Source: Patescibacteria group bacterium (GTDB lineage Bacteria > Patescibacteriota > JACPGU01). Taken from it: DNA of 64,000 bases. A program made the translations under genes and the position numbers. Location of the stretch: positions 24,530-88,529 of the forward strand of contig JBAYUK010000002.1 in assembly GCA_041675145.1 (NCBI GenBank). Reading direction: 5' to 3'. The notes beneath the pieces are model-generated. The model saw nothing but the letters and a program-made list of their open reading frames with translations. It searched no databases and had not been told where the DNA came from. Shown here one piece after another: positions 1 to 64,000 of the stretch (positions are counted from its first letter, which is position 1; each line of letters begins with the position of its first letter).

Positions 1-77
1 TGCAATATTACTATGCAATACTTGCTCATTTCTTGCTATGATAATTGTAACCCTAAAAACACACATACGCAAATACT

Positions 78-1700
78 ATGGTAACATCTGCTCCTATTCT
101 CCTACTCATTCTCGACGGTTTTGGTATTTCCCGTTTTAAAGAAGGAAACGCGTTAGCACAGGCAACAACTCCAAACCTAGATTTATTCTTCTCCTACTTT
201 CCGAAAACGACTCTAGCCCACTCAGGTCTGGCGGTTGGACTTCCACCTCGGGTGGTAGGCAACTCTGAGGTTGGACACAAGAGTATTGGATCAGGACGCA
301 TTGTCCCTCAGACACTGCAAACCATTAACGATGCACTGTTCTACGATCAGTGGTACCAAAATGAAGCATTTTTAAAAGCCGCTTCTCACGCAGAAAAAAA
401 CAAAAGCTCTATCCAGATTATTGGACTCTTGTCAGACGGAGGCGGGCATTCGCATATCGACCACTGCTTGGGAATTCTTAAACTCCTGAAAAGAAAAAAC
501 TGTACCAGACCTATTATTCTGCACTTGATTCTAGATGGACGAGATATGCCACCGCAAAGCGCTGTTCCCTATATTAAGGCTGTGCGTGCTGCCATTACAA
601 ACTATGGCTTTACAGACAACCAGGTACACTTTGGATCTATTGGTGGCAGGTACTTCGGTATGGATAGAAATTCCCACTGGGAAAGAATTGAGCAACACTT
701 TATGGCATTTACTGGAACAGGTACCAGCATCCCGGAATCAGATATAGAAAAGTACATTACTGACTCATACGCAAAAAATAGTAGCGACGAATTTGTCGTG
801 CCGGTAGCCTGTACAGGAAAAACAAAGAAAGAACGGTTTGGTATTACGAAAGGTGATTCAGTAGTCTTGTTTAACTTTAGACCAGACAGAATGCGCCAAC
901 TCCTCCATACCTTCGTGGACAAAAAGTTCCCACATTTCACCCGACCAGATCTTTCTGGTATTGCCATTACTACACTCACCGACTACGAGGCAGGAGTACA
1001 CTTTCCAAATGTTACCGTTGCCTTCCCCGAACCCGTACTAGACAACACGCTTGCTCATGTCCTGTCACAAAATAACCTGACTCAGCTCCATATCGCCGAG
1101 TCAGAAAAGAAGGCACATATCACCTACTTCTTAAACGGTGGCACAAGTACACCTGAGACAGGTGAAGACACAACCATTATTCCTTCTCCTTCTGTTGTTA
1201 CCTATGACCTCTCACCTGGCATGAAAACTCCTGAGATAGTGACTGAGGTCATTACACACATCACCGCTAAAAAATATGACTTCTATGCAATAAACATCGC
1301 GGCCACTGACATGGTAGCCCACACCGGAAATCTTGCAGCTGGCGTCAAGGCAGTGGAGATAGTAGACCGGGAACTGGGTCGGCTTTGGGAAATTGTCAAA
1401 AAAGAAAAGGGCATGATCATTCTTACTTCAGATCACGGTAATATCGAGGAGATGATTAACCCCGACACCAAAAGTAAAGATACGGAGCATAACATGAACC
1501 CGGTACCGTTCGTTATGATAGCTCCACAACTGATGCGCCAAAAGCCAGGAGAGATCAGTATTGAAACAATGGCCAAGAACCCCACCGGCACCTTAGCCGA
1601 CATTATGCCTACAATTTTAGAAGTCTATGGTATTCCCATGCCGGAGATGGAGGTGTATGCTGATCAAAAAGGAATCTCCCTTATCGGTCGCCTGCAATAG
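78..1700 (+). CDS. gpmI: 2,3-bisphosphoglycerate-independent phosphoglycerate mutase
   Basis: The 540-aa protein opens with 'LLLILDGFG...EVGHKSIGSGR' and has the iPGM alkaline-phosphatase-like core, including 'DHGN' near the C-terminus. Confidence 0.9.
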   Translation: MVTSAPILLLILDGFGISRFKEGNALAQATTPNLDLFFSYFPKTTLAHSGLAVGLPPRVVGNSEVGHKSIGSGRIVPQTLQTINDALFYDQWYQNEAFLKAASHAEKNKSSIQIIGLLSDGGGHSHIDHCLGILKLLKRKNCTRPIILHLILDGRDMPPQSAVPYIKAVRAAITNYGFTDNQVHFGSIGGRYFGMDRNSHWERIEQHFMAFTGTGTSIPESDIEKYITDSYAKNSSDEFVVPVACTGKTKKERFGITKGDSVVLFNFRPDRMRQLLHTFVDKKFPHFTRPDLSGIAITTLTDYEAGVHFPNVTVAFPEPVLDNTLAHVLSQNNLTQLHIAESEKKAHITYFLNGGTSTPETGEDTTIIPSPSVVTYDLSPGMKTPEIVTEVITHITAKKYDFYAINIAATDMVAHTGNLAAGVKAVEIVDRELGRLWEIVKKEKGMIILTSDHGNIEEMINPDTKSKDTEHNMNPVPFVMIAPQLMRQKPGEISIETMAKNPTGTLADIMPTILEVYGIPMPEMEVYADQKGISLIGRLQ

Positions 1701-1718
1701 AAACTAAATACAAAAAAT

Positions 1719-2480
1719 ATGTTTGATCTTAAAGGAAAGGTTGCACTCGTGACAGGAGCTAAAAATGGCATGGGTAAAACGCACGCCCTTATGCTCGCGC
1801 AGCAAGGCGCAACGGTTATCGTAACTAACCGAAAAGATTCATGTTCGGATGTCGTTACTGAAATTAAAAAAGCTGACGGTAAGGCAGAAGGATATGCGCT
1901 GGATGTCTCAAAATCTAAAGAAGTGAGTAGGGTATTTAGTACTGTTGCAAAAAAATATGGCGGTTTAGATATCCTCGTTAATAACGCTGGCATCTTTTAC
2001 CCTAAGCCAGCTCTTGATATAACAGAAAAGGACTGGGACCAGTTAATGAATATTAATTTAAAAGGTCAGTTTCTCTGTGCGCAGGCAGCGGCTAAAATAA
2101 TGGTAAAGAAACAGTACGGTAGGATTATTAATATCTCATCCATATCTTCAGGTGGTGTTGGTATTGGTGTAGGAGGTGGGTCTCACTACACTGCTTCAAA
2201 AGGAGGTATTATCGGCATGACAGAAGCACTGGCTCTCGAATGGGCACCGTATGGCATTACGGTTAACTCAGTAGCACCGGGGATCATAGACACCAAGATG
2301 AGTCGTAAGACTCGCATGACACCAAAACAATTCAAAGACTTTTTAGCCCATTATGTACCCCTTAACCGGATCGGGCGACCGGAAGAAGTTTCTGCTATGG
2401 TAGTATTCTTAGCTTCAGACGAGTCCAGCTATACCACCGGGGCTACTTTCTATGTAGATGGTGGCTTCTTGGCCGCATAA
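1719..2480 (+). CDS. short-chain dehydrogenase/reductase (FabG-like)
   Basis: Rossmann 'VTGAKNGMG', the 'NNAGI' motif, and catalytic 'YxASK' followed by the 'PGIIDT' motif. There is a Gly-rich insertion before the catalytic Tyr. Confidence 0.8.
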   Translation: MFDLKGKVALVTGAKNGMGKTHALMLAQQGATVIVTNRKDSCSDVVTEIKKADGKAEGYALDVSKSKEVSRVFSTVAKKYGGLDILVNNAGIFYPKPALDITEKDWDQLMNINLKGQFLCAQAAAKIMVKKQYGRIINISSISSGGVGIGVGGGSHYTASKGGIIGMTEALALEWAPYGITVNSVAPGIIDTKMSRKTRMTPKQFKDFLAHYVPLNRIGRPEEVSAMVVFLASDESSYTTGATFYVDGGFLAA

Positions 2481-2515
2481 ATCAGGAAAGAAAACTCAAT
2501 TCAAGCAAGATAAAA

Positions 2516-2543
2516 GTCAACACGAAAAGTGTTGACTTTTATT
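2516..2543 (+). terminator. rho-independent terminator
   Basis: Hairpin gtcaacac-gaaaa-gtgttgac followed by ttttatt, directly after the SDR gene. Confidence 0.6.
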
Positions 2544-2617
2544 CGTTTTTATGATATATTATATATATCTTCTGGTACAGCTCTTTCCAGAAGAAAAAAC
2601 ACTCGAGGAGGTAAAAA

Positions 2618-3073
2618 ATGAGCTCGCTTCTTAACAAAATCAAGGGACGTCACTCCCTTACCAACACCATCGCCATCGCCCTGATCGTTCTGGCCTTTGC
2701 TGGAGCCTGGATAGCCATTCCAGATCAGGATCAAGACATCATCTCCGGCATTCTGGGTCTTTTTGGCCTAAGCCTGACCGGCGGAGCCATCTACATGGCA
2801 ACATCTGCTTGGCGCAAAAGAAGCGTCATAGGATTCCGGAACCGAGCAAGCCTTTGGGCATTCATGCTTGGCATGATCTCATTGGGATTTGTTCTCTGGG
2901 CCGGCTTTGGCCTGGATGCCTTTCTGCCCGCAGGGCATGAAATGGCAGAGATCCCGCTTTTCCGGGGGATCCTCGGCGTTGCGCTGGTAGGCGCGATGGG
3001 TCTTGGACTCATCAGTATCGCAGTAGAAGAAAAGAGGGACAACCCACTTTTCCGAATCGGCGATGTCGCCTGA
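2618..3073 (+). CDS. hypothetical integral membrane protein
   Basis: 151 aa with 4-5 predicted hydrophobic helices. A strong GGAGG ribosome-binding site sits 6 nt upstream of the ATG. Confidence 0.6.
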   Translation: MSSLLNKIKGRHSLTNTIAIALIVLAFAGAWIAIPDQDQDIISGILGLFGLSLTGGAIYMATSAWRKRSVIGFRNRASLWAFMLGMISLGFVLWAGFGLDAFLPAGHEMAEIPLFRGILGVALVGAMGLGLISIAVEEKRDNPLFRIGDVA

Positions 3074-3105
3074 TTCAAATTTTCTCAAAATCGACCATAT
3101 GGTCG

Positions 3106-3128
3106 TACCCGCTTCGGCGGGTTTTTTC
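3106..3128. terminator. bidirectional terminator
   Basis: Hairpin acccgc-ttcg-gcgggt followed by tttttc, between two convergent genes. Confidence 0.6.
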
Positions 3129-3138
3129 TTGTCTAAAA

Positions 3139-4182
3139 TTACTTGATGTATTTCTTGAGGAACTTTGTCGCTTCCTCAGGGGCAATGGGATTGATAATCA
3201 TATCCGTTGCGTACTCAAATCCACCGTAAGTGGTAAGGCGGGGAGAGATACTGGTATACCATAAGAAACTTTTTGTAACTTCTTCTTTCTCTTGGTTTGA
3301 GACGAAGCGTATCGGAGGAGTTCTCACATACATATTGTAGTCAGGATTAAGCAGTCCTTTAAAGTAACCTGCTAGCACTTCTTGCAGTATCTGAGCATAC
3401 GAGAAGGCTTCATCTTCACTCAAGCTTTCAAAGTGTGAGCTCGTATTCTTTGGGATAATCATCACTTCAAAAGGAAAACGAGAAGCATACGGAGAGATAA
3501 CTACAAAGTGATTGTTCTGCTTTATTATTCTCCTACCCTCTTTGACTTCTTTTCTAAGTAGATCCTCTAGTATTTTACGGCCACTCTCCTTGTGGTAGGA
3601 AATGGCTTTTTCTACTTCAAGATCAAGGGTAGTGTTTTGAAGATGTGCATGAGCAAAGATTTGACTATGTGGGTGAGAAATAGACGCACCAGCCAGCGGC
3701 CCGTGGTTTTGGATGATAACAATACTACTAATCTTCTCGTCTTGTGTTAGAGCTCTATAGCGCTCCATATATACATGCACCACTTCAGAAACTTTAGCTA
3801 AACTCATCTGACCAAAGTCTTTTTTAGGATGACTAGTTATTACAATTTCATGATACCCATAAGCCGGAAGATTAGTTGTTTTACCTTTTACATCCTTCTT
3901 ATTGGGTAGCTTGCTCTTCTCAAAGACAGGGTACTTATTTGGAATAACGCGAACACTCCAGCCAGGAGTATTGGCCTTAGTGCTTTCCTTCCTTATGGCA
4001 AGTATCTCAGGAGGAGTACGTTTCTCATTACCTTCTAAGAAGAAATCCTTGGGTTGTGTTGTGCGAGTAGGTTCTTTTTTCTTTACAAAGTCTCCGGGTC
4101 TGTTTGACCTGCCTGGAGCGATAATCACCCACTGACCTGAGAGCTGATTGTAGCGGTATTGGTTTTGCATATATAAAAACAT
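3139..4182 (-). CDS. galT: galactose-1-phosphate uridylyltransferase (HIT superfamily)
   Basis: 'QWVIIAPGRSNRP' together with 'SHPHSQIFA' (HxHxQ) is the GalT signature. The ORF track extends the start to 4248, but that start lies inside a hairpin, so I moved it to the internal Met at 4182. Met 4170 is also possible. Confidence 0.7.
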   Translation of the reverse strand: MFLYMQNQYRYNQLSGQWVIIAPGRSNRPGDFVKKKEPTRTTQPKDFFLEGNEKRTPPEILAIRKESTKANTPGWSVRVIPNKYPVFEKSKLPNKKDVKGKTTNLPAYGYHEIVITSHPKKDFGQMSLAKVSEVVHVYMERYRALTQDEKISSIVIIQNHGPLAGASISHPHSQIFAHAHLQNTTLDLEVEKAISYHKESGRKILEDLLRKEVKEGRRIIKQNNHFVVISPYASRFPFEVMIIPKNTSSHFESLSEDEAFSYAQILQEVLAGYFKGLLNPDYNMYVRTPPIRFVSNQEKEEVTKSFLWYTSISPRLTTYGGFEYATDMIINPIAPEEATKFLKKYIK

Positions 4183-4213
4183 TGATTTTTCTATTGATAC
4201 GTGTATAATACAA

Positions 4214-4648
4214 TCATAAACGGCTTCGGCCTCCGAGATCCCGCCCATGTGGCGGGATCGTCTGTTCTAAAAGACCCTTAAAGCTGTGATCTAAACTTAC
4301 ATACTCCTCTTTTGATAGGGACCTTATCTTTCTCAACAACCTTTTTGCATCGTACAATCTAATCTGCGATAGGATAACTGAGAAGTCCTTACTATCTACT
4401 GTGTAGTTAAAGTAAAATTTTCCTTCTTTCTTTATAGAGGTTATCGGAATTCCAAGAAACACTTCTTTATTAAACTTTCTAAATACTACTACCGGTCTTT
4501 CGAATAGATCATTTTTTCCATCTTCTTCTATACCTATATTGCTACCAATGGCACACCACCATATTTCTCCTTCATGGAAGAATACTCGAGACTTTTTCTG
4601 ATCTAAAACCTTTTTATGCGAATGCCATTTTTCATAGTCTCTATCCAT
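4214..4648 (-). CDS. PemK/MazF-family mRNA interferase-like toxin (orphan)
   Basis: 'GEIWWCAIGSNIGIEEDGKNDLFERPVVVF...GIPITS...SVILSQIRLYDAKRL' follows the MazF/EndoA (YdcE) fold pattern. No antitoxin ORF is adjacent. Confidence 0.55.
   Translation of the reverse strand: MDRDYEKWHSHKKVLDQKKSRVFFHEGEIWWCAIGSNIGIEEDGKNDLFERPVVVFRKFNKEVFLGIPITSIKKEGKFYFNYTVDSKDFSVILSQIRLYDAKRLLRKIRSLSKEEYVSLDHSFKGLLEQTIPPHGRDLGGRSRL
4236..4258. other. perfect hairpin gatcccgcc-catgt-ggcgggatc
   Basis: A 9-bp stem with a 5-nt loop. It overlaps the last codons of the PemK-like ORF and the annotated ATG of the galT ORF. Confidence 0.5.
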
Positions 4649-4708
4649 ATATAATGATTATAGGATATAAACTACATAACGATAAGATATATTTGCTATA
4701 ATAAAACC

Positions 4709-5440
4709 ATGCCAGAAGAACTAGTACGACTCTCAAAACTTATGACTGAGCGAGGCCTTGCCTCACGCCGTGAAGCGGATATGTATATAGCTGCGGGTTC
4801 AGTGTATGTTGACGGTATCAAAGTGGATGTACTGGGGACGAAAGTTTCACCTTCATCTATTATTACATTGGATACTGATGCGAAACAGGACCAGCAACGG
4901 CTCGTAACGATTATTTTAAATAAACCAGTAGGGTATGTTTCAACGCAGCCTGAAAAGGGATATAAAGAAGCCATACAACTGATCACACCAGAGAATCAGT
5001 GGGGAAGTTCGACCCGAAGACTCACACCTGAAAACATGCAGGGGCTGTCGGTATGCGGAAGGCTCGACATCGAATCTCAGGGTGTACTTCTCCTCACCCA
5101 AGACGGGCGGATTGCCAAACAAATCATTGGCGAGAACTCTGACCTAGAAAAAGAATATATTGTACGTGTCGAAGGAGAACTCCCTGAGAACAAGATGAAG
5201 ATGTTGCAATACGGACTTATGTTGGATGGAAAAATTTTGCGCCCAGCAGTTGTTGAGTGGATCAATGAAGATCAATTGCGTTTTATCTTAAAAGAAGGAA
5301 AAAAACGCCAAATCCGGCGCATGTGTGAAATGGTAGGACTCAAAGTCACCGGTCTTAAACGCGTGCGTATCGGCAACCTGCGTCTGGGCAACTTACCTGA
5401 AGGGAAGTGGCGCTTTATGGAAGCAACGGAAAGCTTATAA
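4709..5440 (+). CDS. rRNA pseudouridine synthase (RsuA/RluB family, S4 domain)
   Basis: N-terminal S4 region '[20 protein letters not shown]', then '[17 protein letters not shown]' with the catalytic Asp motif. Confidence 0.85.
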
Positions 5441-5455
5441 TATAATTGAAAAACT

Positions 5456-6913
5456 ATGAACGAGAGTTATAAGCCGCCGGCACAAGAAGCTATTAATACG
5501 ACAACTAAAAAAGTTGATACTATTCATCCACCAGAGAATAATGCTGCCTCTGTCTATAGTGCTAAAAAAGAACGAGCAGCACTACAAAACGAAAAAGAAA
5601 TTGCAACAACTAGAATATTGATAAAAAATGAAATGCCAAATACTGGAAATCTAGAACTCAAAGAAAGAGCACTAGATTTCTTTGAGAACGAATTAACAGG
5701 AGAAAAACTCATCCCTACCCCCCAGAAGAAAGAGTGTGAGATTGCCTGTGTCGTTCCAGTCTACAACGAAGATAAAGAAAGAGTTATCAAGCAGCTGGAA
5801 TCTTTTATTGGACAAAAAAATATCAGCAAAGACCAATTTGAAGCAATTTACATAATCAACAACGACCCTAACTCACCCGACGAAGTAAAAAGAAAGAATA
5901 AAGAGATTCTGGGTCTACCGATCTGGAGAAACCGTCAGGCCAACGAAGATGGACTGGATGAAGAAACAAAAAATAAATACGCGGATATTCGCGAACACCT
6001 CAATTTGTTTGCTATAGATAAATCGACAGAAGGCAACGCCACCCCAGATAATAATGTTGGCCGTGCCCGCAACCGAGGACTAGCTGAAGCAAGCTATCGT
6101 TTTTATAATCAGGACAAAAACGGCATTGTTTTTCAAACTGACGCCGATAGCTATCTAGAGGACCCAGAGTTTTTTAGCAATATTATAAAGGAATTCAAAA
6201 ACACACCAGATGCCATTGGTATTGTGGGTGGGCTAGAACACGCGATAGATTTTGACGAGAAAGACCCAGTAAAACTAGCAGAACTAAGAAAGAAACTAGA
6301 TATTTTTGCACTGGAAAGAAAATATACCAGTTTGCGTAAATTTAAAGACAAGCTAGACGACAATCAAGAAGAGAGATTAAAAATTCCACAAAACGAAGAA
6401 AACGAGAACGCGATGCTAATCAAAACTCCGTACAGCGGAGCAAACATGATCAGCCGTAGTCTTGAAAGCGCAGTTGTCCAAGGCTTCCCGGATATCAGCG
6501 CCGGTGAAGACCCAGCCTTTTCAGAGAGACTATACAAGCTCACTGAGTCTAGAAATAAAATAATGATAGACAGAAAAGAAGAAAAAGATAAGGAGAAGCA
6601 GTTTAATGTAACCACAGTAATGCGCGAATCAGATAGAACACCGTCTGGCTTTGGAAGAATTTTTGAGAACATCAAACTAGATGAAGCTATACCGGTAAAG
6701 GATTTTAAAGACCGCAAAGTACATAATGTCACCCTTAGTGAATATAATCAGCTATACCAAGAACTAAAAGAAGAGTTACTAGGTGGGAACAAGTATAGTA
6801 AAAACGACCAGGAACTTACTCGCGACTGGATAAAGTTCATAGAAGAAACAGCCGACAGATTAGTTCGTGATTACGACCAACGCGCACTTGATAAATCAAA
6901 GGCGACAAACTAG
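5456..6913 (+). CDS. GT-A/GT2-like glycosyltransferase with K/E-rich low-complexity extensions
   Basis: 'ACVVPVYNEDKE' resembles a GT2 N-terminus, and 'FQTDADSYLED' supplies a DxD motif. The long charged, low-complexity tails are not typical of GT2 enzymes. Confidence 0.45.
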   Translation: MNESYKPPAQEAINTTTKKVDTIHPPENNAASVYSAKKERAALQNEKEIATTRILIKNEMPNTGNLELKERALDFFENELTGEKLIPTPQKKECEIACVVPVYNEDKERVIKQLESFIGQKNISKDQFEAIYIINNDPNSPDEVKRKNKEILGLPIWRNRQANEDGLDEETKNKYADIREHLNLFAIDKSTEGNATPDNNVGRARNRGLAEASYRFYNQDKNGIVFQTDADSYLEDPEFFSNIIKEFKNTPDAIGIVGGLEHAIDFDEKDPVKLAELRKKLDIFALERKYTSLRKFKDKLDDNQEERLKIPQNEENENAMLIKTPYSGANMISRSLESAVVQGFPDISAGEDPAFSERLYKLTESRNKIMIDRKEEKDKEKQFNVTTVMRESDRTPSGFGRIFENIKLDEAIPVKDFKDRKVHNVTLSEYNQLYQELKEELLGGNKYSKNDQELTRDWIKFIEETADRLVRDYDQRALDKSKATN

Positions 6914-7401
6914 ATCTTTTTCTCGACATAGACCTTCGCACTATTGATATGCGTGATAGCCACCGCTAGTGCGTCTGCCACATCGTCAGGCTTTGGAACT
7001 TCAGTGAGCCCTAGAATCATCTTCACCATCATTTGAATCTGTGACTTCTCGGCTTTACCGTACCCGGTCAGGCCCATCTTTATTTGAAGTGGGGTGTATT
7101 CGAATATCTCGAGTCCTGCTTGCTTACAAGCAAGTATCACTACTCCTCGTGCTTCTGAAACCGTCATAGCGGTGGTTACATTTTTTATAAAAAAGAGTTT
7201 TTCAATCGCTAAGACCTGGGGCTTCTCCTGCCCTATAATTCTAGTTAATTCATCAAAAATATATACCAAGCGCTCCCCATGGTTTTGTTTTGGGACAGTT
7301 GTAATACAGCCATAACTTGAAGCCTTTACTTTGCCGGCTTGGCTTTCTATTACTCCCCATCCGAGGCGCTGCGTTCCAGGATCTATACCGAGTATTCTCA
7401 T
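6910..7401 (-). CDS. ruvC: crossover junction endodeoxyribonuclease RuvC
   Basis: 'MRILGIDPGTQRLGWGVIE' is the RuvC N-terminus. The gene lies next to yebC in the conserved order. Confidence 0.9.
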   Translation of the reverse strand: MRILGIDPGTQRLGWGVIESQAGKVKASSYGCITTVPKQNHGERLVYIFDELTRIIGQEKPQVLAIEKLFFIKNVTTAMTVSEARGVVILACKQAGLEIFEYTPLQIKMGLTGYGKAEKSQIQMMVKMILGLTEVPKPDDVADALAVAITHINSAKVYVEKKI

Positions 7402-8168
7402 AGGTAGTTTGTAAGAATCAGGAAGGCAACAATAAAGGTCAGATTAAGCGCCATAATACCTGCTTGCACGCGAGTATCTGCCACTATTTTGGTTACTTTC
7501 TCAAAGCGCTTGTTGGTAAAGTACCCAGTTACCTGTTGCTTAAACCCAATCTGGGTAATTGCTGCAAAGGTAAGTGAGTTACCGCGAGCAATCAACCACA
7601 GGGTAGGGTTGTGTACTGCAAGAATAAAAATAAGCGGAGAAGACAGTACTAAAACATGGAACAAGCTAATAGCCCGGCTAAACTGGCCGTAGACAAAGTT
7701 CCAATTCCAAATAGTGTAGGCTAAAATCCAAAAGATGACGGCTGCTGGTAAGACCGTGTAGTAGGTGCCATTCCAGCCCAGATTAATTGCCCAGGTAGAG
7801 ACAATCAAAGCAATACCGGTTACCATATTGAAGTACCGTTTGTTGATCAGGTCCTTCATAGTTGCTTCAAAGATATTAATACGAAGGAGCCAGATAATAG
7901 CTATGAAAATAAATTCTGGCGAGATAAAGTGCACACAAGCCAGCACCACCACAATCCTCCCGAGCGTTAGTGTCACCAGCTTTATCTTCTCAAAAGCATC
8001 TCCTTTAAAGAATACTAATACTACAGGAATAAGTATGAGAATAGGTAGGGCTACAAATAGAGGAAAGTAAACCGCCAGAGCTGAAACAACTGTAACGAGA
8101 ATTAGGTATAGAAAAGATCCGAGGGACTGGGGGATACTGAGTAATAAGTTGTTTTTTGTTTGTGACAT
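7398..8168 (-). CDS. hypothetical polytopic membrane protein
   Basis: Many hydrophobic helices. I trimmed the start to the Met at 8168 to avoid overlap with yebC. It overlaps ruvC by 4 nt. Confidence 0.5.
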   Translation of the reverse strand: MSQTKNNLLLSIPQSLGSFLYLILVTVVSALAVYFPLFVALPILILIPVVLVFFKGDAFEKIKLVTLTLGRIVVVLACVHFISPEFIFIAIIWLLRINIFEATMKDLINKRYFNMVTGIALIVSTWAINLGWNGTYYTVLPAAVIFWILAYTIWNWNFVYGQFSRAISLFHVLVLSSPLIFILAVHNPTLWLIARGNSLTFAAITQIGFKQQVTGYFTNKRFEKVTKIVADTRVQAGIMALNLTFIVAFLILTNYL

Positions 8169-8172
8169 ACAG

Positions 8173-8895
8173 TTATATAAGGTTGGTATAGACAGCATCC
8201 ACATCATCGTATTCGTCGAGCTCTTCAAGCATTGAAACTGCCGTATCAAGTACTTCACCCTCAAGAGTAGTGGTGCTTTTTGGTTCCTGAGTAAACCTGG
8301 CTTCGGTCACGTCATATCCCATGCCGGCAAGGTGGGACCGAACCGCCATAAGATCACTTGGTGTCGTATAAACTAGAAACTCCCCATCACTTTCTACAAT
8401 ATCCACTACACCCGATGCGTCCATAATCTTGAGGATCTGTTCGTCTGTTTTAGTACTATCCAAAACCAAACACTCTATCATCCCTCTGTGCTCAAAGTTC
8501 CAGGCACTACTGCCAGGTCCACCCATTACTCCACCATTTTTTGTGAAAATATGTTTAACATCTGAAGCGGTACGATTCTTATTATTCGTCCGTGCCTCAA
8601 CGATGACATCAATACCGCCAGGGCCTTTTCCTTCATAGGTAATAGCAGTAAGGTTCGCTGCTTCCCCAATTCCTGCTCCCCGGTTAATGGCACGAGTGAC
8701 GTTGTCTTTAGGCATACCCGCTTCACGGGCTTTTTCTAGCATGGTTTTCAAACGCGCGTTTGTGGCCGCATCTACCCCGCCCTCTTTAGCAGCGGTTGCA
8801 ATATCTCGGGACAGCTTTGTAAAGAGCGTTGCTCGACGCTTATCTTGTACTCCCTTACGAGCCTGAATGTTATGCCACTTACTATGTCCTGCCAT
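8173..8895 (-). CDS. yebC: YebC/PmpR family DNA-binding regulator
   Basis: 'MAGHSKWHNIQARKG' is the family N-terminus. Length is 240 aa. Confidence 0.9.
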   Translation of the reverse strand: MAGHSKWHNIQARKGVQDKRRATLFTKLSRDIATAAKEGGVDAATNARLKTMLEKAREAGMPKDNVTRAINRGAGIGEAANLTAITYEGKGPGGIDVIVEARTNNKNRTASDVKHIFTKNGGVMGGPGSSAWNFEHRGMIECLVLDSTKTDEQILKIMDASGVVDIVESDGEFLVYTTPSDLMAVRSHLAGMGYDVTEARFTQEPKSTTTLEGEVLDTAVSMLEELDEYDDVDAVYTNLI

Positions 8896-8900
8896 GATGT

Positions 8901-10424
8901 TTAGGTGTTAGTAACCTGTGTAAATTTTTTATTTTTTATATCCCGTGCCTTAGATACTAGTAATAGTATCATCAAGGCGTAAAGAATCCAAAAACCTATC
9001 GTCATCTCAGGAATTGTAAGCGACGCCCATGAAATCTGGGCAAGGGACTGAGACACCCATATCATACCTCGTAGAAGCCATGTTCCTGGAAAAGATAGAA
9101 AAGCAGCCAGTGCTCCACTCACAAAACCCAAACAGGCTACTGTAAAACCAATGAGCATTATGAGTGGTACGAACGGCAAGATAATAACATTCGCCACTGG
9201 AGAAATGAGCGAGATTGAGTGAAAGTACCAAATAAGCAGAGGCAAAACAAACACCTGAGCAGCAAGTGTAGTAGCTAACGGTTCACGAATGAGTTCAGGG
9301 ATACGCACAAGCCAGTGTTCCATCACTGGTGTCATATATACCAAACCCAGAGTTGCAAGAAACGATAACTGAAACCCCACATCATGGTAGAGAATCAGGG
9401 GGTTAAGTAACACCATCACAGTAGCTGCTATCCCAAGAGCAACCGAGATGTTACTCTTTCGACCAATCAGTTTGGCCAGCACAAATAAAAATCCCATGAT
9501 ACCGGCTCGCACAATAGAAGCAGCTGCCCCGGTCATCACCACAAAGGCGAGAATAAACCCGACGGTTATAATAAAGATCTTTTTGCGACCAGACCGTTTA
9601 AAGAGTCGATCAATAGTTGCGGTAATGATTGTGATATTAAACCCAGATAGTGCAATAATATGCGTTACTCCTACTGTCTTAAAGTCGTCGAGTAACTTTT
9701 GAGACAGTGAAGCTTTTGTACCCAGTAAAATACCCATCATCAATCCTGAAACATCATCAGGGAAGTGGTGTAGTACCTGAGTAGCAAAAGCTCGCTTAAT
9801 TGTATACAGAAGAGAGATAGTACTACTTCCTTGCCCGTGGCTACTCACCCTAAAGTCACTGGCTTTTTTCACTATTCCATATGCGCCATAACGCGCTAGA
9901 TATCCGCGATAATCAAAAGATCCAAAGGATGAAGGCTGGGCAAGTAAGGCCGTAAAAGAAACTTCATCTCCGTAACGGATATCGTACGAGTCTTTCGTAT
10001 CAAAAAGAATACTGCCGGTAAGGTGCTCACCTCCGTCTAGGCTGATATCTCCCAAGTAGGCTCTTGTACCTGAACTATCTGTTTCAGGATCAGAGACAAC
10101 CTGAGCGGTAATGGGTAACGGCTTCTTATCTTTCTGCATTACATAGTACCCGATATGCCCAGCGGTAAGATCTGGCCACGCGACTTGAACATAACGGGTA
10201 TACCCAGTTACAAAAAGTACGGGAAGGATAATAACCCAGAATATCTTAGTACCTCTCATCCACCAAAAGGCAGTTACAATAAGCCACAGACATATAAGAA
10301 GTATGAATGTCTCATGCCTACGCACGAGCAACCCCATATCATATTGAAACTGACAACTAGCAGCCAGCACCCCTAAGAGGAAGGTAACAAGAATGGTGAT
10401 AGTTCCGGTAGATTTCCAGTGCAT
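8901..10424 (-). CDS. comEC: ComEC/Rec2-like DNA internalisation channel (no MBL domain)
   Basis: About ten transmembrane helices and a competence-domain motif 'HIIALSGFNITII'. The protein lacks the C-terminal metallo-beta-lactamase domain. Confidence 0.75.
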   Translation of the reverse strand: MHWKSTGTITILVTFLLGVLAASCQFQYDMGLLVRRHETFILLICLWLIVTAFWWMRGTKIFWVIILPVLFVTGYTRYVQVAWPDLTAGHIGYYVMQKDKKPLPITAQVVSDPETDSSGTRAYLGDISLDGGEHLTGSILFDTKDSYDIRYGDEVSFTALLAQPSSFGSFDYRGYLARYGAYGIVKKASDFRVSSHGQGSSTISLLYTIKRAFATQVLHHFPDDVSGLMMGILLGTKASLSQKLLDDFKTVGVTHIIALSGFNITIITATIDRLFKRSGRKKIFIITVGFILAFVVMTGAAASIVRAGIMGFLFVLAKLIGRKSNISVALGIAATVMVLLNPLILYHDVGFQLSFLATLGLVYMTPVMEHWLVRIPELIREPLATTLAAQVFVLPLLIWYFHSISLISPVANVIILPFVPLIMLIGFTVACLGFVSGALAAFLSFPGTWLLRGMIWVSQSLAQISWASLTIPEMTIGFWILYALMILLLVSKARDIKNKKFTQVTNT

Positions 10425-10464
10425 TATTAAAGTATATATCCTACTTACCGTGTGTCATACCGTA

Positions 10465-10497
10465 AATAAAAAAAACAAGCCCCCGTAAAGTACGGGA
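10465..10497 (-). terminator. rho-independent terminator (minus strand)
   Basis: The reverse complement gives hairpin cccgta-ctt-tacggg followed by a T-run, downstream of ORF 10549..11280. Confidence 0.5.
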
Positions 10498-10548
10498 GCT
10501 CAAAGTCGAAGGAACTAAATATGCATGATACTCAGAGGGTTCTTGCCA

Positions 10549-11280
10549 TCATTTCTTTACGGAACTGACATGCTCGCTAAAACCAAGGAACGCATGATCC
10601 CAGTCCATAACGAGATTGAAATCGAAGAGACAGAAGTGAAAGTCTCCGTCCGAGTCAACATCGACAACACTCGTAAACACACGATTGTTTTCAATCTCTG
10701 GCAGGCGACTTAGATGGTCATACGAAGCGCAATACATGCTTTTTGGTAAAAGATCGCGTTTCTGCTCGAGAACTATGGAGGCTCCTTGAACTCCTACATA
10801 TATTGCAGCGTTCTGCTGCTCGAGGTATTCCATACGCTCCTTAGAGGTAGTTTTACCGGAATCAACCTGATGGAAGACTCTAACATGAAGCTTGTCACCG
10901 GGCTTCAATATACACGAGGGTTTCTTGAAGTTTTCATCAGTGATATTTTTATTCACCGAATAAAACTTACTTTGGTTTTTCTTCATGAAGTCTTTGATTC
11001 TTGTTGCGTGAACATAATCGTCTGGAATCGTGATGACGCCCAAGTCTTCAAGGAGTGCAAACTTCTTTCGGTTGGGGGTAGGGCTAGGCTCAGAAGGAAG
11101 AAGAGCTTCAGAAAGCGCTTTCTTCAATGCTCCTCCGTTTTTAAGCCAACCATCGGCTATGTCCTTGGTAATTTCACCCTGGCCATCTCCTGGGCGGGGG
11201 AGCTGCACAATCACTTCCGACACTAACTGCGGCCACCAACCTGGAAAAGCTGTTTCTTCTTTTGAGGGGGTTCTACTCAT
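10549..11280 (-). CDS. hypothetical protein
   Basis: 243-aa ORF with no recognisable motif. It is divergent from hrcA. Confidence 0.45.
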   Translation of the reverse strand: MSRTPSKEETAFPGWWPQLVSEVIVQLPRPGDGQGEITKDIADGWLKNGGALKKALSEALLPSEPSPTPNRKKFALLEDLGVITIPDDYVHATRIKDFMKKNQSKFYSVNKNITDENFKKPSCILKPGDKLHVRVFHQVDSGKTTSKERMEYLEQQNAAIYVGVQGASIVLEQKRDLLPKSMYCASYDHLSRLPEIENNRVFTSVVDVDSDGDFHFCLFDFNLVMDWDHAFLGFSEHVSSVKK

Positions 11281-11409
11281 GGTAGTGGTTCCTCATCTTT
11301 CTACCTTTTTTAAAGGTGCCAAATGGATACTGCCACTTCAGAGAAGGCATGAGCCTTCTAGTTAAATTGTAGCTTAATAGAGCTGTTTTGTCAATATATA
11401 GCAAATCTG

Positions 11410-11437
11410 TTGACAAGATTAAAATAGTACATATAAT
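11410..11437 (+). promoter_or_regulatory. sigma70-like promoter of the hrcA operon
   Basis: TTGACA, a 16-nt spacer, then TATAAT. The inferred transcription start is about 11444. Confidence 0.6.
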
Positions 11438-11444
11438 ATAAGTA

Positions 11445-11471
11445 TTAGCACTCACATATATCGAGTGCCAA
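11445..11471 (+). promoter_or_regulatory. CIRCE operator (HrcA binding site)
   Basis: TTAGCACTC-acatatatc-GAGTGCcAA against the consensus TTAGCACTC-N9-GAGTGCTAA. It sits immediately upstream of hrcA. Confidence 0.85.
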
Positions 11472-11481
11472 CATAACCAAG

Positions 11482-12171
11482 ATGCAACAAAGACGCCTTA
11501 CAATTCTCCAGTCCATTGTAGATGAGCACATCGCCACCGGTGAACCGGTGGGATCCAAAAACCTCTCTGACTTTCTCGGGTTCTCATCTGCTACCATCCG
11601 GTCTGAAATGGCCAAACTTGAGAGTGAAGGATACATCTTCCAGCCCCATACTTCCGCTGGTCGAGTCCCTACCCAAAAAGGGTACCGCGCCTATGTTAAC
11701 CTGGTTATTCCAAGTTCCGAGACGCTCAATACCGAGTACATCCGCCAGTTTGCCGAGAGTCGTGGTATCGAGAAAATCCTTAAAATCATATCCGTTATTT
11801 CAGGAGGCAATACGGCATTTTGCGTAACGCCTGACGCCCTGTTTACGACAGGTCTCGCAGCCACACTGAGCCAGCCAGACTTTACTGAACAAGAAAAGAC
11901 CATACGCTTCGCCCAGCTGATAGACAACTTGTCTGACTTTGTTTCATCAATCGAGTTTGACCAAGGGGCAATGCTTAAGACATACATCGGGACAGAGAAC
12001 CCATACAAGTTTGCTCAAGACTTTGCTGCCATTGTTGCTTACTTCCCGTTTTCAGCTAAACCCTGTGTTTTAGGAGTGCTGGGCCCCATGCGTATCCCGT
12101 ATAAGAAGATTATTCCATATTTAATGAGCTTAGGTGAAGCATTTAAACAACAAAGACTATTAGAACAATAG
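11482..12171 (+). CDS. hrcA: heat-inducible transcription repressor HrcA (compact, 229 aa)
   Basis: N-terminal winged helix 'LTILQSIVDEHIATGEPVGSKNL'. The C-terminal region is HrcA-like. Confidence 0.85.
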   Translation: MQQRRLTILQSIVDEHIATGEPVGSKNLSDFLGFSSATIRSEMAKLESEGYIFQPHTSAGRVPTQKGYRAYVNLVIPSSETLNTEYIRQFAESRGIEKILKIISVISGGNTAFCVTPDALFTTGLAATLSQPDFTEQEKTIRFAQLIDNLSDFVSSIEFDQGAMLKTYIGTENPYKFAQDFAAIVAYFPFSAKPCVLGVLGPMRIPYKKIIPYLMSLGEAFKQQRLLEQ

Positions 12172-12179
12172 GAGGAACT

Positions 12180-12674
12180 ATGCCAAAGAAAAAAGATAGC
12201 GAAACCCAAGAAGCAGTGAAACACGATATTGAGGCGATTTTACATGAGCGAGACGAATTTCTAGATGGATGGAAAAGAGCCTTAGCAGATATTGAGAACC
12301 TGAAAAAGCAACAGGACCGAGATAAGGAATATCTGCTTTCGATGTTAAAGGCCAAGGTAGTGTCTGAAATCCTCCCGATTGCGGACAACCTGGAGAAGGC
12401 TTTTAACCATGTCCCGGACGAACACAAGGAATCGGACTGGGTCAAAGGAGTGCACGGAATCCGTGGCCAGATCGGAAACTTTTTAACTGCTAACGGCGTA
12501 GAAAAGATTGAGACCAAAGGAAATCTTTTTGACCCCAACCTTCACGAAGCAGTGATGCAGGAGTCAGATCCCGACTACGATGAAGGAACAATTCTCGAAG
12601 AGTTTGAACCCGGATACAAGATAGGAGATAAAGTTATTAAATACCCGAAAGTAAAAGTAAGTACGAAATATTAA
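12180..12674 (+). CDS. grpE: nucleotide exchange factor GrpE
   Basis: 'ILPIADNLEKA' motif. The gene sits between hrcA and dnaK. Confidence 0.85.
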   Translation: MPKKKDSETQEAVKHDIEAILHERDEFLDGWKRALADIENLKKQQDRDKEYLLSMLKAKVVSEILPIADNLEKAFNHVPDEHKESDWVKGVHGIRGQIGNFLTANGVEKIETKGNLFDPNLHEAVMQESDPDYDEGTILEEFEPGYKIGDKVIKYPKVKVSTKY

Positions 12675-12699
12675 GTAGATATATAAGAAAGGAGCATAT

Positions 12700-14589
12700 A
12701 TGGCAAAAATAATTGGAATTGACCTAGGAACCACCAACTCAGCCGTATCGGTCATGCGTGGTGGAAAAGCAGAAATTATTACCAACGCAGAAGGTAACCG
12801 TACTACCCCGTCTATGGTAGCTTTAAATAAGGGTGGCGAACGCCTTGTTGGACAAGTAGCTAAGCGCCAGGCAGTAACTAACCCAGACAATACTATCTTT
12901 TCAGTGAAGCGCTTCATTGGTCGCAACTTTGATGATGCCGAAACTCAAAAAGACATCAAGGCCATGCCATATAAGATGGAAAAAGGAAAAGACGGTGGCG
13001 TGGTTGTTGCTATGGGAGATAAAACCTACCGCCCTGAAGAAGTCTCGGCTATGATTCTCTCAAAACTTAAGGCAGATGCAGAAACCTTTTTGGGAGAGAC
13101 GGTAACCGAAGCGGTTATTACCGTACCGGCCTACTTTAACGACGCACAGCGCCAGGCTACTAAAGATGCGGGTAAGATCGCCGGACTTGATGTAAAGCGT
13201 ATCATTAACGAGCCAACTGCAGCAGCACTTGCCTACGGACTAGACAAGAAGACGAATGAACATATTGCAGTCTACGACCTTGGTGGCGGAACATTTGATG
13301 TCTCGATTCTTGAAATCGGAGACGGCGTCTTTGAAGTAAAAGCTACCAACGGAGATACGCACCTCGGAGGAGACGACTTCGACCAGGTTATTATCGACCA
13401 TATTGTTGCTGAATTTAAAAAAGAATCTGGCGTAGATCTTGGCAAAGACCGTATTGCCTTGCAGCGCTTGAAAGAATCTGCAGAAAAAGCAAAACACGAA
13501 CTTTCATCTGCAATTGAAACGGAAATTAACTTGCCGTTTATTACAGCAGACGAATCAGGACCAAAACACATCCAGATGAAGCTTACTCGCTCACAACTTG
13601 AGCAGTTGGTTACGCCGCTAATAGAGCGCTCAATTAAGCCGTGTCAGAAAGCGCTGGATGACGCCAAGATGAAGGTAGGAGATATCGACGAGGTAGTCCT
13701 TGTCGGTGGTATGACTCGTATGCCAGCAGTAGTTGAGGCAGTAAAGAAATTCTTTGGCCGCGACCCACACCAGGGAGTAAACCCAGACGAAGTAGTAGCT
13801 ATTGGTGCTGCTATTCAAGGAGGAGTACTGGGTGGTGATGTCAAAGATGTGCTTTTGCTCGATGTGTCTCCACTCTCTCTTGGTATTGAAACCATGGGAG
13901 GAATTAACACGAAGCTCATTGAACGCAATACCACTATCCCAACCAGCAAGTCACAGATCTTCTCGACAGCATCAGACAACCAGCCGTCAGTTGAGATCAA
14001 CGTCTTGCAAGGTGAGCGAGAAATGGCAGTAGATAACAAGTCGCTCGGACGCTTCGTACTCGATGGTATCCCTAATGCTCCTCGTGGCGTACCACAAGTT
14101 GAAGTTACCTTTGATATCGACGCGAACGGAATTTTAAATGTTAAAGCGGTAGATAAAGGCACCGGTAAAGAACAGAAAATCTCAATTACCGGTTCATCAG
14201 GCCTTTCGAAAGAAGAGGTAGAACGCATGGCGCGTGAAGCGGAACTGCACGCTGATGAAGATAAGAAAAAGCGTGCTACGGTTGAGGCGCGCAACATGGC
14301 GGAAACCTTGATCTACTCAACGGAAAAAACGATTCGTGAAAACGACGGTAAGTTTGATGGTGCTCTTAAAACTGAAGCTGAAGAAAAGATTAAAGCAGTA
14401 CGTGAAGTCCTCACCTCAGAAGATGCTGAAGTAATTAACAAGAGTGCGGAAGAGCTTTCAACCATTGCACAAAAGATTGGTTCTGCTATCTACGCTGCGC
14501 AGCCAAAAGAAGAACCGAAGGCTGATGAGTCATCTGAAAAGAAGGAAGAAGGACCGACTGTTGAAGGAGATTTCACAGAACCGAAATAA
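12700..14589 (+). CDS. dnaK: molecular chaperone DnaK (Hsp70)
   Basis: '[10 protein letters not shown]', 'DLGGGTFD', '[15 protein letters not shown]' and an EEVD-like tail. Confidence 0.97.
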
Positions 14590-14597
14590 CCCAAGTA

Positions 14598-14625
14598 TTG
14601 CACCTTACAACCAGTTTGTTACAAT
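14598..14625 (+). promoter_or_regulatory. putative internal promoter
   Basis: TTGCAC, a 16-nt spacer, then TACAAT, in the dnaK to 14656 intergenic region. Confidence 0.35.
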
Positions 14626-14655
14626 GAAACCAAACTAACACAAAAGGAGGGCATT

Positions 14656-15351
14656 GTGGCACTAGATCGTCGCGTATTACTACTGGTTGGAGTTTTGATT
14701 GTTTTTGCAATCATTCTCTTTATTGCATCAAAATCTCGAACGCCGGTTACTCAAACACCAGCACCGGCACAAAGTCAGACCACCACCCAGCAGACACCGC
14801 AAGTTGCTGCCTTCCCGCTCAGTGCCACCACCATTACTGACCTTGCAACGCAAGCTAAACAAGAATATGCGTTTGCTGTAGGACAGGCTAAGAGCTGGCG
14901 TGATGATGCTACCTTTGTGGCGCAACTCACAGAATACACCGACAGTATCGATCCAGCGAACGGAAAAAATACCTATATCTTCGCTTCTCCGTCACTACCT
15001 ACCTTTTACTGGACAATTGTGATCAACCAGGCACGAGGTGCAGATGGCAAAAATACCTATGAGCGTATGATTCGCTATAAGGAAGATTACGTACTCGACA
15101 CTACCACTATTGATGCACCGCTTCAGTACTGGAAACTCACCTATCTTGATGCACTAGTTGCAGCAGAGAAACTGGGTGCACAAGACATTCGCACAAAGAA
15201 CAAGGTATATACAGTGAATATATTGCTTTCAGCACAGAAAAACCGCTATCTTGCTTGGGATGTTGAGTACAAAGTGGCAGGTAAAACCGTACTGCGCAAA
15301 ACACTTAACGCTGCAACAGGTGAGGAGGTTGCTACGCAACCTACAGAATAA
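14656..15351 (+). CDS. hypothetical membrane-anchored protein inserted in the dnaK operon (GTG start)
   Basis: An AAGGAGGG ribosome-binding site lies 4 nt upstream of GTG. One N-terminal transmembrane helix is followed by a Q/T-rich linker and a ~180-aa extracytoplasmic domain. Confidence 0.6.
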   Translation: MALDRRVLLLVGVLIVFAIILFIASKSRTPVTQTPAPAQSQTTTQQTPQVAAFPLSATTITDLATQAKQEYAFAVGQAKSWRDDATFVAQLTEYTDSIDPANGKNTYIFASPSLPTFYWTIVINQARGADGKNTYERMIRYKEDYVLDTTTIDAPLQYWKLTYLDALVAAEKLGAQDIRTKNKVYTVNILLSAQKNRYLAWDVEYKVAGKTVLRKTLNAATGEEVATQPTE

Positions 15352-15376
15352 TAGAAAATATGAGGACACACATACA

Positions 15377-15398
15377 AGAGTGGGTGACCACTCTTTTA
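15377..15398 (+). terminator. hairpin/attenuator before dnaJ
   Basis: agagtgg-gtga-ccactct followed by tttatg. Confidence 0.4.
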
Positions 15399-15408
15399 TG
15401 TAACTACT

Positions 15409-16473
15409 ATGGCAGGAAAAGACTACTACAATCTGCTCGGAATAACCAAGTCCGCTTCTGAGGATGAAATTAAGCGCGCATATAAAAAGCTCGCGGTTAA
15501 GTACCATCCTGACGTCAACAAGGACCCAGGAGCTGAAGCGAAGTTTAAAGAAATTAACGAAGCCTACCAGGTACTTTCCGACCCAAAAAAGAAAAGTACG
15601 TATGACCAGTTTGGAACCGCCGACTTTAACGGAGGTGGGGCTGGATTTGGTGGAGGTGGCTTTGACTTCTCTGGTTTTTCTGGAGGAGGCGAATCATTTG
15701 GAGGCTTTGAAGATATCTTCGACGCATTCTTTGGCGGTCAGCAAAAGAGATCGCGCGGAGAACTGGGACGAGATATTGAAATTATTGTTCCTCTTTCTTT
15801 TGAAGAGTCTGTTTTTGGTAGTGAGAAATCTCTCTCCTATTCAGTTTTAGATACCTGCCAAGTGTGTCACGGTGCAGGAGGAGAAGATCTTGTCACCTGT
15901 ACTACTTGTCGCGGTTCAGGGCAAGTAACGAAGATGGCGCGAACCATTCTAGGATCGTTCCAGCAAGCGTCGGTATGTACTACCTGTCACGGAACAGGTC
16001 ATACGCCACAAAAGATGTGTCGTACCTGTCATGGACAAGGGGCAACTCGTCAGGCTAAAGAAATTACCGTTACTATCCCGTCTGGCGTAGACGATGGAGC
16101 GGCATTGCGCGTCGCAGGTCGCGGTGAAATGGGACCTGGCGGGCACGGCGATTTATACCTGAGACTCAAAGTAGAGAAACACCGTCAGTTCCAACGAGAA
16201 GGTGACGATATTATTAGCTCACAGACTATTCCCATATCTCTAGCAGTACTGGGTGGTACCATTGGTGTAGAAACTGTACATGGTTCAGTTGAGCTGAAGA
16301 TACCTGCCGGTACGCTTTCTCATACCCGCTTTATCTTAAAAAATAAAGGTGTCCCTCGTGACAACAGGAGTCATAAAGGAGACCATATCGTAACGGTGAT
16401 TATTCAGATTCCCAAACACGTTTCAGGAGCAGATAAAGAAGCCTTTGAAGCACTGCGTAAGTCTGGCAACTAG
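15409..16473 (+). CDS. dnaJ: molecular chaperone DnaJ
   Basis: J-domain with 'HPD', a G/F-rich region, and four CxxCxGxG zinc-finger repeats. Confidence 0.95.
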   Translation: MAGKDYYNLLGITKSASEDEIKRAYKKLAVKYHPDVNKDPGAEAKFKEINEAYQVLSDPKKKSTYDQFGTADFNGGGAGFGGGGFDFSGFSGGGESFGGFEDIFDAFFGGQQKRSRGELGRDIEIIVPLSFEESVFGSEKSLSYSVLDTCQVCHGAGGEDLVTCTTCRGSGQVTKMARTILGSFQQASVCTTCHGTGHTPQKMCRTCHGQGATRQAKEITVTIPSGVDDGAALRVAGRGEMGPGGHGDLYLRLKVEKHRQFQREGDDIISSQTIPISLAVLGGTIGVETVHGSVELKIPAGTLSHTRFILKNKGVPRDNRSHKGDHIVTVIIQIPKHVSGADKEAFEALRKSGN

Positions 16474-16490
16474 TGCTGTTTGCTTGACAG

Positions 16491-17066
16491 ATGCTTGCTT
16501 TCCGCTCTATGATAGGAACATACATTATTAAACACACACCAATGCTCACTCCCTCATGGGACTTGTTTATTAGCATCTTTTTCATTGTTGCTGTTGTCTT
16601 CGGTATCGCGCTTGGTCGCGAACGAGCAGTAGCAGGAATTGTTTCGTCGTTTATCGGGCTCGTTGTAGCCAATGTCGGTGGTAATTACCTCATGAACTAT
16701 ATGAGTGGTAACCAGACCACACACATCGGCAACACACTTGAGATAGCAACTAACACCCAGCCATTTTTTGTAAAAACTGCGCTCTTTGCAGTCATCGCTC
16801 TTCTTTTAACTGTTAAAGGCGACTTCTTCAAGAACGCTTCAACCGCGCACGATGGGTTTGGATCTATTATTTTAGGAGCACTCTACAGCTTCTTAAATGC
16901 TGGTTTCATAATTAACGCGATTGTTACCTTCATGCAGGATGCAGGTCGCACTGAACTCTTAGAACAGTCACACCTGATTAGCCAGGTAATTCAGTACCAG
17001 GTCTGGTGGTTTGTTCTTCCAGCTATCCTGATGATATTCCTTGGATTCCGTAAGAAGCCAGAATAA
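16491..17066 (+). CDS. CvpA-like small membrane protein
   Basis: Four hydrophobic helices. The start is uncertain, and an internal Met at about 16542 is possible. Confidence 0.45.
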   Translation: MLAFRSMIGTYIIKHTPMLTPSWDLFISIFFIVAVVFGIALGRERAVAGIVSSFIGLVVANVGGNYLMNYMSGNQTTHIGNTLEIATNTQPFFVKTALFAVIALLLTVKGDFFKNASTAHDGFGSIILGALYSFLNAGFIINAIVTFMQDAGRTELLEQSHLISQVIQYQVWWFVLPAILMIFLGFRKKPE

Positions 17067-17108
17067 CACATACAACCTATACGAGGGGAAGTATACGAAC
17101 TTAAAAAG

Positions 17109-17130
17109 TCCAGAGTAATCTGGATTTTTT
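17109..17130. terminator. bidirectional terminator
   Basis: tccaga-gtaa-tctgga followed by tttttt, between convergent genes. Confidence 0.6.
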
Positions 17131-17167
17131 AGTGCCACAGTTCTTATTCTCTTCTTGTGCTACCCTC

Positions 17168-18457
17168 TTATAAATAGTAGGGCACCTTGTGTCCATTCGG
17201 ATGCTCAATTTCGTAGAGACGATCCTTTTTAATCCACGCAAAACGGTAGAAGAGCGTGACGCAGACTACAATGCCAGCACAAAGGGCAACAAACCAGTAG
17301 ACTGCCTGCATAGAGAAGTGGTCAGCAAGAGAGCCTAATGCAATTGGGGCAACAAAAAGACCAATACGGCGAACTAAAGTATGGAGAGCCGTTACCGTAC
17401 CAAAGTGTCCTTTGGGAGTAAGCTTGGTAATAATTCCCAAGATACTTGGAGCAGCAACTACTAGTCCTGTAATAGCAAAGAGGGCAGATAGAAATATAGC
17501 GTACTGTTGACTGGCAAAAACCAAGGTCAGACACGATATAAATGTAAGGGCAAATCCAGCCACTATCACAAGTAACCTTACTCCACGGTTAGAAAGCTCT
17601 GCAAAAATAAAGCTAAAGAGCGTTGAGACATGCATCAGCGCCATCAGCAAGCCTATTTGCAGGAGTGATGCGTTTTCCTTCAAGACTACAACAGGAATAA
17701 AGACCGTAATAGCTACCTGAATGAATTTTTCAAGAAACGCGATTCCCATCATCAGCCACATCTCACCATTAAATACTTTCAGATCAGATAAGAAACGTGA
17801 GGTAATGCGCCGTTCCCTGATCCACTGGGAAACGCCCTGGCTAAAACTTTCTGCATGTCGGTTATCAGGGAGTTTAGTATTGAAGATTAAGATCGAGAAA
17901 ATCGGGAAGAACATGAGTGGCAGGAATATAAAGTGGAGAGGATAGCGCTCAACCACAAAGAAAGCAGCAATAAGTAACCCCACCATCCAGGCAATATTGA
18001 CTAAGCTGCCATAGAATCCAAAGAGTTCAGTAGTCTTGTGTTTTTTTGAATAGGCTCCTAGTACCGTTTCTGTCCCAGTCCAGTTAAAAGGGAACGCTAT
18101 TCCATTCAAGACAAGTGCGAAGATTAATATGGGCAACAACTGATACTGCCCTGCTATAAAGTACAAAATTGCAACTATCACTGAGAGAACTTTTCCAATA
18201 GTAAGCATTGTTCGGTACTGCACGAAGTCCATCAGGTAGCCGACTGGGATGGTAAGTAAGGCACTGACAAAAGTAAAAACCGAAACAAGGAGTCCGAGCT
18301 GACTGTAGTTGGTAGTAAAGCTGTTAAGAAAAACAGAAAAGTAGGGGTCAAAGAACCCCGATCCAAATGAGTAGATTGCAATCGAGAGAATCACCCACAG
18401 AGAATGCTTATTAAAGGCTTGGTAGTCTTTTTGTATTTTAGTAAAAAACGGTAACAT
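17168..18457 (-). CDS. MFS transporter
   Basis: 429 aa with about 12 transmembrane helices and a typical MFS loop between TM2 and TM3. Confidence 0.75.
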   Translation of the reverse strand: MLPFFTKIQKDYQAFNKHSLWVILSIAIYSFGSGFFDPYFSVFLNSFTTNYSQLGLLVSVFTFVSALLTIPVGYLMDFVQYRTMLTIGKVLSVIVAILYFIAGQYQLLPILIFALVLNGIAFPFNWTGTETVLGAYSKKHKTTELFGFYGSLVNIAWMVGLLIAAFFVVERYPLHFIFLPLMFFPIFSILIFNTKLPDNRHAESFSQGVSQWIRERRITSRFLSDLKVFNGEMWLMMGIAFLEKFIQVAITVFIPVVVLKENASLLQIGLLMALMHVSTLFSFIFAELSNRGVRLLVIVAGFALTFISCLTLVFASQQYAIFLSALFAITGLVVAAPSILGIITKLTPKGHFGTVTALHTLVRRIGLFVAPIALGSLADHFSMQAVYWFVALCAGIVVCVTLFYRFAWIKKDRLYEIEHPNGHKVPYYL

Positions 18458-18521
18458 GTTTGTTTTTATTCAGATCAAGATTTAGGTATCATACCCAAAC
18501 CACAACCATAAGACAACATCA

Positions 18522-18548
18522 TAAAAGAGGCCGTAAGGCCTCTTTTAT
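18522..18548 (-). terminator. rho-independent terminator
   Basis: agaggcc-gtaa-ggcctct with flanking A and T runs, downstream of the DUF1059 gene. Confidence 0.6.
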
Positions 18549-18564
18549 GTACAGTGTCTCTAAA

Positions 18565-18834
18565 TTACTCAGCCGCTGGAGCTTCTGCTTCAGTAGCTTC
18601 TACCTCAGGAGCAACTTCTGCTTCAGAAGTAGCGTCATCAGCAGTCTCTGCCCAAACCTTTTCAAACATTGTATTCCATTCAGCCATGCTTTCGTCAGTC
18701 GATGCTGCCATCATATCTGCGTGAGCAACCTTTGCGTGCTCAGAGAACATGCTCTTCATTTCCTCAGCTGTTTCTGCTGTGAATTTTGCATCACAACCAA
18801 CTCCACCTACCAATGCACATGCGATAGTCTTCAT
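18565..18834 (-). CDS. DUF1059-like small metal-binding protein with acidic tail
   Basis: 'MKTIACALVGGVGCDAKFTAETAEEM...HAKVAH' follows the DUF1059 pattern. Confidence 0.55.
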   Translation of the reverse strand: MKTIACALVGGVGCDAKFTAETAEEMKSMFSEHAKVAHADMMAASTDESMAEWNTMFEKVWAETADDATSEAEVAPEVEATEAEAPAAE

Positions 18835-18915
18835 ATTCTTCTCTCCTGCTTAACTGTATATTACTGGTTAAGTATACACGAAAGTGAGATTATTACCTAA
18901 TCGTGCTTATTATGC

Positions 18916-19221
18916 TCACTTTATAAGCACTTCTATTGAAAGAGTAATGATATCATTCTCTGATATGTTCTCAGCTTTTCGTACCTGTGCTTTTATAGGT
19001 AACAGGTAAGACCCAGTCTTCTTATCTGGGAAGATTGAAGTGTCCCATGAAGTACTACCAACAGTCACCGTTATGGGAAGTGAGCCCCATCCTTTGGCGT
19101 GCATACCATATATGTCACGGATTTTATCTGCCTCTTTTTTAGGCAGAGTTACGAAGTACCAGGCAGCAGGACCCGGGTAGAGCCACACCTGAGCAGTTAC
19201 CATATAGTTATCTTGTTTCAT
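18916..19221 (-). CDS. DUF1905-domain protein
   Basis: The 'WYFVTLPKKEADKI' motif is typical of DUF1905. Confidence 0.5.
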   Translation of the reverse strand: MKQDNYMVTAQVWLYPGPAAWYFVTLPKKEADKIRDIYGMHAKGWGSLPITVTVGSTSWDTSIFPDKKTGSYLLPIKAQVRKAENISENDIITLSIEVLIK

Positions 19222-19290
19222 GGCATAAGAAGTAAACAGTATTATGCTATACTATACCCAATAGATCAGTATGTAAAAAAGAGGAATACT

Positions 19291-21567
19291 ATGAACAAAA
19301 AACTATCATACATTGCACTCTTTACGCTTGTATCCACCATGTTCTACCCGGGAGTAACCCAAGCAGCTGTTGTAAGAGACTACGATTACCAAATTATTGG
19401 TCAATCCTCATATCCCGCTACCCTTGCTGCTGGCCAGACTACTACCGTGTGGTTAGATATTAAGAATACCGGGAGAAAGACCTGGGACAAGCAGGTGAGA
19501 CTGGGAAGTGGTTCTGCACTTTATGGAAATAAAAACAACGACTATGCCTCAGAGTTTTCAGACAGTAGTTGGCTCTCTCCCAACCGAGCTACCGCAATAG
19601 ATAAAGATAGTGTAAAGCCAGGAGAAACAGCCCGACTGCAGTTTGTGTTGCGCACTCCTAGTTCAAGCGGAACATACAAAGCCTACTTTACTCCAGTTGT
19701 CGATGGTATCTCTTGGATGAAAGATTCAGGGATTTATTGGCAGATCAGTGTAACAGGTGGCACTACCCTTTCTGGTTTTAAAAGAGTCACCTCAGAAGCA
19801 GATTTTAAAAGCTACCTTACTGCAAGCACACAGTCACGAGGGTCGGTCATTGCCCCGACAGCAATACCAACACCATCACCTGCGCCCACTCCTACCACTG
19901 GGTCTACACCTGACAGTGTCACCAGAACTTCTGAAACGAATGTACAAGTACAAGGCATTGACGAACCAGACATGGTGAAGGTTACAGGAGAAAATATTAT
20001 ATACTCTCAAAGAGGCTTCTATTATCCGTACATAACCCGAGGCGGCTTTATACCACAACAACAGACTAGCGGCACCAAGATTATCGATGCAGTACCTGCA
20101 AAAGACATCCAGTTAAAAAACACTATTACTCGAGGTGGGGAACTCCTTCTTGATACCGAGAAGAATATTCTCATGGTATTTGACTACCCCGAGATTATTG
20201 CGTACGACATCACCGACATAAACAACCCAGTACAGAAGTGGAATATTACCCTCAAAGACTCTACCTATATCGATACTGCTCGTTTTACTAACGGTAATCT
20301 GTATGTGGTAACTAAAAGATACATAAATACCAATACCCCGTGCACAATTACACCGCTTGTAGTAAACGGCACAGCTTTCCCTATAAGCTGTACGAACTTC
20401 TACCGACCAATCGCACAAACCTCATCGGATACGGTATATACCGCAATCGTCGTCCAACCAACCACTGGCTCTATATCTAAAAGTACCAGCTTTATAGGTT
20501 CAAGCTCTGACTCACAGGTATATATGTCTGAGAACGCACTATATATCTCCTCATCGTCAGTAGCGCAATACGCAACCTTTTATACCCGTTTTATTTTGGA
20601 TAGAGCACAAGGCTTATTACCAGCAGAGGATATTGCTCACTTGCAAGCGGTACAAGGATACGCGATGAGTGATATAGCCAAGCAGACTGAGTTTGACTAC
20701 ACCATTGAACAATATACCAATAGCCTTACAGACGACGCACAAACTGCCTTTCGCACAGAACTTGCTAACCGTCAAAAAGCCTATGTAGATAGCCAAGTTC
20801 GTCAACTCGAGACAACCAGTATCGCCAAGATTAGCTTGTCAGACTTTTCACTAAGCGCTACTGGTTCAGTACCAGGGTATCTCCTTAACCAGTTCTCGCT
20901 TGATGAGTACCAGGGTAAGCTACGCGTTGCCACTACTATCGGTAATAGATTCTACTGGGGTAGTACTACTGTTAATGATGTATATGTTTTAGGTGAAGCC
21001 ATGAATGAACTGGGTTCAGTCAAAAATCTTGGCACCACTGAAAGAATCTACTCGGCTCGCTTTGTGGGAGATAAGGGGTACCTGGTTACTTTCCGCCAAA
21101 TAGATCCGTTCTATGTACTGGATCTTGCTAACCCTGCTGCACCGAAAGTGAGCGGTGAGCTTAAAATTCCTGGTTACTCGTCGTACCTACATCCTGTAAA
21201 CAACAGCCTAGTGATTGGAGTCGGAAAAGAAAATAACCAAGTAAAAGTATCTCTCTTTGATGTTACTAACCCAGCCACTCCTACTGAAGTAGACAAGTAC
21301 TATCTAAACGAGTACTGGACTGATGTGCAAAACAACCATCATGCATTCTTACTCGATAGCAAACACTCGGTCTTCTTTATCCCAGGCGGTACCGGTGGGT
21401 ATGTAATATCTTATGAAGGAAACAAACTAACACTCAAAAAAGCAGTAAGTGGAACTGGCATTAAGCGAGCAGTATATATCAACGATACCATGTACATCCT
21501 CTCAGATACCAAAGTCACTGCAATCAATGAAACAACATGGGAAAATGAAGGGGAGCTCGGACTGTAA
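19291..21567 (+). CDS. secreted beta-propeller-domain protein (PF09826/COG4880 type) with N-terminal ~110-aa repeat module
   Basis: A GAGGAA ribosome-binding site, then a signal peptide. The 'SETNVQVQGIDEPDMVKVTGENIIYS' and 'FVGDKGYLVTFRQIDPFYVLDLANPAAPKVSGELKIPGYSSYLHP' motifs mark the family. I moved the start from the ORF-track 19099 to Met 19291. Confidence 0.7.
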   Translation: MNKKLSYIALFTLVSTMFYPGVTQAAVVRDYDYQIIGQSSYPATLAAGQTTTVWLDIKNTGRKTWDKQVRLGSGSALYGNKNNDYASEFSDSSWLSPNRATAIDKDSVKPGETARLQFVLRTPSSSGTYKAYFTPVVDGISWMKDSGIYWQISVTGGTTLSGFKRVTSEADFKSYLTASTQSRGSVIAPTAIPTPSPAPTPTTGSTPDSVTRTSETNVQVQGIDEPDMVKVTGENIIYSQRGFYYPYITRGGFIPQQQTSGTKIIDAVPAKDIQLKNTITRGGELLLDTEKNILMVFDYPEIIAYDITDINNPVQKWNITLKDSTYIDTARFTNGNLYVVTKRYINTNTPCTITPLVVNGTAFPISCTNFYRPIAQTSSDTVYTAIVVQPTTGSISKSTSFIGSSSDSQVYMSENALYISSSSVAQYATFYTRFILDRAQGLLPAEDIAHLQAVQGYAMSDIAKQTEFDYTIEQYTNSLTDDAQTAFRTELANRQKAYVDSQVRQLETTSIAKISLSDFSLSATGSVPGYLLNQFSLDEYQGKLRVATTIGNRFYWGSTTVNDVYVLGEAMNELGSVKNLGTTERIYSARFVGDKGYLVTFRQIDPFYVLDLANPAAPKVSGELKIPGYSSYLHPVNNSLVIGVGKENNQVKVSLFDVTNPATPTEVDKYYLNEYWTDVQNNHHAFLLDSKHSVFFIPGGTGGYVISYEGNKLTLKKAVSGTGIKRAVYINDTMYILSDTKVTAINETTWENEGELGL

Positions 21568-21584
21568 AGTTACAAGTTACGGTA

Positions 21585-21625
21585 AAAAAAGACCGCCACT
21601 CCCGTATGGGGTGGCGGTTTACGTT
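21585..21625. terminator. bidirectional terminator
   Basis: accgccac-tcccgtatgggg-gtggcggt followed by a T-rich tail. Confidence 0.6.
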
Positions 21626-21638
21626 TCATATCAAAAGC

Positions 21639-22406
21639 CTAGGAGGGATACGGATTGTTTCTCAAGATCTCAAGAGTCTCTTCATGCACGACTCCATTGG
21701 TGACCAAAATGGTCTCTGACTTAAGACCCCACTCCTGCCCGGAAGCTGTGGTGACTTTCCCGCCTGCTTCAGCAACAATGCAGGCTCCGGCCACCACATC
21801 AATTGGGTTGCTTACCAGCAAGTAGATTTCCGCACTACCCATTGCGATCTGCGCTAACTCATACGCACTAGCGGACAGGATCTGCACTTGGCCGGTTGCG
21901 CTCACCAGCGGAAGACTGGTGTGAAACTCTCCCTTCCAAGAGCCACCTCCGTAGTAGAGGGCCTTGTTTAAAGGAAGGTTGGAGACGCGGATCGGGCGAC
22001 CGTTTGCATATGCGCCTTCTCCTTCCTCAGCCCAGACTGTTAGGTCAAGCTCGGGGAAGTGGAGGACACCTGCTACCGCCTTGTTGTTACGCATCAGGCC
22101 GATGGAGACACCGTAGAACGGAAAGCCTCGAATAAAGCTAGCCGTTCCATCCAGCGGATCCACATACCACACTTCTTCGCTATCGAGGCGAAAGCTGGTT
22201 CCTTCCTCGCTAAAGATTCCATGATAAGGGATGCTCTTATTTATCCCGTTAACAATGAACGCTTCTGAAGCAAAGTCCGCACTGGTGACAACACTGCCAA
22301 CATCATACAGAGTTGCTTTGGAACTCTCCTTAAAGCTCCCGCGATAGGAGAGTAGGATTTCCCCTGCCCCTTTGGCAACGGGAATGATCTTTTCAATGTA
22401 CTTCAT
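21639..22406 (-). CDS. suhB: inositol monophosphatase family protein (SuhB-like)
   Basis: 'WYVDPLDGTASF' and the 'EE...DP...DGT' metal-binding motifs. Confidence 0.8.
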   Translation of the reverse strand: MKYIEKIIPVAKGAGEILLSYRGSFKESSKATLYDVGSVVTSADFASEAFIVNGINKSIPYHGIFSEEGTSFRLDSEEVWYVDPLDGTASFIRGFPFYGVSIGLMRNNKAVAGVLHFPELDLTVWAEEGEGAYANGRPIRVSNLPLNKALYYGGGSWKGEFHTSLPLVSATGQVQILSASAYELAQIAMGSAEIYLLVSNPIDVVAGACIVAEAGGKVTTASGQEWGLKSETILVTNGVVHEETLEILRNNPYPS

Positions 22407-22589
22407 GGCATTTACCTATTACTGCAACCTGCTCGCCTCTATATGCAGTAACCTTTCTTTCTATATTTTAATGAGCGTTTGTATATCATATCACCTTTAA
22501 GCCTAAAAGTACAATAAAAGAGCTACAGTAAGCTCTTTTATTGCATAACGACTGTCTTAAGAAAAGTTTCAAATGACGAATAACACATA

Positions 22590-22632
22590 AAAGAAAGCCC
22601 CTTTCGGGGCCTGCCTCCTCAGGAGGACTTGA
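22590..22632 (-). terminator. tandem-hairpin terminator
   Basis: gcccctttcggggc and cctcctcaggagg hairpins. The reverse complement is followed by a T-rich tail. Confidence 0.5.
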
Positions 22633-22636
22633 AAAG

Positions 22637-22963
22637 TTATTTACCAGCTGATCCAGACGATGCAGCGTTGAAGTGGTAGATAGCAGCTTTGCTTCCAAGT
22701 TGTTTTTTTTGCACATTAGGGTTTGCGCAAATAGCAAGTGCTGTTTTCTTCTCAGGGAACTGTGCAATTCTGTATGATTCGGCAGGGGTTATCTGGTTTT
22801 GATGCCAAACCAGCATCACCATATCAGCGCTACCGTCGTAGGTGTCATCTGGCCCAAGGCTTAAAACCTCTTCAAAACCATGTGTTTTGGTGTCTTTTTT
22901 TGAACTTTTTAACGCTGTTTTTGCTGCGTTAGCCAGCACTGTCCTTTTTCTCCGACCAGCCAT
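22637..22963 (-). CDS. hypothetical small basic protein
   Basis: 108 aa starting at the Met preceded by a GAGAGGAGAGG ribosome-binding site. The ORF track extends it to 23179, which I rejected because that would overlap dinD. Confidence 0.45.
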   Translation of the reverse strand: MAGRRKRTVLANAAKTALKSSKKDTKTHGFEEVLSLGPDDTYDGSADMVMLVWHQNQITPAESYRIAQFPEKKTALAICANPNVQKKQLGSKAAIYHFNAASSGSAGK

Positions 22964-23070
22964 AAGCCTCTCCTCTCTGTAATGTTTTCTTAGGGTCGAT
23001 GTAAAAAGTGTATAATACTTTTGTACATTAGTCAATAGAAAAGACTTAAATAAGCCTTTTCTTATCATGC

Positions 23071-23097
23071 AATGGCCTTCATGAGAGGAGTTTCGAA
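23071..23097 (+). repeat. direct repeat copy A (aatggccttcatgagaggagtttcgaa)
   Basis: 25 of 27 nt are identical to copy B at 24041-24070, with a 3-nt indel. The two copies bracket dinD. Confidence 0.7.
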
Positions 23098-23162
23098 TGG
23101 CAGTCGAGACGTCGTCGTTGGGGTGACAGCCCATCCAGCCAGATGCTATAATAAGCTCAACT

Positions 23163-24005
23163 ATGGACAAAGCCCTCACACAAATACAACAAAATCTTGA
23201 ATCTATTAAGAAAACGTCAAATGACGCCGAGCGGATGGAATTTTGGTCTGCTCGAGACCTGATGCCTATACTAGGATATTCAACATGGCGTCAGTTTTCT
23301 GAAGCTATTGATCGTGCTAAGGAGTCTTGTAAAACAAGTGGTCAACCTGTGGAGGGGCACTTTTTGCCGGCGCCGGCAAAAAGATCCGGTGGTCGTCCAG
23401 GAGAGGACTTCTTATTAACGCGCTATGCATGTTACCTCATCGCTCAAAATGGCGACCCGCGTAAACCCCAAATAGCCCTGGCTCAAACCTATTTTGCTAC
23501 CCAGACCCGTAAACAAGAATTACTTGAGCAACGCGAGGAAGAAAACAATCGGCTCGAAGCCCGGGCAAAGCTCAAGGAAACCGAGAAGAATATCGCCTCC
23601 ACCGTCTACCAGCGAGGCATCAAGCTCCAGGTTGAGTTTGCCACATTCAAAAATAAACACATCGAAGCACTCTACGGTGGCATTCCTGCAAATCAGCTCA
23701 AAAAAATGCGCGATATCCCAGCCAAGCGATCACTGGCCGACTTTGACTCGCAAGTAGAGTTGAAAGCCAAAGACTTCGCACTCGCTATGACGGATCACAA
23801 TATTAAGCAGAAGAATATTAAAGGCAAAGATGCCATGAACGCCGAAGTGGTGAAAAACAGCAAAGAGACCCGCCAAGCACTCCTTAATCGTGGCATTAGA
23901 CCCGAGCTCATCAAGCCAGAAGAAGATCTAAAGCGAGTTGAGGCACGCCGCAAGAGCGAAGAAAGAAAGCTCAGCAATCAAAACAAAAAGTTACTAGAAG
24001 GCTAA
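23163..24005 (+). CDS. dinD: DNA damage-inducible protein D
   Basis: 'EFWSARDLMPILGYSTWRQF', 'LTRYACYLIAQNGDPRKP' and 'AQTYFATQTRKQEL' match E. coli DinD block by block. Confidence 0.85.
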   Translation: MDKALTQIQQNLESIKKTSNDAERMEFWSARDLMPILGYSTWRQFSEAIDRAKESCKTSGQPVEGHFLPAPAKRSGGRPGEDFLLTRYACYLIAQNGDPRKPQIALAQTYFATQTRKQELLEQREEENNRLEARAKLKETEKNIASTVYQRGIKLQVEFATFKNKHIEALYGGIPANQLKKMRDIPAKRSLADFDSQVELKAKDFALAMTDHNIKQKNIKGKDAMNAEVVKNSKETRQALLNRGIRPELIKPEEDLKRVEARRKSEERKLSNQNKKLLEG

Positions 24006-24006
24006 A

Positions 24007-24034
24007 AGAGACGGACCGTGGTTCCGTCTTTTTT
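24007..24034 (+). terminator. rho-independent terminator of dinD
   Basis: agacgga-ccgtggt-tccgtct followed by tttttt. Confidence 0.65.
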
Positions 24035-24040
24035 ATCTGT

Positions 24041-24070
24041 AATGGTGGCCTTCGTGGGAGGAGTTTCGAA
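24041..24070 (+). repeat. direct repeat copy B
   Basis: aatggtggccttcgtgggaggagtttcgaa. See copy A. Confidence 0.7.
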
Positions 24071-24097
24071 AGATAACGGTTCGCCCAGACGAGCCCT

Positions 24098-24499
24098 TTA
24101 CTCAAACTGAATACTGAAATTATACATCCCCATAGCACAAAGGCCTCGTATCGTTGTCCCGGCTGGTTGGGCCGGCACTGCTACCGACGTTTCTCCTGAT
24201 GCAGGCAGATTCTTGGTGTAACCCAGACTAGGGATAGTGAGGGCAGACGAACAGTCAAAGGTACCTTGGGTGGCCACCCTGATCGTTGTGGGCATGCCTG
24301 CCTTTGCCCTGGTCACCTGCGGCCAGTAGCCACCCTTGGCGTTGATAGTAATGATCTGCTCGCCATTAACTACGCTCGTATTACTGATGGCAGGCGATAT
24401 ACTGGTATGATCCCGGCGACCAGCCGACCATAGCACTACCCCACCAACCAAAACGAGGGCGATTACTATTGAAACAGTAGTCAAATATATTGGTTTCAT
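24098..24499 (-). CDS. cupredoxin-like domain protein (membrane-anchored)
   Basis: An N-terminal transmembrane helix, then a beta-rich domain with 'C...C..GMY'. This architecture is typical next to copA. Confidence 0.5.
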   Translation of the reverse strand: MKPIYLTTVSIVIALVLVGGVVLWSAGRRDHTSISPAISNTSVVNGEQIITINAKGGYWPQVTRAKAGMPTTIRVATQGTFDCSSALTIPSLGYTKNLPASGETSVAVPAQPAGTTIRGLCAMGMYNFSIQFE

Positions 24500-24515
24500 C
24501 AGATGGTCGTTACTG

Positions 24516-25535
24516 CTAAAAGCTAAAGAAAGGTGGGATAGTCCCTGCAGCCACTAAAACATTTATTACATTAAAGATTCCAAAGAAGATCACGACCAGC
24601 CCCGCTGTCTTGAAAAACACGCCTGACTGCGCCTTGGTGTGGACGCTAAGTGAACTGAAAGAAAGGAGAGCGAGGACCGGCAGAGTACCGAGCGCAAACG
24701 CCCCCATGATTATTGCTCCAGTCGCGAAACTACCCGTTGTTAGCACGTAGATCTGCATGGACTGCGTAAAGCCACAGGGTAAGAAAAAGGTTGCAATACC
24801 AACGAGGGTGGGAGTTAGGGTGTGGTTTAGATTTTTGAGTCCGTGCACATGCTTCCCAACAAAAGCTGGTAGTGTTGGCTGGAATCTCTTGGCCCACGGG
24901 AATATACCTAGAAGGTTTACACCGAGAACAAGAAGCACAAGTGCAACGAAAATACCCAAGGAGGCTACGATAGTCGGCCCAAGCTGGAATGCTGAACCCA
25001 GCGCGCCAATCGCACCCCCGAGGATAAGAAACGATGCAAGCCGGCCGATATGAAATAATACCTGCGGTCGTATCTTGTCGCCCTCTTTGGCAAAGTTAGC
25101 CGAGAGCGAGAGCACGAGGCCACCGACCACGGCCATACAGGTCGAAACTGAGGCGATCAGGCCAATCACAAAAGCCGTACCGGGCCCGACCTGCGCGGTG
25201 GTGACCAAATTCACTAGGCCCAGCTTTTGCAGAAGAATAAAAACGCCGATAAAACCAATTGCGAGCGGAACAGCCAGCCGAAAGTCCGACCAACGCACCG
25301 CATTCTTCTGCGACTTAAGAGAGAGCGTATAGCCATGCGGTCGCAAGACTTCGCTCAGGTCACGCGCAATCTGCTCAGGAGCTTGGTCGCCAAAATCACC
25401 ACGGACCACAACACGGTGATTCGCGAGCGATGCCTTCGCCGTTGTTATTGCCGGCACACCCATAAGCCCACTCTCGATGAGCGCCACGCAGGAGCGACAA
25501 TGCATACCATGGATGTGAAATGTATACGTCTTCAT
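24516..25535 (-). CDS. HMA-domain fused to DsbD/CcdA- or TauE-like permease
   Basis: N-terminal 'HIHGMHCRSCV' is an HMA metal-binding domain. It is followed by 6-8 transmembrane helices with 'STCMAV' and 'LPCGF' motifs. Confidence 0.6.
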   Translation of the reverse strand: MKTYTFHIHGMHCRSCVALIESGLMGVPAITTAKASLANHRVVVRGDFGDQAPEQIARDLSEVLRPHGYTLSLKSQKNAVRWSDFRLAVPLAIGFIGVFILLQKLGLVNLVTTAQVGPGTAFVIGLIASVSTCMAVVGGLVLSLSANFAKEGDKIRPQVLFHIGRLASFLILGGAIGALGSAFQLGPTIVASLGIFVALVLLVLGVNLLGIFPWAKRFQPTLPAFVGKHVHGLKNLNHTLTPTLVGIATFFLPCGFTQSMQIYVLTTGSFATGAIIMGAFALGTLPVLALLSFSSLSVHTKAQSGVFFKTAGLVVIFFGIFNVINVLVAAGTIPPFFSF

Positions 25536-25539
25536 ATAA

Positions 25540-27855
25540 TTAAAGCTCTTTTACTTTTAGTCGCAGCGAGTTGCCCACGACCGAAACACTGGATAAGGCC
25601 ATCGCTAACCCGGCAAAAACCGGATTGAGCAGCCAGCCGAAGATAGGGTAGAACAAGCCAGCCGCGAGCGGGATTCCCACAATATTATAGAAAAATGCCC
25701 AAAATAAATTTTGCTTAATCCCGCGCATCGTCATTTTCGAAAGTCGAATAGCCTTCACAAGCTTCGTGATGTCCCCGTGAAGCAGAGTAATGCCAGCGGT
25801 TTCGATAGCTACGTCCGTGCCAGTCGCCATTGCGATCCCAACGTCCGCCTGCGCCAGAGCCGGTGCGTCATTGACCCCATCACCAGCCATCACCACGCGC
25901 GTGCCTTTGGCCTGCAACTCTTTAATTAACTTCAATTTATCCTCCGGCAAAACTTGGGCAAACACTTTTGTTATCCCTGCCTGATCCGCAATAAAACGAG
26001 CGGTGTTTTGATCGTCTCCGGTCATCATAATGACGGTCAGTCCCATTTGCTTTAGCCTTTCAACTGACTCCTTTGCTTCCGGCTTGATTTTATCGGCCAC
26101 CATTGCGACCCCCAAAACTTCTTTTTTAGTGGCAAGAATCACTGGAGTTTTACCCTGTTTGGTTTCTAGCTCGATCATTTTCTCGTCGATTTTTAACCCC
26201 AATTCTTTGATCAACCGGACATTGCCCACCCAATATTGAGTTTTCTCGATCACGCCTGTTGCCCCTCGGCCTTTGAGCATCTCATATTTAGCAACCGGCA
26301 GCGGATTAATCTTTTTTTCTTTCGCGTACCGCATCGTTGCCTGAGCCACCGGATGATCAGAATGACTGTCCAGCGATGCGATGAGAGCAATCAAAGCTTT
26401 TTCAGATAATTCAGATAATGAACTAATCGAAACCAATTCCGGTTTTCCTTGAGTAATAGTGCCGGTTTTATCCACCACCACAGCATTCACCCGATAGAGC
26501 TTTTCCAGTGTCGCCGCGTCTTTGATCAAAATCCCTTCCTGGGCTCCGCGTCCCACTCCAACAATAATCGCAGTCGGCGTGGCCAGCCCCAGAGCACACG
26601 GACAAGCGATAATAAGAATACCAACAAAAGAAGTCAGACCATATGAAAATGCCTGGGCAAGCCCGAGAGACCCGGTGCCGACAACCAGCCATAGTAAAAG
26701 AGTGCCCAAAGACAAAACGATCACGATCGGCACAAAAACCGCCGATATTGTATCTGCCAAGGCCTGAATCGGCGCTCGGCTGCCCTGAGCCTCCTCAACC
26801 ATTTTGATAATCTGTGCCAAAAAAGTGTCGGACCCAACCTTTGTCGCAGTAAAAGTAAAGCTCCCCGTCGTATTGATTGTACCCGCTACAACACTATCCC
26901 CAACATTTTTTTCAACTGGCATTGGCTCACCACTCACCATCGCTTCGTCCACAAAAGAGTTGCCTTTACTTACTACTCCGTCCACTGGAATACGAGACCC
27001 TGGTTTAACCACAATAATATCGCCTTTTACTACCTGCTGAATTGGTATTTCAATCTCTTTGTTGCCGCGAAACACTAAAGCTGTTTTTGCCTGTAAGTTG
27101 AGAAGTCTTTCAATAGCGTCACCAGTTTTTAGTTTTGAACTCGCTTCTAGATATTTTCCGAGAGTAATAAAAGCTACCACCACGATCGTAATATCATAAT
27201 AAGTACTATCAACATCCAAATAAGGACGTAGGGTATCCTCAAAAGCTGAGACAGCAAAACTATACAAATAGGCCGCCAGCGTTCCCATACCAATCAAGGT
27301 ATCCATATTAGCTTTGCCGTATCTTAAAAATCTATAGAAGCCAAGCAGGTACGGCTTACCAACTACAAACAGAGTATAGGTGGCAAATATCGGCAATAGA
27401 TGATGAAAAAAATCTTTTATAAAAATACTCATCCCAGCGACCAGCTGTAATTGAGCAAGAATATCCCAACCCATAACAAAAATACTAAAAACCGCCAGTG
27501 GCATTACTGAGATGACTTTAAGCTTCATTTCATTTAGCTCAATTGTTTTTTCCTGTTTAGTTTGGTTTAGACCCAAATGGGCAGCGTGTTCACTAGCTGT
27601 CATGCCCATTGCGCTAGCACTAGACCCAGCCAAGTTTTTCTCTACTGGAAGCTGAAAGGTATAACCCAAAGGCTCAATTGACTTTGAGAGTTGGTGTGGG
27701 CTGTTCTTATTTTCATCAAACACAACCTTTGCTTTTTCGGTACCATAGTTCACCTCTGCCGCGGTTACACCAGCTTGTTTTTTTAGAACACTCTCAATGG
27801 TCCGAGCACATGATGCACAGTGCATACCACGGATTGGATAAGTGTGTTTAGTCAT
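25540..27855 (-). CDS. copA: copper-translocating P1B-type ATPase
   Basis: HMA domain '[12 protein letters not shown]', CPC motif '[11 protein letters not shown]', 'DKTGTIT', 'MTGDDQNTA' and '[10 protein letters not shown]'. The start is set at MTKHT and overlaps the csoR stop by TAAcATG. Confidence 0.9.
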
Positions 27856-27856
27856 G

Positions 27857-28132
27857 TTATTTTCTTTTGAGCTTATAAACTTTAAGGATTTCTGTTTTGG
27901 CCTTTTCGATTCTACCTGCCTTGAGCTGATCAACGATACAACCACTGAGGTGATTTTCCAGCAACAAATCCTCAACATTGGAAAGTCCCTGCTTCACAGC
28001 CGAGGTCTGTGTAATGACATCGATACAGTATGCATCTTGTACTATCATATCTTGTAGCCCTCGCACCTGCCCCTCAATGATCTTGAGGCGCCGCACTAAT
28101 TTTTTCTTATTTTCCGATTTGATATATTTCAT
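27857..28132 (-). CDS. csoR: CsoR/RcnR-family metal-sensing repressor
   Basis: '[36 protein letters not shown]' is the CsoR signature with Cys/His ligands. Confidence 0.85.
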
Positions 28133-28143
28133 ACATCTAAAAT

Positions 28144-28161
28144 ATACCCCCTAGGGGGTAT
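28144..28161. promoter_or_regulatory. CsoR operator (18-bp perfect palindrome ATACCCCCTAGGGGGTAT)
   Basis: A perfect GC-rich palindrome of the CsoR operator type (TACCC...GGGTA), 12 bp upstream of the csoR start. Confidence 0.7.
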
Positions 28162-28199
28162 GTGTCAATCCAGATCTATGCTTTCAAGTAATAAAAAAT

Positions 28200-28450
28200 T
28201 GGTACCTACTTCCCGGTGGGGATCCTCCTCGCTCCGACTCGGAGCCGGGGCACTCCACACAACTGACGCTGCGCCAGCTCGCGTCAACTCCGTGCCCTTC
28301 GATCCCCACGAAAAAGCCCTTCTTCGCACAAGGCTCCGAAGGGCATTCTTCGCTTTTATATAGAAATGGCTACGCCATTCGTAGCTCCGTAAGGAGCGAA
28401 GAATGGAGCTTGTGGGGATCGAACTTTTGGTCTGCGTGGATGCTGTTTTT
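28200..28450 (+). ncRNA. GC-rich structured element of unknown class (candidate ncRNA / tRNA-att scar)
   Basis: About 60% GC in an AT-rich genome. Contains nested helices, including 9-bp gtggggatc/gatccccac, a GNRA hairpin ctccGTAAggag, and gcccttc/gaagggc. No credible ORF. Two 13-nt matches to the tRNA-Lys 3' end. Ends at a terminator. Confidence 0.35.
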
Positions 28451-28462
28451 AGAGATAACAAA

Positions 28463-28490
28463 AATAGTGGCTAATTAAAGCCACTATTTT
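28463..28490. terminator. bidirectional terminator
   Basis: aatagtggc-taattaaa-gccactatt, flanked by A and T runs on both strands. Confidence 0.65.
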
Positions 28491-28495
28491 CAACA

Positions 28496-28568
28496 TGGAC
28501 CCGGTGGGGATCGAACCCACGACCCACGGCTTAAAAGGCCGCTGCTCTACCAACTGAGCTACAGGTCC
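28496..28568 (-). tRNA. tRNA-Lys (anticodon UUU)
   Basis: Manual cloverleaf: 7-bp acceptor stem, D-arm GCTC/GAGC, anticodon stem GCGGC/GCCGT with loop CTTTTAA, and T-arm GTGGG-TTCGATC-CCCAC. CCA is not encoded. Length is 73 nt. Confidence 0.85.
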
Positions 28569-28662
28569 ACACATGTTCCGCTATCTTACCATAAATAGAT
28601 CTTTTTTTCAAGCGCTGATGTGTGTATTATACAAGCAAAGAGCAAACAACAACACACAATAT

Positions 28663-30030
28663 ATGAAATTAACCTTTCTCGGTGCCTCACATCGCGTAAC
28701 TGGATCCAACTACCTCCTTGAAGCAGGTGGAAAAAAACTCCTGATCGACTGCGGGCTATTTCAGGGTGACTGGGATGCACATAAGAAAAACTATAACGAA
28801 TTCACCTTCGATCCTAAAAGTATCGATGCGGTACTGGTTACTCACTCACATATCGACCATATCGGACGCATTCCGAAACTGTTTCGTGATGGGTTTGAGG
28901 GGAAAGTCTACTCCACTCATCCAGTTCAGGACTTTGCGGCGCTCTTCTTAGGAGACCAGCTCAAATTCATTAACCCCGAGGAAGATCCAGACCAGTTTCA
29001 TCCGGAACCACTCTGGGAGGAAACGGATCTCAACAAAGCGATCCAAGGCTGGGAAGGAAAAAACTACCACGAGCCGATGAAGATCGGCGATGTCACTATT
29101 GTCTTCTTAGATGCCGGACATATCTTAGGCTCCTCTATTATTATGGTAGAGGCAGAAGGGAAAGTAATCTCATTCTCAGGAGACTTAGGGAACGACCCAG
29201 TGCCGATCGTGCCACCAATTGAAAAGGGTTTTAAGACCGACTATGTCGTGATGGAATCTACCTACGGGGATCGGAATCACGAAAACATTGCCCAGCGCGC
29301 CTTGATGCTTGAAAAAGCTATCAAGGATGTACAGAAAAGTAACGGGGTACTCTTGGTGCCAGCTTTTGCCATGGAGAGAACCCAGGAGTTACTCTACGAA
29401 ATTAACCACATGGTAGAAACCAAACAAATTGAACCTATCCAGGTATTTGTCGACAGTCCGCTCGCTATTAAAGCCACTGCGATATACAAAAAGTACGAGA
29501 GCTACTTTGATGTAGAGGCGCGTGACATGATCAAAGCCGGAGATGATATCTTTAACTTTCCGGGACTTGTTATTACCCGTACCCCAGAAGAGTCACGCCA
29601 GATCGCCAAGGCTCCTGGACCCAAGGTTATTATTGCAGGGTCTGGCATGAGCAATGGGGGGCGCATCCTGTTTCATGAACGAAACTATTTAGGGGATCCT
29701 ACCACTATCATGCTCTTTGTTGGGTTCCAGGTAAAAGGGACGCTCGGGCGCAAAATTAAAGACGGGCAGAAGAATTTGAGGATCTTAGGACAACCCGTGC
29801 AGATTAGGGCAGAAATTCGCGAAATTGCCGGGTACAGCGCCCATGCCGACCAATCGGCCCTGATTCGTTGGTTGTCTTCTCTACACCAGTGCGAAGGAGA
29901 GTGTCAGGTAAAGAAAGTATTTTTAACACACGGTGAACTCACTGCATCTCAAGCACTCTCCACTAAAATAAAAGATACGCTCGATATTACCAGTATTATT
30001 CCTATTGAAGGTGAAACATTTGAGTTATAA
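28663..30030 (+). CDS. beta-CASP/MBL-fold ribonuclease (RNase J-like)
   Basis: 'THSHIDHIG' (HxHxDH), 'DAGHILGSS' and C-terminal 'GYSAHAD' beta-CASP motifs. I set the start at MKLTFLGA rather than the ORF-track 28573. Confidence 0.75.
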   Translation: MKLTFLGASHRVTGSNYLLEAGGKKLLIDCGLFQGDWDAHKKNYNEFTFDPKSIDAVLVTHSHIDHIGRIPKLFRDGFEGKVYSTHPVQDFAALFLGDQLKFINPEEDPDQFHPEPLWEETDLNKAIQGWEGKNYHEPMKIGDVTIVFLDAGHILGSSIIMVEAEGKVISFSGDLGNDPVPIVPPIEKGFKTDYVVMESTYGDRNHENIAQRALMLEKAIKDVQKSNGVLLVPAFAMERTQELLYEINHMVETKQIEPIQVFVDSPLAIKATAIYKKYESYFDVEARDMIKAGDDIFNFPGLVITRTPEESRQIAKAPGPKVIIAGSGMSNGGRILFHERNYLGDPTTIMLFVGFQVKGTLGRKIKDGQKNLRILGQPVQIRAEIREIAGYSAHADQSALIRWLSSLHQCEGECQVKKVFLTHGELTASQALSTKIKDTLDITSIIPIEGETFEL

Positions 30031-30037
30031 TCTCCAT

Positions 30038-32347
30038 ATGAAACACACACATCTTTTTTTATCTATTTTGTTTGTAGGGAGTCTTGTTGCAACCGCACTA
30101 CCTACTCCTACCTACGCCGCAGCAGGGGACGCACGCGCTATGATTTCTAGTGTTCGTTTAGCAGACACCCAAAACACCTACTTCCTCGTAACGAGTAGTC
30201 ATGACACTACTACTATCCAGGCTTTTGCCCGTCTGGGCCTCACTAAGTACGAAAAAAATAACCGCCTGGGCGTCTTTCGTCTTGGTATACCGAAAGAAAA
30301 CCAAGAATCAGTTCTTATAGAACTGAAAAAAGACTCCTCTATTGTCGCTATTGAAGCAGACCAAAAAGTCTCACTCTCATTTACTCCGAATGACCCGTTT
30401 CTTTCTAAGCAAACCTATCTTGCGAGTAGTAATATTATCAACGCATGGGATACCAGTCTTGGCTCTCCTACTGTGGTGGTAGCAGTGATCGACACCGGAG
30501 TAGATTACTTTCACGAAGACTTACAAGGACGATTATGGAGTAACGCGAGTGGTCAGTTCGGGTATGACTTTGTCAACAAAGACACTGACCCGATGGATGA
30601 CCACGGACACGGTACTAACATCGCCGGTATTATTGGCGCCAACATTAGTAACGGGATTGGTATTGCCGGGATCGGTAATGTTAAGATCATGGCACTTAAG
30701 TCTATGAACACGAATGGTGACGGCTTTGCTTCAGACATTGCTGAGGCTGTTTACTTTGCCGCCGACAATGGAGCACGTATTGTAAACCTGAGCTTAGGGC
30801 TCCCCGAATCAACTACGGTTTTAGATAAAGCCGTGCAGTATGCGTATACCAAGGGTACGATCGTCATAGCTGCAACAGGAAATAAAGGAGTAAAAAAAAT
30901 AGATAGTCCCGCTAACCATCCTCTCGCTGTAGGTGTTGGGGCCTTAAATAGCGCCGAGAGTGTTGCTGAGTTTACCAACTACGGTCCAGAACTCGACCTG
31001 ATGGCGATGGGAGAAAATGTGTTTGCTCCTACGTGGTCTCCGACTAACCTTATGACCCTCTACCAACAAAATAACCGGGGAACCTCATTTGCTGCTCCGC
31101 AGGTATCGGGTACTGCCGCACTTATTCTTTCTCGTGACCCATCGTTATCTGCTGACCAGCTAAGAAAGCGTTTAATTATTTCTGCGAAGAAGATTCCTGG
31201 TATGCAAGCCAATGAGTTCTCTGAGCGTTACGGATACGGGAAGATTGACGCTGGTAAAGCCGTAACCTTTGATACGGTAGCCCCAACTGTAACTGCTTCG
31301 GCTTTTACGTTGGGTAACGGGGTATTCCAAATTACCGGAAATGCAAAAGACGATAGCACCACTTCAAGTTTCTTGCCTGATGTAACCACGAGTAATATAA
31401 ACCAGATTCGCTACCAGGTAGACGGTGGGGAATGGCAGATTGTAAAAAATACTGCTATTGCTAGCTCAATTCCAGTAAATATATTAACCGCCAACTTGTC
31501 TACTGCGAACCATGTCATCAACATTGAAGCGACAGATACCAGTGGTAATACTGGTCGCAAAACACTTGAGACGAAAGATGCAACCGTTGGCGCAATTTCT
31601 AATGTAGCCAACGACTACAAAGCAACGCTGGTATCCCAAAGCCCGTACCCTTCTATTTCACCAGCACAAAAAGTGAATATGGTAATTACCTACAAGAATA
31701 CGGGGGCATCTCTGTGGACCCGAGATAAAGTCCATCTTGGGACAAGTAAAGCGTATGACAGGAATAGTCAATTTGCGGACTCGTCATGGCTTTCTGGCAA
31801 CCGCATCGCCATGAAAGAGGCCGTAGTAGCTCCAGGAGACCTGGCTCACTTTGAATTTACCATGACAGGACCTACTGCCTTTGGCCAGTTTAAAGAATAC
31901 TTTGCCCTCGTATCTGAAGGTGTAGCCTGGTTCTCAGACATTGGTCTTTACTGGGTGGTAAACAGCGAAAAGCCGTCATACCACGCACAGTTCGTAACGC
32001 AAAGTCCGTTTACAATCGTGAACCGTGGAGATACCAGAACCATGTGGGTAGAATACAAGAACACTGGCTCTCAAGCGTGGAATGACAGTAATGTTGCACT
32101 TGGTACTGCCAACCCACTCGACCGTACTAGTCCGTTTTATACCAACGCGAATGGTTCAGGCTGGAAAAGTGCAAACCGTATCAAGATGGAAAAAAATAGT
32201 GTCCAGCCAGGGGAAAGTTCTAAGTTCAGCTTTACTATCAAAGCTCCTGAAACACCAGGAGTATACACCGAGTACTTTAGACCAGTCGTGGACGGAGTAG
32301 GCTGGATGGAGGACTATGGTCTTTACTGGTCTATTGCCGTGCAATAG
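30038..32347 (+). CDS. secreted subtilisin-like S8 serine protease with I9 propeptide and two C-terminal ~110-aa repeat modules
   Basis: Signal peptide. Catalytic triad 'VAVIDTGVD', 'HGHGTNIAG' and 'GTSFAAPQVSG'. The C-terminus carries two copies of the W/N-rich module shared with the other two large secreted proteins. Confidence 0.85.
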   Translation: MKHTHLFLSILFVGSLVATALPTPTYAAAGDARAMISSVRLADTQNTYFLVTSSHDTTTIQAFARLGLTKYEKNNRLGVFRLGIPKENQESVLIELKKDSSIVAIEADQKVSLSFTPNDPFLSKQTYLASSNIINAWDTSLGSPTVVVAVIDTGVDYFHEDLQGRLWSNASGQFGYDFVNKDTDPMDDHGHGTNIAGIIGANISNGIGIAGIGNVKIMALKSMNTNGDGFASDIAEAVYFAADNGARIVNLSLGLPESTTVLDKAVQYAYTKGTIVIAATGNKGVKKIDSPANHPLAVGVGALNSAESVAEFTNYGPELDLMAMGENVFAPTWSPTNLMTLYQQNNRGTSFAAPQVSGTAALILSRDPSLSADQLRKRLIISAKKIPGMQANEFSERYGYGKIDAGKAVTFDTVAPTVTASAFTLGNGVFQITGNAKDDSTTSSFLPDVTTSNINQIRYQVDGGEWQIVKNTAIASSIPVNILTANLSTANHVINIEATDTSGNTGRKTLETKDATVGAISNVANDYKATLVSQSPYPSISPAQKVNMVITYKNTGASLWTRDKVHLGTSKAYDRNSQFADSSWLSGNRIAMKEAVVAPGDLAHFEFTMTGPTAFGQFKEYFALVSEGVAWFSDIGLYWVVNSEKPSYHAQFVTQSPFTIVNRGDTRTMWVEYKNTGSQAWNDSNVALGTANPLDRTSPFYTNANGSGWKSANRIKMEKNSVQPGESSKFSFTIKAPETPGVYTEYFRPVVDGVGWMEDYGLYWSIAVQ

Positions 32348-32402
32348 TCTTGTATAAAAAACAAAAAACTCATAGACTACAATAAATACCGTCAATATAC
32401 AT

Positions 32403-33671
32403 ATGAACATAAATCCATTCCACAGAAATAATGTTGATACAATAAACCGTCGCGTTGATCAGCTTACAGAAGACAATAATCGCGAAAATGTCCGAGAGAG
32501 TTTTGGAGACAAAATTTCTGGATACTTTAACGACAAGATAACAAAGGTAGTGGTGAGCACCTACGACTCTCTAGAGTTTAAATTCAAGACATATCAGCAC
32601 GACAAAGTAGATACGAAACAAGCACGAATGACTGCTGATCGTGATCGTGACCAGAGCCAACTTAATAAAATAAACGAAAGAATCGCCTCTTTTGAGGCAA
32701 AGATTGCTACTGATTCACAAGGAAAAAGATGGTCTGGAGAACTTGCGGGAGCAAGAACCAGCGCACTTCGTGAACTTAACGACCTACGAAGACAGCTCGA
32801 AACTAGAGTTAGCTCTACCAGTTCTGAGATTAGCAATACTAGTGAAGTTAGAGCAAAAAAGAAAGAGGAACTACAAACAGTTGCTAACCGAATTGATAGT
32901 CGTGCAACAAAAAGACTTGAGCCTCTTGAAAGACAAAAAACAAGACTTGAAGAAGCCAATAAAGAGATTAACACTGAAATTGAAAACTATATAGAACAAA
33001 AGGCTGGATTTCAAACAGAGAGAGATGGTCTTAAATCTGAGCTAGACCAAGCAGTTACCCAAGGAGAACGTGTGGCATTACGCAGATTGCTCGGTCAAAT
33101 TGATCGAGAAATCGCTGGCGTTGATCGCGATATCCGGGGCTTAAAAAAAGAGTTACAACCAATAACGACAGATATGGTTTCTGTTCAGAGAAATATAGAT
33201 AACTGGAAAGTAACCAGTAATCATTTCGTTGAAATGGCAAAGCGCGGTTCAAGTCCAGATGTACACTACAATGTTCCAAATACTGAACGAGTAGAAAACA
33301 CTCCAAGAACTGTTATGGAAAACGACCGTAGAACCTTCGGGGGAGAAGAACCAGAAGAAGATATTAGCGATTCAAACCCTCCTGAACACAACATCAATAT
33401 GGGTCCACAAATGCCCACTATGATTTCATCAGCATTTGTATCAGAATTTATTCACGAGTTTAATGACTTACCTGAAGGAATGTCTAACACCCTCTCTCCT
33501 GCTCTTCTAGATATGCAGAGAGAGTTAAATAACCCTATTAATACAGGTCATCTTACTGCTGATGAATATAAAGCTCTACTCCACCCAATACTACAGAATT
33601 ACAGCATAAGAAATATTGGGGCAATACATGCTTTAGATACATTAGTAGACAGAATATTTTCTAGAATCTAA
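32403..33671 (+). CDS. hypothetical cytoplasmic coiled-coil protein
   Basis: 422 aa, R/E/Q-rich, heptad-like repeats, no signal peptide. Confidence 0.5.
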   Translation: MNINPFHRNNVDTINRRVDQLTEDNNRENVRESFGDKISGYFNDKITKVVVSTYDSLEFKFKTYQHDKVDTKQARMTADRDRDQSQLNKINERIASFEAKIATDSQGKRWSGELAGARTSALRELNDLRRQLETRVSSTSSEISNTSEVRAKKKEELQTVANRIDSRATKRLEPLERQKTRLEEANKEINTEIENYIEQKAGFQTERDGLKSELDQAVTQGERVALRRLLGQIDREIAGVDRDIRGLKKELQPITTDMVSVQRNIDNWKVTSNHFVEMAKRGSSPDVHYNVPNTERVENTPRTVMENDRRTFGGEEPEEDISDSNPPEHNINMGPQMPTMISSAFVSEFIHEFNDLPEGMSNTLSPALLDMQRELNNPINTGHLTADEYKALLHPILQNYSIRNIGAIHALDTLVDRIFSRI

Positions 33672-33685
33672 ACTAACAAAAAAAC

Positions 33686-33916
33686 ATGCAAGTACCTATC
33701 CAAGCACATGACGAACAACAAGATGAGCTAGAGATAAAAGCCCAGGATCTATTGGCTCGTATTCAAGCTGCTCGAGATACCTTTGAACAGACTACTCTTA
33801 ATAAGGTAGAGAGTCTAACAAAAAATGTTGAAATACTAAAAGAAGATATGGAAAAGACTAGTGACGATATAGTAAACATTCTAGAAGAAGAAAAGAAAAA
33901 TATTGAGGCTATCTAA
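33686..33916 (+). CDS. hypothetical small coiled-coil protein
   Basis: 76 aa, highly charged and helical. Its start lies 14 nt after the upstream gene. Confidence 0.4.
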   Translation: MQVPIQAHDEQQDELEIKAQDLLARIQAARDTFEQTTLNKVESLTKNVEILKEDMEKTSDDIVNILEEEKKNIEAI

Positions 33917-33923
33917 ATTAAAG

Positions 33924-33947
33924 AACTCACCCTCGGTGAGTTTTTTA
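33924..33947. terminator. bidirectional terminator
   Basis: actcacc-ctc-ggtgagt followed by tttttt. Confidence 0.6.
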
Positions 33948-34637
33948 ATGTCCTTTAGCGAGTACTACTCCCCAAACCCTACCAGCGCCTGCTTTCTTGA
34001 GTGTCTTTGCGCACTCAGAAAGCGTTGCTCCTGTTGTAGTGATATCATCTACGAGTAGTATAGAGAGGCCACTAAGAGGGGCTGCTACCCATCCGTAGCT
34101 ATCTTTGACATTGTTAAGGCGTTCTCGTCTTGTAAGCTCAATTTGAGACCGTGTAGAACGCGTCTTTATAAGACTCTTCTCGTTCACTATAAGCTGTAGT
34201 TCTGTGGCTAATAGGCATGCAAGTAGTGAGGCTTGATTATATCCGCGTTCAAGCTCTTTCTCGTACGTCATAGGAACTGGGATTACTATCCAGTCTCCCT
34301 GAACCCCTATTTGACTTTTCGTTCTACTGATTCCTGCTACTAAAAAAGCCGCGATAAGATCAGCGGCAGAGGAACACCCTTCATACTTAAAGGTATGTAC
34401 GAGATCTTTTACTGCTCCGTTGTACTCGGTACAGATAGTAACACCGTCAAAGTCCCATAACGGTGAGCAACTTGCACACAGTTCACCGTAACGTGTTGGT
34501 CTGCGACACTCAGGACAATAGGGGGTAGTCACCACATCAACATAGGTAAGACATACGGAACACAAGTAGTCTCCCTCTTGATTACACCTCACACAGTGCT
34601 TGGGGAATACTATATCCCATACGGCATCAAGTAGCAT
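33945..34637 (-). CDS. comF: ComF family protein (phosphoribosyltransferase-like, zinc finger)
   Basis: N-terminal 'CxxC...CxxC' and C-terminal PRTase motif 'LLVDDITTTGATL'. Confidence 0.8.
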   Translation of the reverse strand: MLLDAVWDIVFPKHCVRCNQEGDYLCSVCLTYVDVVTTPYCPECRRPTRYGELCASCSPLWDFDGVTICTEYNGAVKDLVHTFKYEGCSSAADLIAAFLVAGISRTKSQIGVQGDWIVIPVPMTYEKELERGYNQASLLACLLATELQLIVNEKSLIKTRSTRSQIELTRRERLNNVKDSYGWVAAPLSGLSILLVDDITTTGATLSECAKTLKKAGAGRVWGVVLAKGH

Positions 34638-34644
34638 AGCAAGC

Positions 34645-35181
34645 CTAGGGGAGCTTTACTGTTTCTATGAGACTGTAAAGAACATCAACCATCGCTTTTC
34701 TGCCTACTTCTTCCTGTGAGAGATCTACTATGAACTGGTACACGACGCGGTTCTTTTCTACCGCAAATATCTCATTTGCTGGCTTAGTTGGCACATCGTA
34801 GTATACATACCAGTTATTCCCCTTGATGTTGTTAAATGGTCTTGCATCAGGCGGGATGTTGTTGGCGTCAAAGTATGCTTCTAGATCCTTGTACTGCGCA
34901 TCGAGCGTGGAAGCTTTTACTACTGCTTTAATCTTTTTATCTCCATCGAGAATCTCGATGTGGTTACCGTTGTCACTACTTTCATGTACACTAAATGCTT
35001 TTGGATACGTAAACGATATGGGGATTTGTTTTCCGGTAAAGGTTTTAAGGTCACTAAAGCGATCTAAAATTCCTCCACCGTGGTTGCCCACTGAATACCA
35101 AACACCAAACACGAGCGCAATCACAATTGCGGTCATCGCTACCAGAATTTCGTAAAACTTTTTGTTGCGTTTCTTAAGCAT
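34645..35181 (-). CDS. hypothetical membrane-anchored protein
   Basis: N-terminal transmembrane helix followed by a ~140-aa periplasmic or extracellular domain. Confidence 0.45.
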   Translation of the reverse strand: MLKKRNKKFYEILVAMTAIVIALVFGVWYSVGNHGGGILDRFSDLKTFTGKQIPISFTYPKAFSVHESSDNGNHIEILDGDKKIKAVVKASTLDAQYKDLEAYFDANNIPPDARPFNNIKGNNWYVYYDVPTKPANEIFAVEKNRVVYQFIVDLSQEEVGRKAMVDVLYSLIETVKLP

Positions 35182-35191
35182 AGTACTTGTA

Positions 35192-38100
35192 TTAACTGTC
35201 TATTGAGTAAATACCAACACGAATATTAATACCTGATTCATCTACTTTTGTGGTATCTGTTCCTTGGTAGAAGTATTGTAACACTTCTTTGTATGTTTTG
35301 CCTTGGTTAATGAGGTCTCGCGCCCCTCGACCCGGCAAGCCCACTCCATGCCCTAAGAGAGGAAGTCCAGCTGATCCAGGGTCAGATACCGACGTGAGCC
35401 ACGGGTAGTCTGACTGTTTAAAGTTCCATACTTCAGAGGCTGCACGAGTACGACCATCCGACTGTGTGTAGTACGGGGTGATTACAGGCTTACCGTTATA
35501 TGTAACAATCTCGCCGGCCGTAGCGTCATCTCCTCGACCAATATTTACTGCTCGTTTAGTAAAATTGTACCCCTGGAAGATCTGGTCATCTCCATTACCA
35601 TTGCGACTGTTTTTAAGAGTTAGGAAATCGTCTTTATGGCGGCCACCTAACCGGTAGTGATACAGTGCGTAACTGCGTTGGATAATACTCGAGACTTTAA
35701 GATACTCAGCAGGAAACGTGTCGATAGACTCGGATACTCCTTTTAAGTAGTCTTCAATAAAGAGCTCATCGATTGCCCAGAGTTTCTTATGTACGGTAGA
35801 GTAGCGAATCTCCATCACTCCCTTGAATGCATTGTCGTTAAGATTTGGGTTCCAGGTTGGACGATCACTGTAGAGTGGAAGCGTAAAAATGGTGGCATCG
35901 TGAGTTGGAACAAAACGTACATAGTTTGCGCTCGTATATGTTTTACCTTGAAGAACTGTTGTGTATGTACCAGCAGAGTAGGAGACGGCTGCGGTGTCAT
36001 CTGCTACGCCAGTAGCAATAGTAGCAAGCGTTAGTCCGTCTACTATTTTAAAGTCTCCCGATCCAGTAACCTGGATACTCTTCCCGTCACTTGGAATGGG
36101 AGCAGGTGACACTACCTGAGGAACAGTAGGAGTAATTGGCGTCTGGGCAACGCTCGTGCCAGTAGTGTTTTGTGCTCCAGGCTGAGCAGCTCCTGACGTG
36201 ACGATAAACTGCCAATAGATACCAATATCTTTAAACCATGCCACACCATCACGAACTAACGTAAAGTACTCTTTATATGTGCTTTGGGAATTTGGTGCGG
36301 TAACGGTAAATGTAAATCGGCCATTTTGTCCTGGCGCAACACTGTCCTGATCTAGTTGAACACGGTTGCTGTTAGTAAACTGCGAGATTCTGTCGCGTGG
36401 ATTAGCCGTTGCAAGTCTCACCGGAGTTGCTCCGCCTTTCTGCCATGTAGTTGAACCAGTGTTTTTTACTTCAATCCAAACTTGTGTGGTGCTGCCTGGT
36501 GTCATAGTCGGGAAGGCACTTTGCGCAACAAATGCAAAGTCGTCAAAGGATGGCTTGATAGTAATATCCCAGTACATACCATTTACTCCGAAACGATCAA
36601 TACCCTCAGCTACTAGTCTAAAGTACTCACGATACACGCCATCTTTCTGGTCTGTGTTGAGTGGGATAATGAAAGTTGCTATTTCACCGGGAGCAACCGA
36701 GTTTTCTAAAAATCCAAGACGGTTTGGTGAAAGCCAGGCGGAAGTGGCAAAGATACTACTACGATCATTTGCATTGGTAGTTGAAAGATGCACTTTGCTC
36801 TTGTCCCAGGTAGCAGTACCAGTGTTTTTAAACTTTACCGACATGTTGTATGCGAGTCCCTTTGAGGTAGTTGGGTAGGGACTCTGCTCAGTTAGCTGTG
36901 CGTCATACGAGACAGTACTGGGAGTTGGAGCACGGGGCGGTGTCGGCATTGGAGTAAGAGACTGACCAGATCCTGGTGTAGGGCTTGGTACTGGTGTGAG
37001 TGGAGCAGGAGTTGGGGTAGGAGTCGGCACAACTACAGGAGTTGGAGTCACCGGGGAAGGGGTAGTATCGGCAGTAACCGTAATACTAACAGTCACCTCG
37101 AGTGGGTTGCTCGATACCAGGTTTTGATCTGATTTTATAGAAAATTTCTCTTGGTATTTACCAGGGTTTGTCGGTGGTGTAAATAAAAAGGCAATGCGTC
37201 CATTTGAGCCAGTTGGTACAGTACTACCATCTAAGGTTCCTGCGTTGCTTTTTGTAACCCAGTCACCTGCCGTAAAGTAGGCGCTATCTGCCTGGTTAGT
37301 AGTCACTAGTCGAATGTTTTCTGATCCATTCCAACTCGTTGACCCTATGTTTTTTACATCTACCCAGTACGATACGGGTGCTGATCCAGCCTTGACTGTC
37401 TGCTCAGGACTCTGTCCTACAATCTTAGCGCCATAAGCAGGCGTGGTAACTGTGACCCCGAACTGTACATGAGTTCCAGAAAGTATGGTGCCGTCCACAT
37501 AGAAATCTCCCTGGACTTGTTGCGACATATTACCCAGCGGCGCGGTCACTGCGAGGTTAAGTGTCCGTATTTCTCCTGCCTCAACGCTAGCGCCAAAGTC
37601 CTCTAACCCTACCGAAAGTCCTGCAGTATCTGAAGATCTAAACTCTAGCTTATGAGCACCAGCAGATAACAACGCTATGTTTCCACTATTTTTTAAGCTG
37701 ACGCGAAGATTCTTAGTCTCTCCGCCATTCATTTGTAAACTACCCTCAGATGATAACACCTGCATAGCATACTGACGCGCAGGGTAGGCAGCCAGCTTCT
37801 CGGCAACCTTAATTCTCACCATCTCCATTCTGCTGTAGAGGGTATTACCCGGACAGCTAGTTGGATTTAAGTCTTGGTGACCAACAATAGTTGGGATTAT
37901 CTTGTTAATAAGCTTGACGGTACCGGCAGGATCAATACGGTTTTTATATGCCAAATAGGCAACGAGGTCAGTGATTGCCTCGAACTGAGACTGTTCAACA
38001 TTTCTTACATTATAGTCTCCAATAACTGAGATCCCGATCGTACCAGGATTATACCCTGAAGCGTGTCCTGCTATTACACTGTTACCTCCAGAGCGACCTT

Positions 38101-38896
38101 CATAAATACCACCATTAAGGTCGACGACATAGTTATACCCAATGTCTCCCCAACCGTAAGTGACTGCATGACCATAATAAATATTGCGTACCATATCCTT
38201 TGGATCCACTCCGGTGATACGACTATCATCCGCTGCGGTATGGTGAATCACTATGGCTTTTACTTCACTGTACTCTGGTTTCCAGGTCATGTAGCTTGAG
38301 TTTGCTCCCCAGGAAGATCTGGAAGTTATCTGCGGTCCAAGACCGGCAGTATCTGCAGAAATGCGCGCTGGCATATCTGACTTCGGGGGAGTAAAGAGAA
38401 CGAAGTGAATTGCAAATTCTTTTCCTATTTCAGAGGCATCAAAAACTACTTTATATTGGAACTCGTTACTAGAGACAGCGCTTACAGTCTCTCCGATAGC
38501 ACGACTATCTTGAATACCGCGGCCATCTGGTGTATCTGAGTCAATTCTCTCCATCTCACGCCATACAAGGCTGTTGCCTGACCTTACAAATACATGGGCA
38601 CCACTTTCACGCGTCCATGAACCAACCATTCCCGTAAAACTGTGGTGGGTAGTTACTTTATTTGAAGTATAGCGTGCTGCACTCACTACAAAGCTATTAT
38701 CCACACCACTACTATGTTCATCTATTGTTATTGCTTGAGATACGATGTTAGCACTGTCCTCTAGGACTATATGTTTACTGATTTCTGCATCACTTGATGC
38801 ATGCACGGGAAACACGAAAATCTGAGCGCTTATAAAAAGCGCTAAGGCAAGGTATGAAATGGTTTTTTGTGTAATATACATGTATCTATTATACAT
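35192..38896 (-). CDS. 1234-aa secreted cell-wall hydrolase: Amidase_2 (PGRP) + 4× ~110-aa repeat modules + P/T linker + SpoIID/LytB domain
   Basis: Amidase_2 region 'VIHHTAADD...GDIGYNYVVD...HQDLNPTSCPG'. Four repeats of the W-rich module. SpoIID-like C-terminus 'YLKGVSE...VITPYYTQSDGRTRAASEVW...YPWLTSVSDP'. Confidence 0.8.
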   Translation of the reverse strand: MYNRYMYITQKTISYLALALFISAQIFVFPVHASSDAEISKHIVLEDSANIVSQAITIDEHSSGVDNSFVVSAARYTSNKVTTHHSFTGMVGSWTRESGAHVFVRSGNSLVWREMERIDSDTPDGRGIQDSRAIGETVSAVSSNEFQYKVVFDASEIGKEFAIHFVLFTPPKSDMPARISADTAGLGPQITSRSSWGANSSYMTWKPEYSEVKAIVIHHTAADDSRITGVDPKDMVRNIYYGHAVTYGWGDIGYNYVVDLNGGIYEGRSGGNSVIAGHASGYNPGTIGISVIGDYNVRNVEQSQFEAITDLVAYLAYKNRIDPAGTVKLINKIIPTIVGHQDLNPTSCPGNTLYSRMEMVRIKVAEKLAAYPARQYAMQVLSSEGSLQMNGGETKNLRVSLKNSGNIALLSAGAHKLEFRSSDTAGLSVGLEDFGASVEAGEIRTLNLAVTAPLGNMSQQVQGDFYVDGTILSGTHVQFGVTVTTPAYGAKIVGQSPEQTVKAGSAPVSYWVDVKNIGSTSWNGSENIRLVTTNQADSAYFTAGDWVTKSNAGTLDGSTVPTGSNGRIAFLFTPPTNPGKYQEKFSIKSDQNLVSSNPLEVTVSITVTADTTPSPVTPTPVVVPTPTPTPAPLTPVPSPTPGSGQSLTPMPTPPRAPTPSTVSYDAQLTEQSPYPTTSKGLAYNMSVKFKNTGTATWDKSKVHLSTTNANDRSSIFATSAWLSPNRLGFLENSVAPGEIATFIIPLNTDQKDGVYREYFRLVAEGIDRFGVNGMYWDITIKPSFDDFAFVAQSAFPTMTPGSTTQVWIEVKNTGSTTWQKGGATPVRLATANPRDRISQFTNSNRVQLDQDSVAPGQNGRFTFTVTAPNSQSTYKEYFTLVRDGVAWFKDIGIYWQFIVTSGAAQPGAQNTTGTSVAQTPITPTVPQVVSPAPIPSDGKSIQVTGSGDFKIVDGLTLATIATGVADDTAAVSYSAGTYTTVLQGKTYTSANYVRFVPTHDATIFTLPLYSDRPTWNPNLNDNAFKGVMEIRYSTVHKKLWAIDELFIEDYLKGVSESIDTFPAEYLKVSSIIQRSYALYHYRLGGRHKDDFLTLKNSRNGNGDDQIFQGYNFTKRAVNIGRGDDATAGEIVTYNGKPVITPYYTQSDGRTRAASEVWNFKQSDYPWLTSVSDPGSAGLPLLGHGVGLPGRGARDLINQGKTYKEVLQYFYQGTDTTKVDESGINIRVGIYSIDS

Positions 38897-39061
38897 AGAT
38901 CAAGGGTGGTTGTTAATTGTTAATTGCCTATAAAAATATGTAGTACTTTTTATTAAAATATCCCTTTACTATATACACAACACCATACTATAATAACGAG
39001 TAATAGACACTATACCAATAAACACACAAACAGCCAGATTTCTGGCACAAAGGAGGGTACA

Positions 39062-39508
39062 ATGGCTCGCAGTGAAATTGAAAAATTCTTCTCAGACGAC
39101 GACAACTTCTTTTCTCGTCGCAATACCCAACTTCTTACTGGTGATGAGTGGGATACTGACACTACTGAACTCGAAGAAGGACAGCTCTCTATTGATATGA
39201 TCGAAACCAATAGCGACATCATCGTCAAAGCACCGATTGCTGGTGTAAAAAAAGACGATGTTGAAGTGGCAGTTACTGAAGATATGATTACTATCCGCGG
39301 TAAGCGTGAACATGAGTTTGAAAAGAATAACGATGACTTCCATATCCAGGAGTGTTACTGGGGTGCATTTTCTCGTTCTCAGTCTTTCCCTACTTCAGTT
39401 CTTGCAGATAAGGCAGAAGCGGTTCTCAAAGACGGTGTGTTAACTGTTCGTGTTCCAAAATCAAGCAAGGCACCAAAAGGAAAGTTGCTCAAAATAAAAA
39501 CAGACTAG
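39062..39508 (+). CDS. Hsp20/alpha-crystallin small heat-shock protein
   Basis: An AAGGAGGG ribosome-binding site. The alpha-crystallin domain includes 'DMIETNSDIIVKAPIAGVKKDDVEVAV...ITIRGKRE'. Confidence 0.85.
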   Translation: MARSEIEKFFSDDDNFFSRRNTQLLTGDEWDTDTTELEEGQLSIDMIETNSDIIVKAPIAGVKKDDVEVAVTEDMITIRGKREHEFEKNNDDFHIQECYWGAFSRSQSFPTSVLADKAEAVLKDGVLTVRVPKSSKAPKGKLLKIKTD

Positions 39509-39514
39509 TTTTTC

Positions 39515-40855
39515 ATGGTAGATAAAAAAGTCATTATTGGTGCTATTGGATTCCTCGTGATCATATTGATCGCGGGGTTTTTTGTGTTTCGTGGTAGCAA
39601 CACTCCTTCTCCAACACCAAACCCTACCGACAACACCAAGCCTACTCCAAAACCAAGTGACACCGACGAAGTTAACCTCACTATGTGGGGAGTATTTGAT
39701 GAGAACGCAGTTATGCAACCGTTAATAGATAAGTACCGAGAGAAACATTCGAATGTGAAGATTACTTATGTAAAAAAACAATACAGCGACTACGAGTCAC
39801 TCCTGGTTGATGCTATTGCGTCCGAGAAAGGACCAGACTTACTTGCAATCCATAATGACTGGTTACCAAAGCATGAAGCCAAACTTGCTCCTGCTCCAGA
39901 TACTATTATAAGTCTCGATCAGTTTAATAGTGAGTTTGTACCATCTGCCTACCAAGACTTTACTGACAACAACAAAATTTTTGCTCTTCCGTTATACACC
40001 GACAATCTCGCACTGTTTTATAACAAGCAACTACTTAACAAAGCAGAGATATATAACGCACCTACTACCTGGGATGAAGTAATTTCATACGCAAAGCTTA
40101 TGACTAAAACTGTTCCTGGAGATCCAACCAAGATAGCTCAAGCAGGTATTGCTATGGGAACTGCTAGTAACATTAACCGTCCAAGTGATATCTTGCTTGC
40201 TTTAATGTATCAGACCCAAACTCCCCTTATATCTGACGACAAGAGAACCTATAACTTCAACCAGTTCAGAAAAGGACCAGACGGTAATCCTGAATACCCA
40301 GGAACAGAGTCACTCTCTTTTTATACTGCCTTTGCTACCGCAGGCAAGCAGTCATATACTTGGGGCAAAGACCTCGACAACTCACTCACTGCCTTTGCAA
40401 ACGGCAAGGTTGGTATGATGATTGGCTACAACTATATGATCCCGCAACTCGAGAGACTCAATCCGAATATGTCTTATGGAATAGTGAAATTCCCACAGAT
40501 TAAACTCGCTCCTGAGCCTATTACTATCAGCAACTACTGGGGATGGGGAGTATCTCGTACTTCAGCAAACAAGGATGCTGCTTGGGAGTTTCTGCGCTAC
40601 CTATCAAATGACCAGGCACTTTCTAGCTACCTCTCTGCTACAGGTAGAATTAGCCCTAAGAAGATCCGTTCTGGAGGCTCTGTTTTTGAACAACAAGCTC
40701 AGTATGCGAAAACCATCTATAAAGGAAACGCTGAGCAATTTGATACCATATTCTCAGATATGATTAACGATGTCATTCAGTACAACCAGCCTCCTCAAAT
40801 CGCAATCGATACCGCGGCTCGCAAGGCTAATGAGATGATCAAAAAGTTCTACTAA
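39515..40855 (+). CDS. extracellular solute-binding protein (ABC family 1), orphan
   Basis: Transmembrane anchor and a P/T-rich linker, then the SBP_bac_1 fold with 'KGPDLLAIHNDWL' and 'LPLYTDNLALFYNK'. No permease or ATPase is adjacent. Confidence 0.75.
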   Translation: MVDKKVIIGAIGFLVIILIAGFFVFRGSNTPSPTPNPTDNTKPTPKPSDTDEVNLTMWGVFDENAVMQPLIDKYREKHSNVKITYVKKQYSDYESLLVDAIASEKGPDLLAIHNDWLPKHEAKLAPAPDTIISLDQFNSEFVPSAYQDFTDNNKIFALPLYTDNLALFYNKQLLNKAEIYNAPTTWDEVISYAKLMTKTVPGDPTKIAQAGIAMGTASNINRPSDILLALMYQTQTPLISDDKRTYNFNQFRKGPDGNPEYPGTESLSFYTAFATAGKQSYTWGKDLDNSLTAFANGKVGMMIGYNYMIPQLERLNPNMSYGIVKFPQIKLAPEPITISNYWGWGVSRTSANKDAAWEFLRYLSNDQALSSYLSATGRISPKKIRSGGSVFEQQAQYAKTIYKGNAEQFDTIFSDMINDVIQYNQPPQIAIDTAARKANEMIKKFY

Positions 40856-40879
40856 AAAAAGACCTCGTAACCAGTTGTT

Positions 40880-41302
40880 ATGAAAAAACTTCTTATATCC
40901 TTCCTACTTACCTCAACCCTCTTTGTGGGTAATTTTGCGTATGTCTCCCCGGTATTCGCAGTAGACCCAGCACCTACTGCACCAGCTCCGATACCAGCTC
41001 CTACCGACGGTTCGAAGCCAGAGAACTTGCAAGCAACCTCTTTTGCCCAAACAAGTGATCCTCAGGCACCAAAATTTGGAGAATTTATTCAGGTCTTTTA
41101 CAGATACCTTTCAATAATTACGCTCATAGCAGCCCTTCTCTCAGGCATCATTGGCTCATATATGTATATGACTAGCTCAGGCAACCCCGAAAAGATTGGA
41201 AAGGCACGGGAAATAATAGTGAATTCAATTATTGCTATAATCGTAGTAGCCTTTGCGTATGCATTTTTCAATATTCTTTCTCCTAATATAATAGGAAAAT
41301 GA
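40880..41302 (+). CDS. TrbC/VirB2-like pilin paralog 1
   Basis: Signal peptide followed by two transmembrane helices around 'MTSSGNPEKIGKAREIIVNSIIAIIVV'. Confidence 0.6.
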   Translation: MKKLLISFLLTSTLFVGNFAYVSPVFAVDPAPTAPAPIPAPTDGSKPENLQATSFAQTSDPQAPKFGEFIQVFYRYLSIITLIAALLSGIIGSYMYMTSSGNPEKIGKAREIIVNSIIAIIVVAFAYAFFNILSPNIIGK

Positions 41303-41862
41303 AAAAGAATTTTCTAAAAGTTTTTTTTATTTCTGCACTCTTCGCTATTTCCACAGTTACTGTGTTCTCTCTTCCTATGCATGTATATGCGGCTAATGAT
41401 GTGTATGAATACGTGGGACCTACTAAAATCTCTTGTAGTAGTACAGATCCATTTAGTGTTTTTAAGGAGCTTACTGGTGGAGCCACTCCTATTACCGAAG
41501 TGGATAAAGCCCTTAACGGCATTGCCTGTCTTGGGCTTAGTTTGGTTAACTTCTTGTCCGAAATGGCAGTACTGGTCGCTGCGATATATATCACGATATC
41601 TGGGATTAAGTACCAGACATCATCTGGAGACCCAAAGAAACAGCAGGCAGCAATTTCTGCCTTACAAGCAGCCCTTATAGGGTTTGCTCTCTCGTTGTCT
41701 TTTGTTGCTATCATCAACTACGCCCTAAACTTTATTGAGTTCGATACCTTAACAGGACAGTTTAAGAGTGTGAATGTGGAAGCCACAAAACCTGCCGATA
41801 CGCCTGCGCCAGCAGCACCGGGTACGCCTGATACACCAGCACCGCAACCAACCAGAAGCTAG
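41299..41862 (+). CDS. TrbC/VirB2-like pilin paralog 2 (P/A-rich tail)
   Basis: Same architecture as paralog 1, with 'KYQTSSGDPKKQQAAISALQAALIGFAL'. It overlaps paralog 1 by ATGA. Confidence 0.6.
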   Translation: MKKNFLKVFFISALFAISTVTVFSLPMHVYAANDVYEYVGPTKISCSSTDPFSVFKELTGGATPITEVDKALNGIACLGLSLVNFLSEMAVLVAAIYITISGIKYQTSSGDPKKQQAAISALQAALIGFALSLSFVAIINYALNFIEFDTLTGQFKSVNVEATKPADTPAPAAPGTPDTPAPQPTRS

Positions 41863-42060
41863 CTAGTATGTGTACGGTTCAGGTTTATTGCATTTATCCC
41901 CAGGTTTTGCCTTGCTATCCACAGAAATTTGGCTATAATGCACATAAGTGTGGATTTTGTCACCTTAATAAATTCGTTCATTCGTTTGTGTATCGCAATT
42001 TTTTTGAAAAATATAAATAATACAAAGAGGCTCACGTCTCGTAAATCCTCAGGAGGAATC

Positions 42061-42426
42061 ATGCTTAAAAATATAAAAAATCATTTAGCTGTTGTTGGTT
42101 CACTAGCAACTTTGACTGTTGGTAATGTGGCAGCAGCCGCAACAACAGAGATCGAGACTGGCCTTACTAAGACCGGAAACCTCGAGACTATTATTCAAAG
42201 TGTTATGAATACATTTATGGCTATAGTAGGCTTAGCTACAATTGTATACCTTATATACGGCGGATTTATGTACCTAACTTCAGGTGGAAACGCAGAGAAA
42301 GTCACTACAGCCAAGAACACCATTATTTATGCTATTGTTGGTATCATCATTATTGGTGCCGCATACGCAATTCGCGGATTTGTACTTGACCGCCTAAGTA
42401 TCACTATACCTACAGGGGGAATCTAA
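42061..42426 (+). CDS. TrbC/VirB2-like pilin paralog 3
   Basis: An AGGAGG ribosome-binding site. Contains 'MYLTSGGNAEKVTTAKNTIIYAIVGIIIIGAAYA'. I set the start at Met 42061 rather than the ORF-track 41929. Confidence 0.6.
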   Translation: MLKNIKNHLAVVGSLATLTVGNVAAAATTEIETGLTKTGNLETIIQSVMNTFMAIVGLATIVYLIYGGFMYLTSGGNAEKVTTAKNTIIYAIVGIIIIGAAYAIRGFVLDRLSITIPTGGI

Positions 42427-42449
42427 TTAATCCCTGTCGCTCTCATCAT

Positions 42450-42476
42450 AAAACCCCGCATGTGCGGGGTTTTATG
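42450..42476. terminator. bidirectional terminator
   Basis: aaaaccccgc-atgt-gcggggtttt. Confidence 0.7.
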
Positions 42477-42495
42477 ATACTTGTCGTTCTTTAGA

Positions 42496-42753
42496 TTACT
42501 TAGCAGAAACCATCTTTGCGAGTGCAGACTTTTTACGAGCTGCTGTATTTGGATGAATCACATGATTCTTTGCGTTCTTGTCGAGTACCTTAAAAGCACC
42601 AGGAAGAAGTGCTGCAGCTGCAGTCTTGTCTGTTTTAACGGCAAGAAGGAAGGCCTTAATGGTCTTTTTCATGGTGTCTTTGCGAAGATTGTTTGCTGCT
42701 TTGCGTCGTTTTGTGCGACGAACATCTTTAATCGAGGCTTTGAGATTTGGCAT
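42496..42753 (-). CDS. rpsT: 30S ribosomal protein S20
   Basis: 'MPNLKASIKDVRRTKRRKAAN...' is the bS20 N-terminus. Confidence 0.9.
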   Translation of the reverse strand: MPNLKASIKDVRRTKRRKAANNLRKDTMKKTIKAFLLAVKTDKTAAAALLPGAFKVLDKNAKNHVIHPNTAARKKSALAKMVSAK

Positions 42754-42810
42754 AGGATTTCTAGAAATTATTGCTTATGTATCTGATTTTACCACTAAAA
42801 TCAGGTTTTA

Positions 42811-44007
42811 TCAAGTATAGTACTTGGCAACCATCTTTGCGACCTGGGCGCCGATGTTTACCGGCTCTCCTATAGAAGGGTAATGGTGCATATCTATATA
42901 TGGCAGGGAGTTGAGCTCCAGTATGGCACACTCCTGCTCTTTCCAGGAAATCGCGATATCTTTAGCGAGCAGGTCGATACCTACCAGGTAGATCCCAAAG
43001 ATTGTTGCTACTCTTCTAAAAAGTTCAATGTTATCTGGGTGAACCTGGGGTGTGACCTCCTCTAGGTCTGCTCCGATATCTAAAATTACCTTTTCCTGAA
43101 GATATACCGGTTCTCCTTCTTGTGGTACTGTTTCTACTGTGTATCCCTTTTGCTGAAGGAGCTTTTCACTTACGTCGTCAAATGTGAGGTGATAGAGCAC
43201 AAAACTCTGGTCTCCGGCTGGCCCTCGCCTTGGGTCAGCGTTTTTGTGATCTATGAGCTCTTGAATGGTATGTACCCCATCTCCCACCACATGAGCGGGT
43301 ATCCGACGCACGACAGCTACGAAGTCCTGGTCTATAACATTAGCCCTATATACATACGGGCTATTGATGTACCGCTCCACCATAAAGTACGGGGTATACT
43401 GCGCTACTTTCAAAATCGCCTCTTGTAGCTGGGTTCTGTTTTGAATATTGGTTGTAATGTGCTGACTCATAGAGCCGGTAACCGGCTTCACAATTACCGG
43501 GTATCCAAGGTCTTGCTCTACATATGTTTCAACCCGCTTTTTTTGTAAAACACTAAACGCCCTGCCACGAGCTACCGGTAGCCCATTTTTTTCTAGTATT
43601 CTTTTAACAAAAAGTTTGTCGTCTATCCTCTCGGCTCGCGTGCTTTGCATAAACTCAGCGCGGGGGAGCCCTTCAAAAGCATATGACCTACCACCATTAT
43701 CTAGTATGAACTGGTTATTAAGCCCGTATGGGGTCGTTATGGCGCGAAAGGTCATGCCGAGTGGCAATGCCTCACGCAAGAACACTTTCGTGCGTAGCGG
43801 GAATCCTGGGTGGTTTAAATCCTTAGTTGTTTTTACTGCACCAACTCTTAGAAAGAACCGGTCAATGGAACTTGCGAGTGCGTACCTAACCTTTGAGGGT
43901 ATAGATATATAGCGAAAGGGGGTTAATACATAAAAAAGATCAGCAATCCATTGCTGATAGTGGTTCGTTTGAATCGGGCCGCAGTGAGGGCAAGGCTCTT
44001 GTGCCAT
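42811..44007 (-). CDS. standalone cyanophycin-synthetase-like ATP-grasp (G-domain) protein
   Basis: 'GYPVIVKPVTGSMSQH', 'MVERYINSPYVYRANVIDQDFVAVVRRIPAHVVGDGVHTIQELIDHKNADPRRG' and 'ELNSLPYIDMHHYPSIGEPVNIG' align with the CphA N-terminal half. No Mur-ligase-like M-domain is present. Confidence 0.65.
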   Translation of the reverse strand: MAQEPCPHCGPIQTNHYQQWIADLFYVLTPFRYISIPSKVRYALASSIDRFFLRVGAVKTTKDLNHPGFPLRTKVFLREALPLGMTFRAITTPYGLNNQFILDNGGRSYAFEGLPRAEFMQSTRAERIDDKLFVKRILEKNGLPVARGRAFSVLQKKRVETYVEQDLGYPVIVKPVTGSMSQHITTNIQNRTQLQEAILKVAQYTPYFMVERYINSPYVYRANVIDQDFVAVVRRIPAHVVGDGVHTIQELIDHKNADPRRGPAGDQSFVLYHLTFDDVSEKLLQQKGYTVETVPQEGEPVYLQEKVILDIGADLEEVTPQVHPDNIELFRRVATIFGIYLVGIDLLAKDIAISWKEQECAILELNSLPYIDMHHYPSIGEPVNIGAQVAKMVAKYYT

Positions 44008-44011
44008 ACTC

Positions 44012-44818
44012 TTACTCTCCTTCTTTTGTATCTTTTGCAGGCGGAAGCTCTTCTACCACAATCTCTTCTTGATGCTCACCTTTATGTTTAATACGAACCG
44101 TAACTTCGCGTGCTTTTTCGTGGTTTACGTAGAACTGCTGAGCAATACTAAAGAGCGTTGTGGTAACGAGGTAGAAACCAAGACCAGCTGGGAATGAGCG
44201 TGCAATGAAGTACGTCATTACGGGAACAATTAAGCTCATTTGCTTGTTCATCATCTGTTCCATAGTAGGTTTACTACCCGCTACTTGTGGTTGCGCCTGT
44301 GCATTTACTGTCATAATAGTTAGGCCATACTGGGTAAGGCCTGCCAGTACTGGGATAACGATAAGCTCTGGCTTTGCCAAGTCAAGCAACCCAAAGAACT
44401 GGGTATTAAGCTGGGCTGGCGCATGAATAAAAGAGTACACATGCGCTGGGTTAATAGCCTTAAGTCCTTCTCCGAGTGTACGATAAAGAGCGATAAAAAC
44501 TGGGAGCTGGATGAGTATCGGTAAGCAGCTCGACCATGGGTTTACCTGGTACTGTTTGTAAAAGGCGACTTGTGCTTTGGCAAGCTCTTGAGGGTCTCCT
44601 TTGTATTGGTCCTTGAGCTTATTAAGCTCCGGCATGATCTTTTTCATCTTGCGCTGTGAACGAGCAGCTTTGAGCCCTAATGGCAAAATGAGTAACCGGA
44701 TAATAACCGTCATAATCACAATAGCTATTCCAAGGTCATGACCTGGAATAGTGTTATACAGAAACAAAAGAAAGTTGAGCAACGGGTTGTAGAGCAAATC
44801 TTGCCAAATGGAAAACAT
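44012..44818 (-). CDS. yidC: membrane protein insertase YidC (short form)
   Basis: 'YKQYQVNPWSSCLPILIQLPVFIALY' is the YidC/Oxa1 core. Confidence 0.9.
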   Translation of the reverse strand: MFSIWQDLLYNPLLNFLLFLYNTIPGHDLGIAIVIMTVIIRLLILPLGLKAARSQRKMKKIMPELNKLKDQYKGDPQELAKAQVAFYKQYQVNPWSSCLPILIQLPVFIALYRTLGEGLKAINPAHVYSFIHAPAQLNTQFFGLLDLAKPELIVIPVLAGLTQYGLTIMTVNAQAQPQVAGSKPTMEQMMNKQMSLIVPVMTYFIARSFPAGLGFYLVTTTLFSIAQQFYVNHEKAREVTVRIKHKGEHQEEIVVEELPPAKDTKEGE

Positions 44819-44827
44819 AGGATTGTA

Positions 44828-45112
44828 TTATATATGTTTGTGAGGCACCTCGTCTATGCCACCTTTTGTCCATGGGTTACAACGCAGTATACGCCATAGG
44901 GTGAGTAGCGACCCGTACAGTACCCCGTGTTTGTGTATGGCCTGTTTTCCATATTCAGAACAGGTTGGAACGTAGGGACAGTACCCATGAGGGAACAGGA
45001 ACTTGAGCGGTCCGTGGTCTGGAGAAAGCGTCTTCTGGTACAACGATATAACTCCCGTAAGTACTATTCGAGGGATCCTACTTATACCCAACAGAGCTTG
45101 TTTTGGTGTCAT
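44828..45112 (-). CDS. yidD: membrane protein insertion efficiency factor YidD
   Basis: 'ISLYQKTLSPDHG...CPYVPTCSEYGKQAI' is the YidD motif. Confidence 0.85.
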   Translation of the reverse strand: MTPKQALLGISRIPRIVLTGVISLYQKTLSPDHGPLKFLFPHGYCPYVPTCSEYGKQAIHKHGVLYGSLLTLWRILRCNPWTKGGIDEVPHKHI

Positions 45113-45122
45113 AGAGAGTACC

Positions 45123-45521
45123 TTACTGCAATATCCCAGCTTTTGTAGCTAGGTACATGAATTCCTTCTCGAGTGCCTGGTAGTCAGCAACAATTGCTTC
45201 AGGTTTTACTATAAGCACCGACCATAACCCTATTTTACACTGTGGCCTGGCAAGACGAATAATCTCATTTAGCTGTCTTTTTGTCTTACTACGGTCCACC
45301 GACCTTTTGGCGGTCTTCACACTAATAACGATCCCAAAACGAGCAGGGGTGCCTGGGATCTTGCCAGTAGTAGTTTTCAGGGTAAAGTACGGGCCAAAAA
45401 CTGCCTTTCCTCCCTTCATAACCCGGTCAAATTCGCTGTCTTTAGTGAGACTCAAAGAAAAATGCCGAGTTACTGGCATTTTTTTCGGGTTCTTGGTTGT
45501 ACCTTGAAGCGGTTGCTCCAT
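45123..45521 (-). CDS. rnpA: ribonuclease P protein component
   Basis: Basic protein with 'FGIVISVKTAKRSVDRSKTKRQLNE'. It follows rpmH after a 2-nt gap. Confidence 0.85.
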   Translation of the reverse strand: MEQPLQGTTKNPKKMPVTRHFSLSLTKDSEFDRVMKGGKAVFGPYFTLKTTTGKIPGTPARFGIVISVKTAKRSVDRSKTKRQLNEIIRLARPQCKIGLWSVLIVKPEAIVADYQALEKEFMYLATKAGILQ

Positions 45522-45523
45522 GC

Positions 45524-45673
45524 TTATTTCTCGTCACTCACGGTTAATTTCTTGCGTCCCTTGCGACGACGCGCTGCAAGGATATTGCGTCCTGCCTTCG
45601 TCTTCATACGCTCACGGAATCCGTGAACCTTTGGCTTATGCGCTTTCTTCGGTGCTTTTGTTCCCTTTTTCAT
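45524..45673 (-). CDS. rpmH: 50S ribosomal protein L34
   Basis: I translated it manually: [49 protein letters not shown]. It is absent from the ORF track because it is under 60 aa. Confidence 0.85.
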
Positions 45674-45878
45674 TGCAAAATATATTAACTGAATTGATGA
45701 TATGACTAGTATACCAAATTTTACATTTTCTTACAAACATGCTTTTCGTTTTTTGGTTTAACATCGCACCTACAAGGAGTAAAAACAGTTGACCCGAGGC
45801 TTATCAACAGGGTGTGCATACTGTCTTGCACGCTGTGTACAACTTTGTTAGGATGGGGAAAAGACACCTTCTAAACCC

Positions 45879-47246
45879 TTGTATATGAATAGCGATCAAC
45901 TCTGGCAAACCTGTCTTGGTGAACTCCAAGTCCTTTTAAGTAAAGGGAACTTTGACACCTGGTTTAAAGACACCATGATTGTTCGTATTGAAGACGATAT
46001 TGTTACTATTGGCACCCCGAATAGCCTCACTCTCTCATGGCTTGAGAAGAAGTTTCATCCACAAATAACTGATGTGGTTTCAAAGCACACCGGGTCTACC
46101 AAGAAAATTACCTATACTGCTACTGGTAACCTTGAAAACAGGAAGGACCGGGTTTTCTCTGTTACTCCTGAAATAAGGGTTCAAACACCTGGGTCTGAAG
46201 CGTCAGAGACCTCTTTTGATAGTGAGTCTATTAACCCCCGCTACACTTTTGAAACCTTTGTCATTGGTGAATCTAACCGTCTTGCCCATGCAGCAGCCCA
46301 AGCTATATCCAAGAACCCTGGGATGACATATAACCCGCTTTTCCTTTATGGGGGAGTAGGTCTGGGTAAAACCCACTTGATGCATGCCATTGGAAATGAG
46401 ATATCTAAAAAAGACCGCAAAAAGAACATCCTCTATACTACCTGTGAGAAATTTACCAACGACTTTATACACCTGGTGCGTAAAGGGAAGGCAGATAAAT
46501 TCAAACATGCCTATCGGTCCGTTGATCTCTTAATGGTAGATGATATCCAGTTCTTATCTGGAAAGGAATCTACTCAAGAAGAATTTTTCCATACCTTTAA
46601 TGAGCTCCACGGGAAGAATAAACAAATTGTACTCTCCGCTGACCGTCCCCCGAAAGCCATCTCAGGAATTGAGGATCGCCTCGTTTCTCGTTTTGAATGG
46701 GGGATGATAGCAGATATCAACCCACCAGACTTTGAAACAAGGATCGCTATCTTGCAAAACAAGGTAGTGGAAAGAAAATACGATGTAAGCCAAGATATTA
46801 TTCACCATATCGCAAAACACATCCACAGTAACATCCGAGAACTAGAGGGGGCCTTAAACCGTATCATGGCCCATACCGAACTAAAGAACACGAAGCTTAG
46901 TTTAGCTGATGTAAAGAACTTGCTTGGGGAGTCTATGATGACCGGGAGACAAAAAATCGCCTCTCCGGCGGATGTATTAAAAAAGGTAGCTGCTTTTTAC
47001 GAGATTACCTTAGAGCAATTAACCGGTCCAAAGAGAACCAAAGAGTTAGTCACGCCCCGTCAAATAGCTGCCTACATTATGCGAGAGGAGTTAAATCTAT
47101 CGTTTCCTAAGATTGGAAAAGAGTTAGGAGGCAAGGATCACACAACCATTATGCACGCTTGTGATAAAATGGCACACCTAAGCCAAAAAGATTCAATTAT
47201 TAAGCACGACATCCAGTTAATAAAAGATAAGTTATACCAGGCGTAG
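45879..47246 (+). CDS. dnaA: chromosomal replication initiator DnaA
   Basis: AAA+ Walker A 'GGVGLGKTHL', plus domains I and IV. Confidence 0.97.
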   Translation: MYMNSDQLWQTCLGELQVLLSKGNFDTWFKDTMIVRIEDDIVTIGTPNSLTLSWLEKKFHPQITDVVSKHTGSTKKITYTATGNLENRKDRVFSVTPEIRVQTPGSEASETSFDSESINPRYTFETFVIGESNRLAHAAAQAISKNPGMTYNPLFLYGGVGLGKTHLMHAIGNEISKKDRKKNILYTTCEKFTNDFIHLVRKGKADKFKHAYRSVDLLMVDDIQFLSGKESTQEEFFHTFNELHGKNKQIVLSADRPPKAISGIEDRLVSRFEWGMIADINPPDFETRIAILQNKVVERKYDVSQDIIHHIAKHIHSNIRELEGALNRIMAHTELKNTKLSLADVKNLLGESMMTGRQKIASPADVLKKVAAFYEITLEQLTGPKRTKELVTPRQIAAYIMREELNLSFPKIGKELGGKDHTTIMHACDKMAHLSQKDSIIKHDIQLIKDKLYQA

Positions 47247-47540
47247 TTTCCACAAGTCTGGGGATAAGAACGGGTATAGTTGTGGATTGCTTGTTTAAAA
47301 GTTTTACACTTTAGTGGATAAAAAAATCATTGTTTTGTTTTTAGAGGGTGTTTGGAAAAAGGTGTTGAAATTATCCCCGTCTTTTCCACCTAAAAAACAA
47401 CTACTTATCCCACTATAAAGAAATAGTTTCCCGCTAGTTTATAGCTACTTTTTTCACTTATCCTCAGAATCCACAGTACTTATTACTACTACTATTTATA
47501 AATTTATTATCTATAATTCATAATCATAATAAGAACCGAT
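47247..47540. promoter_or_regulatory. candidate oriC (DnaA-box cluster + AT-rich unwinding element)
   Basis: At least six TTATCCACA-like boxes: ggggataag, tgtggattg, agtggataa, ttatccccg, ttatcccac, ttatcctca and aatccacag. A ~55-bp AT-rich tract lies directly before dnaN. Confidence 0.6.
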
Positions 47541-48662
47541 ATGAAAATAACATGTGTACAAGAAAATCTAGCGAAGGCACTCATTCATAGCTCAAGACTT
47601 ATTTCTTTGCGAAGTACTCTTCCTATACTTGAAAATGTACTCTTAACTACAGATCAAGGAAGATTAAAGATTTCAGCTACAGATTTAGAATTAGGTATTA
47701 ATTATTGGATAGGAGTAAAGATTGAGGAAGATGGAGGAGTAGCAGTACCTTCTCGTCTTATTACTGAATTCGTATCCAATATTCGTGAAGAGAAAATAAA
47801 TCTTATAACCTCTACCTTTGATGTGAAAATTGAAGGAGAAAAATATAATGCAACTATTAAAGGAATGAATCCTGAGGATTTCCCAACAATCCCTGATATC
47901 TCAAACCACCACCTCTTTTCTATCCCTGTAAAACAACTCCAAAGCGCTATTTCACAGGTAATTTTCTCAGCAGCAGGAGACAATACCAGACCAACACTAG
48001 CAGGAGTTCTTATAAAATATGAGAAAGAAACTCTTAAAATGGTAGCAACAGATAGTTACCGTCTCGCTGAGAAGACAATTAAAGTGTCTGCGACAGACAA
48101 GAAAGCGTTTCAGTGTATTGTGCCATCACGAACAATAAACGAGGTAGGAAAGCTCTTGAAAGACGCAGGAGAGAAGATAGATATTTGTTATGATGGAAAC
48201 CAAATCTTGTTTGATTTTGGGTCAATCCACCTTATTTCTCGCTTAATAGATGGTCAGTATCCAAATTACGAACAGATTATTCCTGTAAGCTTTGAGACTT
48301 TTATTACTGTAGAAAAAGACGAACTGATGAATGTGTGTAAGGTAGCTAGCCTCTTTGCAAGAGAATCAGCAAATAGTATTAAGCTACGGATAATGCCCGG
48401 AGATGAAGATGGAAAAGGAAGTCTTATGATTTCAGGACAAGGGGTGCAGATTGGAGAAAGTACTAATAGTATTCCCGTTACATTCCAAGGTAAAGAGATT
48501 GAAATTTCTTTCAATGCAAAATACTTACTCGACGTACTTCCGACTATTACCGAGAAAACAATCGAAATGAAGTTCTCAGGACCAGCGAGCCCAGGAGTAA
48601 TGTACGGAGCAGGAAAAGACGACTATGTATACCTTATCATGCCCCTTAAAGCAACCAACTAG
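47541..48662 (+). CDS. dnaN: DNA polymerase III beta sliding clamp
   Basis: 373 aa with three-domain clamp architecture, directly after dnaA/oriC. Confidence 0.9.
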   Translation: MKITCVQENLAKALIHSSRLISLRSTLPILENVLLTTDQGRLKISATDLELGINYWIGVKIEEDGGVAVPSRLITEFVSNIREEKINLITSTFDVKIEGEKYNATIKGMNPEDFPTIPDISNHHLFSIPVKQLQSAISQVIFSAAGDNTRPTLAGVLIKYEKETLKMVATDSYRLAEKTIKVSATDKKAFQCIVPSRTINEVGKLLKDAGEKIDICYDGNQILFDFGSIHLISRLIDGQYPNYEQIIPVSFETFITVEKDELMNVCKVASLFARESANSIKLRIMPGDEDGKGSLMISGQGVQIGESTNSIPVTFQGKEIEISFNAKYLLDVLPTITEKTIEMKFSGPASPGVMYGAGKDDYVYLIMPLKATN

Positions 48663-48968
48663 ATGGAAAGAATACAAAAACTAAAAGCAAAAGACATACG
48701 TCTCAAAAACATACCAAAGGCCGCCACAGAAGCGGCCTTTGTGTGTGCTGAAGCAAAAAAGATTTTAAAAAGATTATTCTCCCCTGAAATGGTAAAAGGC
48801 ATCACGGTAGTTTCGTACCAAAGTGGGGTATTAAAAATAAGCGTAAAAGGGAACGCGTATGCCCAAGAGTTAAAAATGAACCAGGAGAGCTTCTTACAAC
48901 ACATAAAAGAAGTAGCTCATATTACCCAACCTCTAGTACTACGGTTTACTCACACCAAAGAGGATTAG
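48663..48968 (+). CDS. DUF721/DciA-like protein
   Basis: 101 aa with 'ITVVSYQSGVLKISVKGNAYAQELKMNQESFLQHI'. It has the position and size of DciA, downstream of dnaN. Confidence 0.5.
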   Translation: MERIQKLKAKDIRLKNIPKAATEAAFVCAEAKKILKRLFSPEMVKGITVVSYQSGVLKISVKGNAYAQELKMNQESFLQHIKEVAHITQPLVLRFTHTKED

Positions 48969-49061
48969 GGTCATTTATTGACCCAAACAAGCCAATATTG
49001 TATAATAAACACTGGACAGAGATTGTTCTTTAAAAAATACGAGAGAAGGTAGGAAAAAACC

Positions 49062-50141
49062 GTGCAGAAAAAACACTGGATTATCGGACTCACCCTCAGT
49101 TTCATGCTGAGTTTCTTGTTGGGAGGAGTATCTCAGGCTAAAATCAACTACACCCCCATCGTTAACCCCAAAAACCCAGCCATGTTCGCCAAGATTTTAA
49201 ATAGGTTGGAGTACCCTCGCTCCGGCGAGAGTATTGGCCACCAGGCTGTGGTTTCGACAGACGGAGGAAGGACGTACTTCCAAGTAAGTTGGAAACCAGT
49301 TTATCCATTTAGGCCAAGAGAGGGAGTTAGGCTGTTAGTTAAGGAGGTCATCTATGTGTCTTGGTCTCCTAGCGGCAGATACTTGATGGTGGTTACACAA
49401 AGCCATATAGATGGAGAGCCGTTGCAAGTTGACACAACAGACATCAACTCAGACAAAGAGGGATGCGAAGCACGTTCACTCGGAGTTTATGACTCAACCA
49501 CTAAGCTTATCTATTGGTTTGAAAGAGACTACATAAACGTCGCGAAGAGCAAGATGTATCCAGAGAATTGTGAAGATGTGATTAGTCCTAAATGGGTGGG
49601 GCCAAACAAGCTCCAATACATTCAGGATAAGTCATGGGGCCAAATGTCACCTCTTGGGTATGGTGGTCCTTCTAAAGGGTTGGTTAAGATAGAGATGCCA
49701 AAAGAGCTTCCTTACGATGCAGTGGAAAGTGCTGGACCAATGGCGGCATTTCTATCTCTTCGGTTAACGAAGATTTTGGAGTCGAAAGATAAAAAAGCCT
49801 TAGAGGAGTTTATTTACCTCCTTGATACAGGTCCAGAAGAGTTTAACTACGACGAGCCTCTTGATGTGATTATGAAATACTCAGATCAGTGGGGGAAAGA
49901 AGTAAAAGTAAGAACGATTGAGGTTGGAAGGGATGACGGCGAAGACCCAAAAACACATCATACCTCAACATATTCCACTGCGAGGTTTAACCTGGCTTTT
50001 AGTAAGCCAGTGGAGGGGGATGAATACCCGCAGTTGGAGATAGTTGGGTTTTCCTGGTCTAGCCAATATAGGTGGTGGATTCCTGAAGTCAGTTATGAGG
50101 ATGATTCCTCGATTGAGTTTGAGGAAGAGAGTCCTGAGTAG
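49062..50141 (+). CDS. hypothetical secreted protein
   Basis: Signal peptide, then a 330-aa domain with no recognisable motif. Confidence 0.5.
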   Translation: MQKKHWIIGLTLSFMLSFLLGGVSQAKINYTPIVNPKNPAMFAKILNRLEYPRSGESIGHQAVVSTDGGRTYFQVSWKPVYPFRPREGVRLLVKEVIYVSWSPSGRYLMVVTQSHIDGEPLQVDTTDINSDKEGCEARSLGVYDSTTKLIYWFERDYINVAKSKMYPENCEDVISPKWVGPNKLQYIQDKSWGQMSPLGYGGPSKGLVKIEMPKELPYDAVESAGPMAAFLSLRLTKILESKDKKALEEFIYLLDTGPEEFNYDEPLDVIMKYSDQWGKEVKVRTIEVGRDDGEDPKTHHTSTYSTARFNLAFSKPVEGDEYPQLEIVGFSWSSQYRWWIPEVSYEDDSSIEFEEESPE

Positions 50142-50173
50142 ACAATCTTGAGGTAAAACGAATACCTGTTTAT

Positions 50174-50200
50174 GGGGCCGAAAGGCCCCTTTATTTTTTT
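50174..50200. terminator. bidirectional terminator
   Basis: ggggcc-gaaa-ggcccc followed by tttatttttttatt. Confidence 0.7.
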
Positions 50201-50201
50201 A

Positions 50202-52073
50202 TTAAAACCCGTTAGTTGAAAAGTGCCAGCAATCTGAACCTGAATCATCATTTACATACAGACCGTTTTGTTTGGATTGTAGTACGGGGTCGCAAGCCTT
50301 AAAGATATATACTCCATGTTTTTTTAATGTCTCTGCGACAACTTTATCACAGTTGTGGGAGTCGCAGCGTTTTCCTTTAGCTCCGTCTATATCTACTGCT
50401 TCACCTAGTTCATGTATTGAATATCCTGGTACCGCCGTTCTTCCTAAGTCACAAGTCATGGTTCTTTTTGAATAATCATCCTCCTCTTCTTTAGATAATT
50501 TAGGTATGGCCGGGCATCCACTCAAATTCCAGGCATCTCCCTGATCATTTTTAGTCCTAAAAGCAGCACGAATAACAAAACATCCCTTACACTCAGGGTC
50601 ATCCCAAGCTGATTTTAATTTAGCTAGAAAGTTGCTGTTGATGTATAGTTTATCTACTTCCTTTTTTGAACTCACCATGTTTGAGGGTACCGCGACTATG
50701 TTGTACTTTTTGCTGTCTAGGGAAGAGATAGTATATGTGAATTTTTTTGACTTACCATCTACTGTTCTAGTCTTAATATATATCTTCTGAGAACTATTGG
50801 GTGTAAAGTTTGCCCACACCCCGTTTGGGTTATACTTTACCCAGGTTTTGACGCTTGTTGGGTCCGCTAATTGAAAGTGATTACAATCCCCGTTGGGATA
50901 CCTAGCAAAAGCTGCGTGACATAAGTTAATTAGTCCATGTTTGGCCATAATCTCCTCTATCCTATCATTACACCCTCCGCTATAGTAGATTCTTGGGCTA
51001 CTACATCCTGGGAATCCGGCTATGTCTGCTGCGAGACCAGAATAGTGGCGGCTACCTTCGGTGTGACCACCGAGATCAGTTCCAGAAAAAACAGTTATAC
51101 TTAGGCCATCGGTAGCGTTAATTTCAGCAAAGGCTGCAGTTAGTGCGTCACCAAAAGTGGTATCAAAATATAACTCCAACTTTTTATTATTGTAAGTAGG
51201 TAGTTGACTGGTGGTGTAATGGATTCTTTGGCCCGAAGGTTTTAAGTAGGACCCACTAAATGGTTCAGTATTAGCTACGCGCTCACAACTACCTTCACCA
51301 GACATAAGGGCATCATATTTTGCTTTAATCCTGGCCCACCCCTCTTGTGCTTCTTTGAGTTGTTTTTGCTCATTTTTTCCTCCGTGACCATGATACCCGT
51401 CTATGTATGCTTTTTTAAAACTACCATCAAATCCATCTCTGCCTAGTTGGTAGTTAAGATAGGCAGCAGCAGCTAAAATGGATTTCTTAGCATCAAATCT
51501 TCCGTCGGGTTCGCTACTACTAGGCCCGTGTTTTACTCTAAACGCTTCTTTTTCTACTTCCGTTATATTGAGATTATCTACTGCCTCTACTTTGTATACC
51601 TTACCGAAGATGTCTTTAACGTTGTTGTCTGCGTTAGCTGTCTTAAATACAAATTGTCCCAGGCCTATTGCTCCACTAGAGGAGATAGCATCTTCCTTCC
51701 AGTTAGCAGACTCGTGTTCTATAAGCGCTATTAGTTGGGCTTCGTTAACACTAGGGAACTCTTCTACCGCTGCCTTAATGTCTGGCATGTACTTTGCGTA
51801 CACCTCTCCTGTTCCAGTACAACTCACTTGGCCTTCGCCTTCGCTGAGTGTCCCGAGTCTATCACATAAAGTTGAAAACTCACTCACTGTTCCGACAGTT
51901 CCCAGTGTTACGACATTGATGAGTTTTACAATTCCGCACGATTTTTGCGCAAGATTAGCGGCAGCACCAAGAAACACGATAGCCATTGTAAATAAAATAA
52001 GAGCTACCGCGATCGGTATGAGAATTACAATAAATCCTTTTTGGTTGTTTTTTCTAGTATTGAATATGGACAT
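50202..52073 (-). CDS. membrane-anchored multi-domain peptidoglycan hydrolase (SLT lytic transglycosylase + two LAS/M15-like peptidase motifs)
   Basis: N-terminal transmembrane helix. SLT motif 'LIEHES...AIGLGQF'. Two SxHxxGxAxD motifs: 'SRHYSGLAADIAG' and 'SIHELGEAVDIDG'. Its start overlaps the stop of the giant ORF by 20 nt. Confidence 0.7.
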   Translation of the reverse strand: MSIFNTRKNNQKGFIVILIPIAVALILFTMAIVFLGAAANLAQKSCGIVKLINVVTLGTVGTVSEFSTLCDRLGTLSEGEGQVSCTGTGEVYAKYMPDIKAAVEEFPSVNEAQLIALIEHESANWKEDAISSSGAIGLGQFVFKTANADNNVKDIFGKVYKVEAVDNLNITEVEKEAFRVKHGPSSSEPDGRFDAKKSILAAAAYLNYQLGRDGFDGSFKKAYIDGYHGHGGKNEQKQLKEAQEGWARIKAKYDALMSGEGSCERVANTEPFSGSYLKPSGQRIHYTTSQLPTYNNKKLELYFDTTFGDALTAAFAEINATDGLSITVFSGTDLGGHTEGSRHYSGLAADIAGFPGCSSPRIYYSGGCNDRIEEIMAKHGLINLCHAAFARYPNGDCNHFQLADPTSVKTWVKYNPNGVWANFTPNSSQKIYIKTRTVDGKSKKFTYTISSLDSKKYNIVAVPSNMVSSKKEVDKLYINSNFLAKLKSAWDDPECKGCFVIRAAFRTKNDQGDAWNLSGCPAIPKLSKEEEDDYSKRTMTCDLGRTAVPGYSIHELGEAVDIDGAKGKRCDSHNCDKVVAETLKKHGVYIFKACDPVLQSKQNGLYVNDDSGSDCWHFSTNGF

Positions 52074-55000
52074 AGTCTTTCATATAGTCACTTTGATGTA
52101 CTCCTTTTACGCCACGAGAAAACGGTAGGAATCCATGTACGAGAGTAGCTAAGTCTGCTTGTGGATCTTTACTCCCGTTATCTTGAACCCCGTTAAAGAA
52201 GTCCACATCCTCTTGTCTAAAGGTTCCTATCACAGGAGGTATAAGGGATGTATTTCTTGTTCTTTCTCCAACTCGTAACATATCGTTTATGAGTAGTCTC
52301 GTATTGGCTTTTGCCCACTGCTCATACATGGCGTCATTTTCCTTACAGAACATCTTCCAGTTGATTGCATCGATATTAGACATGAGCGGGTTTTCTTCAT
52401 TGATGAGTGGAACATCCTGGAAGCAGGTCATTTGGTTCTCGATCTTAGAATAGCCAAAGACGATGGTATATACCGCAAATGCAATACTGATAGGGTTTGG
52501 CGCTATAACGGCTGAGATGACCGCTGAAAGAGACCCAGGGGGTAGTCCTAGTTGCGCATCAGCCTTAGCAAGTTGCTTAGAAAAGACCAGTAAAGCAACT
52601 GAGGCTATATCTACCTTGGTTACTTGCTTTCCTTGAGCAATCTTTTGCCCTAGATCGTAGACGGTTTGCGTAGAACCTTGTGGGAGTCCGAGCTGTTTAT
52701 CTACTACCGCACCGATTTGAGCACGAGCAAAGTCACCAGCAAAGTTAGTAAACTCCTTGCTCTTAAGCTTACTTGTGTTTCCTGTGGCAGCGTAGTATAT
52801 ATACTGTGCAGTTCCCGAAGGCAGGGTGATGTTTGTGTTTTTACTTAAGTTTTTTTGCAGGATGCCATTAAGCTTGGTATCAAAGTAGCCAAACATTGCA
52901 TCGCGTCCTGCGTTATCAAGCTTATTATTTTGGAACCTGTCTGGATCAGAACTAGTAGCAAGTTTTTCTATTACACCTACAGCGACTGAGCCTAGAACGC
53001 TCTTTTCTTTTACTTCTTGGATGAACGCTATATCTTGTACTGCGTAGGTTAATGCATACGACAATAACATGTTATTGCGTTCTCGATCAGTACCGCTAAA
53101 CATAATCTTACTGAAGTTTGGTGGCGGAGGAGGGAGGTTGTTTTTGATGGCTGCGGTAGCAAGCTGTGCATCCAGATATTTAAACTGTAAGTTGCGACGA
53201 GAGTTTGGAATGAGTTTATTTTCGTTTTCTTGAATAGATGAATCTAGACTATCTAACAAGTCTTTGTTATCTACATTATCTTTTTCGTTAAGGCGACTGC
53301 GAACCCCTTTCTCAAGACACTGATCTTGAGTTGCTTCATCTAAACATGTTGCCGTACCACCAAAGAGCTTTGCGGCTTGTGCTTGCTCGCGAACAAATTG
53401 GTCGGTAGTTTCTTGACGTATTTTAAGGCGAGAGGTAGTGCTTCCATAGGTGGCATCCATAATCTCTTGGTAGCCAATTTGGAAACCTGGAGGAAGAATT
53501 TGGTACTCTACTTTTTGTTGCCCGTTTTCTTGTTTTTTAATTTGCGTTGCGTTGACTTGGTTTACGCCAAAAGCAATACCAATAATAGAGAGGATACGAG
53601 TATCTCCTTTAAGTAACGCTCCTAGGTCTGCTTCTGGAACACTTACTCCTTGAAGTCTAGTGATTGTTTTTCCATTTTCTTCTACCTTTATTTCTGTAGC
53701 ATTACGAATTGTATCTCCAAGTATTTTCTTTGTTACAAAATCAAAACAACTCGATCTTTTTTGAACACGACCAGTCTCACCAAAAGTAAGATCATACTCT
53801 TTGTATTTCCTTAGATCTTCATTGTATTGTTCAATTCTCTTTTGGTGCTCAGAAACAGCCACGGTACTTAATAGCTGTTCTGAAGTAAGCTCTGGAACCG
53901 GTGCTGGTTTTTTAGCAACTGGAATTGCAGCAACAGTACCTGCACTACATGAGCTAGATGCTTGGAGTGCATTTGCGTGTATGGGGTAGTCGTACCCTTC
54001 GTCGGTTGCATCGCTCTTATTTAAGCCCTGTGCAAACGGTGCAGAAAAGCCTGGAATCGAGTACTGCATAAGAAGGGCAAGATCATTATAGAGACTTGCT
54101 TGTGGGTTGTTGGCGCTTAACTTTGGCCCCAGGATTGCCTCAGATGCTTCACGAATTCCCTGACCCATAAGGATAGATTTTGCAAGGTCTCGGTTCATAA
54201 GGATGTTTTTCATCGTACCTGGATTCCAGCCTATTTGGTCGTCGATATCGTAGTGGCCGATATTTTTAATTGCGTTAAGTAATCCTACCTGAGTGCTTGG
54301 ATCATTTAATCTGTTCTTGTCTTGGAGAAGAGAAGTAAAGTTCACATAGCCGTTGATGATTTTTCCGATCTTACCCTGGCCTTCTTCATCCGAAACAAAG
54401 TACGCGGCCATCTGTTCAGGAGTTAGTTCGTCAAACTGATGCGTACGCACAAGTTCTATGTACTGGGCTATGGTTATTTGGCCTGTTAAAAGTTTTTTAG
54501 TTGGATGTGATTGATCAGCGATACTACCTATCTTAAGCCTTGCGTCTATAGTATCTGCTCGAGCGTTATTTGAAGATCCAAAGATTGGTTCGTTCCAGTA
54601 GCTCTGATCGTTAAATGTTCCGCTCTCGACAAAGACAGCCTGAGAAATAAACGAGCGAATATCGTTGTCGTTCATGCTAGCGTCGGGAGTGTTTATTTTA
54701 AAAGATTTTGTAAACTGACGAACACCGTTACTTTGCATAACACTACTGATGCTTTGGTTAGGGTTAAATGATCCAGGCTTAAGACCAAGTACTTCCTCTA
54801 TTTGTTTTTGAGCAAAGTTTTTTGTGAATTCTCCTTTAATTGGGATTTTAATACCAAGCTGAGATTGGAAGCCGAGTAGTATTCCAAGTTCTGCAGGAGG
54901 TATCAGAGCAATGAGTGCTTTTTGTTGGAGAGTATCGCTATCTCGTAGGCCGTCAACGACGTCATTACAATCAAGGTTATGTTTAGCGAGAATGTTTTGT

Positions 55001-58000
55001 ATTGTTTTAACTTCTGTTTTGTTGTTAACACGAATAGTGTCTTCACTTAGTTTAATGCCTGAAATTTGTTTACAAACATTATTCTCTAGGTGATTCTTTA
55101 GGTTGCTAGCCGATGCAAGTTTCTTGTAGTCGTCGATGGTAATACTATTCTTCAATAATTTTTCAGTGGTGTGAGTAGGTAAATGTAGTATTGTATCTAC
55201 TCCATTCTCTCCAGACATAGCAGTAGTGAGTTCGGTAAACTCTGAAAAATTAGCATTAGATAAGCCGTACAGACTGAGTGGATCTGAGTAGTTGTTGGCC
55301 GCTGTTCTGTTTGGCTGCATATGGAATAGCGCAATAACTATTTGTTCTGCAACGCGCATATCTGCCCTAGCAAACTTTGTGCCATAGTCGTAGCTTGCAC
55401 TAAATCCAAAGAGTGGCAAGAAACGATCCTCAGCATCAAGTCTTGTTTGAATTCCAGCATATGGGTTTTCGCTATTACTTTGCGGAAGTCCAAGGTTTCT
55501 TCCGAGGGTATTTGCAAGCTCATCAAGTGAGTTACCGCTAAACCAAAAGGCAGGAAGAGTACTAGATGGGTCTAAAATCCTTTCCGCTAGCTGTCTTCCA
55601 TTATCTTGTACTTGGTCTGGGGTATCAGAAGGTTTTCCAGGCATAAGGAGCCCGACTGTTGCGTTGTATTCATTTGGAGTTATTGTTTGCGCAAAGAGTT
55701 TTGCAGTAAGTCCTGTTAAGCCAGATCTAACTTTCGGCGATTCACCAATGGCTCTAATTAACTTCTCATCAACCGCGTTAGTTATGGCACTATCTTTTAC
55801 AGGACCAGTAATAGTGAAACGACTTCTTAAGATATCTGTTTTGGTGGTTTGGATAGCAGTAGGAGTTGTCTGACCTAGGAGACGCAAAATGTTTTTAGCA
55901 ACACCGGTAAGATTTTCTCCATCAAACCAGCCAGCAGGAAGTGAGTCTTGTCCTGATAGATCACGCACCATAGTGTCTATTTGTGCTTTATAGGGGTTTG
56001 TGGGGCTGTAGAGGGCTTGTTCTATGCTTATCTGCCCCATATGTGAGCGAGCATTGTCTGAGACGGCTATACTGCCTGCTATACCTACGATATGTGCAAG
56101 CGTATCCTTGCCATTTGCTGCTAGTATATTTTCTAGACAACTTTCGTTTACCCCAGCTTCGTTGGTTATCTGACACTCTAAACTTGGGTTGTCTACCATT
56201 GCCTTGATGGTTCCTAGTGGCATTACTAGACCCTTATCTAGTTTTTCAGCACCAATCTTTATTGCAATAGGGAGTAGGTTTCCATTTAAGGTATCGATGA
56301 TATCTATTCCAGATAATTTGTAGCCTGAAACAGTCACGCCTAAGCTACCGGATATTTCGTTAGCAGATTTATGCTTTACTACTAGCGACCCTATCCGCTT
56401 TGAAAATTCTTGCGGTGAAATATCTTGCGAGAAAAGTTGCGCAGATAGTCCGTTGATGTCGTTTAGTTGTTCTACTGATATACCAAAACTTTTTATTATT
56501 TTATTATCCATTGCAGCGGCAGGTGCATAATCTCGAGGGGAGAGTGGGAGTGTACTATACCGTTCATCTAGAAGGTCTAGCTTTGTGGTGTATTCTGTGC
56601 CAAAGGCGTAGTTCTTTTCGTCGTACCCGAATGCATTTAACATTCTGTTTTCCGATTCTATACCAGCCGCAAACGCAGCAGAAAAATCTCCGTTCGGTAA
56701 ATTAAAACGCGTGATATTCTTACTACGAATATCATCTAGTGTATTTCCGTCAAACCAGTTTTTACCAAGTTTACCGTTTGGATCAAAAACTTTTTCTATA
56801 TACTTTTGTCCTATACTAATTAACTGCTTTTCAGTCGCTGTTCCTTTGATACTTGTTTTGTTTGGATCGTTATTGTTTGAGTTATTTGGACCAAGATTCA
56901 GCGCTTCCATAGTGAGCTCTAAGACGCCTGCAGGAATATCAAATTTTTCTTCAAGTTTCTTCATTCCCATAGCGAGTGCAACTTTCTCGATGGTCTCTTC
57001 ATTAGACTCATTGTTTGAAAGAAGTAAGCTTTGTATGAGGGGATCAGTACATATCTTTTTATCTTTTATGAGTTTATTTTTTTGCGCAATAAGTCCTGCG
57101 TTTGCAATGTCATTAACTTTAAGTTTTAGATTGTCCTCGCGTTTACTAATTGCTTTCATTTGTTCAGCTATCTTTTTCTTGTCTACAGCAACTGGGTTTC
57201 CGTTGCTGTCGTAACTAGCCGATTCATAAGCAACTTCTTTTTCAGCTTCAATATTTGCAAGTTGGTCTTGCAGTCTGTTTAGTTCTTGTGCGCGACGGTC
57301 ATCTGAGAGTTTTGCTATTTGTCCGGTGTCTGCTTTGATCTGTCCTATGTTAGTAAATACGTTAGTGCCATTATTGTTTATAAAAATGTCCGAGAAAGAG
57401 TCCTCGGGTACGAGGAATAAATCGGTCATACTTTTTTCAGTAATAAAAGTCCACTGGTCGATGGTGGCGATTTCAATAGTGAGCTGTTGCTTACTCACTC
57501 GGATAGATTCTTCTACTCTTTTTATATTTTGGTTAAGTAATTGTACTTGTCCGCTGTTTCCGCTTTTAGCACTCATGGTTAATTCATCAAGACTCTTCTT
57601 GTATAGTTCTAGTTCGGCTTCAAGTGCTTTAATCGTGTCTTTCAGTCTGGTAATTTCATTTTCATCTTTATTTAGGATGCGTTCACGAGTACGAATCTTG
57701 AATGTATCTAGTGCTTGGTAGTTTCCGTCGACATCAACCAAGCTAAATGCAAAACCGAGGTCATCAATTGGTGCTTCGTGAAACTCTAACCATGAACGCA
57801 CTACAAGACGGTCTTCGTCGTTGCTTGCCATTTTTTTAGTGAGTTCATCAAGGCCGATATTCTTCCAGGCACCTGTATAGTCTTGAATAATAAAAAGTTG
57901 ATCAACACTACCGTCTGGAATATCTAATATTTCATCTTGCTGGTTTGCATCATCGTTAGTGTTGGTGTAGGTACCGTTAGCGTTTAAAACAGCGCTCTTA

Positions 58001-60003
58001 TATGTCGTGAAGTTTCCGACTTTTGCTTTTAAGAATTGTTTTCCAATTGTTTGCTTGTAGCTAAACGGACTCATACGCCCGATCTTGAAAAGGTAGGTAT
58101 AGCGACTTGACCCAAAGTCTTTTGAGTCAAATGAAGTACCCAGCAATCCATCTACTTTATCTGCCTGGGTGCCACTTGCTAGAGCTCCTTCTCCTCCTTC
58201 TTCGTCACCAAATATTTTTACAAACTTTTCTGTTCCTATTTTTTCTTTAATTACTGAGAGGTTATCTGTACTCATACTTCCTGCAGGAAGGTTTAAGGTT
58301 TGTTCAATAACAATTCCTCCGATATATGCAGAAAGGTCATACCGTTCTGGTAGATAATCAAAGGCCATCGTTCTAATACCAAGAGAGTCTTCAAGTTTTC
58401 TTTTTCCAACACTTTTTATTATCTCTTCGGAGTTGATGGTGTCCTTAAAGTTTCCGGTGGCAGTGTTGCCTGAAAGAGAACGCGGAACAAGACCGAGTCG
58501 TTCCTCGATAATTGCTCGTCCTATGTTGGCTCTCATCTCTTCAGGGGTTGCCCCACGCATACCATCTACTGGCAAACCGAGACACTGTGCAACCAGACCC
58601 TTACCAAGGTTGGTAGCTATTTTCTCTAAGCTCGAGTTGTCTGCTGCTGGGTCGATATCTACCCCTATCTCTTGAGAGAGGACAGCAAGTCCCACGTTTT
58701 TTGAAATATCTCCAATGGTTCCGGTGCCTGTTTTTACTTTTGAAAGGTCGTAGCCTGTGTTTTGTCCAACCAAGGCAAGCAGTCCAGATATTCCGGCCTT
58801 ATCGAAGATTTCAGCAAACGTTTTACCATCTAGGTTAGTTCCATTGCCAGTAGATAAGCCCTTGCCTTTTTCTTTGGACTGGTTCGTAACTAGGATGTCT
58901 TTTGGAGAGAGTGGCTTCTTCTTTTTCTTGGCGATACTCTTTTTGAATAACTGGCGATCCACATATCCAATTACGGATATATCCATGGCCTGTCCGGTGC
59001 TATGTGGGCTGATGAGTTCTTTTGTAGCAGGATCACTACTTTCTTGTTCTCCCCATTCACGAGAGTTTGCAGTTTGCTCGCTATCATATCCATCCATGAT
59101 GCGATCTACCTTTATTTTGCGATGTCCTGCTCCACCGTACTTAGTAGGAGTTACGAGGTAGTTAAGAGCTTTTAATATTCTAATATCTACTTCACCGTCA
59201 CGAATATGTTGCTTGTCTCGTTCTGAGATAACAAGTCTTGGCTGATTAATAGTGTCGAGAAGTTGTTGGAGTAGGAGAAGTTGGTCTCGTAGTTCAACTA
59301 AGAGTTGTTTTTGACGATTAGTACCATCGGTAACAGCAACTGCAAGTGGTCCTGCATCTTGCGCAGGGGAGGTAATGGCGCCGGTATCGTCGGTTTCTAC
59401 TGGTATAGCGTCTTGAACAAGCGAAACAGACTGGTCGACCGCTTTTTTATCTGCTTCAAAGTTTCCATTACCGACAGTGTTTAGGTTATCTATGATGGTT
59501 GTGGTATGTTCACGAATTTTGGAGTTAGTTTCATTTGGGTCAACGGCTGCGATCCGAGCCAAAAAGCTGTTAGTTTGCTTAGGGGTAGTAGGTGCTGGAG
59601 TAGGGGTGGTATCTGCCCCTGTTGTAGCCTTTAGTTCAGATGCTTTTGTAATACCGAGCTCTCTCTCGTCAGAGAGGACTACCCGACCAGCCTGCTTGTC
59701 TCCAGTCATAGCAAGATCAGCGTTCTGGTAGCGAGGACCCTCAATCGGTACATTTTTACTCGGTTGTTCTTGTGTGGTACCACCTGCTCCACCGTTAATT
59801 GCATTGAAAATGGCAAGAAAGATTACTGCAACTACTATTCCACCTATAACAAAAGGACCCCATTCAGGAAAGGTCTGGATAAGGAACTTAATTGCCTGTT
59901 TCTTTAACTTGTCCTTCAGCTGGTTCTTTGCCTGTTCTCTAGCGGCACTCATTGCCTGAGAAGCAGCAGAAGGCTGGGCTTGTTCTTCTTCAAACTCTGC
60001 CAT
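52054..60003 (-). CDS. giant (2649 aa) membrane-anchored surface protein with N-proximal LAS/M15-like motif
   Basis: A single uninterrupted ORF of 7.95 kb. N-terminal transmembrane anchor. 'ISPHSTGQAMDISVIG' motif near residue 330. Long coiled-coil and repeat-poor remainder. Confidence 0.75.
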   Translation of the reverse strand: MAEFEEEQAQPSAASQAMSAAREQAKNQLKDKLKKQAIKFLIQTFPEWGPFVIGGIVVAVIFLAIFNAINGGAGGTTQEQPSKNVPIEGPRYQNADLAMTGDKQAGRVVLSDERELGITKASELKATTGADTTPTPAPTTPKQTNSFLARIAAVDPNETNSKIREHTTTIIDNLNTVGNGNFEADKKAVDQSVSLVQDAIPVETDDTGAITSPAQDAGPLAVAVTDGTNRQKQLLVELRDQLLLLQQLLDTINQPRLVISERDKQHIRDGEVDIRILKALNYLVTPTKYGGAGHRKIKVDRIMDGYDSEQTANSREWGEQESSDPATKELISPHSTGQAMDISVIGYVDRQLFKKSIAKKKKKPLSPKDILVTNQSKEKGKGLSTGNGTNLDGKTFAEIFDKAGISGLLALVGQNTGYDLSKVKTGTGTIGDISKNVGLAVLSQEIGVDIDPAADNSSLEKIATNLGKGLVAQCLGLPVDGMRGATPEEMRANIGRAIIEERLGLVPRSLSGNTATGNFKDTINSEEIIKSVGKRKLEDSLGIRTMAFDYLPERYDLSAYIGGIVIEQTLNLPAGSMSTDNLSVIKEKIGTEKFVKIFGDEEGGEGALASGTQADKVDGLLGTSFDSKDFGSSRYTYLFKIGRMSPFSYKQTIGKQFLKAKVGNFTTYKSAVLNANGTYTNTNDDANQQDEILDIPDGSVDQLFIIQDYTGAWKNIGLDELTKKMASNDEDRLVVRSWLEFHEAPIDDLGFAFSLVDVDGNYQALDTFKIRTRERILNKDENEITRLKDTIKALEAELELYKKSLDELTMSAKSGNSGQVQLLNQNIKRVEESIRVSKQQLTIEIATIDQWTFITEKSMTDLFLVPEDSFSDIFINNNGTNVFTNIGQIKADTGQIAKLSDDRRAQELNRLQDQLANIEAEKEVAYESASYDSNGNPVAVDKKKIAEQMKAISKREDNLKLKVNDIANAGLIAQKNKLIKDKKICTDPLIQSLLLSNNESNEETIEKVALAMGMKKLEEKFDIPAGVLELTMEALNLGPNNSNNNDPNKTSIKGTATEKQLISIGQKYIEKVFDPNGKLGKNWFDGNTLDDIRSKNITRFNLPNGDFSAAFAAGIESENRMLNAFGYDEKNYAFGTEYTTKLDLLDERYSTLPLSPRDYAPAAAMDNKIIKSFGISVEQLNDINGLSAQLFSQDISPQEFSKRIGSLVVKHKSANEISGSLGVTVSGYKLSGIDIIDTLNGNLLPIAIKIGAEKLDKGLVMPLGTIKAMVDNPSLECQITNEAGVNESCLENILAANGKDTLAHIVGIAGSIAVSDNARSHMGQISIEQALYSPTNPYKAQIDTMVRDLSGQDSLPAGWFDGENLTGVAKNILRLLGQTTPTAIQTTKTDILRSRFTITGPVKDSAITNAVDEKLIRAIGESPKVRSGLTGLTAKLFAQTITPNEYNATVGLLMPGKPSDTPDQVQDNGRQLAERILDPSSTLPAFWFSGNSLDELANTLGRNLGLPQSNSENPYAGIQTRLDAEDRFLPLFGFSASYDYGTKFARADMRVAEQIVIALFHMQPNRTAANNYSDPLSLYGLSNANFSEFTELTTAMSGENGVDTILHLPTHTTEKLLKNSITIDDYKKLASASNLKNHLENNVCKQISGIKLSEDTIRVNNKTEVKTIQNILAKHNLDCNDVVDGLRDSDTLQQKALIALIPPAELGILLGFQSQLGIKIPIKGEFTKNFAQKQIEEVLGLKPGSFNPNQSISSVMQSNGVRQFTKSFKINTPDASMNDNDIRSFISQAVFVESGTFNDQSYWNEPIFGSSNNARADTIDARLKIGSIADQSHPTKKLLTGQITIAQYIELVRTHQFDELTPEQMAAYFVSDEEGQGKIGKIINGYVNFTSLLQDKNRLNDPSTQVGLLNAIKNIGHYDIDDQIGWNPGTMKNILMNRDLAKSILMGQGIREASEAILGPKLSANNPQASLYNDLALLMQYSIPGFSAPFAQGLNKSDATDEGYDYPIHANALQASSSCSAGTVAAIPVAKKPAPVPELTSEQLLSTVAVSEHQKRIEQYNEDLRKYKEYDLTFGETGRVQKRSSCFDFVTKKILGDTIRNATEIKVEENGKTITRLQGVSVPEADLGALLKGDTRILSIIGIAFGVNQVNATQIKKQENGQQKVEYQILPPGFQIGYQEIMDATYGSTTSRLKIRQETTDQFVREQAQAAKLFGGTATCLDEATQDQCLEKGVRSRLNEKDNVDNKDLLDSLDSSIQENENKLIPNSRRNLQFKYLDAQLATAAIKNNLPPPPPNFSKIMFSGTDRERNNMLLSYALTYAVQDIAFIQEVKEKSVLGSVAVGVIEKLATSSDPDRFQNNKLDNAGRDAMFGYFDTKLNGILQKNLSKNTNITLPSGTAQYIYYAATGNTSKLKSKEFTNFAGDFARAQIGAVVDKQLGLPQGSTQTVYDLGQKIAQGKQVTKVDIASVALLVFSKQLAKADAQLGLPPGSLSAVISAVIAPNPISIAFAVYTIVFGYSKIENQMTCFQDVPLINEENPLMSNIDAINWKMFCKENDAMYEQWAKANTRLLINDMLRVGERTRNTSLIPPVIGTFRQEDVDFFNGVQDNGSKDPQADLATLVHGFLPFSRGVKGVHQSDYMKDYVHIQY

Positions 60004-60171
60004 GTATGTTTGTGTGTGGAGTATTAAATACTATAGTAGAGGACATTTACAGGAATGAGAAGTACTTTTTTGTTATTTATTTTGCTAATCCAACACAAGA
60101 GTTTCGTTAAATAGATTGACAGTGATATCTAATAGTTATAATGAGGTTATAATAGAAAGATGGAAGCACGG

Positions 60172-60205
60172 CATAATAATATCCCGCACTGGCGGGATAT
60201 TATTA
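60172..60205. terminator. 15-bp-stem hairpin ataataatatcccgc-actg-gcgggatattattat
   Basis: Perfect inverted repeat downstream of the TolB-like gene. The ATCCCGC...GCGGGAT core also occurs at 4236. Confidence 0.6.
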
Positions 60206-60229
60206 TAATTTGATTATAACCTTTATAGG

Positions 60230-61768
60230 TTATTTGAGTAAGTTACTCAAGTCTACCTTAGAGATATCACTAGCTCCCACGAGGTAAGCGCTATTACTTC
60301 CAGAAAGAAGCGTTTGTACTTGGCTCGTTGTGTTAGTTTCTTTTAGTTCGATTGGTTGTTTTTGAGCAACGCCGTCTGAACTAATCTTGATCATTACTAG
60401 GCTATTGTTATCAAGTGTGATTACTGTAGTGTTATTTATCCATGCTGTGGTGAAGGTTTTACCAGAGACCTTTAGATCTTGGTTGCGCATTTCGTTGCTT
60501 ACCCCACTAGCAACACTCGCTAGCCATAGGTTACTATCACTTTCGTAAATAAGGTGATTGCCATCACTTGCCCATTTTATATCTGATACATCACCAGTAG
60601 CGCTGATCTTAGATAAGCTTCGAGTTTCAAAGCTGTAAATATACAAGTCATTTTTCTCACTAGATAGGTTCAGGTTCTTGTCTGTATTCTTCTTAGGGTA
60701 GATTGCAATCTTGCTGCCATCTGGTGACCAGTTAGTAGCAGGGTTCTTCATGCTCTCAAGCTTTAAGATACGCTCGTAGTTTGAGCCGTCATTGTTTGAG
60801 GTAGCGATAACTTTTTCACCTGCTCCGTCAAAGAAGTAAGAAATCTTGTCCCCTTCAGGAGAGAATGAAACATTCCTGATGCTTGGGTGAAGGTTCTTCA
60901 GGCTAATGTTTACGAGGTCACGGCGATCTAAAGTAATTACCCAGGTAAGAGAAGTGTCATCTCCAGCGTCTTTTATATATGACAAAAGACCATCTGGAGT
61001 TTTACTGCTGTTAGTTGTAGTAACTGCTAGCTGTGAGTAGGTTCCAGACCAGGTAACATTACTAATAGAAGCTATGGGCTTATTAGTCACAGCAGTTTCA
61101 GTCTGAGTATCTATGCGGTATTCCATGAGGTTGTAGCCTGCATCACTCTTTGTGAAGTACAGTAACGCATTCGTTTCAGGGTTAAACACTGGGAAAAGTA
61201 CTGCTTTTGCCAGTACTGGAGTTACTCCTGGCTTCTCCTGGAGTGAGAAAGAAACTGCAGCTCCTTTCGTTTGCTTAGTAACTGTAAACTGTCTTGAATT
61301 TGCTATATACCCATCCTTGGTTGCTGTTAGGGTGTATGTTCCTTCTTTAAGAGCGATAGTAGTAGGGCTTGTTATGTCCTTAAAGTCTTGTCCGTTAGCA
61401 GAGAGGCTAAACGGCGTCTGGTTGGCAGATACGCTAAACTGTACTGGTTGCCCACCCATATACCAGAGAGAGCCACCGATAAGAAGAGCAGCGAGGACTA
61501 TTCCTCCTCCGGCTATACCAACGATCTTTTTGTTGCCCATGAGCCAGTCACGGATATTCATCTTATTTACTGGCATATCAAAGGTAGGTTCAGGAGTGGT
61601 AGTGTATGGCTCTACTACAGGAGTACTGACTGGGGTAGGTGGAGTATATGAACTGTTCAGTCCCGCATCCTGCATTTGACTTACAGGGGACTGGTATGTA
61701 GGTGTCTGGTTTACTTGGGGCGGGTTTTGCTCTTCTGGTACTTGCAAACCCTCGAGATTGTTTTCCAT
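60230..61768 (-). CDS. TolB-like beta-propeller (PD40 repeats) membrane-anchored protein
   Basis: A proline-rich N-terminus, then a transmembrane helix. PD40-like repeats 'FSPEGDKISYF', 'WSPDGSKIAIY' and 'WASDGNHLIYE'. The start may be Met 61768 or Met 61810. Confidence 0.6.
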   Translation of the reverse strand: MENNLEGLQVPEEQNPPQVNQTPTYQSPVSQMQDAGLNSSYTPPTPVSTPVVEPYTTTPEPTFDMPVNKMNIRDWLMGNKKIVGIAGGGIVLAALLIGGSLWYMGGQPVQFSVSANQTPFSLSANGQDFKDITSPTTIALKEGTYTLTATKDGYIANSRQFTVTKQTKGAAVSFSLQEKPGVTPVLAKAVLFPVFNPETNALLYFTKSDAGYNLMEYRIDTQTETAVTNKPIASISNVTWSGTYSQLAVTTTNSSKTPDGLLSYIKDAGDDTSLTWVITLDRRDLVNISLKNLHPSIRNVSFSPEGDKISYFFDGAGEKVIATSNNDGSNYERILKLESMKNPATNWSPDGSKIAIYPKKNTDKNLNLSSEKNDLYIYSFETRSLSKISATGDVSDIKWASDGNHLIYESDSNLWLASVASGVSNEMRNQDLKVSGKTFTTAWINNTTVITLDNNSLVMIKISSDGVAQKQPIELKETNTTSQVQTLLSGSNSAYLVGASDISKVDLSNLLK

Positions 61769-61961
61769 GTGATTCCTCCTTGGTATTTGTGTGATTAAAA
61801 TTACCCACACTATATCAGTAAAAAAATATTATGACAAATTAGTGCTACTTTATGTCTTTTAGCGCTTGCAGGCCTTTTTCTGTATATATTCGTATTTTGG
61901 CTTAAATAACCTGTTATTCATATATTCCACCACGTATTTTATGGTATAATATAGAAATATT

Positions 61962-61990
61962 CTTGACGAGATGAGTTTTCTGTGGTACAA
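61962..61990 (+). promoter_or_regulatory. sigma70-like promoter upstream of the GGDEF gene
   Basis: TTGACG, a 17-nt spacer, then TACAAT. The long 5' UTR of ~125 nt contains a hairpin followed by a T-run. Confidence 0.45.
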
Positions 61991-62117
61991 TGATGGCATA
62001 GAAAGGTCAAAGAAACACAAACAATATAGAAAGGTTTTTTCCAAGGAGGGCTCTGGCGCTCCTTTTATTATCTAAAATAAAAGACAACGGAGCAAAGGAG
62101 AGAAATCACAAACACAT

Positions 62118-62948
62118 ATGAACAAAAAAGCCACACTACAACCTCTACAGATGACAACCCGATTTGAGGATTTGGCTGCCAAAATTGGTTCACCTACGAT
62201 CAAGCGAAACCTCAAAACAGGTCGTTTGCAGGACTTAACTGACCTAAAACCTGAAGATATCCTCTCGTTTCTACACCAGGGTAAGCTAAAGCAGGAAGAC
62301 GCTATGTTCTGGCTTGGAGTACTCGCAGTCTCTGCTGAAGAAAAGGCTAAGAAACATGAGGAGCTTGCTACTACCGATGAACTAACACAGGTATATAACC
62401 GCCGTGCTTTTATAGATACACTGTCTAAAGAACTCTCTCGTCTTCGTTCAAAGCATATACAGATGCAGAAAATGCTCTCTGAACCAATGTCGCTTAACCT
62501 TATGCTACTCGATATCGACTTCTTTAAGAAAGTAAACGATACCTATGGTCACTTATCTGGAGATCGTGTGCTTAAGGGTCTTGCTGATGTACTAAAGAAA
62601 CAAGTTCGTGCTACAGATACGGTTTTCCGTTACGGTGGTGAGGAATTTGCTATCCTACTTCCCGACACCGATGAGAAACTTGCTCTTGAAGCAGCGCATC
62701 GTATTAACAAGGCAGTAGAAAAAGCATCATTCGTCATTAATCATTCGAAGAAGAAACGCCTAAACATTACCGTATCTGTTGGTCTAGCCACACTTCATGG
62801 TCACCAGCTTGCCAACACTCAGGTAACAGATATGATGATCCCTCGCCTTATTGCTCGTTCCGATGCTGCTCTCTACCATTCAAAGGAGCACGGTCGTAAC
62901 AAAGTAACGGTTTGGACAACAAAAATGAAGGATACAAAAAAGAAATAA
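62118..62948 (+). CDS. GGDEF-domain diguanylate cyclase
   Basis: 'RYGGEEFAILLPD' (GGEEF), 'LLDIDFFKKVNDTYGH' and an N-terminal ~90-aa unknown region. Confidence 0.85.
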   Translation: MNKKATLQPLQMTTRFEDLAAKIGSPTIKRNLKTGRLQDLTDLKPEDILSFLHQGKLKQEDAMFWLGVLAVSAEEKAKKHEELATTDELTQVYNRRAFIDTLSKELSRLRSKHIQMQKMLSEPMSLNLMLLDIDFFKKVNDTYGHLSGDRVLKGLADVLKKQVRATDTVFRYGGEEFAILLPDTDEKLALEAAHRINKAVEKASFVINHSKKKRLNITVSVGLATLHGHQLANTQVTDMMIPRLIARSDAALYHSKEHGRNKVTVWTTKMKDTKKK

Positions 62949-62973
62949 TAGTAATACTTATCTATGAAAAACA

Positions 62974-62999
62974 AGAGCTCACTTCGGTGAGCTCTTTTC
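62974..62999 (+). terminator. rho-independent terminator
   Basis: agagctcac-ttcg-gtgagctct followed by tttt. Confidence 0.7.
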
Positions 63000-63072
63000 T
63001 TAATGAAATCTCTTGTTATATATAGAGGGAATAGGATACTATAGAGGAAACGAAATATACACACATCAAACC

Positions 63073-64000
63073 GTGAGATTTAATTTCAAAAGATTTGTTT
63101 TTTCTATCTTGTCTGTCGCCGTTGTGCTCCAGGCTTTTTCTGGTGTGTTGCTAGCAAGACCACAAAGAGTGGAGGCGGCAACCCCAACTAAGCCAGCGGT
63201 TGAGTTGACAGCAACTGAGAATAGTAGGTTTTTTATTTACGACAACGCTAAGTCTGGCCTTAAGTGTGAAGGAAAAGAAGACCCAAACAATAAGGGGGTC
63301 TACACAAATACCTGTACATGGAAGCCGTATCAGACTGATGCAAGTAATATTGTTTTGTATACGCTTGTTCCTCCTGAGTTCAAAACTGATGCCTGGGAAG
63401 GGCCTGACGATCTCAACGACAATGATGATCGAAAAACTTTCTTAGATCTCTGTAATACTATAGACGAAGGACACAAACTTTCAGCTGAGTGTTATCAAGG
63501 AACGGCCACAAAGGCTACATGGCCATACGATAGACCATCACTTAATACTTTCTTCGGAGCTGACGACACAGATAACGTTCCTCTTTCAGAACTTAAGCTT
63601 ACTGTTAGTATTAATCCACCAAAAGTTGACCCGTTTTATATATATGCAGCAACTGATGTTGCTGCAACCGGAAGGGCATATAAGACTAATGATTGGCAGG
63701 TATTTAGAGATATTCAGACGCTTTATAGATCAGGTAAAGACAAATTAACAGACAAAGAAAAAGAAACAGCAGCAAGTTACGAGACTATTGATTGTGATGC
63801 AGAATCTGGCGGTGTTCATAGTGGAAAAGTAGCAAAAGACACCTGTATCCAAGTAAAGAAAGAGGCTGAGACTATGGGCAAAGTAGTACTAGCCCGTTAT
63901 CAAGTATACAAAGATTGTGTGGAGGTTCATGATACTGCAGGATGTCAGGCAGCACAAAGAGGTCTTTCTGAGGCAGAGGCTACCTATGGTGCTTCAGTAA
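63073..64000 (+). CDS. secreted Cys-rich hypothetical protein (5' partial in window; runs off the 3' end)
   Basis: GTG start, signal peptide 'FSILSVAVVLQAFSGVLLA', then an open frame of more than 309 codons to the window end with scattered Cys pairs. Confidence 0.45.
   Translation, partial: MRFNFKRFVFSILSVAVVLQAFSGVLLARPQRVEAATPTKPAVELTATENSRFFIYDNAKSGLKCEGKEDPNNKGVYTNTCTWKPYQTDASNIVLYTLVPPEFKTDAWEGPDDLNDNDDRKTFLDLCNTIDEGHKLSAECYQGTATKATWPYDRPSLNTFFGADDTDNVPLSELKLTVSINPPKVDPFYIYAATDVAATGRAYKTNDWQVFRDIQTLYRSGKDKLTDKEKETAASYETIDCDAESGGVHSGKVAKDTCIQVKKEAETMGKVVLARYQVYKDCVEVHDTAGCQAAQRGLSEAEATYGASV

What the first reader, a model, noticed from the sequence alone, without database searches (positions are those of the whole stretch)
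42811..44007. Standalone ATP-grasp (G-domain) resembling cyanophycin synthetase, lacking the Mur-ligase-like M-domain
The 398-aa protein aligns block by block with the N-terminal half of CphA. Matching stretches include VIVKPxxG, the RIPAHVxGxGxxTIxELIxxxNxxPxRGxxH stretch, and the C-terminal ELNxxPxIxMHxxPSxGxPxNIG. It stops where CphA continues into the domain that adds arginine. An isolated G-domain could make a poly-aspartate-like polymer or ligate an amino acid to a different primer. It lies between rpsT and yidC in the core origin-proximal region.
Basis: partly seen in the sequence, partly recalled or inferred. Interest (0 to 1): 0.55.

Follow-up and report, generated by a model that had tools for sequence, protein, structure and literature searches.

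The report
Stand-alone CphA-like ATP-grasp ligase, CPR-specific
This gene encodes an intact, conserved ATP-dependent ligase found in the tiny 'candidate phyla radiation' bacteria that shares its catalytic core with the cyanophycin-making enzyme but has lost every residue that recognises cyanophycin or aspartate, so it almost certainly joins different, still unknown molecules.

Summary
The ORF is real: 42811..44007, minus strand, 398 aa, the last gene of an rnpA-yidD-yidC string, just upstream of rpsT and close to dnaA/dnaN. Residues ~67-398 are a confident ATP-grasp fold. The nearest relatives by sequence and structure are the G domains of cyanophycin synthetases CphA1 and CphA2, then the GshF ATP-grasp module. 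RimK, LysX and Ddl types are far weaker.

It is not a truncated cphA. It belongs to a family of ~400-aa proteins conserved over full length, and every named member is from Patescibacteria. The family has its own N-terminal CxxCG...H extension. No CphA N domain, M domain or cyanophycinase was found in the window or in 27 related loci.

The ATP, Mg2+ and acyl-phosphate residues are invariant. The CphA1 residues that bind incoming aspartate (N394, S396, G456, R458, H267) and the cyanophycin primer (GPST, E215) are all replaced. R458 is Asp/Glu in 216 of 222 members.

The poly-aspartate or cyanophycin-like idea is therefore not supported. The best reading is an active carboxylate-amine ligase with new substrates. 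Neighbours are lineage-specific and mostly membrane or envelope proteins. Substrates remain unknown.

The parts
42811..44007 (-). Complete ORF 'X', 398 aa plus stop: stand-alone CphA-G-like ATP-grasp ligase. It is identical to NCBI WC045_02760, annotated as a hypothetical protein of a Patescibacteria group bacterium.
   Evidence: ORF list. The identical protein P0001 sits on a 366-kb contig. AF2 model has pLDDT 92.4 and pTM 0.91.
43810..44007 (-). Family-specific N-terminal extension, residues 1-~66. It has an unstructured CxxCG...H segment, then two helices (16-28, 38-55) and a short strand. It has no counterpart in CphA and no Pfam or PDB match.
   Evidence: Pfam, NCBIfam and PDB matches start at residue ~97-130. 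Secondary structure. The alignment to CphA1 begins at the GPST motif, which corresponds to residues 70-73.
43960..43992 (-). Cys6-x2-Cys9-Gly10-x5-His16 motif, a candidate metal (Zn) knuckle.
   Evidence: C6 and C9 are present in 180 of 180 members that have an N-terminus, and H16 in 184 of 186. Metal binding is inferred and was not tested.
42814..43809 (-). ATP-grasp domain, residues ~67-398. It is equivalent to the CphA1 G domain (Gcore, Glid, G-omega).
   Evidence: TIGR02068 at 5.4e-68. CphA1 7wac at 5e-43. Foldseek gives 7wae 1.3e-30, GshF 3ln6 2e-26, CphA2 7ta5 3e-26 and Ddl about 1e-11.
43459..43482 (-). Phosphate-binding lid loop, residues 176-183 (VTGSMSQH). It corresponds to the CphA1 P-loopG (LDGNHGR-G). 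The catalytic His267 position is hydrophobic here (M180). His183 is a family-specific, nearly invariant residue.
   Evidence: Residue mapping. Position 180 is L/V/M/I/F and H183 is present in 208 of 222 members.
43345..43347 (-). Arg221, equivalent to CphA1 Arg309, which binds the substrate carboxylate and the acyl-phosphate or tetrahedral intermediate.
   Evidence: Present in 222 of 222 family members and 57 of 57 CphA1 sequences. The role is taken from PMC9427784.
43066..43101 (-). Remodelled 'large loop' of G-omega, residues 303-314 (LQEKVILDIGAD). It replaces the CphA1 loop LRATANLSTGG that positions aspartate.
   Evidence: N394 becomes I/F and S396 becomes D/K/R. CphA1 has N and S in 57 of 57 sequences. 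The loop shows covarying K306/D310 and D306/(K/R)310 types.
42883..42918 (-). ELNSLPYIDMHH, residues 364-375. Mg2+ ligands E364 and N366 are kept. G456 becomes Y370, R458 becomes D372, and His375 is family-specific.
   Evidence: E364 in 220 and N366 in 221 of 222 members. Position 372 is D139/E77 with no Arg, where CphA1 has R in 57 of 57.
42973..42975 (-). Asp345, equivalent to the CphA1 Mg2+ ligand Asp431.
   Evidence: Present in 222 of 222 members. Role taken.
44012..45521 (-). Upstream genes on the same strand: rnpA (45123..45521), yidD (44828..45112) and yidC (44012..44818). The yidC stop lies 4 nt before the start of X.
   Evidence: Pfam hits PF00825, PF01809 and PF02096. Gaps. The same order occurs in L001, L096 and L099.
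42496..42753 (-). rpsT (ribosomal protein S20), 57 nt downstream of X. A promoter-like site lies at 42814-42786, and a 15-bp-stem bidirectional terminator-like hairpin lies at 42445-42478.
   Evidence: Pfam PF01649. Pattern scan, which gives consensus matches only.
39515..42426 (+). Convergent neighbouring cluster. It holds a solute-binding protein (39515..40855) and three VirB2/TrbC-like 'T4SS_pilin' genes (40880..41302, 41299..41862, 41929..42426). This is a recurrent neighbour of X, and a functional link is not shown.
   Evidence: Pfam PF01547 and PF18895. The pilin HMM hits only these three genes in the whole 64-kb window. Pilin or VirB4-like genes lie within 7 kb of X in 16 of 37 loci.

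Best explanation
X is a functional, stand-alone member of the CphA-G/GshF clade of ATP-grasp carboxylate-amine ligases. It represents a distinct family seen so far only in Patescibacteria.

Mechanism, by homology to CphA1:
1. ATP binds between the core and the lid (K131, K174, E211), with two Mg2+ ions on D345, E364 and N366.
2. A substrate carboxylate held by R221 is phosphorylated to an acyl-phosphate.
3. An amine then attacks it. The amine is bound in a pocket made by the remodelled large loop (303-314) and the 369-375 loop.

Shown here:
- The fold.
- The clade placement.
- Conservation of the catalytic set.
- Replacement of all cyanophycin-primer and aspartate-recognition residues.
- Full-length conservation as a ~400-aa family.
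- Absence of cyanophycin partner genes nearby.

Inferred:
- The enzyme makes an amide bond between substrates other than cyanophycin and Asp.
- The polarity at the two tested subsite positions is inverted relative to CphA1. The primer site gains Arg72 at the Ser of the GPST crevice, and the acidic E215 position becomes variable. The nucleophile site changes Arg458 to Asp/Glu372.
- This suggests an anionic acyl donor and a cationic amine, or one lacking an alpha-carboxylate.
- The N-terminal Cys2-His element may bind a metal or a partner.
- Given the recurrent membrane and envelope neighbours, the substrate is probably envelope- or membrane-associated.
For: Clade placement:
- NCBIfam gives cyanophycin synthetase 230 bits, then GshAB 155, Ngg 109, and LysX, RimK and Ddl at 42 bits or less.
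- PDB phmmer gives CphA1 5e-43, CphA2 3e-38, GshF 3e-28 and Ddl 3e-4.
- The AF2 model has pLDDT 92.4. Foldseek gives CphA1 1e-30, GshF 2e-26 and Ddl 1e-11.

Real family:
- 273 clusters at E<1e-5, about 400 aa, 98-100% coverage. All named members are Patescibacteria.
- About 115 single-domain representatives at 50% identity appear in the top 150 alone.
- Family members score at least 268 bits against the family HMM. CphA1 G domains score 194-243 bits.

Catalytic set:
- K131, K174, R221, D345 and P369 are present in 222 of 222 members. E211, E364, N366 and H374 are present in 220-221 of 222.

Substrate sites changed:
- N394, S396, G456 and R458 are invariant in 57 of 57 CphA1 sequences. In the family they are I/F, D/K/R, Y/C/F and D/E.
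- H267 becomes hydrophobic.
- GPST becomes xLR(T/S), and E215 becomes variable.
- The roles of these residues come from mutagenesis and structures in PMC9427784 and PMC10273328.

No cyanophycin partner genes:
- No CphA N or M domain and no cyanophycinase was found in the window or in 27 CPR loci.

Coupling to neighbours:
- yidC is 4 nt upstream in the window.
- In relatives, the VirB4-like gene sits at -4 to +27 nt.
- GtrA sits at +4 to +62 nt.
- A methyltransferase-like gene with a hydrophobic N-terminus overlaps the 3' end in 6 loci.
- The partner c27 is adjacent in 4 loci and fused in 2 proteins.
Against: - No substrate is identified and nothing was tested biochemically.
- The charge-inversion argument rests on alignment positions, not on inspected coordinates or a ligand complex. 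D310 covaries with K306 in an i,i+4 pattern, so it may be structural rather than substrate-binding.
- The loss of His267, which is catalytically important in CphA1, could mean reduced or different catalysis. GshF also lacks this His.
- The neighbours differ between lineages. Part of the recurrent proximity to the gyrA-SBP-pilin block may be inherited synteny rather than functional coupling.
- Only up to 10 kb of flank per locus, and 64 kb of this genome, could be examined. Distant partner genes, including cyanophycinase, cannot be excluded.
Confidence: 0.68

Rival explanations
1. First reader's reading. X is an isolated CphA G domain that polymerises aspartate into a poly-Asp-like polymer, or extends a cyanophycin-like primer.
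For: The closest known relatives are CphA1 and CphA2 G domains. The catalytic residues and the G-omega subdomain are retained. Some sources already name homologs 'cyanophycin synthetase'.
Against: - All residues that bind Asp (N394, S396, R458; R323 only partly kept as R/Q) are replaced family-wide. So are all residues that bind the beta-Asp-Arg primer (E215/D212, GPST). R458 becomes acidic, which would repel the Asp alpha-carboxylate.
- There is no N domain to tether a polymer.
- No cyanophycinase, M domain or adjacent dipeptidase was found in 28 loci. In contrast, cphB abuts cphA in 4 of 4 cyanobacterial control loci.
Confidence: 0.06
2. X modifies a component of the CPR type-IV-secretion-like apparatus. 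For example, it could ligate an amino acid or amine onto a VirB2-like pilin or another apparatus protein, in the way RimK or TTL modify proteins.
For: - VirB2-like pilin genes or a VirB4/TrwB-like ATPase lie within 7 kb of X in 16 of 37 loci, in several different arrangements.
- X overlaps the VirB4-like gene by 4 nt in L003 and L106.
- Pilin genes occur nowhere else in the 64-kb window.
- CphA-type G domains act on a polymer's C-terminal backbone carboxylate.
Against: - 21 of 37 loci show no such neighbour.
- Part of the pattern fits an inherited gyrA-SBP-pilin-X synteny block.
- The pilin C-terminal tails are not conserved.
- X has no signal peptide or transmembrane segment. From general knowledge, VirB2-type pilin maturation occurs on the outer face of the membrane.
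- No fusion to any T4SS component was seen.
Confidence: 0.13
3. X is a cell-envelope precursor ligase. For example, it could add a (di)amino acid to a carboxylate of the peptidoglycan stem peptide, or to a lipid-linked glycopolymer intermediate.
For: - The immediate partners are membrane or envelope proteins: a GtrA-like gene directly downstream in 7 loci, a methyltransferase-like gene with a hydrophobic N-terminus in 6, and yidC or ftsH upstream.
- Bac_transf and DedA/VTT genes are nearby in L003.
- The substitutions that suggest an anionic acyl donor and a cationic amine would suit a nucleotide- or lipid-linked peptide plus a diamino acid. This is inference.
Against: - No mur, ddl or fem genes are adjacent in any locus.
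- X has no similarity to known cross-bridge ligases beyond the ATP-grasp fold.
- The envelope flavour of the neighbours is qualitative, and no background rate was computed.
Confidence: 0.13
4. X is a RimK, GshB, LysX or Ddl-type ATP-grasp enzyme mislabelled by superficial similarity. Alternatively, it is a decaying fragment of cphA.
For: Pfam's only above-threshold hit is Dala_Dala_lig_C at 35.7 bits, covering residues 139-219.
Against: - RimK, LysX and Ddl NCBIfam models score 34-42 bits against cut-offs of 143-276. CphA scores 230 bits.
- Foldseek Ddl hits are about 19 orders of magnitude weaker than CphA.
- The family is conserved over its full length with an intact catalytic set in 222 proteins, which a pseudogene would not show.
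Confidence: 0.02

Closest known systems
Cyanophycin synthetase 1 (CphA1), G domain (e.g. PDB 7WAC/7WAE, 7LG5; NCBIfam TIGR02068)
   Same: - Best sequence and fold match.
- Same ATP-grasp core, lid and G-omega subdomains.
- Same ATP, Mg2+ and acyl-phosphate residues (K220, K261, E300, R309, H409, D431, E450, N452, H460).
- X ends at the G/M boundary.
- It presumably uses the same two-step acyl-phosphate chemistry.
   Different: - No N domain and no M domain.
- Its own Cys2-His N-terminal extension.
- The Asp-binding residues (N394, S396, G456, R458) and catalytic H267 are replaced.
- The primer-binding residues (GPST, E215) are replaced.
- No cyanophycinase linkage.
- Seen so far only in Patescibacteria.
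Cyanophycin synthetase 2 (CphA2; PDB 7TA5, 8FXH/8FXI)
   Same: [quoted passage not shown] Sequence similarity is strong (3e-38).
   Different: CphA2 keeps the N domain and a truncated M domain. It also keeps the large-loop N393 and S395 and the D212 primer contact, all of which X lacks.
GshF/GshAB bifunctional glutathione synthetase, C-terminal ATP-grasp module (PDB 3LN6, 3LN7; NF002688)
   Same: - Second-closest clade (155 bits; Foldseek 2e-26).
- It adds an amino acid to a peptide's C-terminal backbone carboxylate.
- Like X, it lacks the CphA1 His267 and Arg458.
   Different: GshF is fused to a glutamate-cysteine ligase domain. It has Tyr/Phe at the 267 position and Met/Tyr at the 458 position. 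X has aliphatic residues at 267 and Asp/Glu at 458.
N-acetylglutaminylglutamine synthetase (Ngg; TIGR03103)
   Same: Third-best NCBIfam match (109 bits), covering residues 97-374. It is a peptide-forming ATP-grasp enzyme of the same clade.
   Different: Ngg is fused to a GNAT domain. X scores far below the cut-off (109 against 569 bits), and no asnO-type partner gene is nearby.
RimK / LysX / Ddl-type ATP-grasp ligases
   Same: ATP-grasp superfamily, with carboxylate-amine ligation through an acyl-phosphate.
   Different: Only the ATP-binding half matches, at 34-42 bits. These enzymes lack the ~80-residue G-omega insertion shared by X, CphA and GshF.

Membership tests
ATP-grasp superfamily | ATP-grasp fold with the conserved ATP-binding lysines and the acidic/Asn Mg2+ ligands | tested here: met
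   Eight Pfam ATP-grasp models hit residues ~124-239. The AF2 model has pLDDT 92.4. Foldseek returned 503 matches at E<=1e-3; all 50 best listed are ATP-grasp enzymes. K131, K174 and D345 are present in 222 of 222 members, and E364 and N366 in 220-221.
Cyanophycin synthetase CphA1 (TIGR02068) | Three-domain N-G-M architecture of about 870 aa that reaches the curated score cut-off | tested here: not met
   The protein is 398 aa. It scores 229.8 bits against a cut-off of 850, and the match covers only profile positions 209-470 of 862. tblastn with CphA1 N and M domains finds nothing in the window or 27 CPR loci (E>=0.017).
Cyanophycin synthetase CphA1 (TIGR02068) | G-domain fold with G-omega and the catalytic residues K220, K261, E300, R309, D431, E450, N452 | tested here: met
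   All seven are invariant or nearly so in both groups.
Cyanophycin synthetase CphA1 (TIGR02068) | Aspartate-recognition residues N394, S396, R458 (plus R323) and catalytic His267 | tested here: not met
   In 57 CphA1 sequences these are N57, S57, R57 and H50. In the family the same positions are I/F, D/K/R, D/E (no Arg in 222) and L/V/M/I. R323 is kept as R139/Q60.
Cyanophycin synthetase CphA1 / CphA2 | Primer (beta-Asp-Arg) contacts: acidic E215/D212 and the GPST/P162-T163 crevice | tested here: not met
   The acidic residue is present in 57 of 57 CphA1 sequences but is variable in the family (E7, Q6, N6, L6...). GPST is present in 55-57 of 57 CphA1 sequences, against xLR(T/S) in the family.
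Cyanophycin metabolism gene set | Cyanophycinase (cphB/cphE) or isoaspartyl dipeptidase in the same genome, often adjacent | tested here: inconclusive
   No cyanophycinase homolog was found in the 64-kb window or in 27 CPR loci with up to 10 kb of flank. cphB is adjacent to cphA in 4 of 4 cyanobacterial control loci. Isoaspartyl dipeptidase was not searched for. The rest of the genome could not be read.
GshF ATP-grasp module (NF002688) | Fusion to an N-terminal glutamate-cysteine ligase domain; P-loop Tyr/Phe; Met/Tyr at the CphA1-R458 position | tested here: not met
   X scores 155 bits against a cut-off of 425, and the match covers only profile positions 487-750. There is no GCL domain. The GshF residues are as stated in PMC9427784, against the family's aliphatic and D/E residues.
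RimK / LysX family (TIGR00768, TIGR02144) | Reaches the curated family score over the full ATP-grasp domain | tested here: not met
   36.3 bits (cut-off 143.4) and 42.1 bits (cut-off 275.6). Only residues 126-239 match.
D-Ala-D-Ala ligase (TIGR01205, NF002378) | Reaches the curated family score; Ddl-type N-terminal and C-terminal domains | tested here: not met
   33-37 bits against cut-offs of 243-262. Pfam PF07478 passes its domain cut-off but covers only 84 of 204 profile positions. Foldseek TM is about 0.38.
Graspetide (microviridin-type) ATP-grasp ligases reported in CPR | MdnB/MdnC-like ligase next to a precursor-peptide gene | tested here: inconclusive
   This is a different ATP-grasp lineage (PMC8939145). 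X's best matches are CphA and GshF. No conserved small ORF adjoins X across loci, but ORFs shorter than 60 aa were not examined.

The most novel reading that the evidence does not exclude
X is the catalytic core of a previously unrecognised, Patescibacteria-specific modification system acting at the cell envelope. It would be a soluble, metal-knuckle-bearing ATP-grasp ligase that docks onto small lineage-specific partners, several of them predicted membrane proteins (GtrA-like protein, the methyltransferase-like mt26, the unknown-fold c27). It would attach a cationic amine or amino acid to an anionic carboxylate on a component of the T4SS-like pilus apparatus or another surface structure used in the epibiotic lifestyle.
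Probability: 0.15. Interest if true: 0.7.

Novelty: new variant of a known kind. Interest (0 to 1): 0.45.

Why it matters
Patescibacteria have tiny genomes with very few biosynthetic enzymes. An ATP-consuming ligase kept at full length across many of their lineages, often inside core housekeeping gene strings, probably does something important for their biology.

There is also an annotation consequence. Several databases already label these ~400-aa proteins 'cyanophycin synthetase'. A recent preprint infers cyanophycin synthesis in Saccharimonadia from such annotations while finding no cyanophycinase. I did not check whether those genes belong to this family. If they do, the residue analysis here argues that the inference would be wrong.

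For enzymology, the family is a natural experiment. A CphA/GshF-type catalytic core is retained while both substrate subsites are rebuilt, which is useful for understanding and engineering specificity in this clade.

Tried and rejected
1. **Metagenome scan with an alignment of the family-specific N-terminal region.** I replaced it with a C-terminal alignment, which returned 32 loci.

2. **GTDB genome scan with the full alignment.** Canonical cphA genes swamped it, and only 8 of 80 loci were the CPR family. The cphA loci were reused as the comparison set and as the cphB positive control.

3. **Long multidomain hits in the exhaustive search (553-2393 aa).** They first looked like informative fusions. 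They are tandem ATP-grasp proteins whose scores are summed. Per module they score 75-186 bits, below CphA1 at 194-243 bits, so they were rejected as closer relatives.

4. **The fused or adjacent partner c27.** It was pursued as a Rosetta stone. It has no Pfam match, no PDB sequence match, and no Foldseek match (best E 0.18) with an AF2 model of pLDDT 78. It is absent from the window. It gave no functional clue for this gene.

5. **Conserved pilin C-termini as a possible ligation site.** None were found.

6. **PADLOC defence models.** No hit.

7. **Literature searches.** I searched for CPR or Patescibacteria ATP-grasp and cyanophycin-like enzymes. Nothing describes this family.

8. **A first site-conservation table was off by one residue.** hmmalign --trim caused this. 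It was recomputed correctly.

9. **Model coordinates are not accessible.** The position of the Cys2-His element relative to the active site could not be measured.
Full report
**1. The observation**

The ORF 42811..44007 on the minus strand encodes 398 aa. An identical protein is in public data as a hypothetical protein of a 'Patescibacteria group bacterium' on a 366-kb contig.

It is the last gene of a same-strand string. The order is rnpA (45123..45521), yidD (44828..45112), yidC (44012..44818) and then X, which starts 4 nt after the yidC stop. rpsT follows 57 nt downstream (42496..42753). dnaA, dnaN and a dciA-like gene lie just beyond. The cumulative GC skew has its minimum at 46-48 kb, which fits an origin-proximal position. 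The stated location and the quoted motifs are correct.

**2. What it resembles**

Sequence profiles rank as follows:
- Cyanophycin synthetase first: TIGR02068, E 5.4e-68, 230 bits, query 126-393 against profile positions 209-470 of 862.
- The GshF ATP-grasp module next, at 155 bits.
- N-acetylglutaminylglutamine synthetase, at 109 bits.
- LysX, RimK and Ddl models reach only 34-42 bits.

Against solved structures, the order is CphA1 (7wac, 5e-43), CphA2 (7ta5, 3e-38), GshF (3ln6, 3e-28) and Ddl (3e-4).

An AlphaFold2 model built on 34 family sequences is confident, with pLDDT 92.4 and pTM 0.91. Foldseek against the PDB gives CphA1 7wae at E 1.3e-30 (TM 0.72), GshF at 2e-26, CphA2 at 3e-26 and Ddl near 1e-11.

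That condition is not met.

**3. Not a truncated cphA, but a family of its own**

- A word-indexed search found 273 clusters at 90% identity with E<1e-5. They are almost all 360-440 aa and cover 98-100% of the query. Wherever a name is given, they come from Patescibacteria: Microgenomates, Parcubacteria/Paceibacterota, Falkow-, Uhr- and Doudnabacteria. Saccharibacteria members turned up in the genome scan.
- An exhaustive profile search of 1.84 billion representatives put about 115 single-domain proteins of ~400 aa in the top 150.
- Family members score at least 268 bits against the family HMM. 57 genuine CphA1 G domains score 194-243 bits.
- The alignment to CphA1 starts at the CphA1 'GPST' motif, which corresponds to residues 70-73. 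The CphA N domain has no counterpart.
- Residues 1-~66 are instead a family-specific extension with a C6-x2-C9-G-x5-H16 motif. The Cys residues are present in 180 of 180 members and the His in 184 of 186. Two helices follow.
- tblastn with CphA1 N and M domains and with cyanophycinase finds nothing in the window or in 27 CPR loci (E>=0.017). cphB abuts cphA in 4 of 4 cyanobacterial control loci.

**4. Catalytic core kept, both substrate sites rebuilt**

I used the functional map of TeCphA1 (PMC9427784) and of StCphA2 (PMC10273328). I compared 64 and then 222 family proteins with 57 CphA1 sequences.

Invariant or nearly invariant in both groups (CphA1 residue = X residue):
- K220 = K131
- K261 = K174
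- E300 = E211
- R309 = R221. This residue holds the substrate carboxylate and the acyl-phosphate. It is present in 222 of 222 members.
- H409 = H323
- D431 = D345
- E450 = E364
- N452 = N366
- H460 = H374

Replaced in the family:
- The P-loop His267 becomes L/V/M/I. A new, nearly invariant His183 appears three residues later.
- The large-loop sequence RATANLSTGG becomes QEKVILD(L/I)GA or QKD(S/P)FL(K/R)LGG. N394 becomes I/F and S396 becomes D/K/R.
- G456 becomes Y/C/F.
- R458, which binds the alpha-carboxylate of the incoming Asp, is Asp or Glu in 216 of 222 members and never Arg.
- On the primer side, the acidic E215/D212 (57 of 57 in CphA1) is variable.
- GPST becomes xLR(T/S), with Arg72 in 201 of 222 members.

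PMC9427784 notes that His267, Glu215 and Arg458 are exactly the features that distinguish CphA1 from GshF, which has Tyr/Phe, Leu and Met/Tyr at those positions. The CPR family matches neither, so it is a third specificity type.

Positions 306 and 310 covary between the two main loop types (K/D versus D/K-R). Positions 370 and 372 covary with them (Y-D versus C-E). The 306-310 pair therefore looks like an intraloop salt bridge, and I do not count D310 as a substrate contact.

A third loop type, SQKTSRGCGG, occurs in a Paceibacterota subgroup that still keeps the D372-type residue.

**5. Genomic context**

I examined 37 loci: the window, 8 from genome scans, 17 from a metagenome scan and 11 by exact-protein look-up. 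The immediate neighbours are lineage-specific.

- (A) rnpA-yidD-yidC-X-rpsT, followed convergently by three or so VirB2/TrbC-like 'T4SS_pilin' genes, a solute-binding protein and HSP20. Seen in the window, L001, L096 and L099.
- (B) DUF5663, an unknown gene, a VirB4/TrwB-like ATPase, X, a GtrA-like gene, then dnaX. X overlaps or nearly abuts the ATPase gene (-4 to +27 nt). Seen in L003/L106, L107-L109 and L119. L010 is a variant.
- (C) ftsH then X. Seen in L088/89, L091 and L103/105. ftsH lies 2-3 kb upstream in L092 and L094.
- (D) X followed by a ~190-aa SAM-methyltransferase-like gene (mt26) with a hydrophobic N-terminus, overlapping or within 6 nt of X's 3' end. Seen in L004, L006, L007, L118, L120 and L123. 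The last three also have pilin, SBP and gyrA genes within 4 kb.
- (E) X convergent with c27, an unannotated 166-aa gene. Seen in L008, L009, L017 and L116, and 3 kb away in L117.

Two family members, P0171 and P0183, carry c27 as a C-terminal fusion (E 1e-17 to 1e-22). The c27 family has at least 681 clusters, mostly from Paceibacterota. It has no Pfam match, no PDB match and no fold match, and it is absent from the window.

T4SS-like genes lie within 7 kb of X in 16 of 37 loci. In the 64-kb window the pilin HMM hits only the three genes beside X. However, the recurrent gyrA-SBP-pilin-X order may be partly inherited synteny, and the pilin C-termini show no conserved ligation site.

Taken together, the neighbours are mostly membrane or envelope proteins, which hints at where the enzyme works. 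They do not name the substrate.

**6. Mechanism proposed**

Shown:
- An intact ATP-grasp ligase active site of the CphA/GshF type.

Inferred by homology:
- ATP-dependent phosphorylation of a carboxylate held by R221.
- Attack by an amine positioned by the large loop and the PYIDMHH loop.

Inferred from substitutions:
- The acyl donor is not cyanophycin and the amine is not aspartate.
- At the tested positions the polarity of both subsites is inverted relative to CphA1. This favours an anionic donor and a cationic amine, or one lacking an alpha-carboxylate.

The Cys2-His element is a candidate Zn knuckle or partner-docking element. I could not access the coordinates to see where it sits.

**7. 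Comparison with known systems and novelty**

X works like a CphA G domain or the GshF C-terminal module. It fails the membership tests for CphA1, CphA2, GshF, RimK/LysX and Ddl (see the table).

No paper in the searchable library describes it. Sources label it 'hypothetical', 'D-alanine-D-alanine ligase-like' or, misleadingly, 'cyanophycin synthetase'.

I rate it a new variant of a known kind. It is a new ATP-grasp ligase family, seen so far only in Patescibacteria, with a new architecture and a new predicted specificity. Interest is moderate at 0.45. It is conserved in a poorly understood radiation and corrects a likely annotation error, but no function is established.

Noticed in passing
window 39062-42426 (+): A compact cluster of HSP20, a solute-binding protein (SBP_bac_1) and three tandem VirB2/TrbC-like 'T4SS_pilin' (PF18895) genes. 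It is convergent with rpsT and X and ends at a 15-bp-stem hairpin (42445-42478). The same SBP-pilin block recurs next to gyrA in other Patescibacteria loci (L002, L118, L123).
   Followed up: partly
P0135, P0152, P0169, P0170 (Magnetococcales), P0199, P0200, P0217, P0244 and others: Giant proteins (640-2393 aa) with two or three tandem CphA/GshF-like ATP-grasp modules. They often end in an acylphosphatase domain. Some also carry LPG_synthase_C or MmgE/PrpD domains. This looks like an assembly-line-style multi-ligase architecture. An acylphosphatase fused to enzymes that make acyl-phosphates is curious.
   Followed up: partly
L008 1149-1649, L009 11276-11776, L017 2146-2649, L116 6001-6501; fused in P0171 and P0183: c27 is a large family (at least 681 clusters) of ~166-aa Paceibacterota proteins. 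It has many invariant His, Glu and Arg residues (QYHxRVFxDGEIRGHxExTPE..P..H) and no detectable fold or sequence relative. It is adjacent to or fused with the ATP-grasp family in one subgroup.
   Followed up: yes
L004, L006, L007, L118, L120, L123 (immediately downstream of X): A ~190-aa class-I SAM-methyltransferase-like protein with an N-terminal hydrophobic helix. Its gene overlaps or abuts the 3' end of the ATP-grasp gene, which suggests translational coupling. It is absent from the window.
   Followed up: partly
window 23163-27978: A locally GC-rich segment (0.52 against ~0.44). It holds an HMA-DsbD_2 membrane protein (24516-25535) and a CopA-type heavy-metal P-type ATPase (25540-27978), next to a Bro-N domain gene (23163-24005). 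It may be an acquired metal-resistance islet.
   Followed up: partly
window 35192-38896 (-): A 1234-aa secreted-looking protein that combines an Amidase_2 (N-acetylmuramoyl-L-alanine amidase) domain, repeated Ig-like domains and a SpoIID domain. It is a very large peptidoglycan hydrolase, conserved in the syntenic relative L001.
   Followed up: no
L002 9251-13111 (-): The gyrA gene next to the homolog is interrupted by an intein with a LAGLIDADG homing-endonuclease domain (precomputed Pfam annotation).
   Followed up: no
names; bioRxiv 10.64898/2026.09.16.751625: JGI and NCBI label several ~400-aa family members 'cyanophycin synthetase'. A 2026 preprint reports 'cyanophycin synthetase' in 5 of 21 Saccharimonadia MAGs that lack cyanophycinase. 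Those genes may be this family, which would mean a mis-annotation. I did not check their sequences.
   Followed up: no
L122 8352-9635 (-): In one lineage the homolog is convergent with a FolC-like Mur-ligase-family gene inside a folate/one-carbon cluster (SHMT, FolD, PurH). This is a single occurrence. It is not a CphA M domain.
   Followed up: no

Follow-up and report, generated by a model that had tools for sequence, protein, structure and literature searches.

A giant protein with an apparently split LAS/M15-like domain and its overlapping wall-hydrolase gene in a type IV secretion neighbourhood of Patescibacteria

Introduction

The T4SS locus of 'Ca. Southlakia epibionticum' ML1 lists SEML1_0007, a large 'hypothetical' protein of 1113 aa with a Hedgehog/DD-peptidase domain, whose gene is flanked by virB4 and by the gene of the lysozyme-like SEML1_0006; a PEGA protein, SEML1_0005, is encoded there as well, and all three SEML1 genes are essential for epibiotic growth as judged by Tn-seq (PMC10633639). 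In the sole genetically tractable Patescibacterium, epibiotic growth requires the T4SS, whose function has been called completely unknown (PMC11665869). Patescibacteria T4SS genes close to dnaA have already been published (PMC12102498, PMC10633639), a placement typical in Microgenomatia and Paceibacteria (PMC12102498). Gram-positive VirB1-like hydrolases are encoded together with homologues of VirB3, VirB4 and VirB6 (PMC12102498); among them PrgK and TraG have an intracellular N-terminal part, implying a membrane anchor, and Orf14 is without an intracellular domain (PMC12857230).

Here we describe a pair of overlapping genes, one encoding a giant protein and the other a wall hydrolase, in a window of 64,000 nucleotides from a contig of a Patescibacteria metagenome-assembled genome, a group of ultra-small bacteria. 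The pair adjoins dnaA/dnaN, with a pilin array on one side and genes for VirB6-like, PrgI, TrsD and VirB4 proteins on the other, and it belongs to the described monoderm-type T4SS neighbourhood of Patescibacteria. An earlier note on this DNA had offered the locus as a candidate for an undescribed host-interaction or surface system; this reading is not supported, as Patescibacteria T4SS genes near dnaA are published and the Southlakia pair of SEML1_0007 and a lysozyme-like gene is already listed.

Results

Organization of the locus

The features of the locus, in order along the window, are as follows.

35192-38896: Amidase_2 + SpoIID, a further large wall enzyme in the window
40880..42426, plus strand: three VirB2-like T4SS pilin genes (PF18895, T4SS_pilin), an array on the far side of oriC
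50174..50189, no strand: GC-rich hairpin separating the hydrolase gene from the convergent 359-aa gene, terminator-like GGGGCCGAAAGGCCCC and then a T-run
50202..52073, minus strand: hydrolase gene, ORF of 623 aa
52054..60003, minus strand: giant gene, uninterrupted ORF of 2649 aa
60173..60206, no strand: hairpin with a 15-bp stem in the gap that separates the propeller and giant genes, bracketing a two-gene unit together with the hairpin at 50174-50189
60230..61810, minus strand: membrane-anchored PEGA-like plus TolB/DPPIV-like beta-propeller protein (Pfam, NCBIfam)
62118..62948, plus strand: GGDEF diguanylate cyclase (Pfam, 139 bits)
63073..64000, plus strand: start of the gene for a VirB6-like polytopic protein of 1141 aa, within which the window ends (contig gene table)

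The giant ORF runs uninterrupted for 7.95 kb and shares 20 nt with the hydrolase ORF (52054-52073), both as the earlier note had reported. The ATG of the hydrolase gene (52073-52071) falls within the final giant codons, which read D-Y-V-H-I-Q-Y-stop, an arrangement suggesting that the two genes are translationally coupled. The propeller protein, with a transmembrane segment at residues 80-104, is the counterpart of the PEGA protein SEML1_0005. Both it and the GGDEF cyclase, which had been described as flanking the locus, are real, but both lie upstream of the giant gene, on one side. The opposite flank holds a 359-aa protein without an assigned family, a DciA-like gene, dnaN and dnaA. The sole RNA feature found in the window was a tRNA-Lys.

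As in the MPF-FATA-like T4SS loci of Patescibacteria, VirB4, VirB3/PrgI and TrsD (from a Pfam table of the contig), pilins of the VirB2-like kind and a VirB6-like polytopic protein are encoded here. The three pilin genes matched PF18895 with E values of 1e-7, 2.5e-6 and 7e-13, and their match to TrbC was weak. The VirB6-like protein has a signal/TM segment plus about five TM segments at residues 392-583 and is 28% identical to L002_1020 and 25% identical to the first gene of the T4SS operon in locus L008, the VirB6 assignment being based on this topology and on homology to that one L008 gene. Beyond the window end, the contig (locus L001) continues past this gene with PrgI/VirB3, TraC-like/TrsD and VirB4; some 16 kb separate the start of the VirB4 gene from the hydrolase gene. 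A phage or mobile-element origin was considered and rejected on the grounds that the giant had no PHROG match and that housekeeping genes surround the locus.

The 623-aa hydrolase

Four segments were delimited in the hydrolase, all encoded on the minus strand.

51963-52037, minus strand: transmembrane segment, residues about 13-37
51624-51782, minus strand: SLT domain, PF01464 over residues 107-150
50859-51221, minus strand: M15-like domain 1
50205-50636, minus strand: M15-like domain 2

The SLT domain scored 34.6 bits with PF01464, above the cut-off of 21.3 bits, and carries EHES at 119-122 (with the catalytic Glu in the E-S motif) and GLGQF at 137-141; the PHROG families 'lytic tail protein' and 'endolysin' also matched this part. 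The two M15-like domains carry SRHYSGLAAD (341-350) and SIHELGEAVD (552-561), each followed by D-C-[NW]-H-F, at 396-400 and 614-618, so that the SLT motif and the pair of SxHxxGxAxD motifs read earlier are indeed present. With Pfam VanY these domains scored 17.7-19.9 bits against a cut-off of 25. When their profile was searched against PDB, YodJ (E 0.009), Shh-N (0.03), LdcB (0.08) and VanY were matched, with E values of 0.009-0.2, and 26 of the 29 matches were LAS proteins. Judged by its sequence, the 623-aa protein is a VirB1-like membrane-anchored wall hydrolase with one SLT and two predicted M15-like domains; in its T4SS neighbourhood it bears out the VirB1-like wall remodelling proposed before.

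The giant protein and its family

The giant protein can be divided as follows.

59794..59862, minus strand: N-terminal transmembrane anchor, residues about 48-70 (Kyte-Doolittle maximum 2.77)
58864..59238, minus strand: LAS/M15-like domain, N-terminal half, residues about 256-380 (conserved residues, AF2)
58981..59010, minus strand: SPHSTGQAMD motif, residues 332-341, with the first His and the Asp of a putative zinc site
52342..58863, minus strand: insert of about 2,170 residues (381-2554)
52453..52536, minus strand: conserved hydrophobic segment, residues 2490-2517 (Kyte-Doolittle 1.78)
52057..52341, minus strand: LAS/M15-like domain, C-terminal half, residues about 2555-2649, ending D2643-Y-V-H2646-I-Q-Y

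Two features read earlier, an N-terminal anchor and a LAS-type motif near residue 330, were recovered as the strongly hydrophobic segment at about 48-70 and as SPHSTGQAMD. The anchor is preceded by a Lys-rich segment, which by the positive-inside rule would place the N terminus inside, and an N-terminal hydrophobic segment is present in 112 of 132 long family members. The pattern S.H..G.A.D was observed three times in the giant and the hydrolase together (3272 residues), with about 0.001 occurrences expected by chance.

Searches of Pfam, NCBIfam and PHROG gave no family match anywhere in the giant, and no family was found when it was cut into 300-aa pieces and compared with Pfam and NCBIfam. 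RTX, Rhs, YD, Ig-like, cadherin and other adhesin repeats were absent from Pfam and NCBIfam searches of both the whole protein and the pieces. Word-indexed protein searches proved insensitive, the giant and a 3-sequence profile returning three proteins and the hydrolase only itself. An exhaustive phmmer search with a threshold of E<=1e-3 brought up about 180 representatives of clusters, most of them 1.4-3.2 kaa long, whose hallmark is an N-terminal H-x6-D together with a His 4-8 residues before the C terminus; the giant is thus a member of a large, so far undescribed Patescibacteria family. An assembly chimera is unlikely because an independent run yielded a syntenic locus with a collinear full-length homologue, P0002 (2616 aa), and because both termini recur in more than 100 other representatives.

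A zinc-peptidase domain apparently built from both ends of the protein

The motif near residue 330 accounts for just one half of a domain. From conserved residues and AF2 models, the zinc-peptidase domain of the giant appears to be built from two far ends of the protein, the second half being the extreme C terminus, a point that the earlier note had missed. D273, R275, S332, H334, G337, D341 and Q375 were invariant or almost so in two alignments (A4 and A7) of a window chimera with full-length family rows, both of them shallow (36-42 rows). Among the 132 long members the column of H334 holds His in 126 and that of D341 holds Asp in 123; the C-terminal His occurs in 113, with Asp three positions ahead of it in 52 and Glu in eight, and the largest subfamily (...PQTxxxTHIGF) has no acidic residue there. 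H..G.A.D and the C-terminal His occur together in 94 of the 132, at a spacing of 1122-2695 residues. With respect to the N-terminal site and the C-terminal His, both are intact in 110 members, both lost in nine, the N-site alone kept in ten and the C-terminal His alone in three, a correlated loss with a Fisher p of 6e-7 in a test that ignores phylogeny. That the putative ligands are kept in 110 members and lost together points to selection on a metal site.

Two AF2 models were made, both of artificial deletion constructs. Model 1, comprising residues 251-400 and 2519-2649, reached a pLDDT of 81.7 and a pTM of 0.78 with a disordered 50-residue linker included; both halves exceeded a pLDDT of 90, the N-terminal half doing so in both models. 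The D2643-Y-V-H2646 segment was modelled as a strand. The two different constructs gave identical LAS structural matches with 107-131 residues aligned, and as modelled the joined halves adopt a Hedgehog/DD-peptidase (LAS) fold in which H2646 is the putative third ligand beside H334 and D341. The C-terminal pattern [DE]-x-x-H-h-x-[YF] is similar to that of the final strand in M15 enzymes, and its [DE]-x-x-H matches the D-C-[NW]-H-F of the partner hydrolase.

Comparisons with known families were weak or negative. The best Pfam matches were to Peptidase_M15_4, at 15-17 bits against a cut-off of 25 (E 0.03 for the N-terminal half of the giant's domain), and, in relatives, to VanY at E 0.002; for the LAS domain of the giant Pfam gave E values of 0.01-0.03, short of the cut-offs. 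Among 24 family members the weak Pfam matches clustered in LAS-type families, namely DUF5715, VanY, M15_2/3/4, HH_signal and Extensin-like_C, all of one clan. Searches of PDB sequences with the joined halves, as profiles of 3 or of 24 sequences, yielded no significant match (E > 0.2), hhalign of the giant's LAS domain with the M15 domains of the partner aligned the motif alone, and Foldseek found no match of model 1 in PDB below E = 3. We propose that domain databases miss the family because its catalytic domain is split.

The hydrophobic segment at 2490-2517 has a counterpart in 107 of the 132 long members. A single pass of this segment through the membrane would leave the C-terminal half in the cytoplasm, where it could not pair with the N-terminal one. 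It was modelled as two short helices (model residues 1042-1051 and 1055-1067) with moderate pLDDT.

The insert between the halves

Within the insert, the short motif 'hG..hE..LGLPxGS' is present at least eight times, and residues of about 770-850 form a stretch that looks like a coiled coil. A PG_binding_1-like (peptidoglycan-binding) identity of the LGLPxGS motif was entertained and dropped as it had no Pfam support. The parts that were modelled, 381-720 and 1920-2554, are mostly alpha-helical with conserved blocks, and a structural search with these parts found no analogue. The giant adhesin suggested earlier is accordingly not borne out, no adhesin domain having been detected.

Relatives and synteny

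A pattern search of genome contigs with a closer alignment gave four loci. L002 holds an equivalent block with a giant that is 35% identical; L003 and L004 hold GGDEF, propeller, SLT hydrolase and giant genes, an ORF of about 100 aa at the DciA position, and ORFs with the size and placement of dnaN and dnaA. In L001-L004 and near P0003 the GGDEF gene keeps its position, with the T4SS core genes on one side of it and the propeller/giant module on the other, and propeller orthologues adjoin the giant gene in L002, L003, L004 and L010. SLT orthologues of the hydrolase were found in L002, L003, L004 and L008, and blastp confirmed the propeller, SLT and VirB6-like orthologues across loci. Among syntenic relatives the accessory domain varies, being NlpC/P60 in L003, absent in L004 and L008, and M23 in L011, where the overlapping upstream gene is a Peptidase_M23.

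In other loci the family lies directly among T4SS genes, distant relatives being placed between virB4 and an SLT gene. In L008/L009 a 1428-aa member is inside a same-strand T4SS operon with overlapping starts, in the order PrgI, VirB4, 465-aa gene, family member, SLT; the SLT orthologue of L008 is 36% identical to the hydrolase and lies three genes past VirB4, and neither dnaA nor dnaN was among the called genes of L008. In L010, PrgI, TraC-like and VirB4 genes are followed downstream on the same strand by the giant gene.

Discussion

On balance we think it probable that the pair is the cell-wall-processing module of a monoderm-type (MPF-FATA-like) T4SS, with a giant component whose LAS domain is split. 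The 623-aa protein would be an outward-facing VirB1-like enzyme, its SLT domain cutting the glycan strands and its two M15-like domains the peptide stems. The giant would be anchored by its one N-terminal helix and would form a third LAS/M15-type domain from the H334/D341 half and the D2643/H2646 half, so that the insert is a huge excursion clamped at both ends at the peptidase domain, perhaps serving as a scaffold, spacer or contact element. The bicistronic pair would then make local openings in the peptidoglycan through which the T4SS, with its VirB2-like pilus, traverses the wall, and it may act on the host wall too. The genes and motifs, the family, the linkage to T4SS genes and the LAS fold of the joined halves are results of computation; catalysis, substrate, membrane topology, translational coupling and any role of the insert are inferred. 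As a counter-point, the propeller gene and a GGDEF gene of opposite orientation stand in the window between the two-gene unit and the T4SS core genes, and there may be other reasons for the conserved nearness to oriC.

It is possible, if somewhat unlikely, that the giant is mainly a structural T4SS element, its LAS domain a non-catalytic clasp or peptidoglycan-binding unit and its probably helical excursion a wall-spanning stalk, conduit or host-contact fibre. Gram-positive-type T4SSs are without a known wall-spanning channel, and a survey of T4SS loci in Patescibacteria detected no adhesins (PMC12102498); for PrgK, the LytM and CHAP domains reportedly have a regulatory and not a catalytic part (PMC12857230). 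The mostly helical, conserved blocks of the modelled insert, the joining of the insert ends by the split domain, and the missing acidic residue of the largest subfamily would all suit such an element. In contrast, the putative ligands are intact in 110 of 132 members and lost jointly, neither Pfam/NCBIfam nor a structural search of the modelled parts revealed a pore, adhesin or pilus-like fold, and an insert length of 1.1-2.7 kaa fits poorly with a conduit of fixed length.

Less credible is that the split domain is a modelling artefact, AF2 having packed an unrelated C-terminal module against a degenerate LAS remnant at residues 256-380. The artificial constructs, the shallow alignments and the negative or weak results of Foldseek and sequence methods speak for this. 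However, the LAS matches common to both constructs align 107-131 residues, more than the ordered N-terminal half alone could supply, which counts against an artefact, as do the pTM reached in spite of the disordered linker, the agreement of the C-terminal pattern with the final M15 strand and with the D-C-[NW]-H-F of the partner, and the correlated loss of ligands.

We regard as quite unlikely that the two genes serve general autolysis or wall turnover in growth or division, placed near oriC for dosage or by ancestry and with no functional tie to the T4SS. In the window it is a separate unit bracketed by hairpins, the giant abuts DciA-dnaN-dnaA in several genomes, and the Amidase_2 + SpoIID gene shows that the window holds another wall enzyme; yet the L008/L009 member lies within a T4SS operon, that of L010 follows PrgI, TraC-like and VirB4 genes on one strand, and the Southlakia counterpart lies between virB4 and a lysozyme-like gene. 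Very unlikely is an anti-host effector, a wall-degrading toxin secreted or translocated by the T4SS, for which the wall-peptidase-type domain, the adjacent T4SS genes and the speculation that Saccharibacteria T4SSs deliver effectors to the host (PMC11665869) could be cited, against a signal-anchor typical of Sec-inserted membrane proteins, a single-copy, syntenic gene conserved across distant lineages rather than polymorphic, and loci (L001, L002, L008/L009) in which no immunity-like gene was identified.

A bolder extension of the wall-processing module, which we consider improbable, is that the giant family is the missing envelope-crossing or host-contact part of the Patescibacteria T4SS, with the zinc-peptidase, split by a helical excursion of 1-2.7 kaa, as a membrane clasp. 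The excursion would reach through wall and S-layer to the host along a path cut by the coupled SLT/M15 enzyme. If true, this would be a functional analogue of phage tape-measure or ejection proteins inside a secretion system, with length variation tracking envelope or host differences.

One large branch of the phylum thus carries, in its T4SS neighbourhood, a very large conserved and undescribed family tied to wall-cutting enzymes, which provides concrete candidates for the study of the T4SS and of host contact. If the split domain is true, metal ligands two and three are up to 2,700 residues apart, an extreme domain insertion. A signature of N-terminal S-A-H-x-x-G-Q-A-V-D and C-terminal ...H-I-G-[FY] could label hundreds of giant genes now called 'hypothetical'.

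Among phage ejection, tail and tape-measure proteins, some bear lytic domains, such as T7 gp16 (SLT) and T5 Pb2 (peptidase). Such proteins are very long and largely helical, have hydrophobic segments as well as a wall-cleaving domain, and work in envelope crossing, a resemblance by analogy only. In contrast to them, the giant is chromosomal, oriC-proximal and N-terminally anchored, with no PHROG match and no phage genes nearby.

The LAS/MD-clan zinc peptidases (MepA, the Streptomyces Zn DD-peptidase, VanX/VanY/LdcB, the phage M15C L-alanoyl-D-glutamate peptidases and the Hedgehog N-domain) are likened to the giant by H-x6-D and by a His, after D-x-x, in what is predicted to be its C-terminal strand. 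Known LAS domains are contiguous and of 110-240 residues, whereas the giant family has 1.1-2.7 kaa between putative ligands two and three and matches no Pfam model at cut-off. PrgK (pCF10), TraG (pIP501) and Orf14 (Tn916) combine extracellular glycan-cleaving and peptidase domains, as the hydrolase is predicted to do; they join SLT or muramidase with CHAP/NlpC-P60 or LytM, whereas the peptidase domains predicted here are of M15/LAS type, and, unlike in those systems, a second, giant LAS-bearing protein appears coupled to the hydrolase.

SEML1_0007 and the giant are likened by domain type and gene position, not by sequence comparison. The LAS domain of SEML1_0007 is contiguous and C-terminal (951-1105) in a protein of 1113 aa, whereas that of the 2649-aa giant is apparently split, and the Southlakia partner has two lysozyme-like domains plus a cysteine proteinase where the partner here has SLT and two M15-like domains. 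What the two loci have in common is a large Hedgehog/DD-peptidase gene that adjoins and overlaps the gene of a multi-domain, lysozyme-like hydrolase, a PEGA gene beside it, adjacent virB4, PrgI, VirB6, pilin array and Hsp20 genes, and dnaA-dnaN close by.

Results

The giant and its partner hydrolase form a gene pair whose dimensions agree with the earlier note (2649 aa, 623 aa and a 20-nt overlap), and hairpins on either side of the pair define a two-gene unit.

52054..60003, − strand, giant ORF, 2649 aa
50202..52073, − strand, hydrolase ORF, 623 aa
60173-60206 and 50174-50189, flanking hairpins

The hydrolase ATG (52073-52071) lies inside the last giant codons, D-Y-V-H-I-Q-Y-stop, a conserved C-terminus (window 52054-52077, − strand), and therefore the putative third zinc ligand is encoded within the overlap. 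Since this ATG is nested and the sole Shine-Dalgarno-like AAGGAG is about 28 nt 5' of it, translational coupling of the two genes is plausible. The N-terminal anchor and SxHxxGxAxD motif proposed for the giant were both present, as a single strong hydrophobic helix at residues ~48-70 and as SPHSTGQAMD at 332-341; a second hydrophobic stretch, 2490-2517, was weaker and conserved. In the 3272 residues of the two proteins there were three S.H..G.A.D matches, versus about 0.001 expected by chance.

The lytic-transglycosylase motif and two further SxHxxGxAxD motifs claimed for the 623-aa protein were likewise found, behind an N-terminal TM segment. EHES (119-122) and GLGQF (137-141) lie within an above-cut-off Pfam SLT match, and the predicted SLT domain is secure. 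Assignment of two putative M15-like domains rests on three lines: motif pairs, both complete (SRHYSGLAAD 341-350 then DCNHF 396-400; SIHELGEAVD 552-561 then DCWHF 614-618); a sub-threshold VanY match; and PDB matches of a four-sequence M15-like profile, which included YodJ/LdcB (E 0.009), Shh-N (E 0.03) and VanY-type enzymes, 26 of the 29 being LAS proteins. The hydrolase orthologue at locus L002 has the order M15-SLT-M15, unlike the SLT followed by two M15-like domains of the window, and the accessory domain differs in other genomes, changes that are typical modular shuffling.

NCBI lists the giant, with an identical sequence, as a 'hypothetical protein' of a 'Patescibacteria group bacterium' MAG. 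No Pfam, NCBIfam or PHROGs family was found in it, whether whole or as 300-aa pieces, which left the suggestion of a giant adhesin without a supporting match. A word-indexed protein search yielded two relatives only; exhaustive phmmer of residues 256-720 joined to 2420-2649 against 1.84 billion cluster representatives yielded 180 at E<=1e-3 and 106 at E<=1e-10, most of them 1.4-3.2 kaa long. Judged by these sequence matches, the giant is a member of a large unrecognised family; close relatives in GTDB species representatives include a 'Candidatus Microgenomates bacterium'. Nearly all full-length members have S-A-H-x-x-G-Q-A-V-D within the first ~150-450 residues and a His 4-8 residues from the extreme C-terminus (variants ...D-[YF]-V-H-I-G-Y, ...T-H-I-G-F, ...D-H-I-H-V-R-W and ...D-W-V-H-V-S-F-G-G-L-F), with a median spacing of 2096 residues (range 1122-2695; 94 members with both strict motifs). 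Hydrophobic segments occur N-terminally in 112 of the 132 long members and 60-250 residues ahead of the C-terminus in 107.

The LAS/M15 ligand pattern is H-x6-D ... [DE]-x-x-H-hydrophobic. As it was present at the termini of the giant and also in both M15-like domains of the partner, we tested whether the two termini build one domain. Pfam Peptidase_M15_4 matched the giant weakly (E 0.01-0.03), and 24 joined-halves sequences scanned one by one gave sub-threshold matches only, grouped in LAS-type families (DUF5715 five times, VanY four, M15_4 and Extensin-like_C three each, HH_signal, M15_2 and M15_3). PDB profile searches with the joined halves gave nothing significant, the only LAS match being Indian hedgehog (E 1.1). 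When residues 251-400 and 2519-2649 were modelled with AlphaFold2 using an alignment of 35 full-length relatives (the first construct), they formed a confident single body (mean pLDDT 81.7, pTM 0.78), with pLDDT >90 in both halves and disorder at the junction only.

Structure list for the proposed split LAS domain (twelve entries; the two values recorded follow the first ten)
MepA, 1tzp, 7.9, 130
Zn DD-peptidase, 1lbu, 6.4, 98
Sonic hedgehog N, 6rmg, 5.9, 94
LysB4, 6akv, 5.8, 110 of 151
VldE-C, 9flh, 5.8, 85
Ply500, 2vo9, 5.7, 108 of 149
T5 endolysin, 8p3a, 5.6, 109 of 137
RB49 M15C, 23ri, 5.5, 96
VanX, 1r44, 4.7, 109
VanXYc, 4mur, 4.5, 97
Two more hedgehog N-domains, 7e2i and 2ibg

Among the 132 long members, the N-site (H and D) and the C-terminal His were both intact in 110 and both lost in 9; the His alone was lost in 10, about half of them truncated sequences, and the N-site alone in 3 (Fisher's exact p = 6e-7, a value that ignores relatedness of members). 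We consider it probable, from models of artificial constructs, that the family has one LAS-type domain with a putative zinc site, built from both termini.

The insert was modelled over 381-720 and 1920-2554 (mean pLDDT ~71) and was predominantly alpha-helical with a few beta-hairpins. Segment 2490-2517 appeared, at modest confidence, as two short helices, and such a pair would fit a hairpin leaving the C-terminus on the outer side; the membrane side of this C-terminus matters to the entire model. The giant also contains at least eight copies of a motif, 'hG..hE..LGLPxGS(h)xG' (461-478, 487-513, 525-542, 565-578, 1008-1026, 1731-1747, 2432-2444 and 2484-2493), which is conserved across the family and matched no Pfam repeat.

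The propeller and GGDEF genes said to flank the pair are real; they do not lie on its two sides, both being upstream of the giant. Downstream are the gene for a 359-aa secreted protein, a DciA-like gene, dnaN and dnaA.

Other genes of the window
35192-38896, − strand, 1234-aa protein with Amidase_2, three Ig-like (N_BRCA1_IG) repeats and SpoIID, a second large multi-domain wall enzyme
39062-39508 and 39515-40855, Hsp20 and solute-binding protein genes adjoining the pilin array
40880-42426, + strand, three tandem VirB2-like pilin genes (PF18895), across oriC from the pair
42481-42786, + strand, 101-aa ORF, probably spurious because the contig gene table calls rpsT (Ribosomal_S20p) there on the opposite strand
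48663-48968, + strand, DciA-like gene right after dnaN (Pfam 23.1 bits, cut-off 24 bits)
49062-50141, + strand, 359-aa protein, secreted or anchored, between the DciA-like and hydrolase genes
62118-62948, + strand, small GGDEF diguanylate cyclase

The 359-aa protein matched no Pfam, NCBIfam or PHROGs family, and its gene is not at this position in L002. The DciA position holds a Pfam-annotated DciA at the locus of P0003, another relative, and a ~100-aa ORF in L002, L003 and L004. In every close relative examined (these same three loci) the GGDEF gene lies between the T4SS core and the propeller/giant module, a position which hints that c-di-GMP may control the module; signalling genes are very few in these organisms.

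The contig runs beyond the window end and, past GGDEF, encodes in order a 1141-aa protein, PrgI (VirB3-like), a TraC-like/TrsD protein and a VirB4-type ATPase; the 1141-aa protein has a VirB6-like architecture (signal/TM segment, large ectodomain, ~5 TM segments and long tail). T4SS genes of this locus straddle oriC.

Loci encoding family members
L002, giant 35% identical: VirB4, TraC-like, PrgI, VirB6-like, GGDEF, propeller, giant, overlapping SLT hydrolase, 107-aa ORF in DciA position, dnaN, dnaA
L003 (2709 aa) and L004 (2360 aa): GGDEF, PEGA/propeller, SLT hydrolase (with NlpC/P60 in L003), giant, ORFs in DciA/dnaN/dnaA positions (assigned from size and position only)
L008 and L009 (1428 aa): same-strand T4SS operon of overlapping genes, VirB6-like, 309 aa, PrgI, TraC-like+VirB4 fusion, 465 aa, family member, SLT
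L010 (2435 aa): PrgI, TraC-like, VirB4, five more genes including propeller, giant, on one strand
L011 (2631 aa): M23 peptidase gene overlapping the giant's start

Orthology of the propeller, SLT domain and VirB6-like protein across these loci was confirmed by blastp. Genes of the family consistently accompany those for the T4SS core and for interchangeable wall hydrolases, a linkage in favour of a T4SS role over mere proximity to oriC; neither dnaA nor dnaN was among the called genes of L008. The fusion in L008 (5909-8605, + strand) is a single 898-aa protein; the window's contig, L002 and L010 have separate genes for its TraC-like/TrsD and VirB4 parts. In L010 (5551-8893, + strand), T2SSE-type ATPase and Peptidase_C39_2 genes lie between virB4/propeller and the giant, and a Peptidase_C39_2 protein is encoded near P0003 as well.

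Discussion

All of this analysis was computational. With an SLT hydrolase and a giant beside T4SS genes, the earlier suggestion of VirB1-like wall remodelling pointed to the right area, and we lean towards wall processing for the Patescibacteria T4SS as the most likely function; the insert may have an additional structural or host-contact role. For a secretion system that is essential and has no known function, the locus offers a concrete candidate component that can be tested, and the giant displays an unusual protein architecture.

The undescribed system first proposed is not supported. The T4SS of Patescibacteria is MPF-FATA-like, has VirB2 arrays and is usually without a relaxase, and in Microgenomatia and Paceibacteria its genes are often close to dnaA (PMC12102498); the T4SS gene arrangement seen here is the one published there. 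That paper reports that no adhesins were found, refers in passing to a module of this kind ('peptidase and lysozyme homologues ... essential'), and says nothing of a giant protein, of M15 or of GGDEF. The giant family, its size range and its split peptidase-domain architecture were not described in the literature searched.

Of the systems that have been characterised, Gram-positive conjugation comes closest, with its VirB1-like enzymes PrgK, TraG and Orf14, which differ in having CHAP or LytM, not M15, domains and in being without a giant partner. The T4SS locus of 'Ca. Southlakia epibionticum' ML1 runs dnaA, dnaN, recF, SEML1_0004, SEML1_0005 (PEGA), SEML1_0006, SEML1_0007, SEML1_0008 (VirB4), SEML1_0009, SEML1_0010 (PrgI), SEML1_0011, SEML1_0012 (NTF2-like), SEML1_0013 (VirB6), SEML1_0014 to SEML1_0019 (pilins) and SEML1_0020 (Hsp20), and SEML1_0004 to SEML1_0010 were all essential by Tn-seq (Wang et al. 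2023, PMC10633639). SEML1_0006 (643 aa) has two lysozyme-like domains and a cysteine proteinase; SEML1_0007 (1113 aa), annotated 'hypothetical', has an ECOD Hedgehog/DD-peptidase domain at 951-1105, its best structural match being a 'Peptidase M15B domain-containing protein' (PMC10633639). The pilin and Hsp20 arrangement of SEML1_0014 to SEML1_0020 is the same as that of the window, and SEML1_0007, SEML1_0006 and SEML1_0005 are positional and domain-type counterparts of its giant, hydrolase and propeller; this kind of module, a large LAS-domain protein and a multi-domain wall hydrolase beside virB4, is therefore already known.
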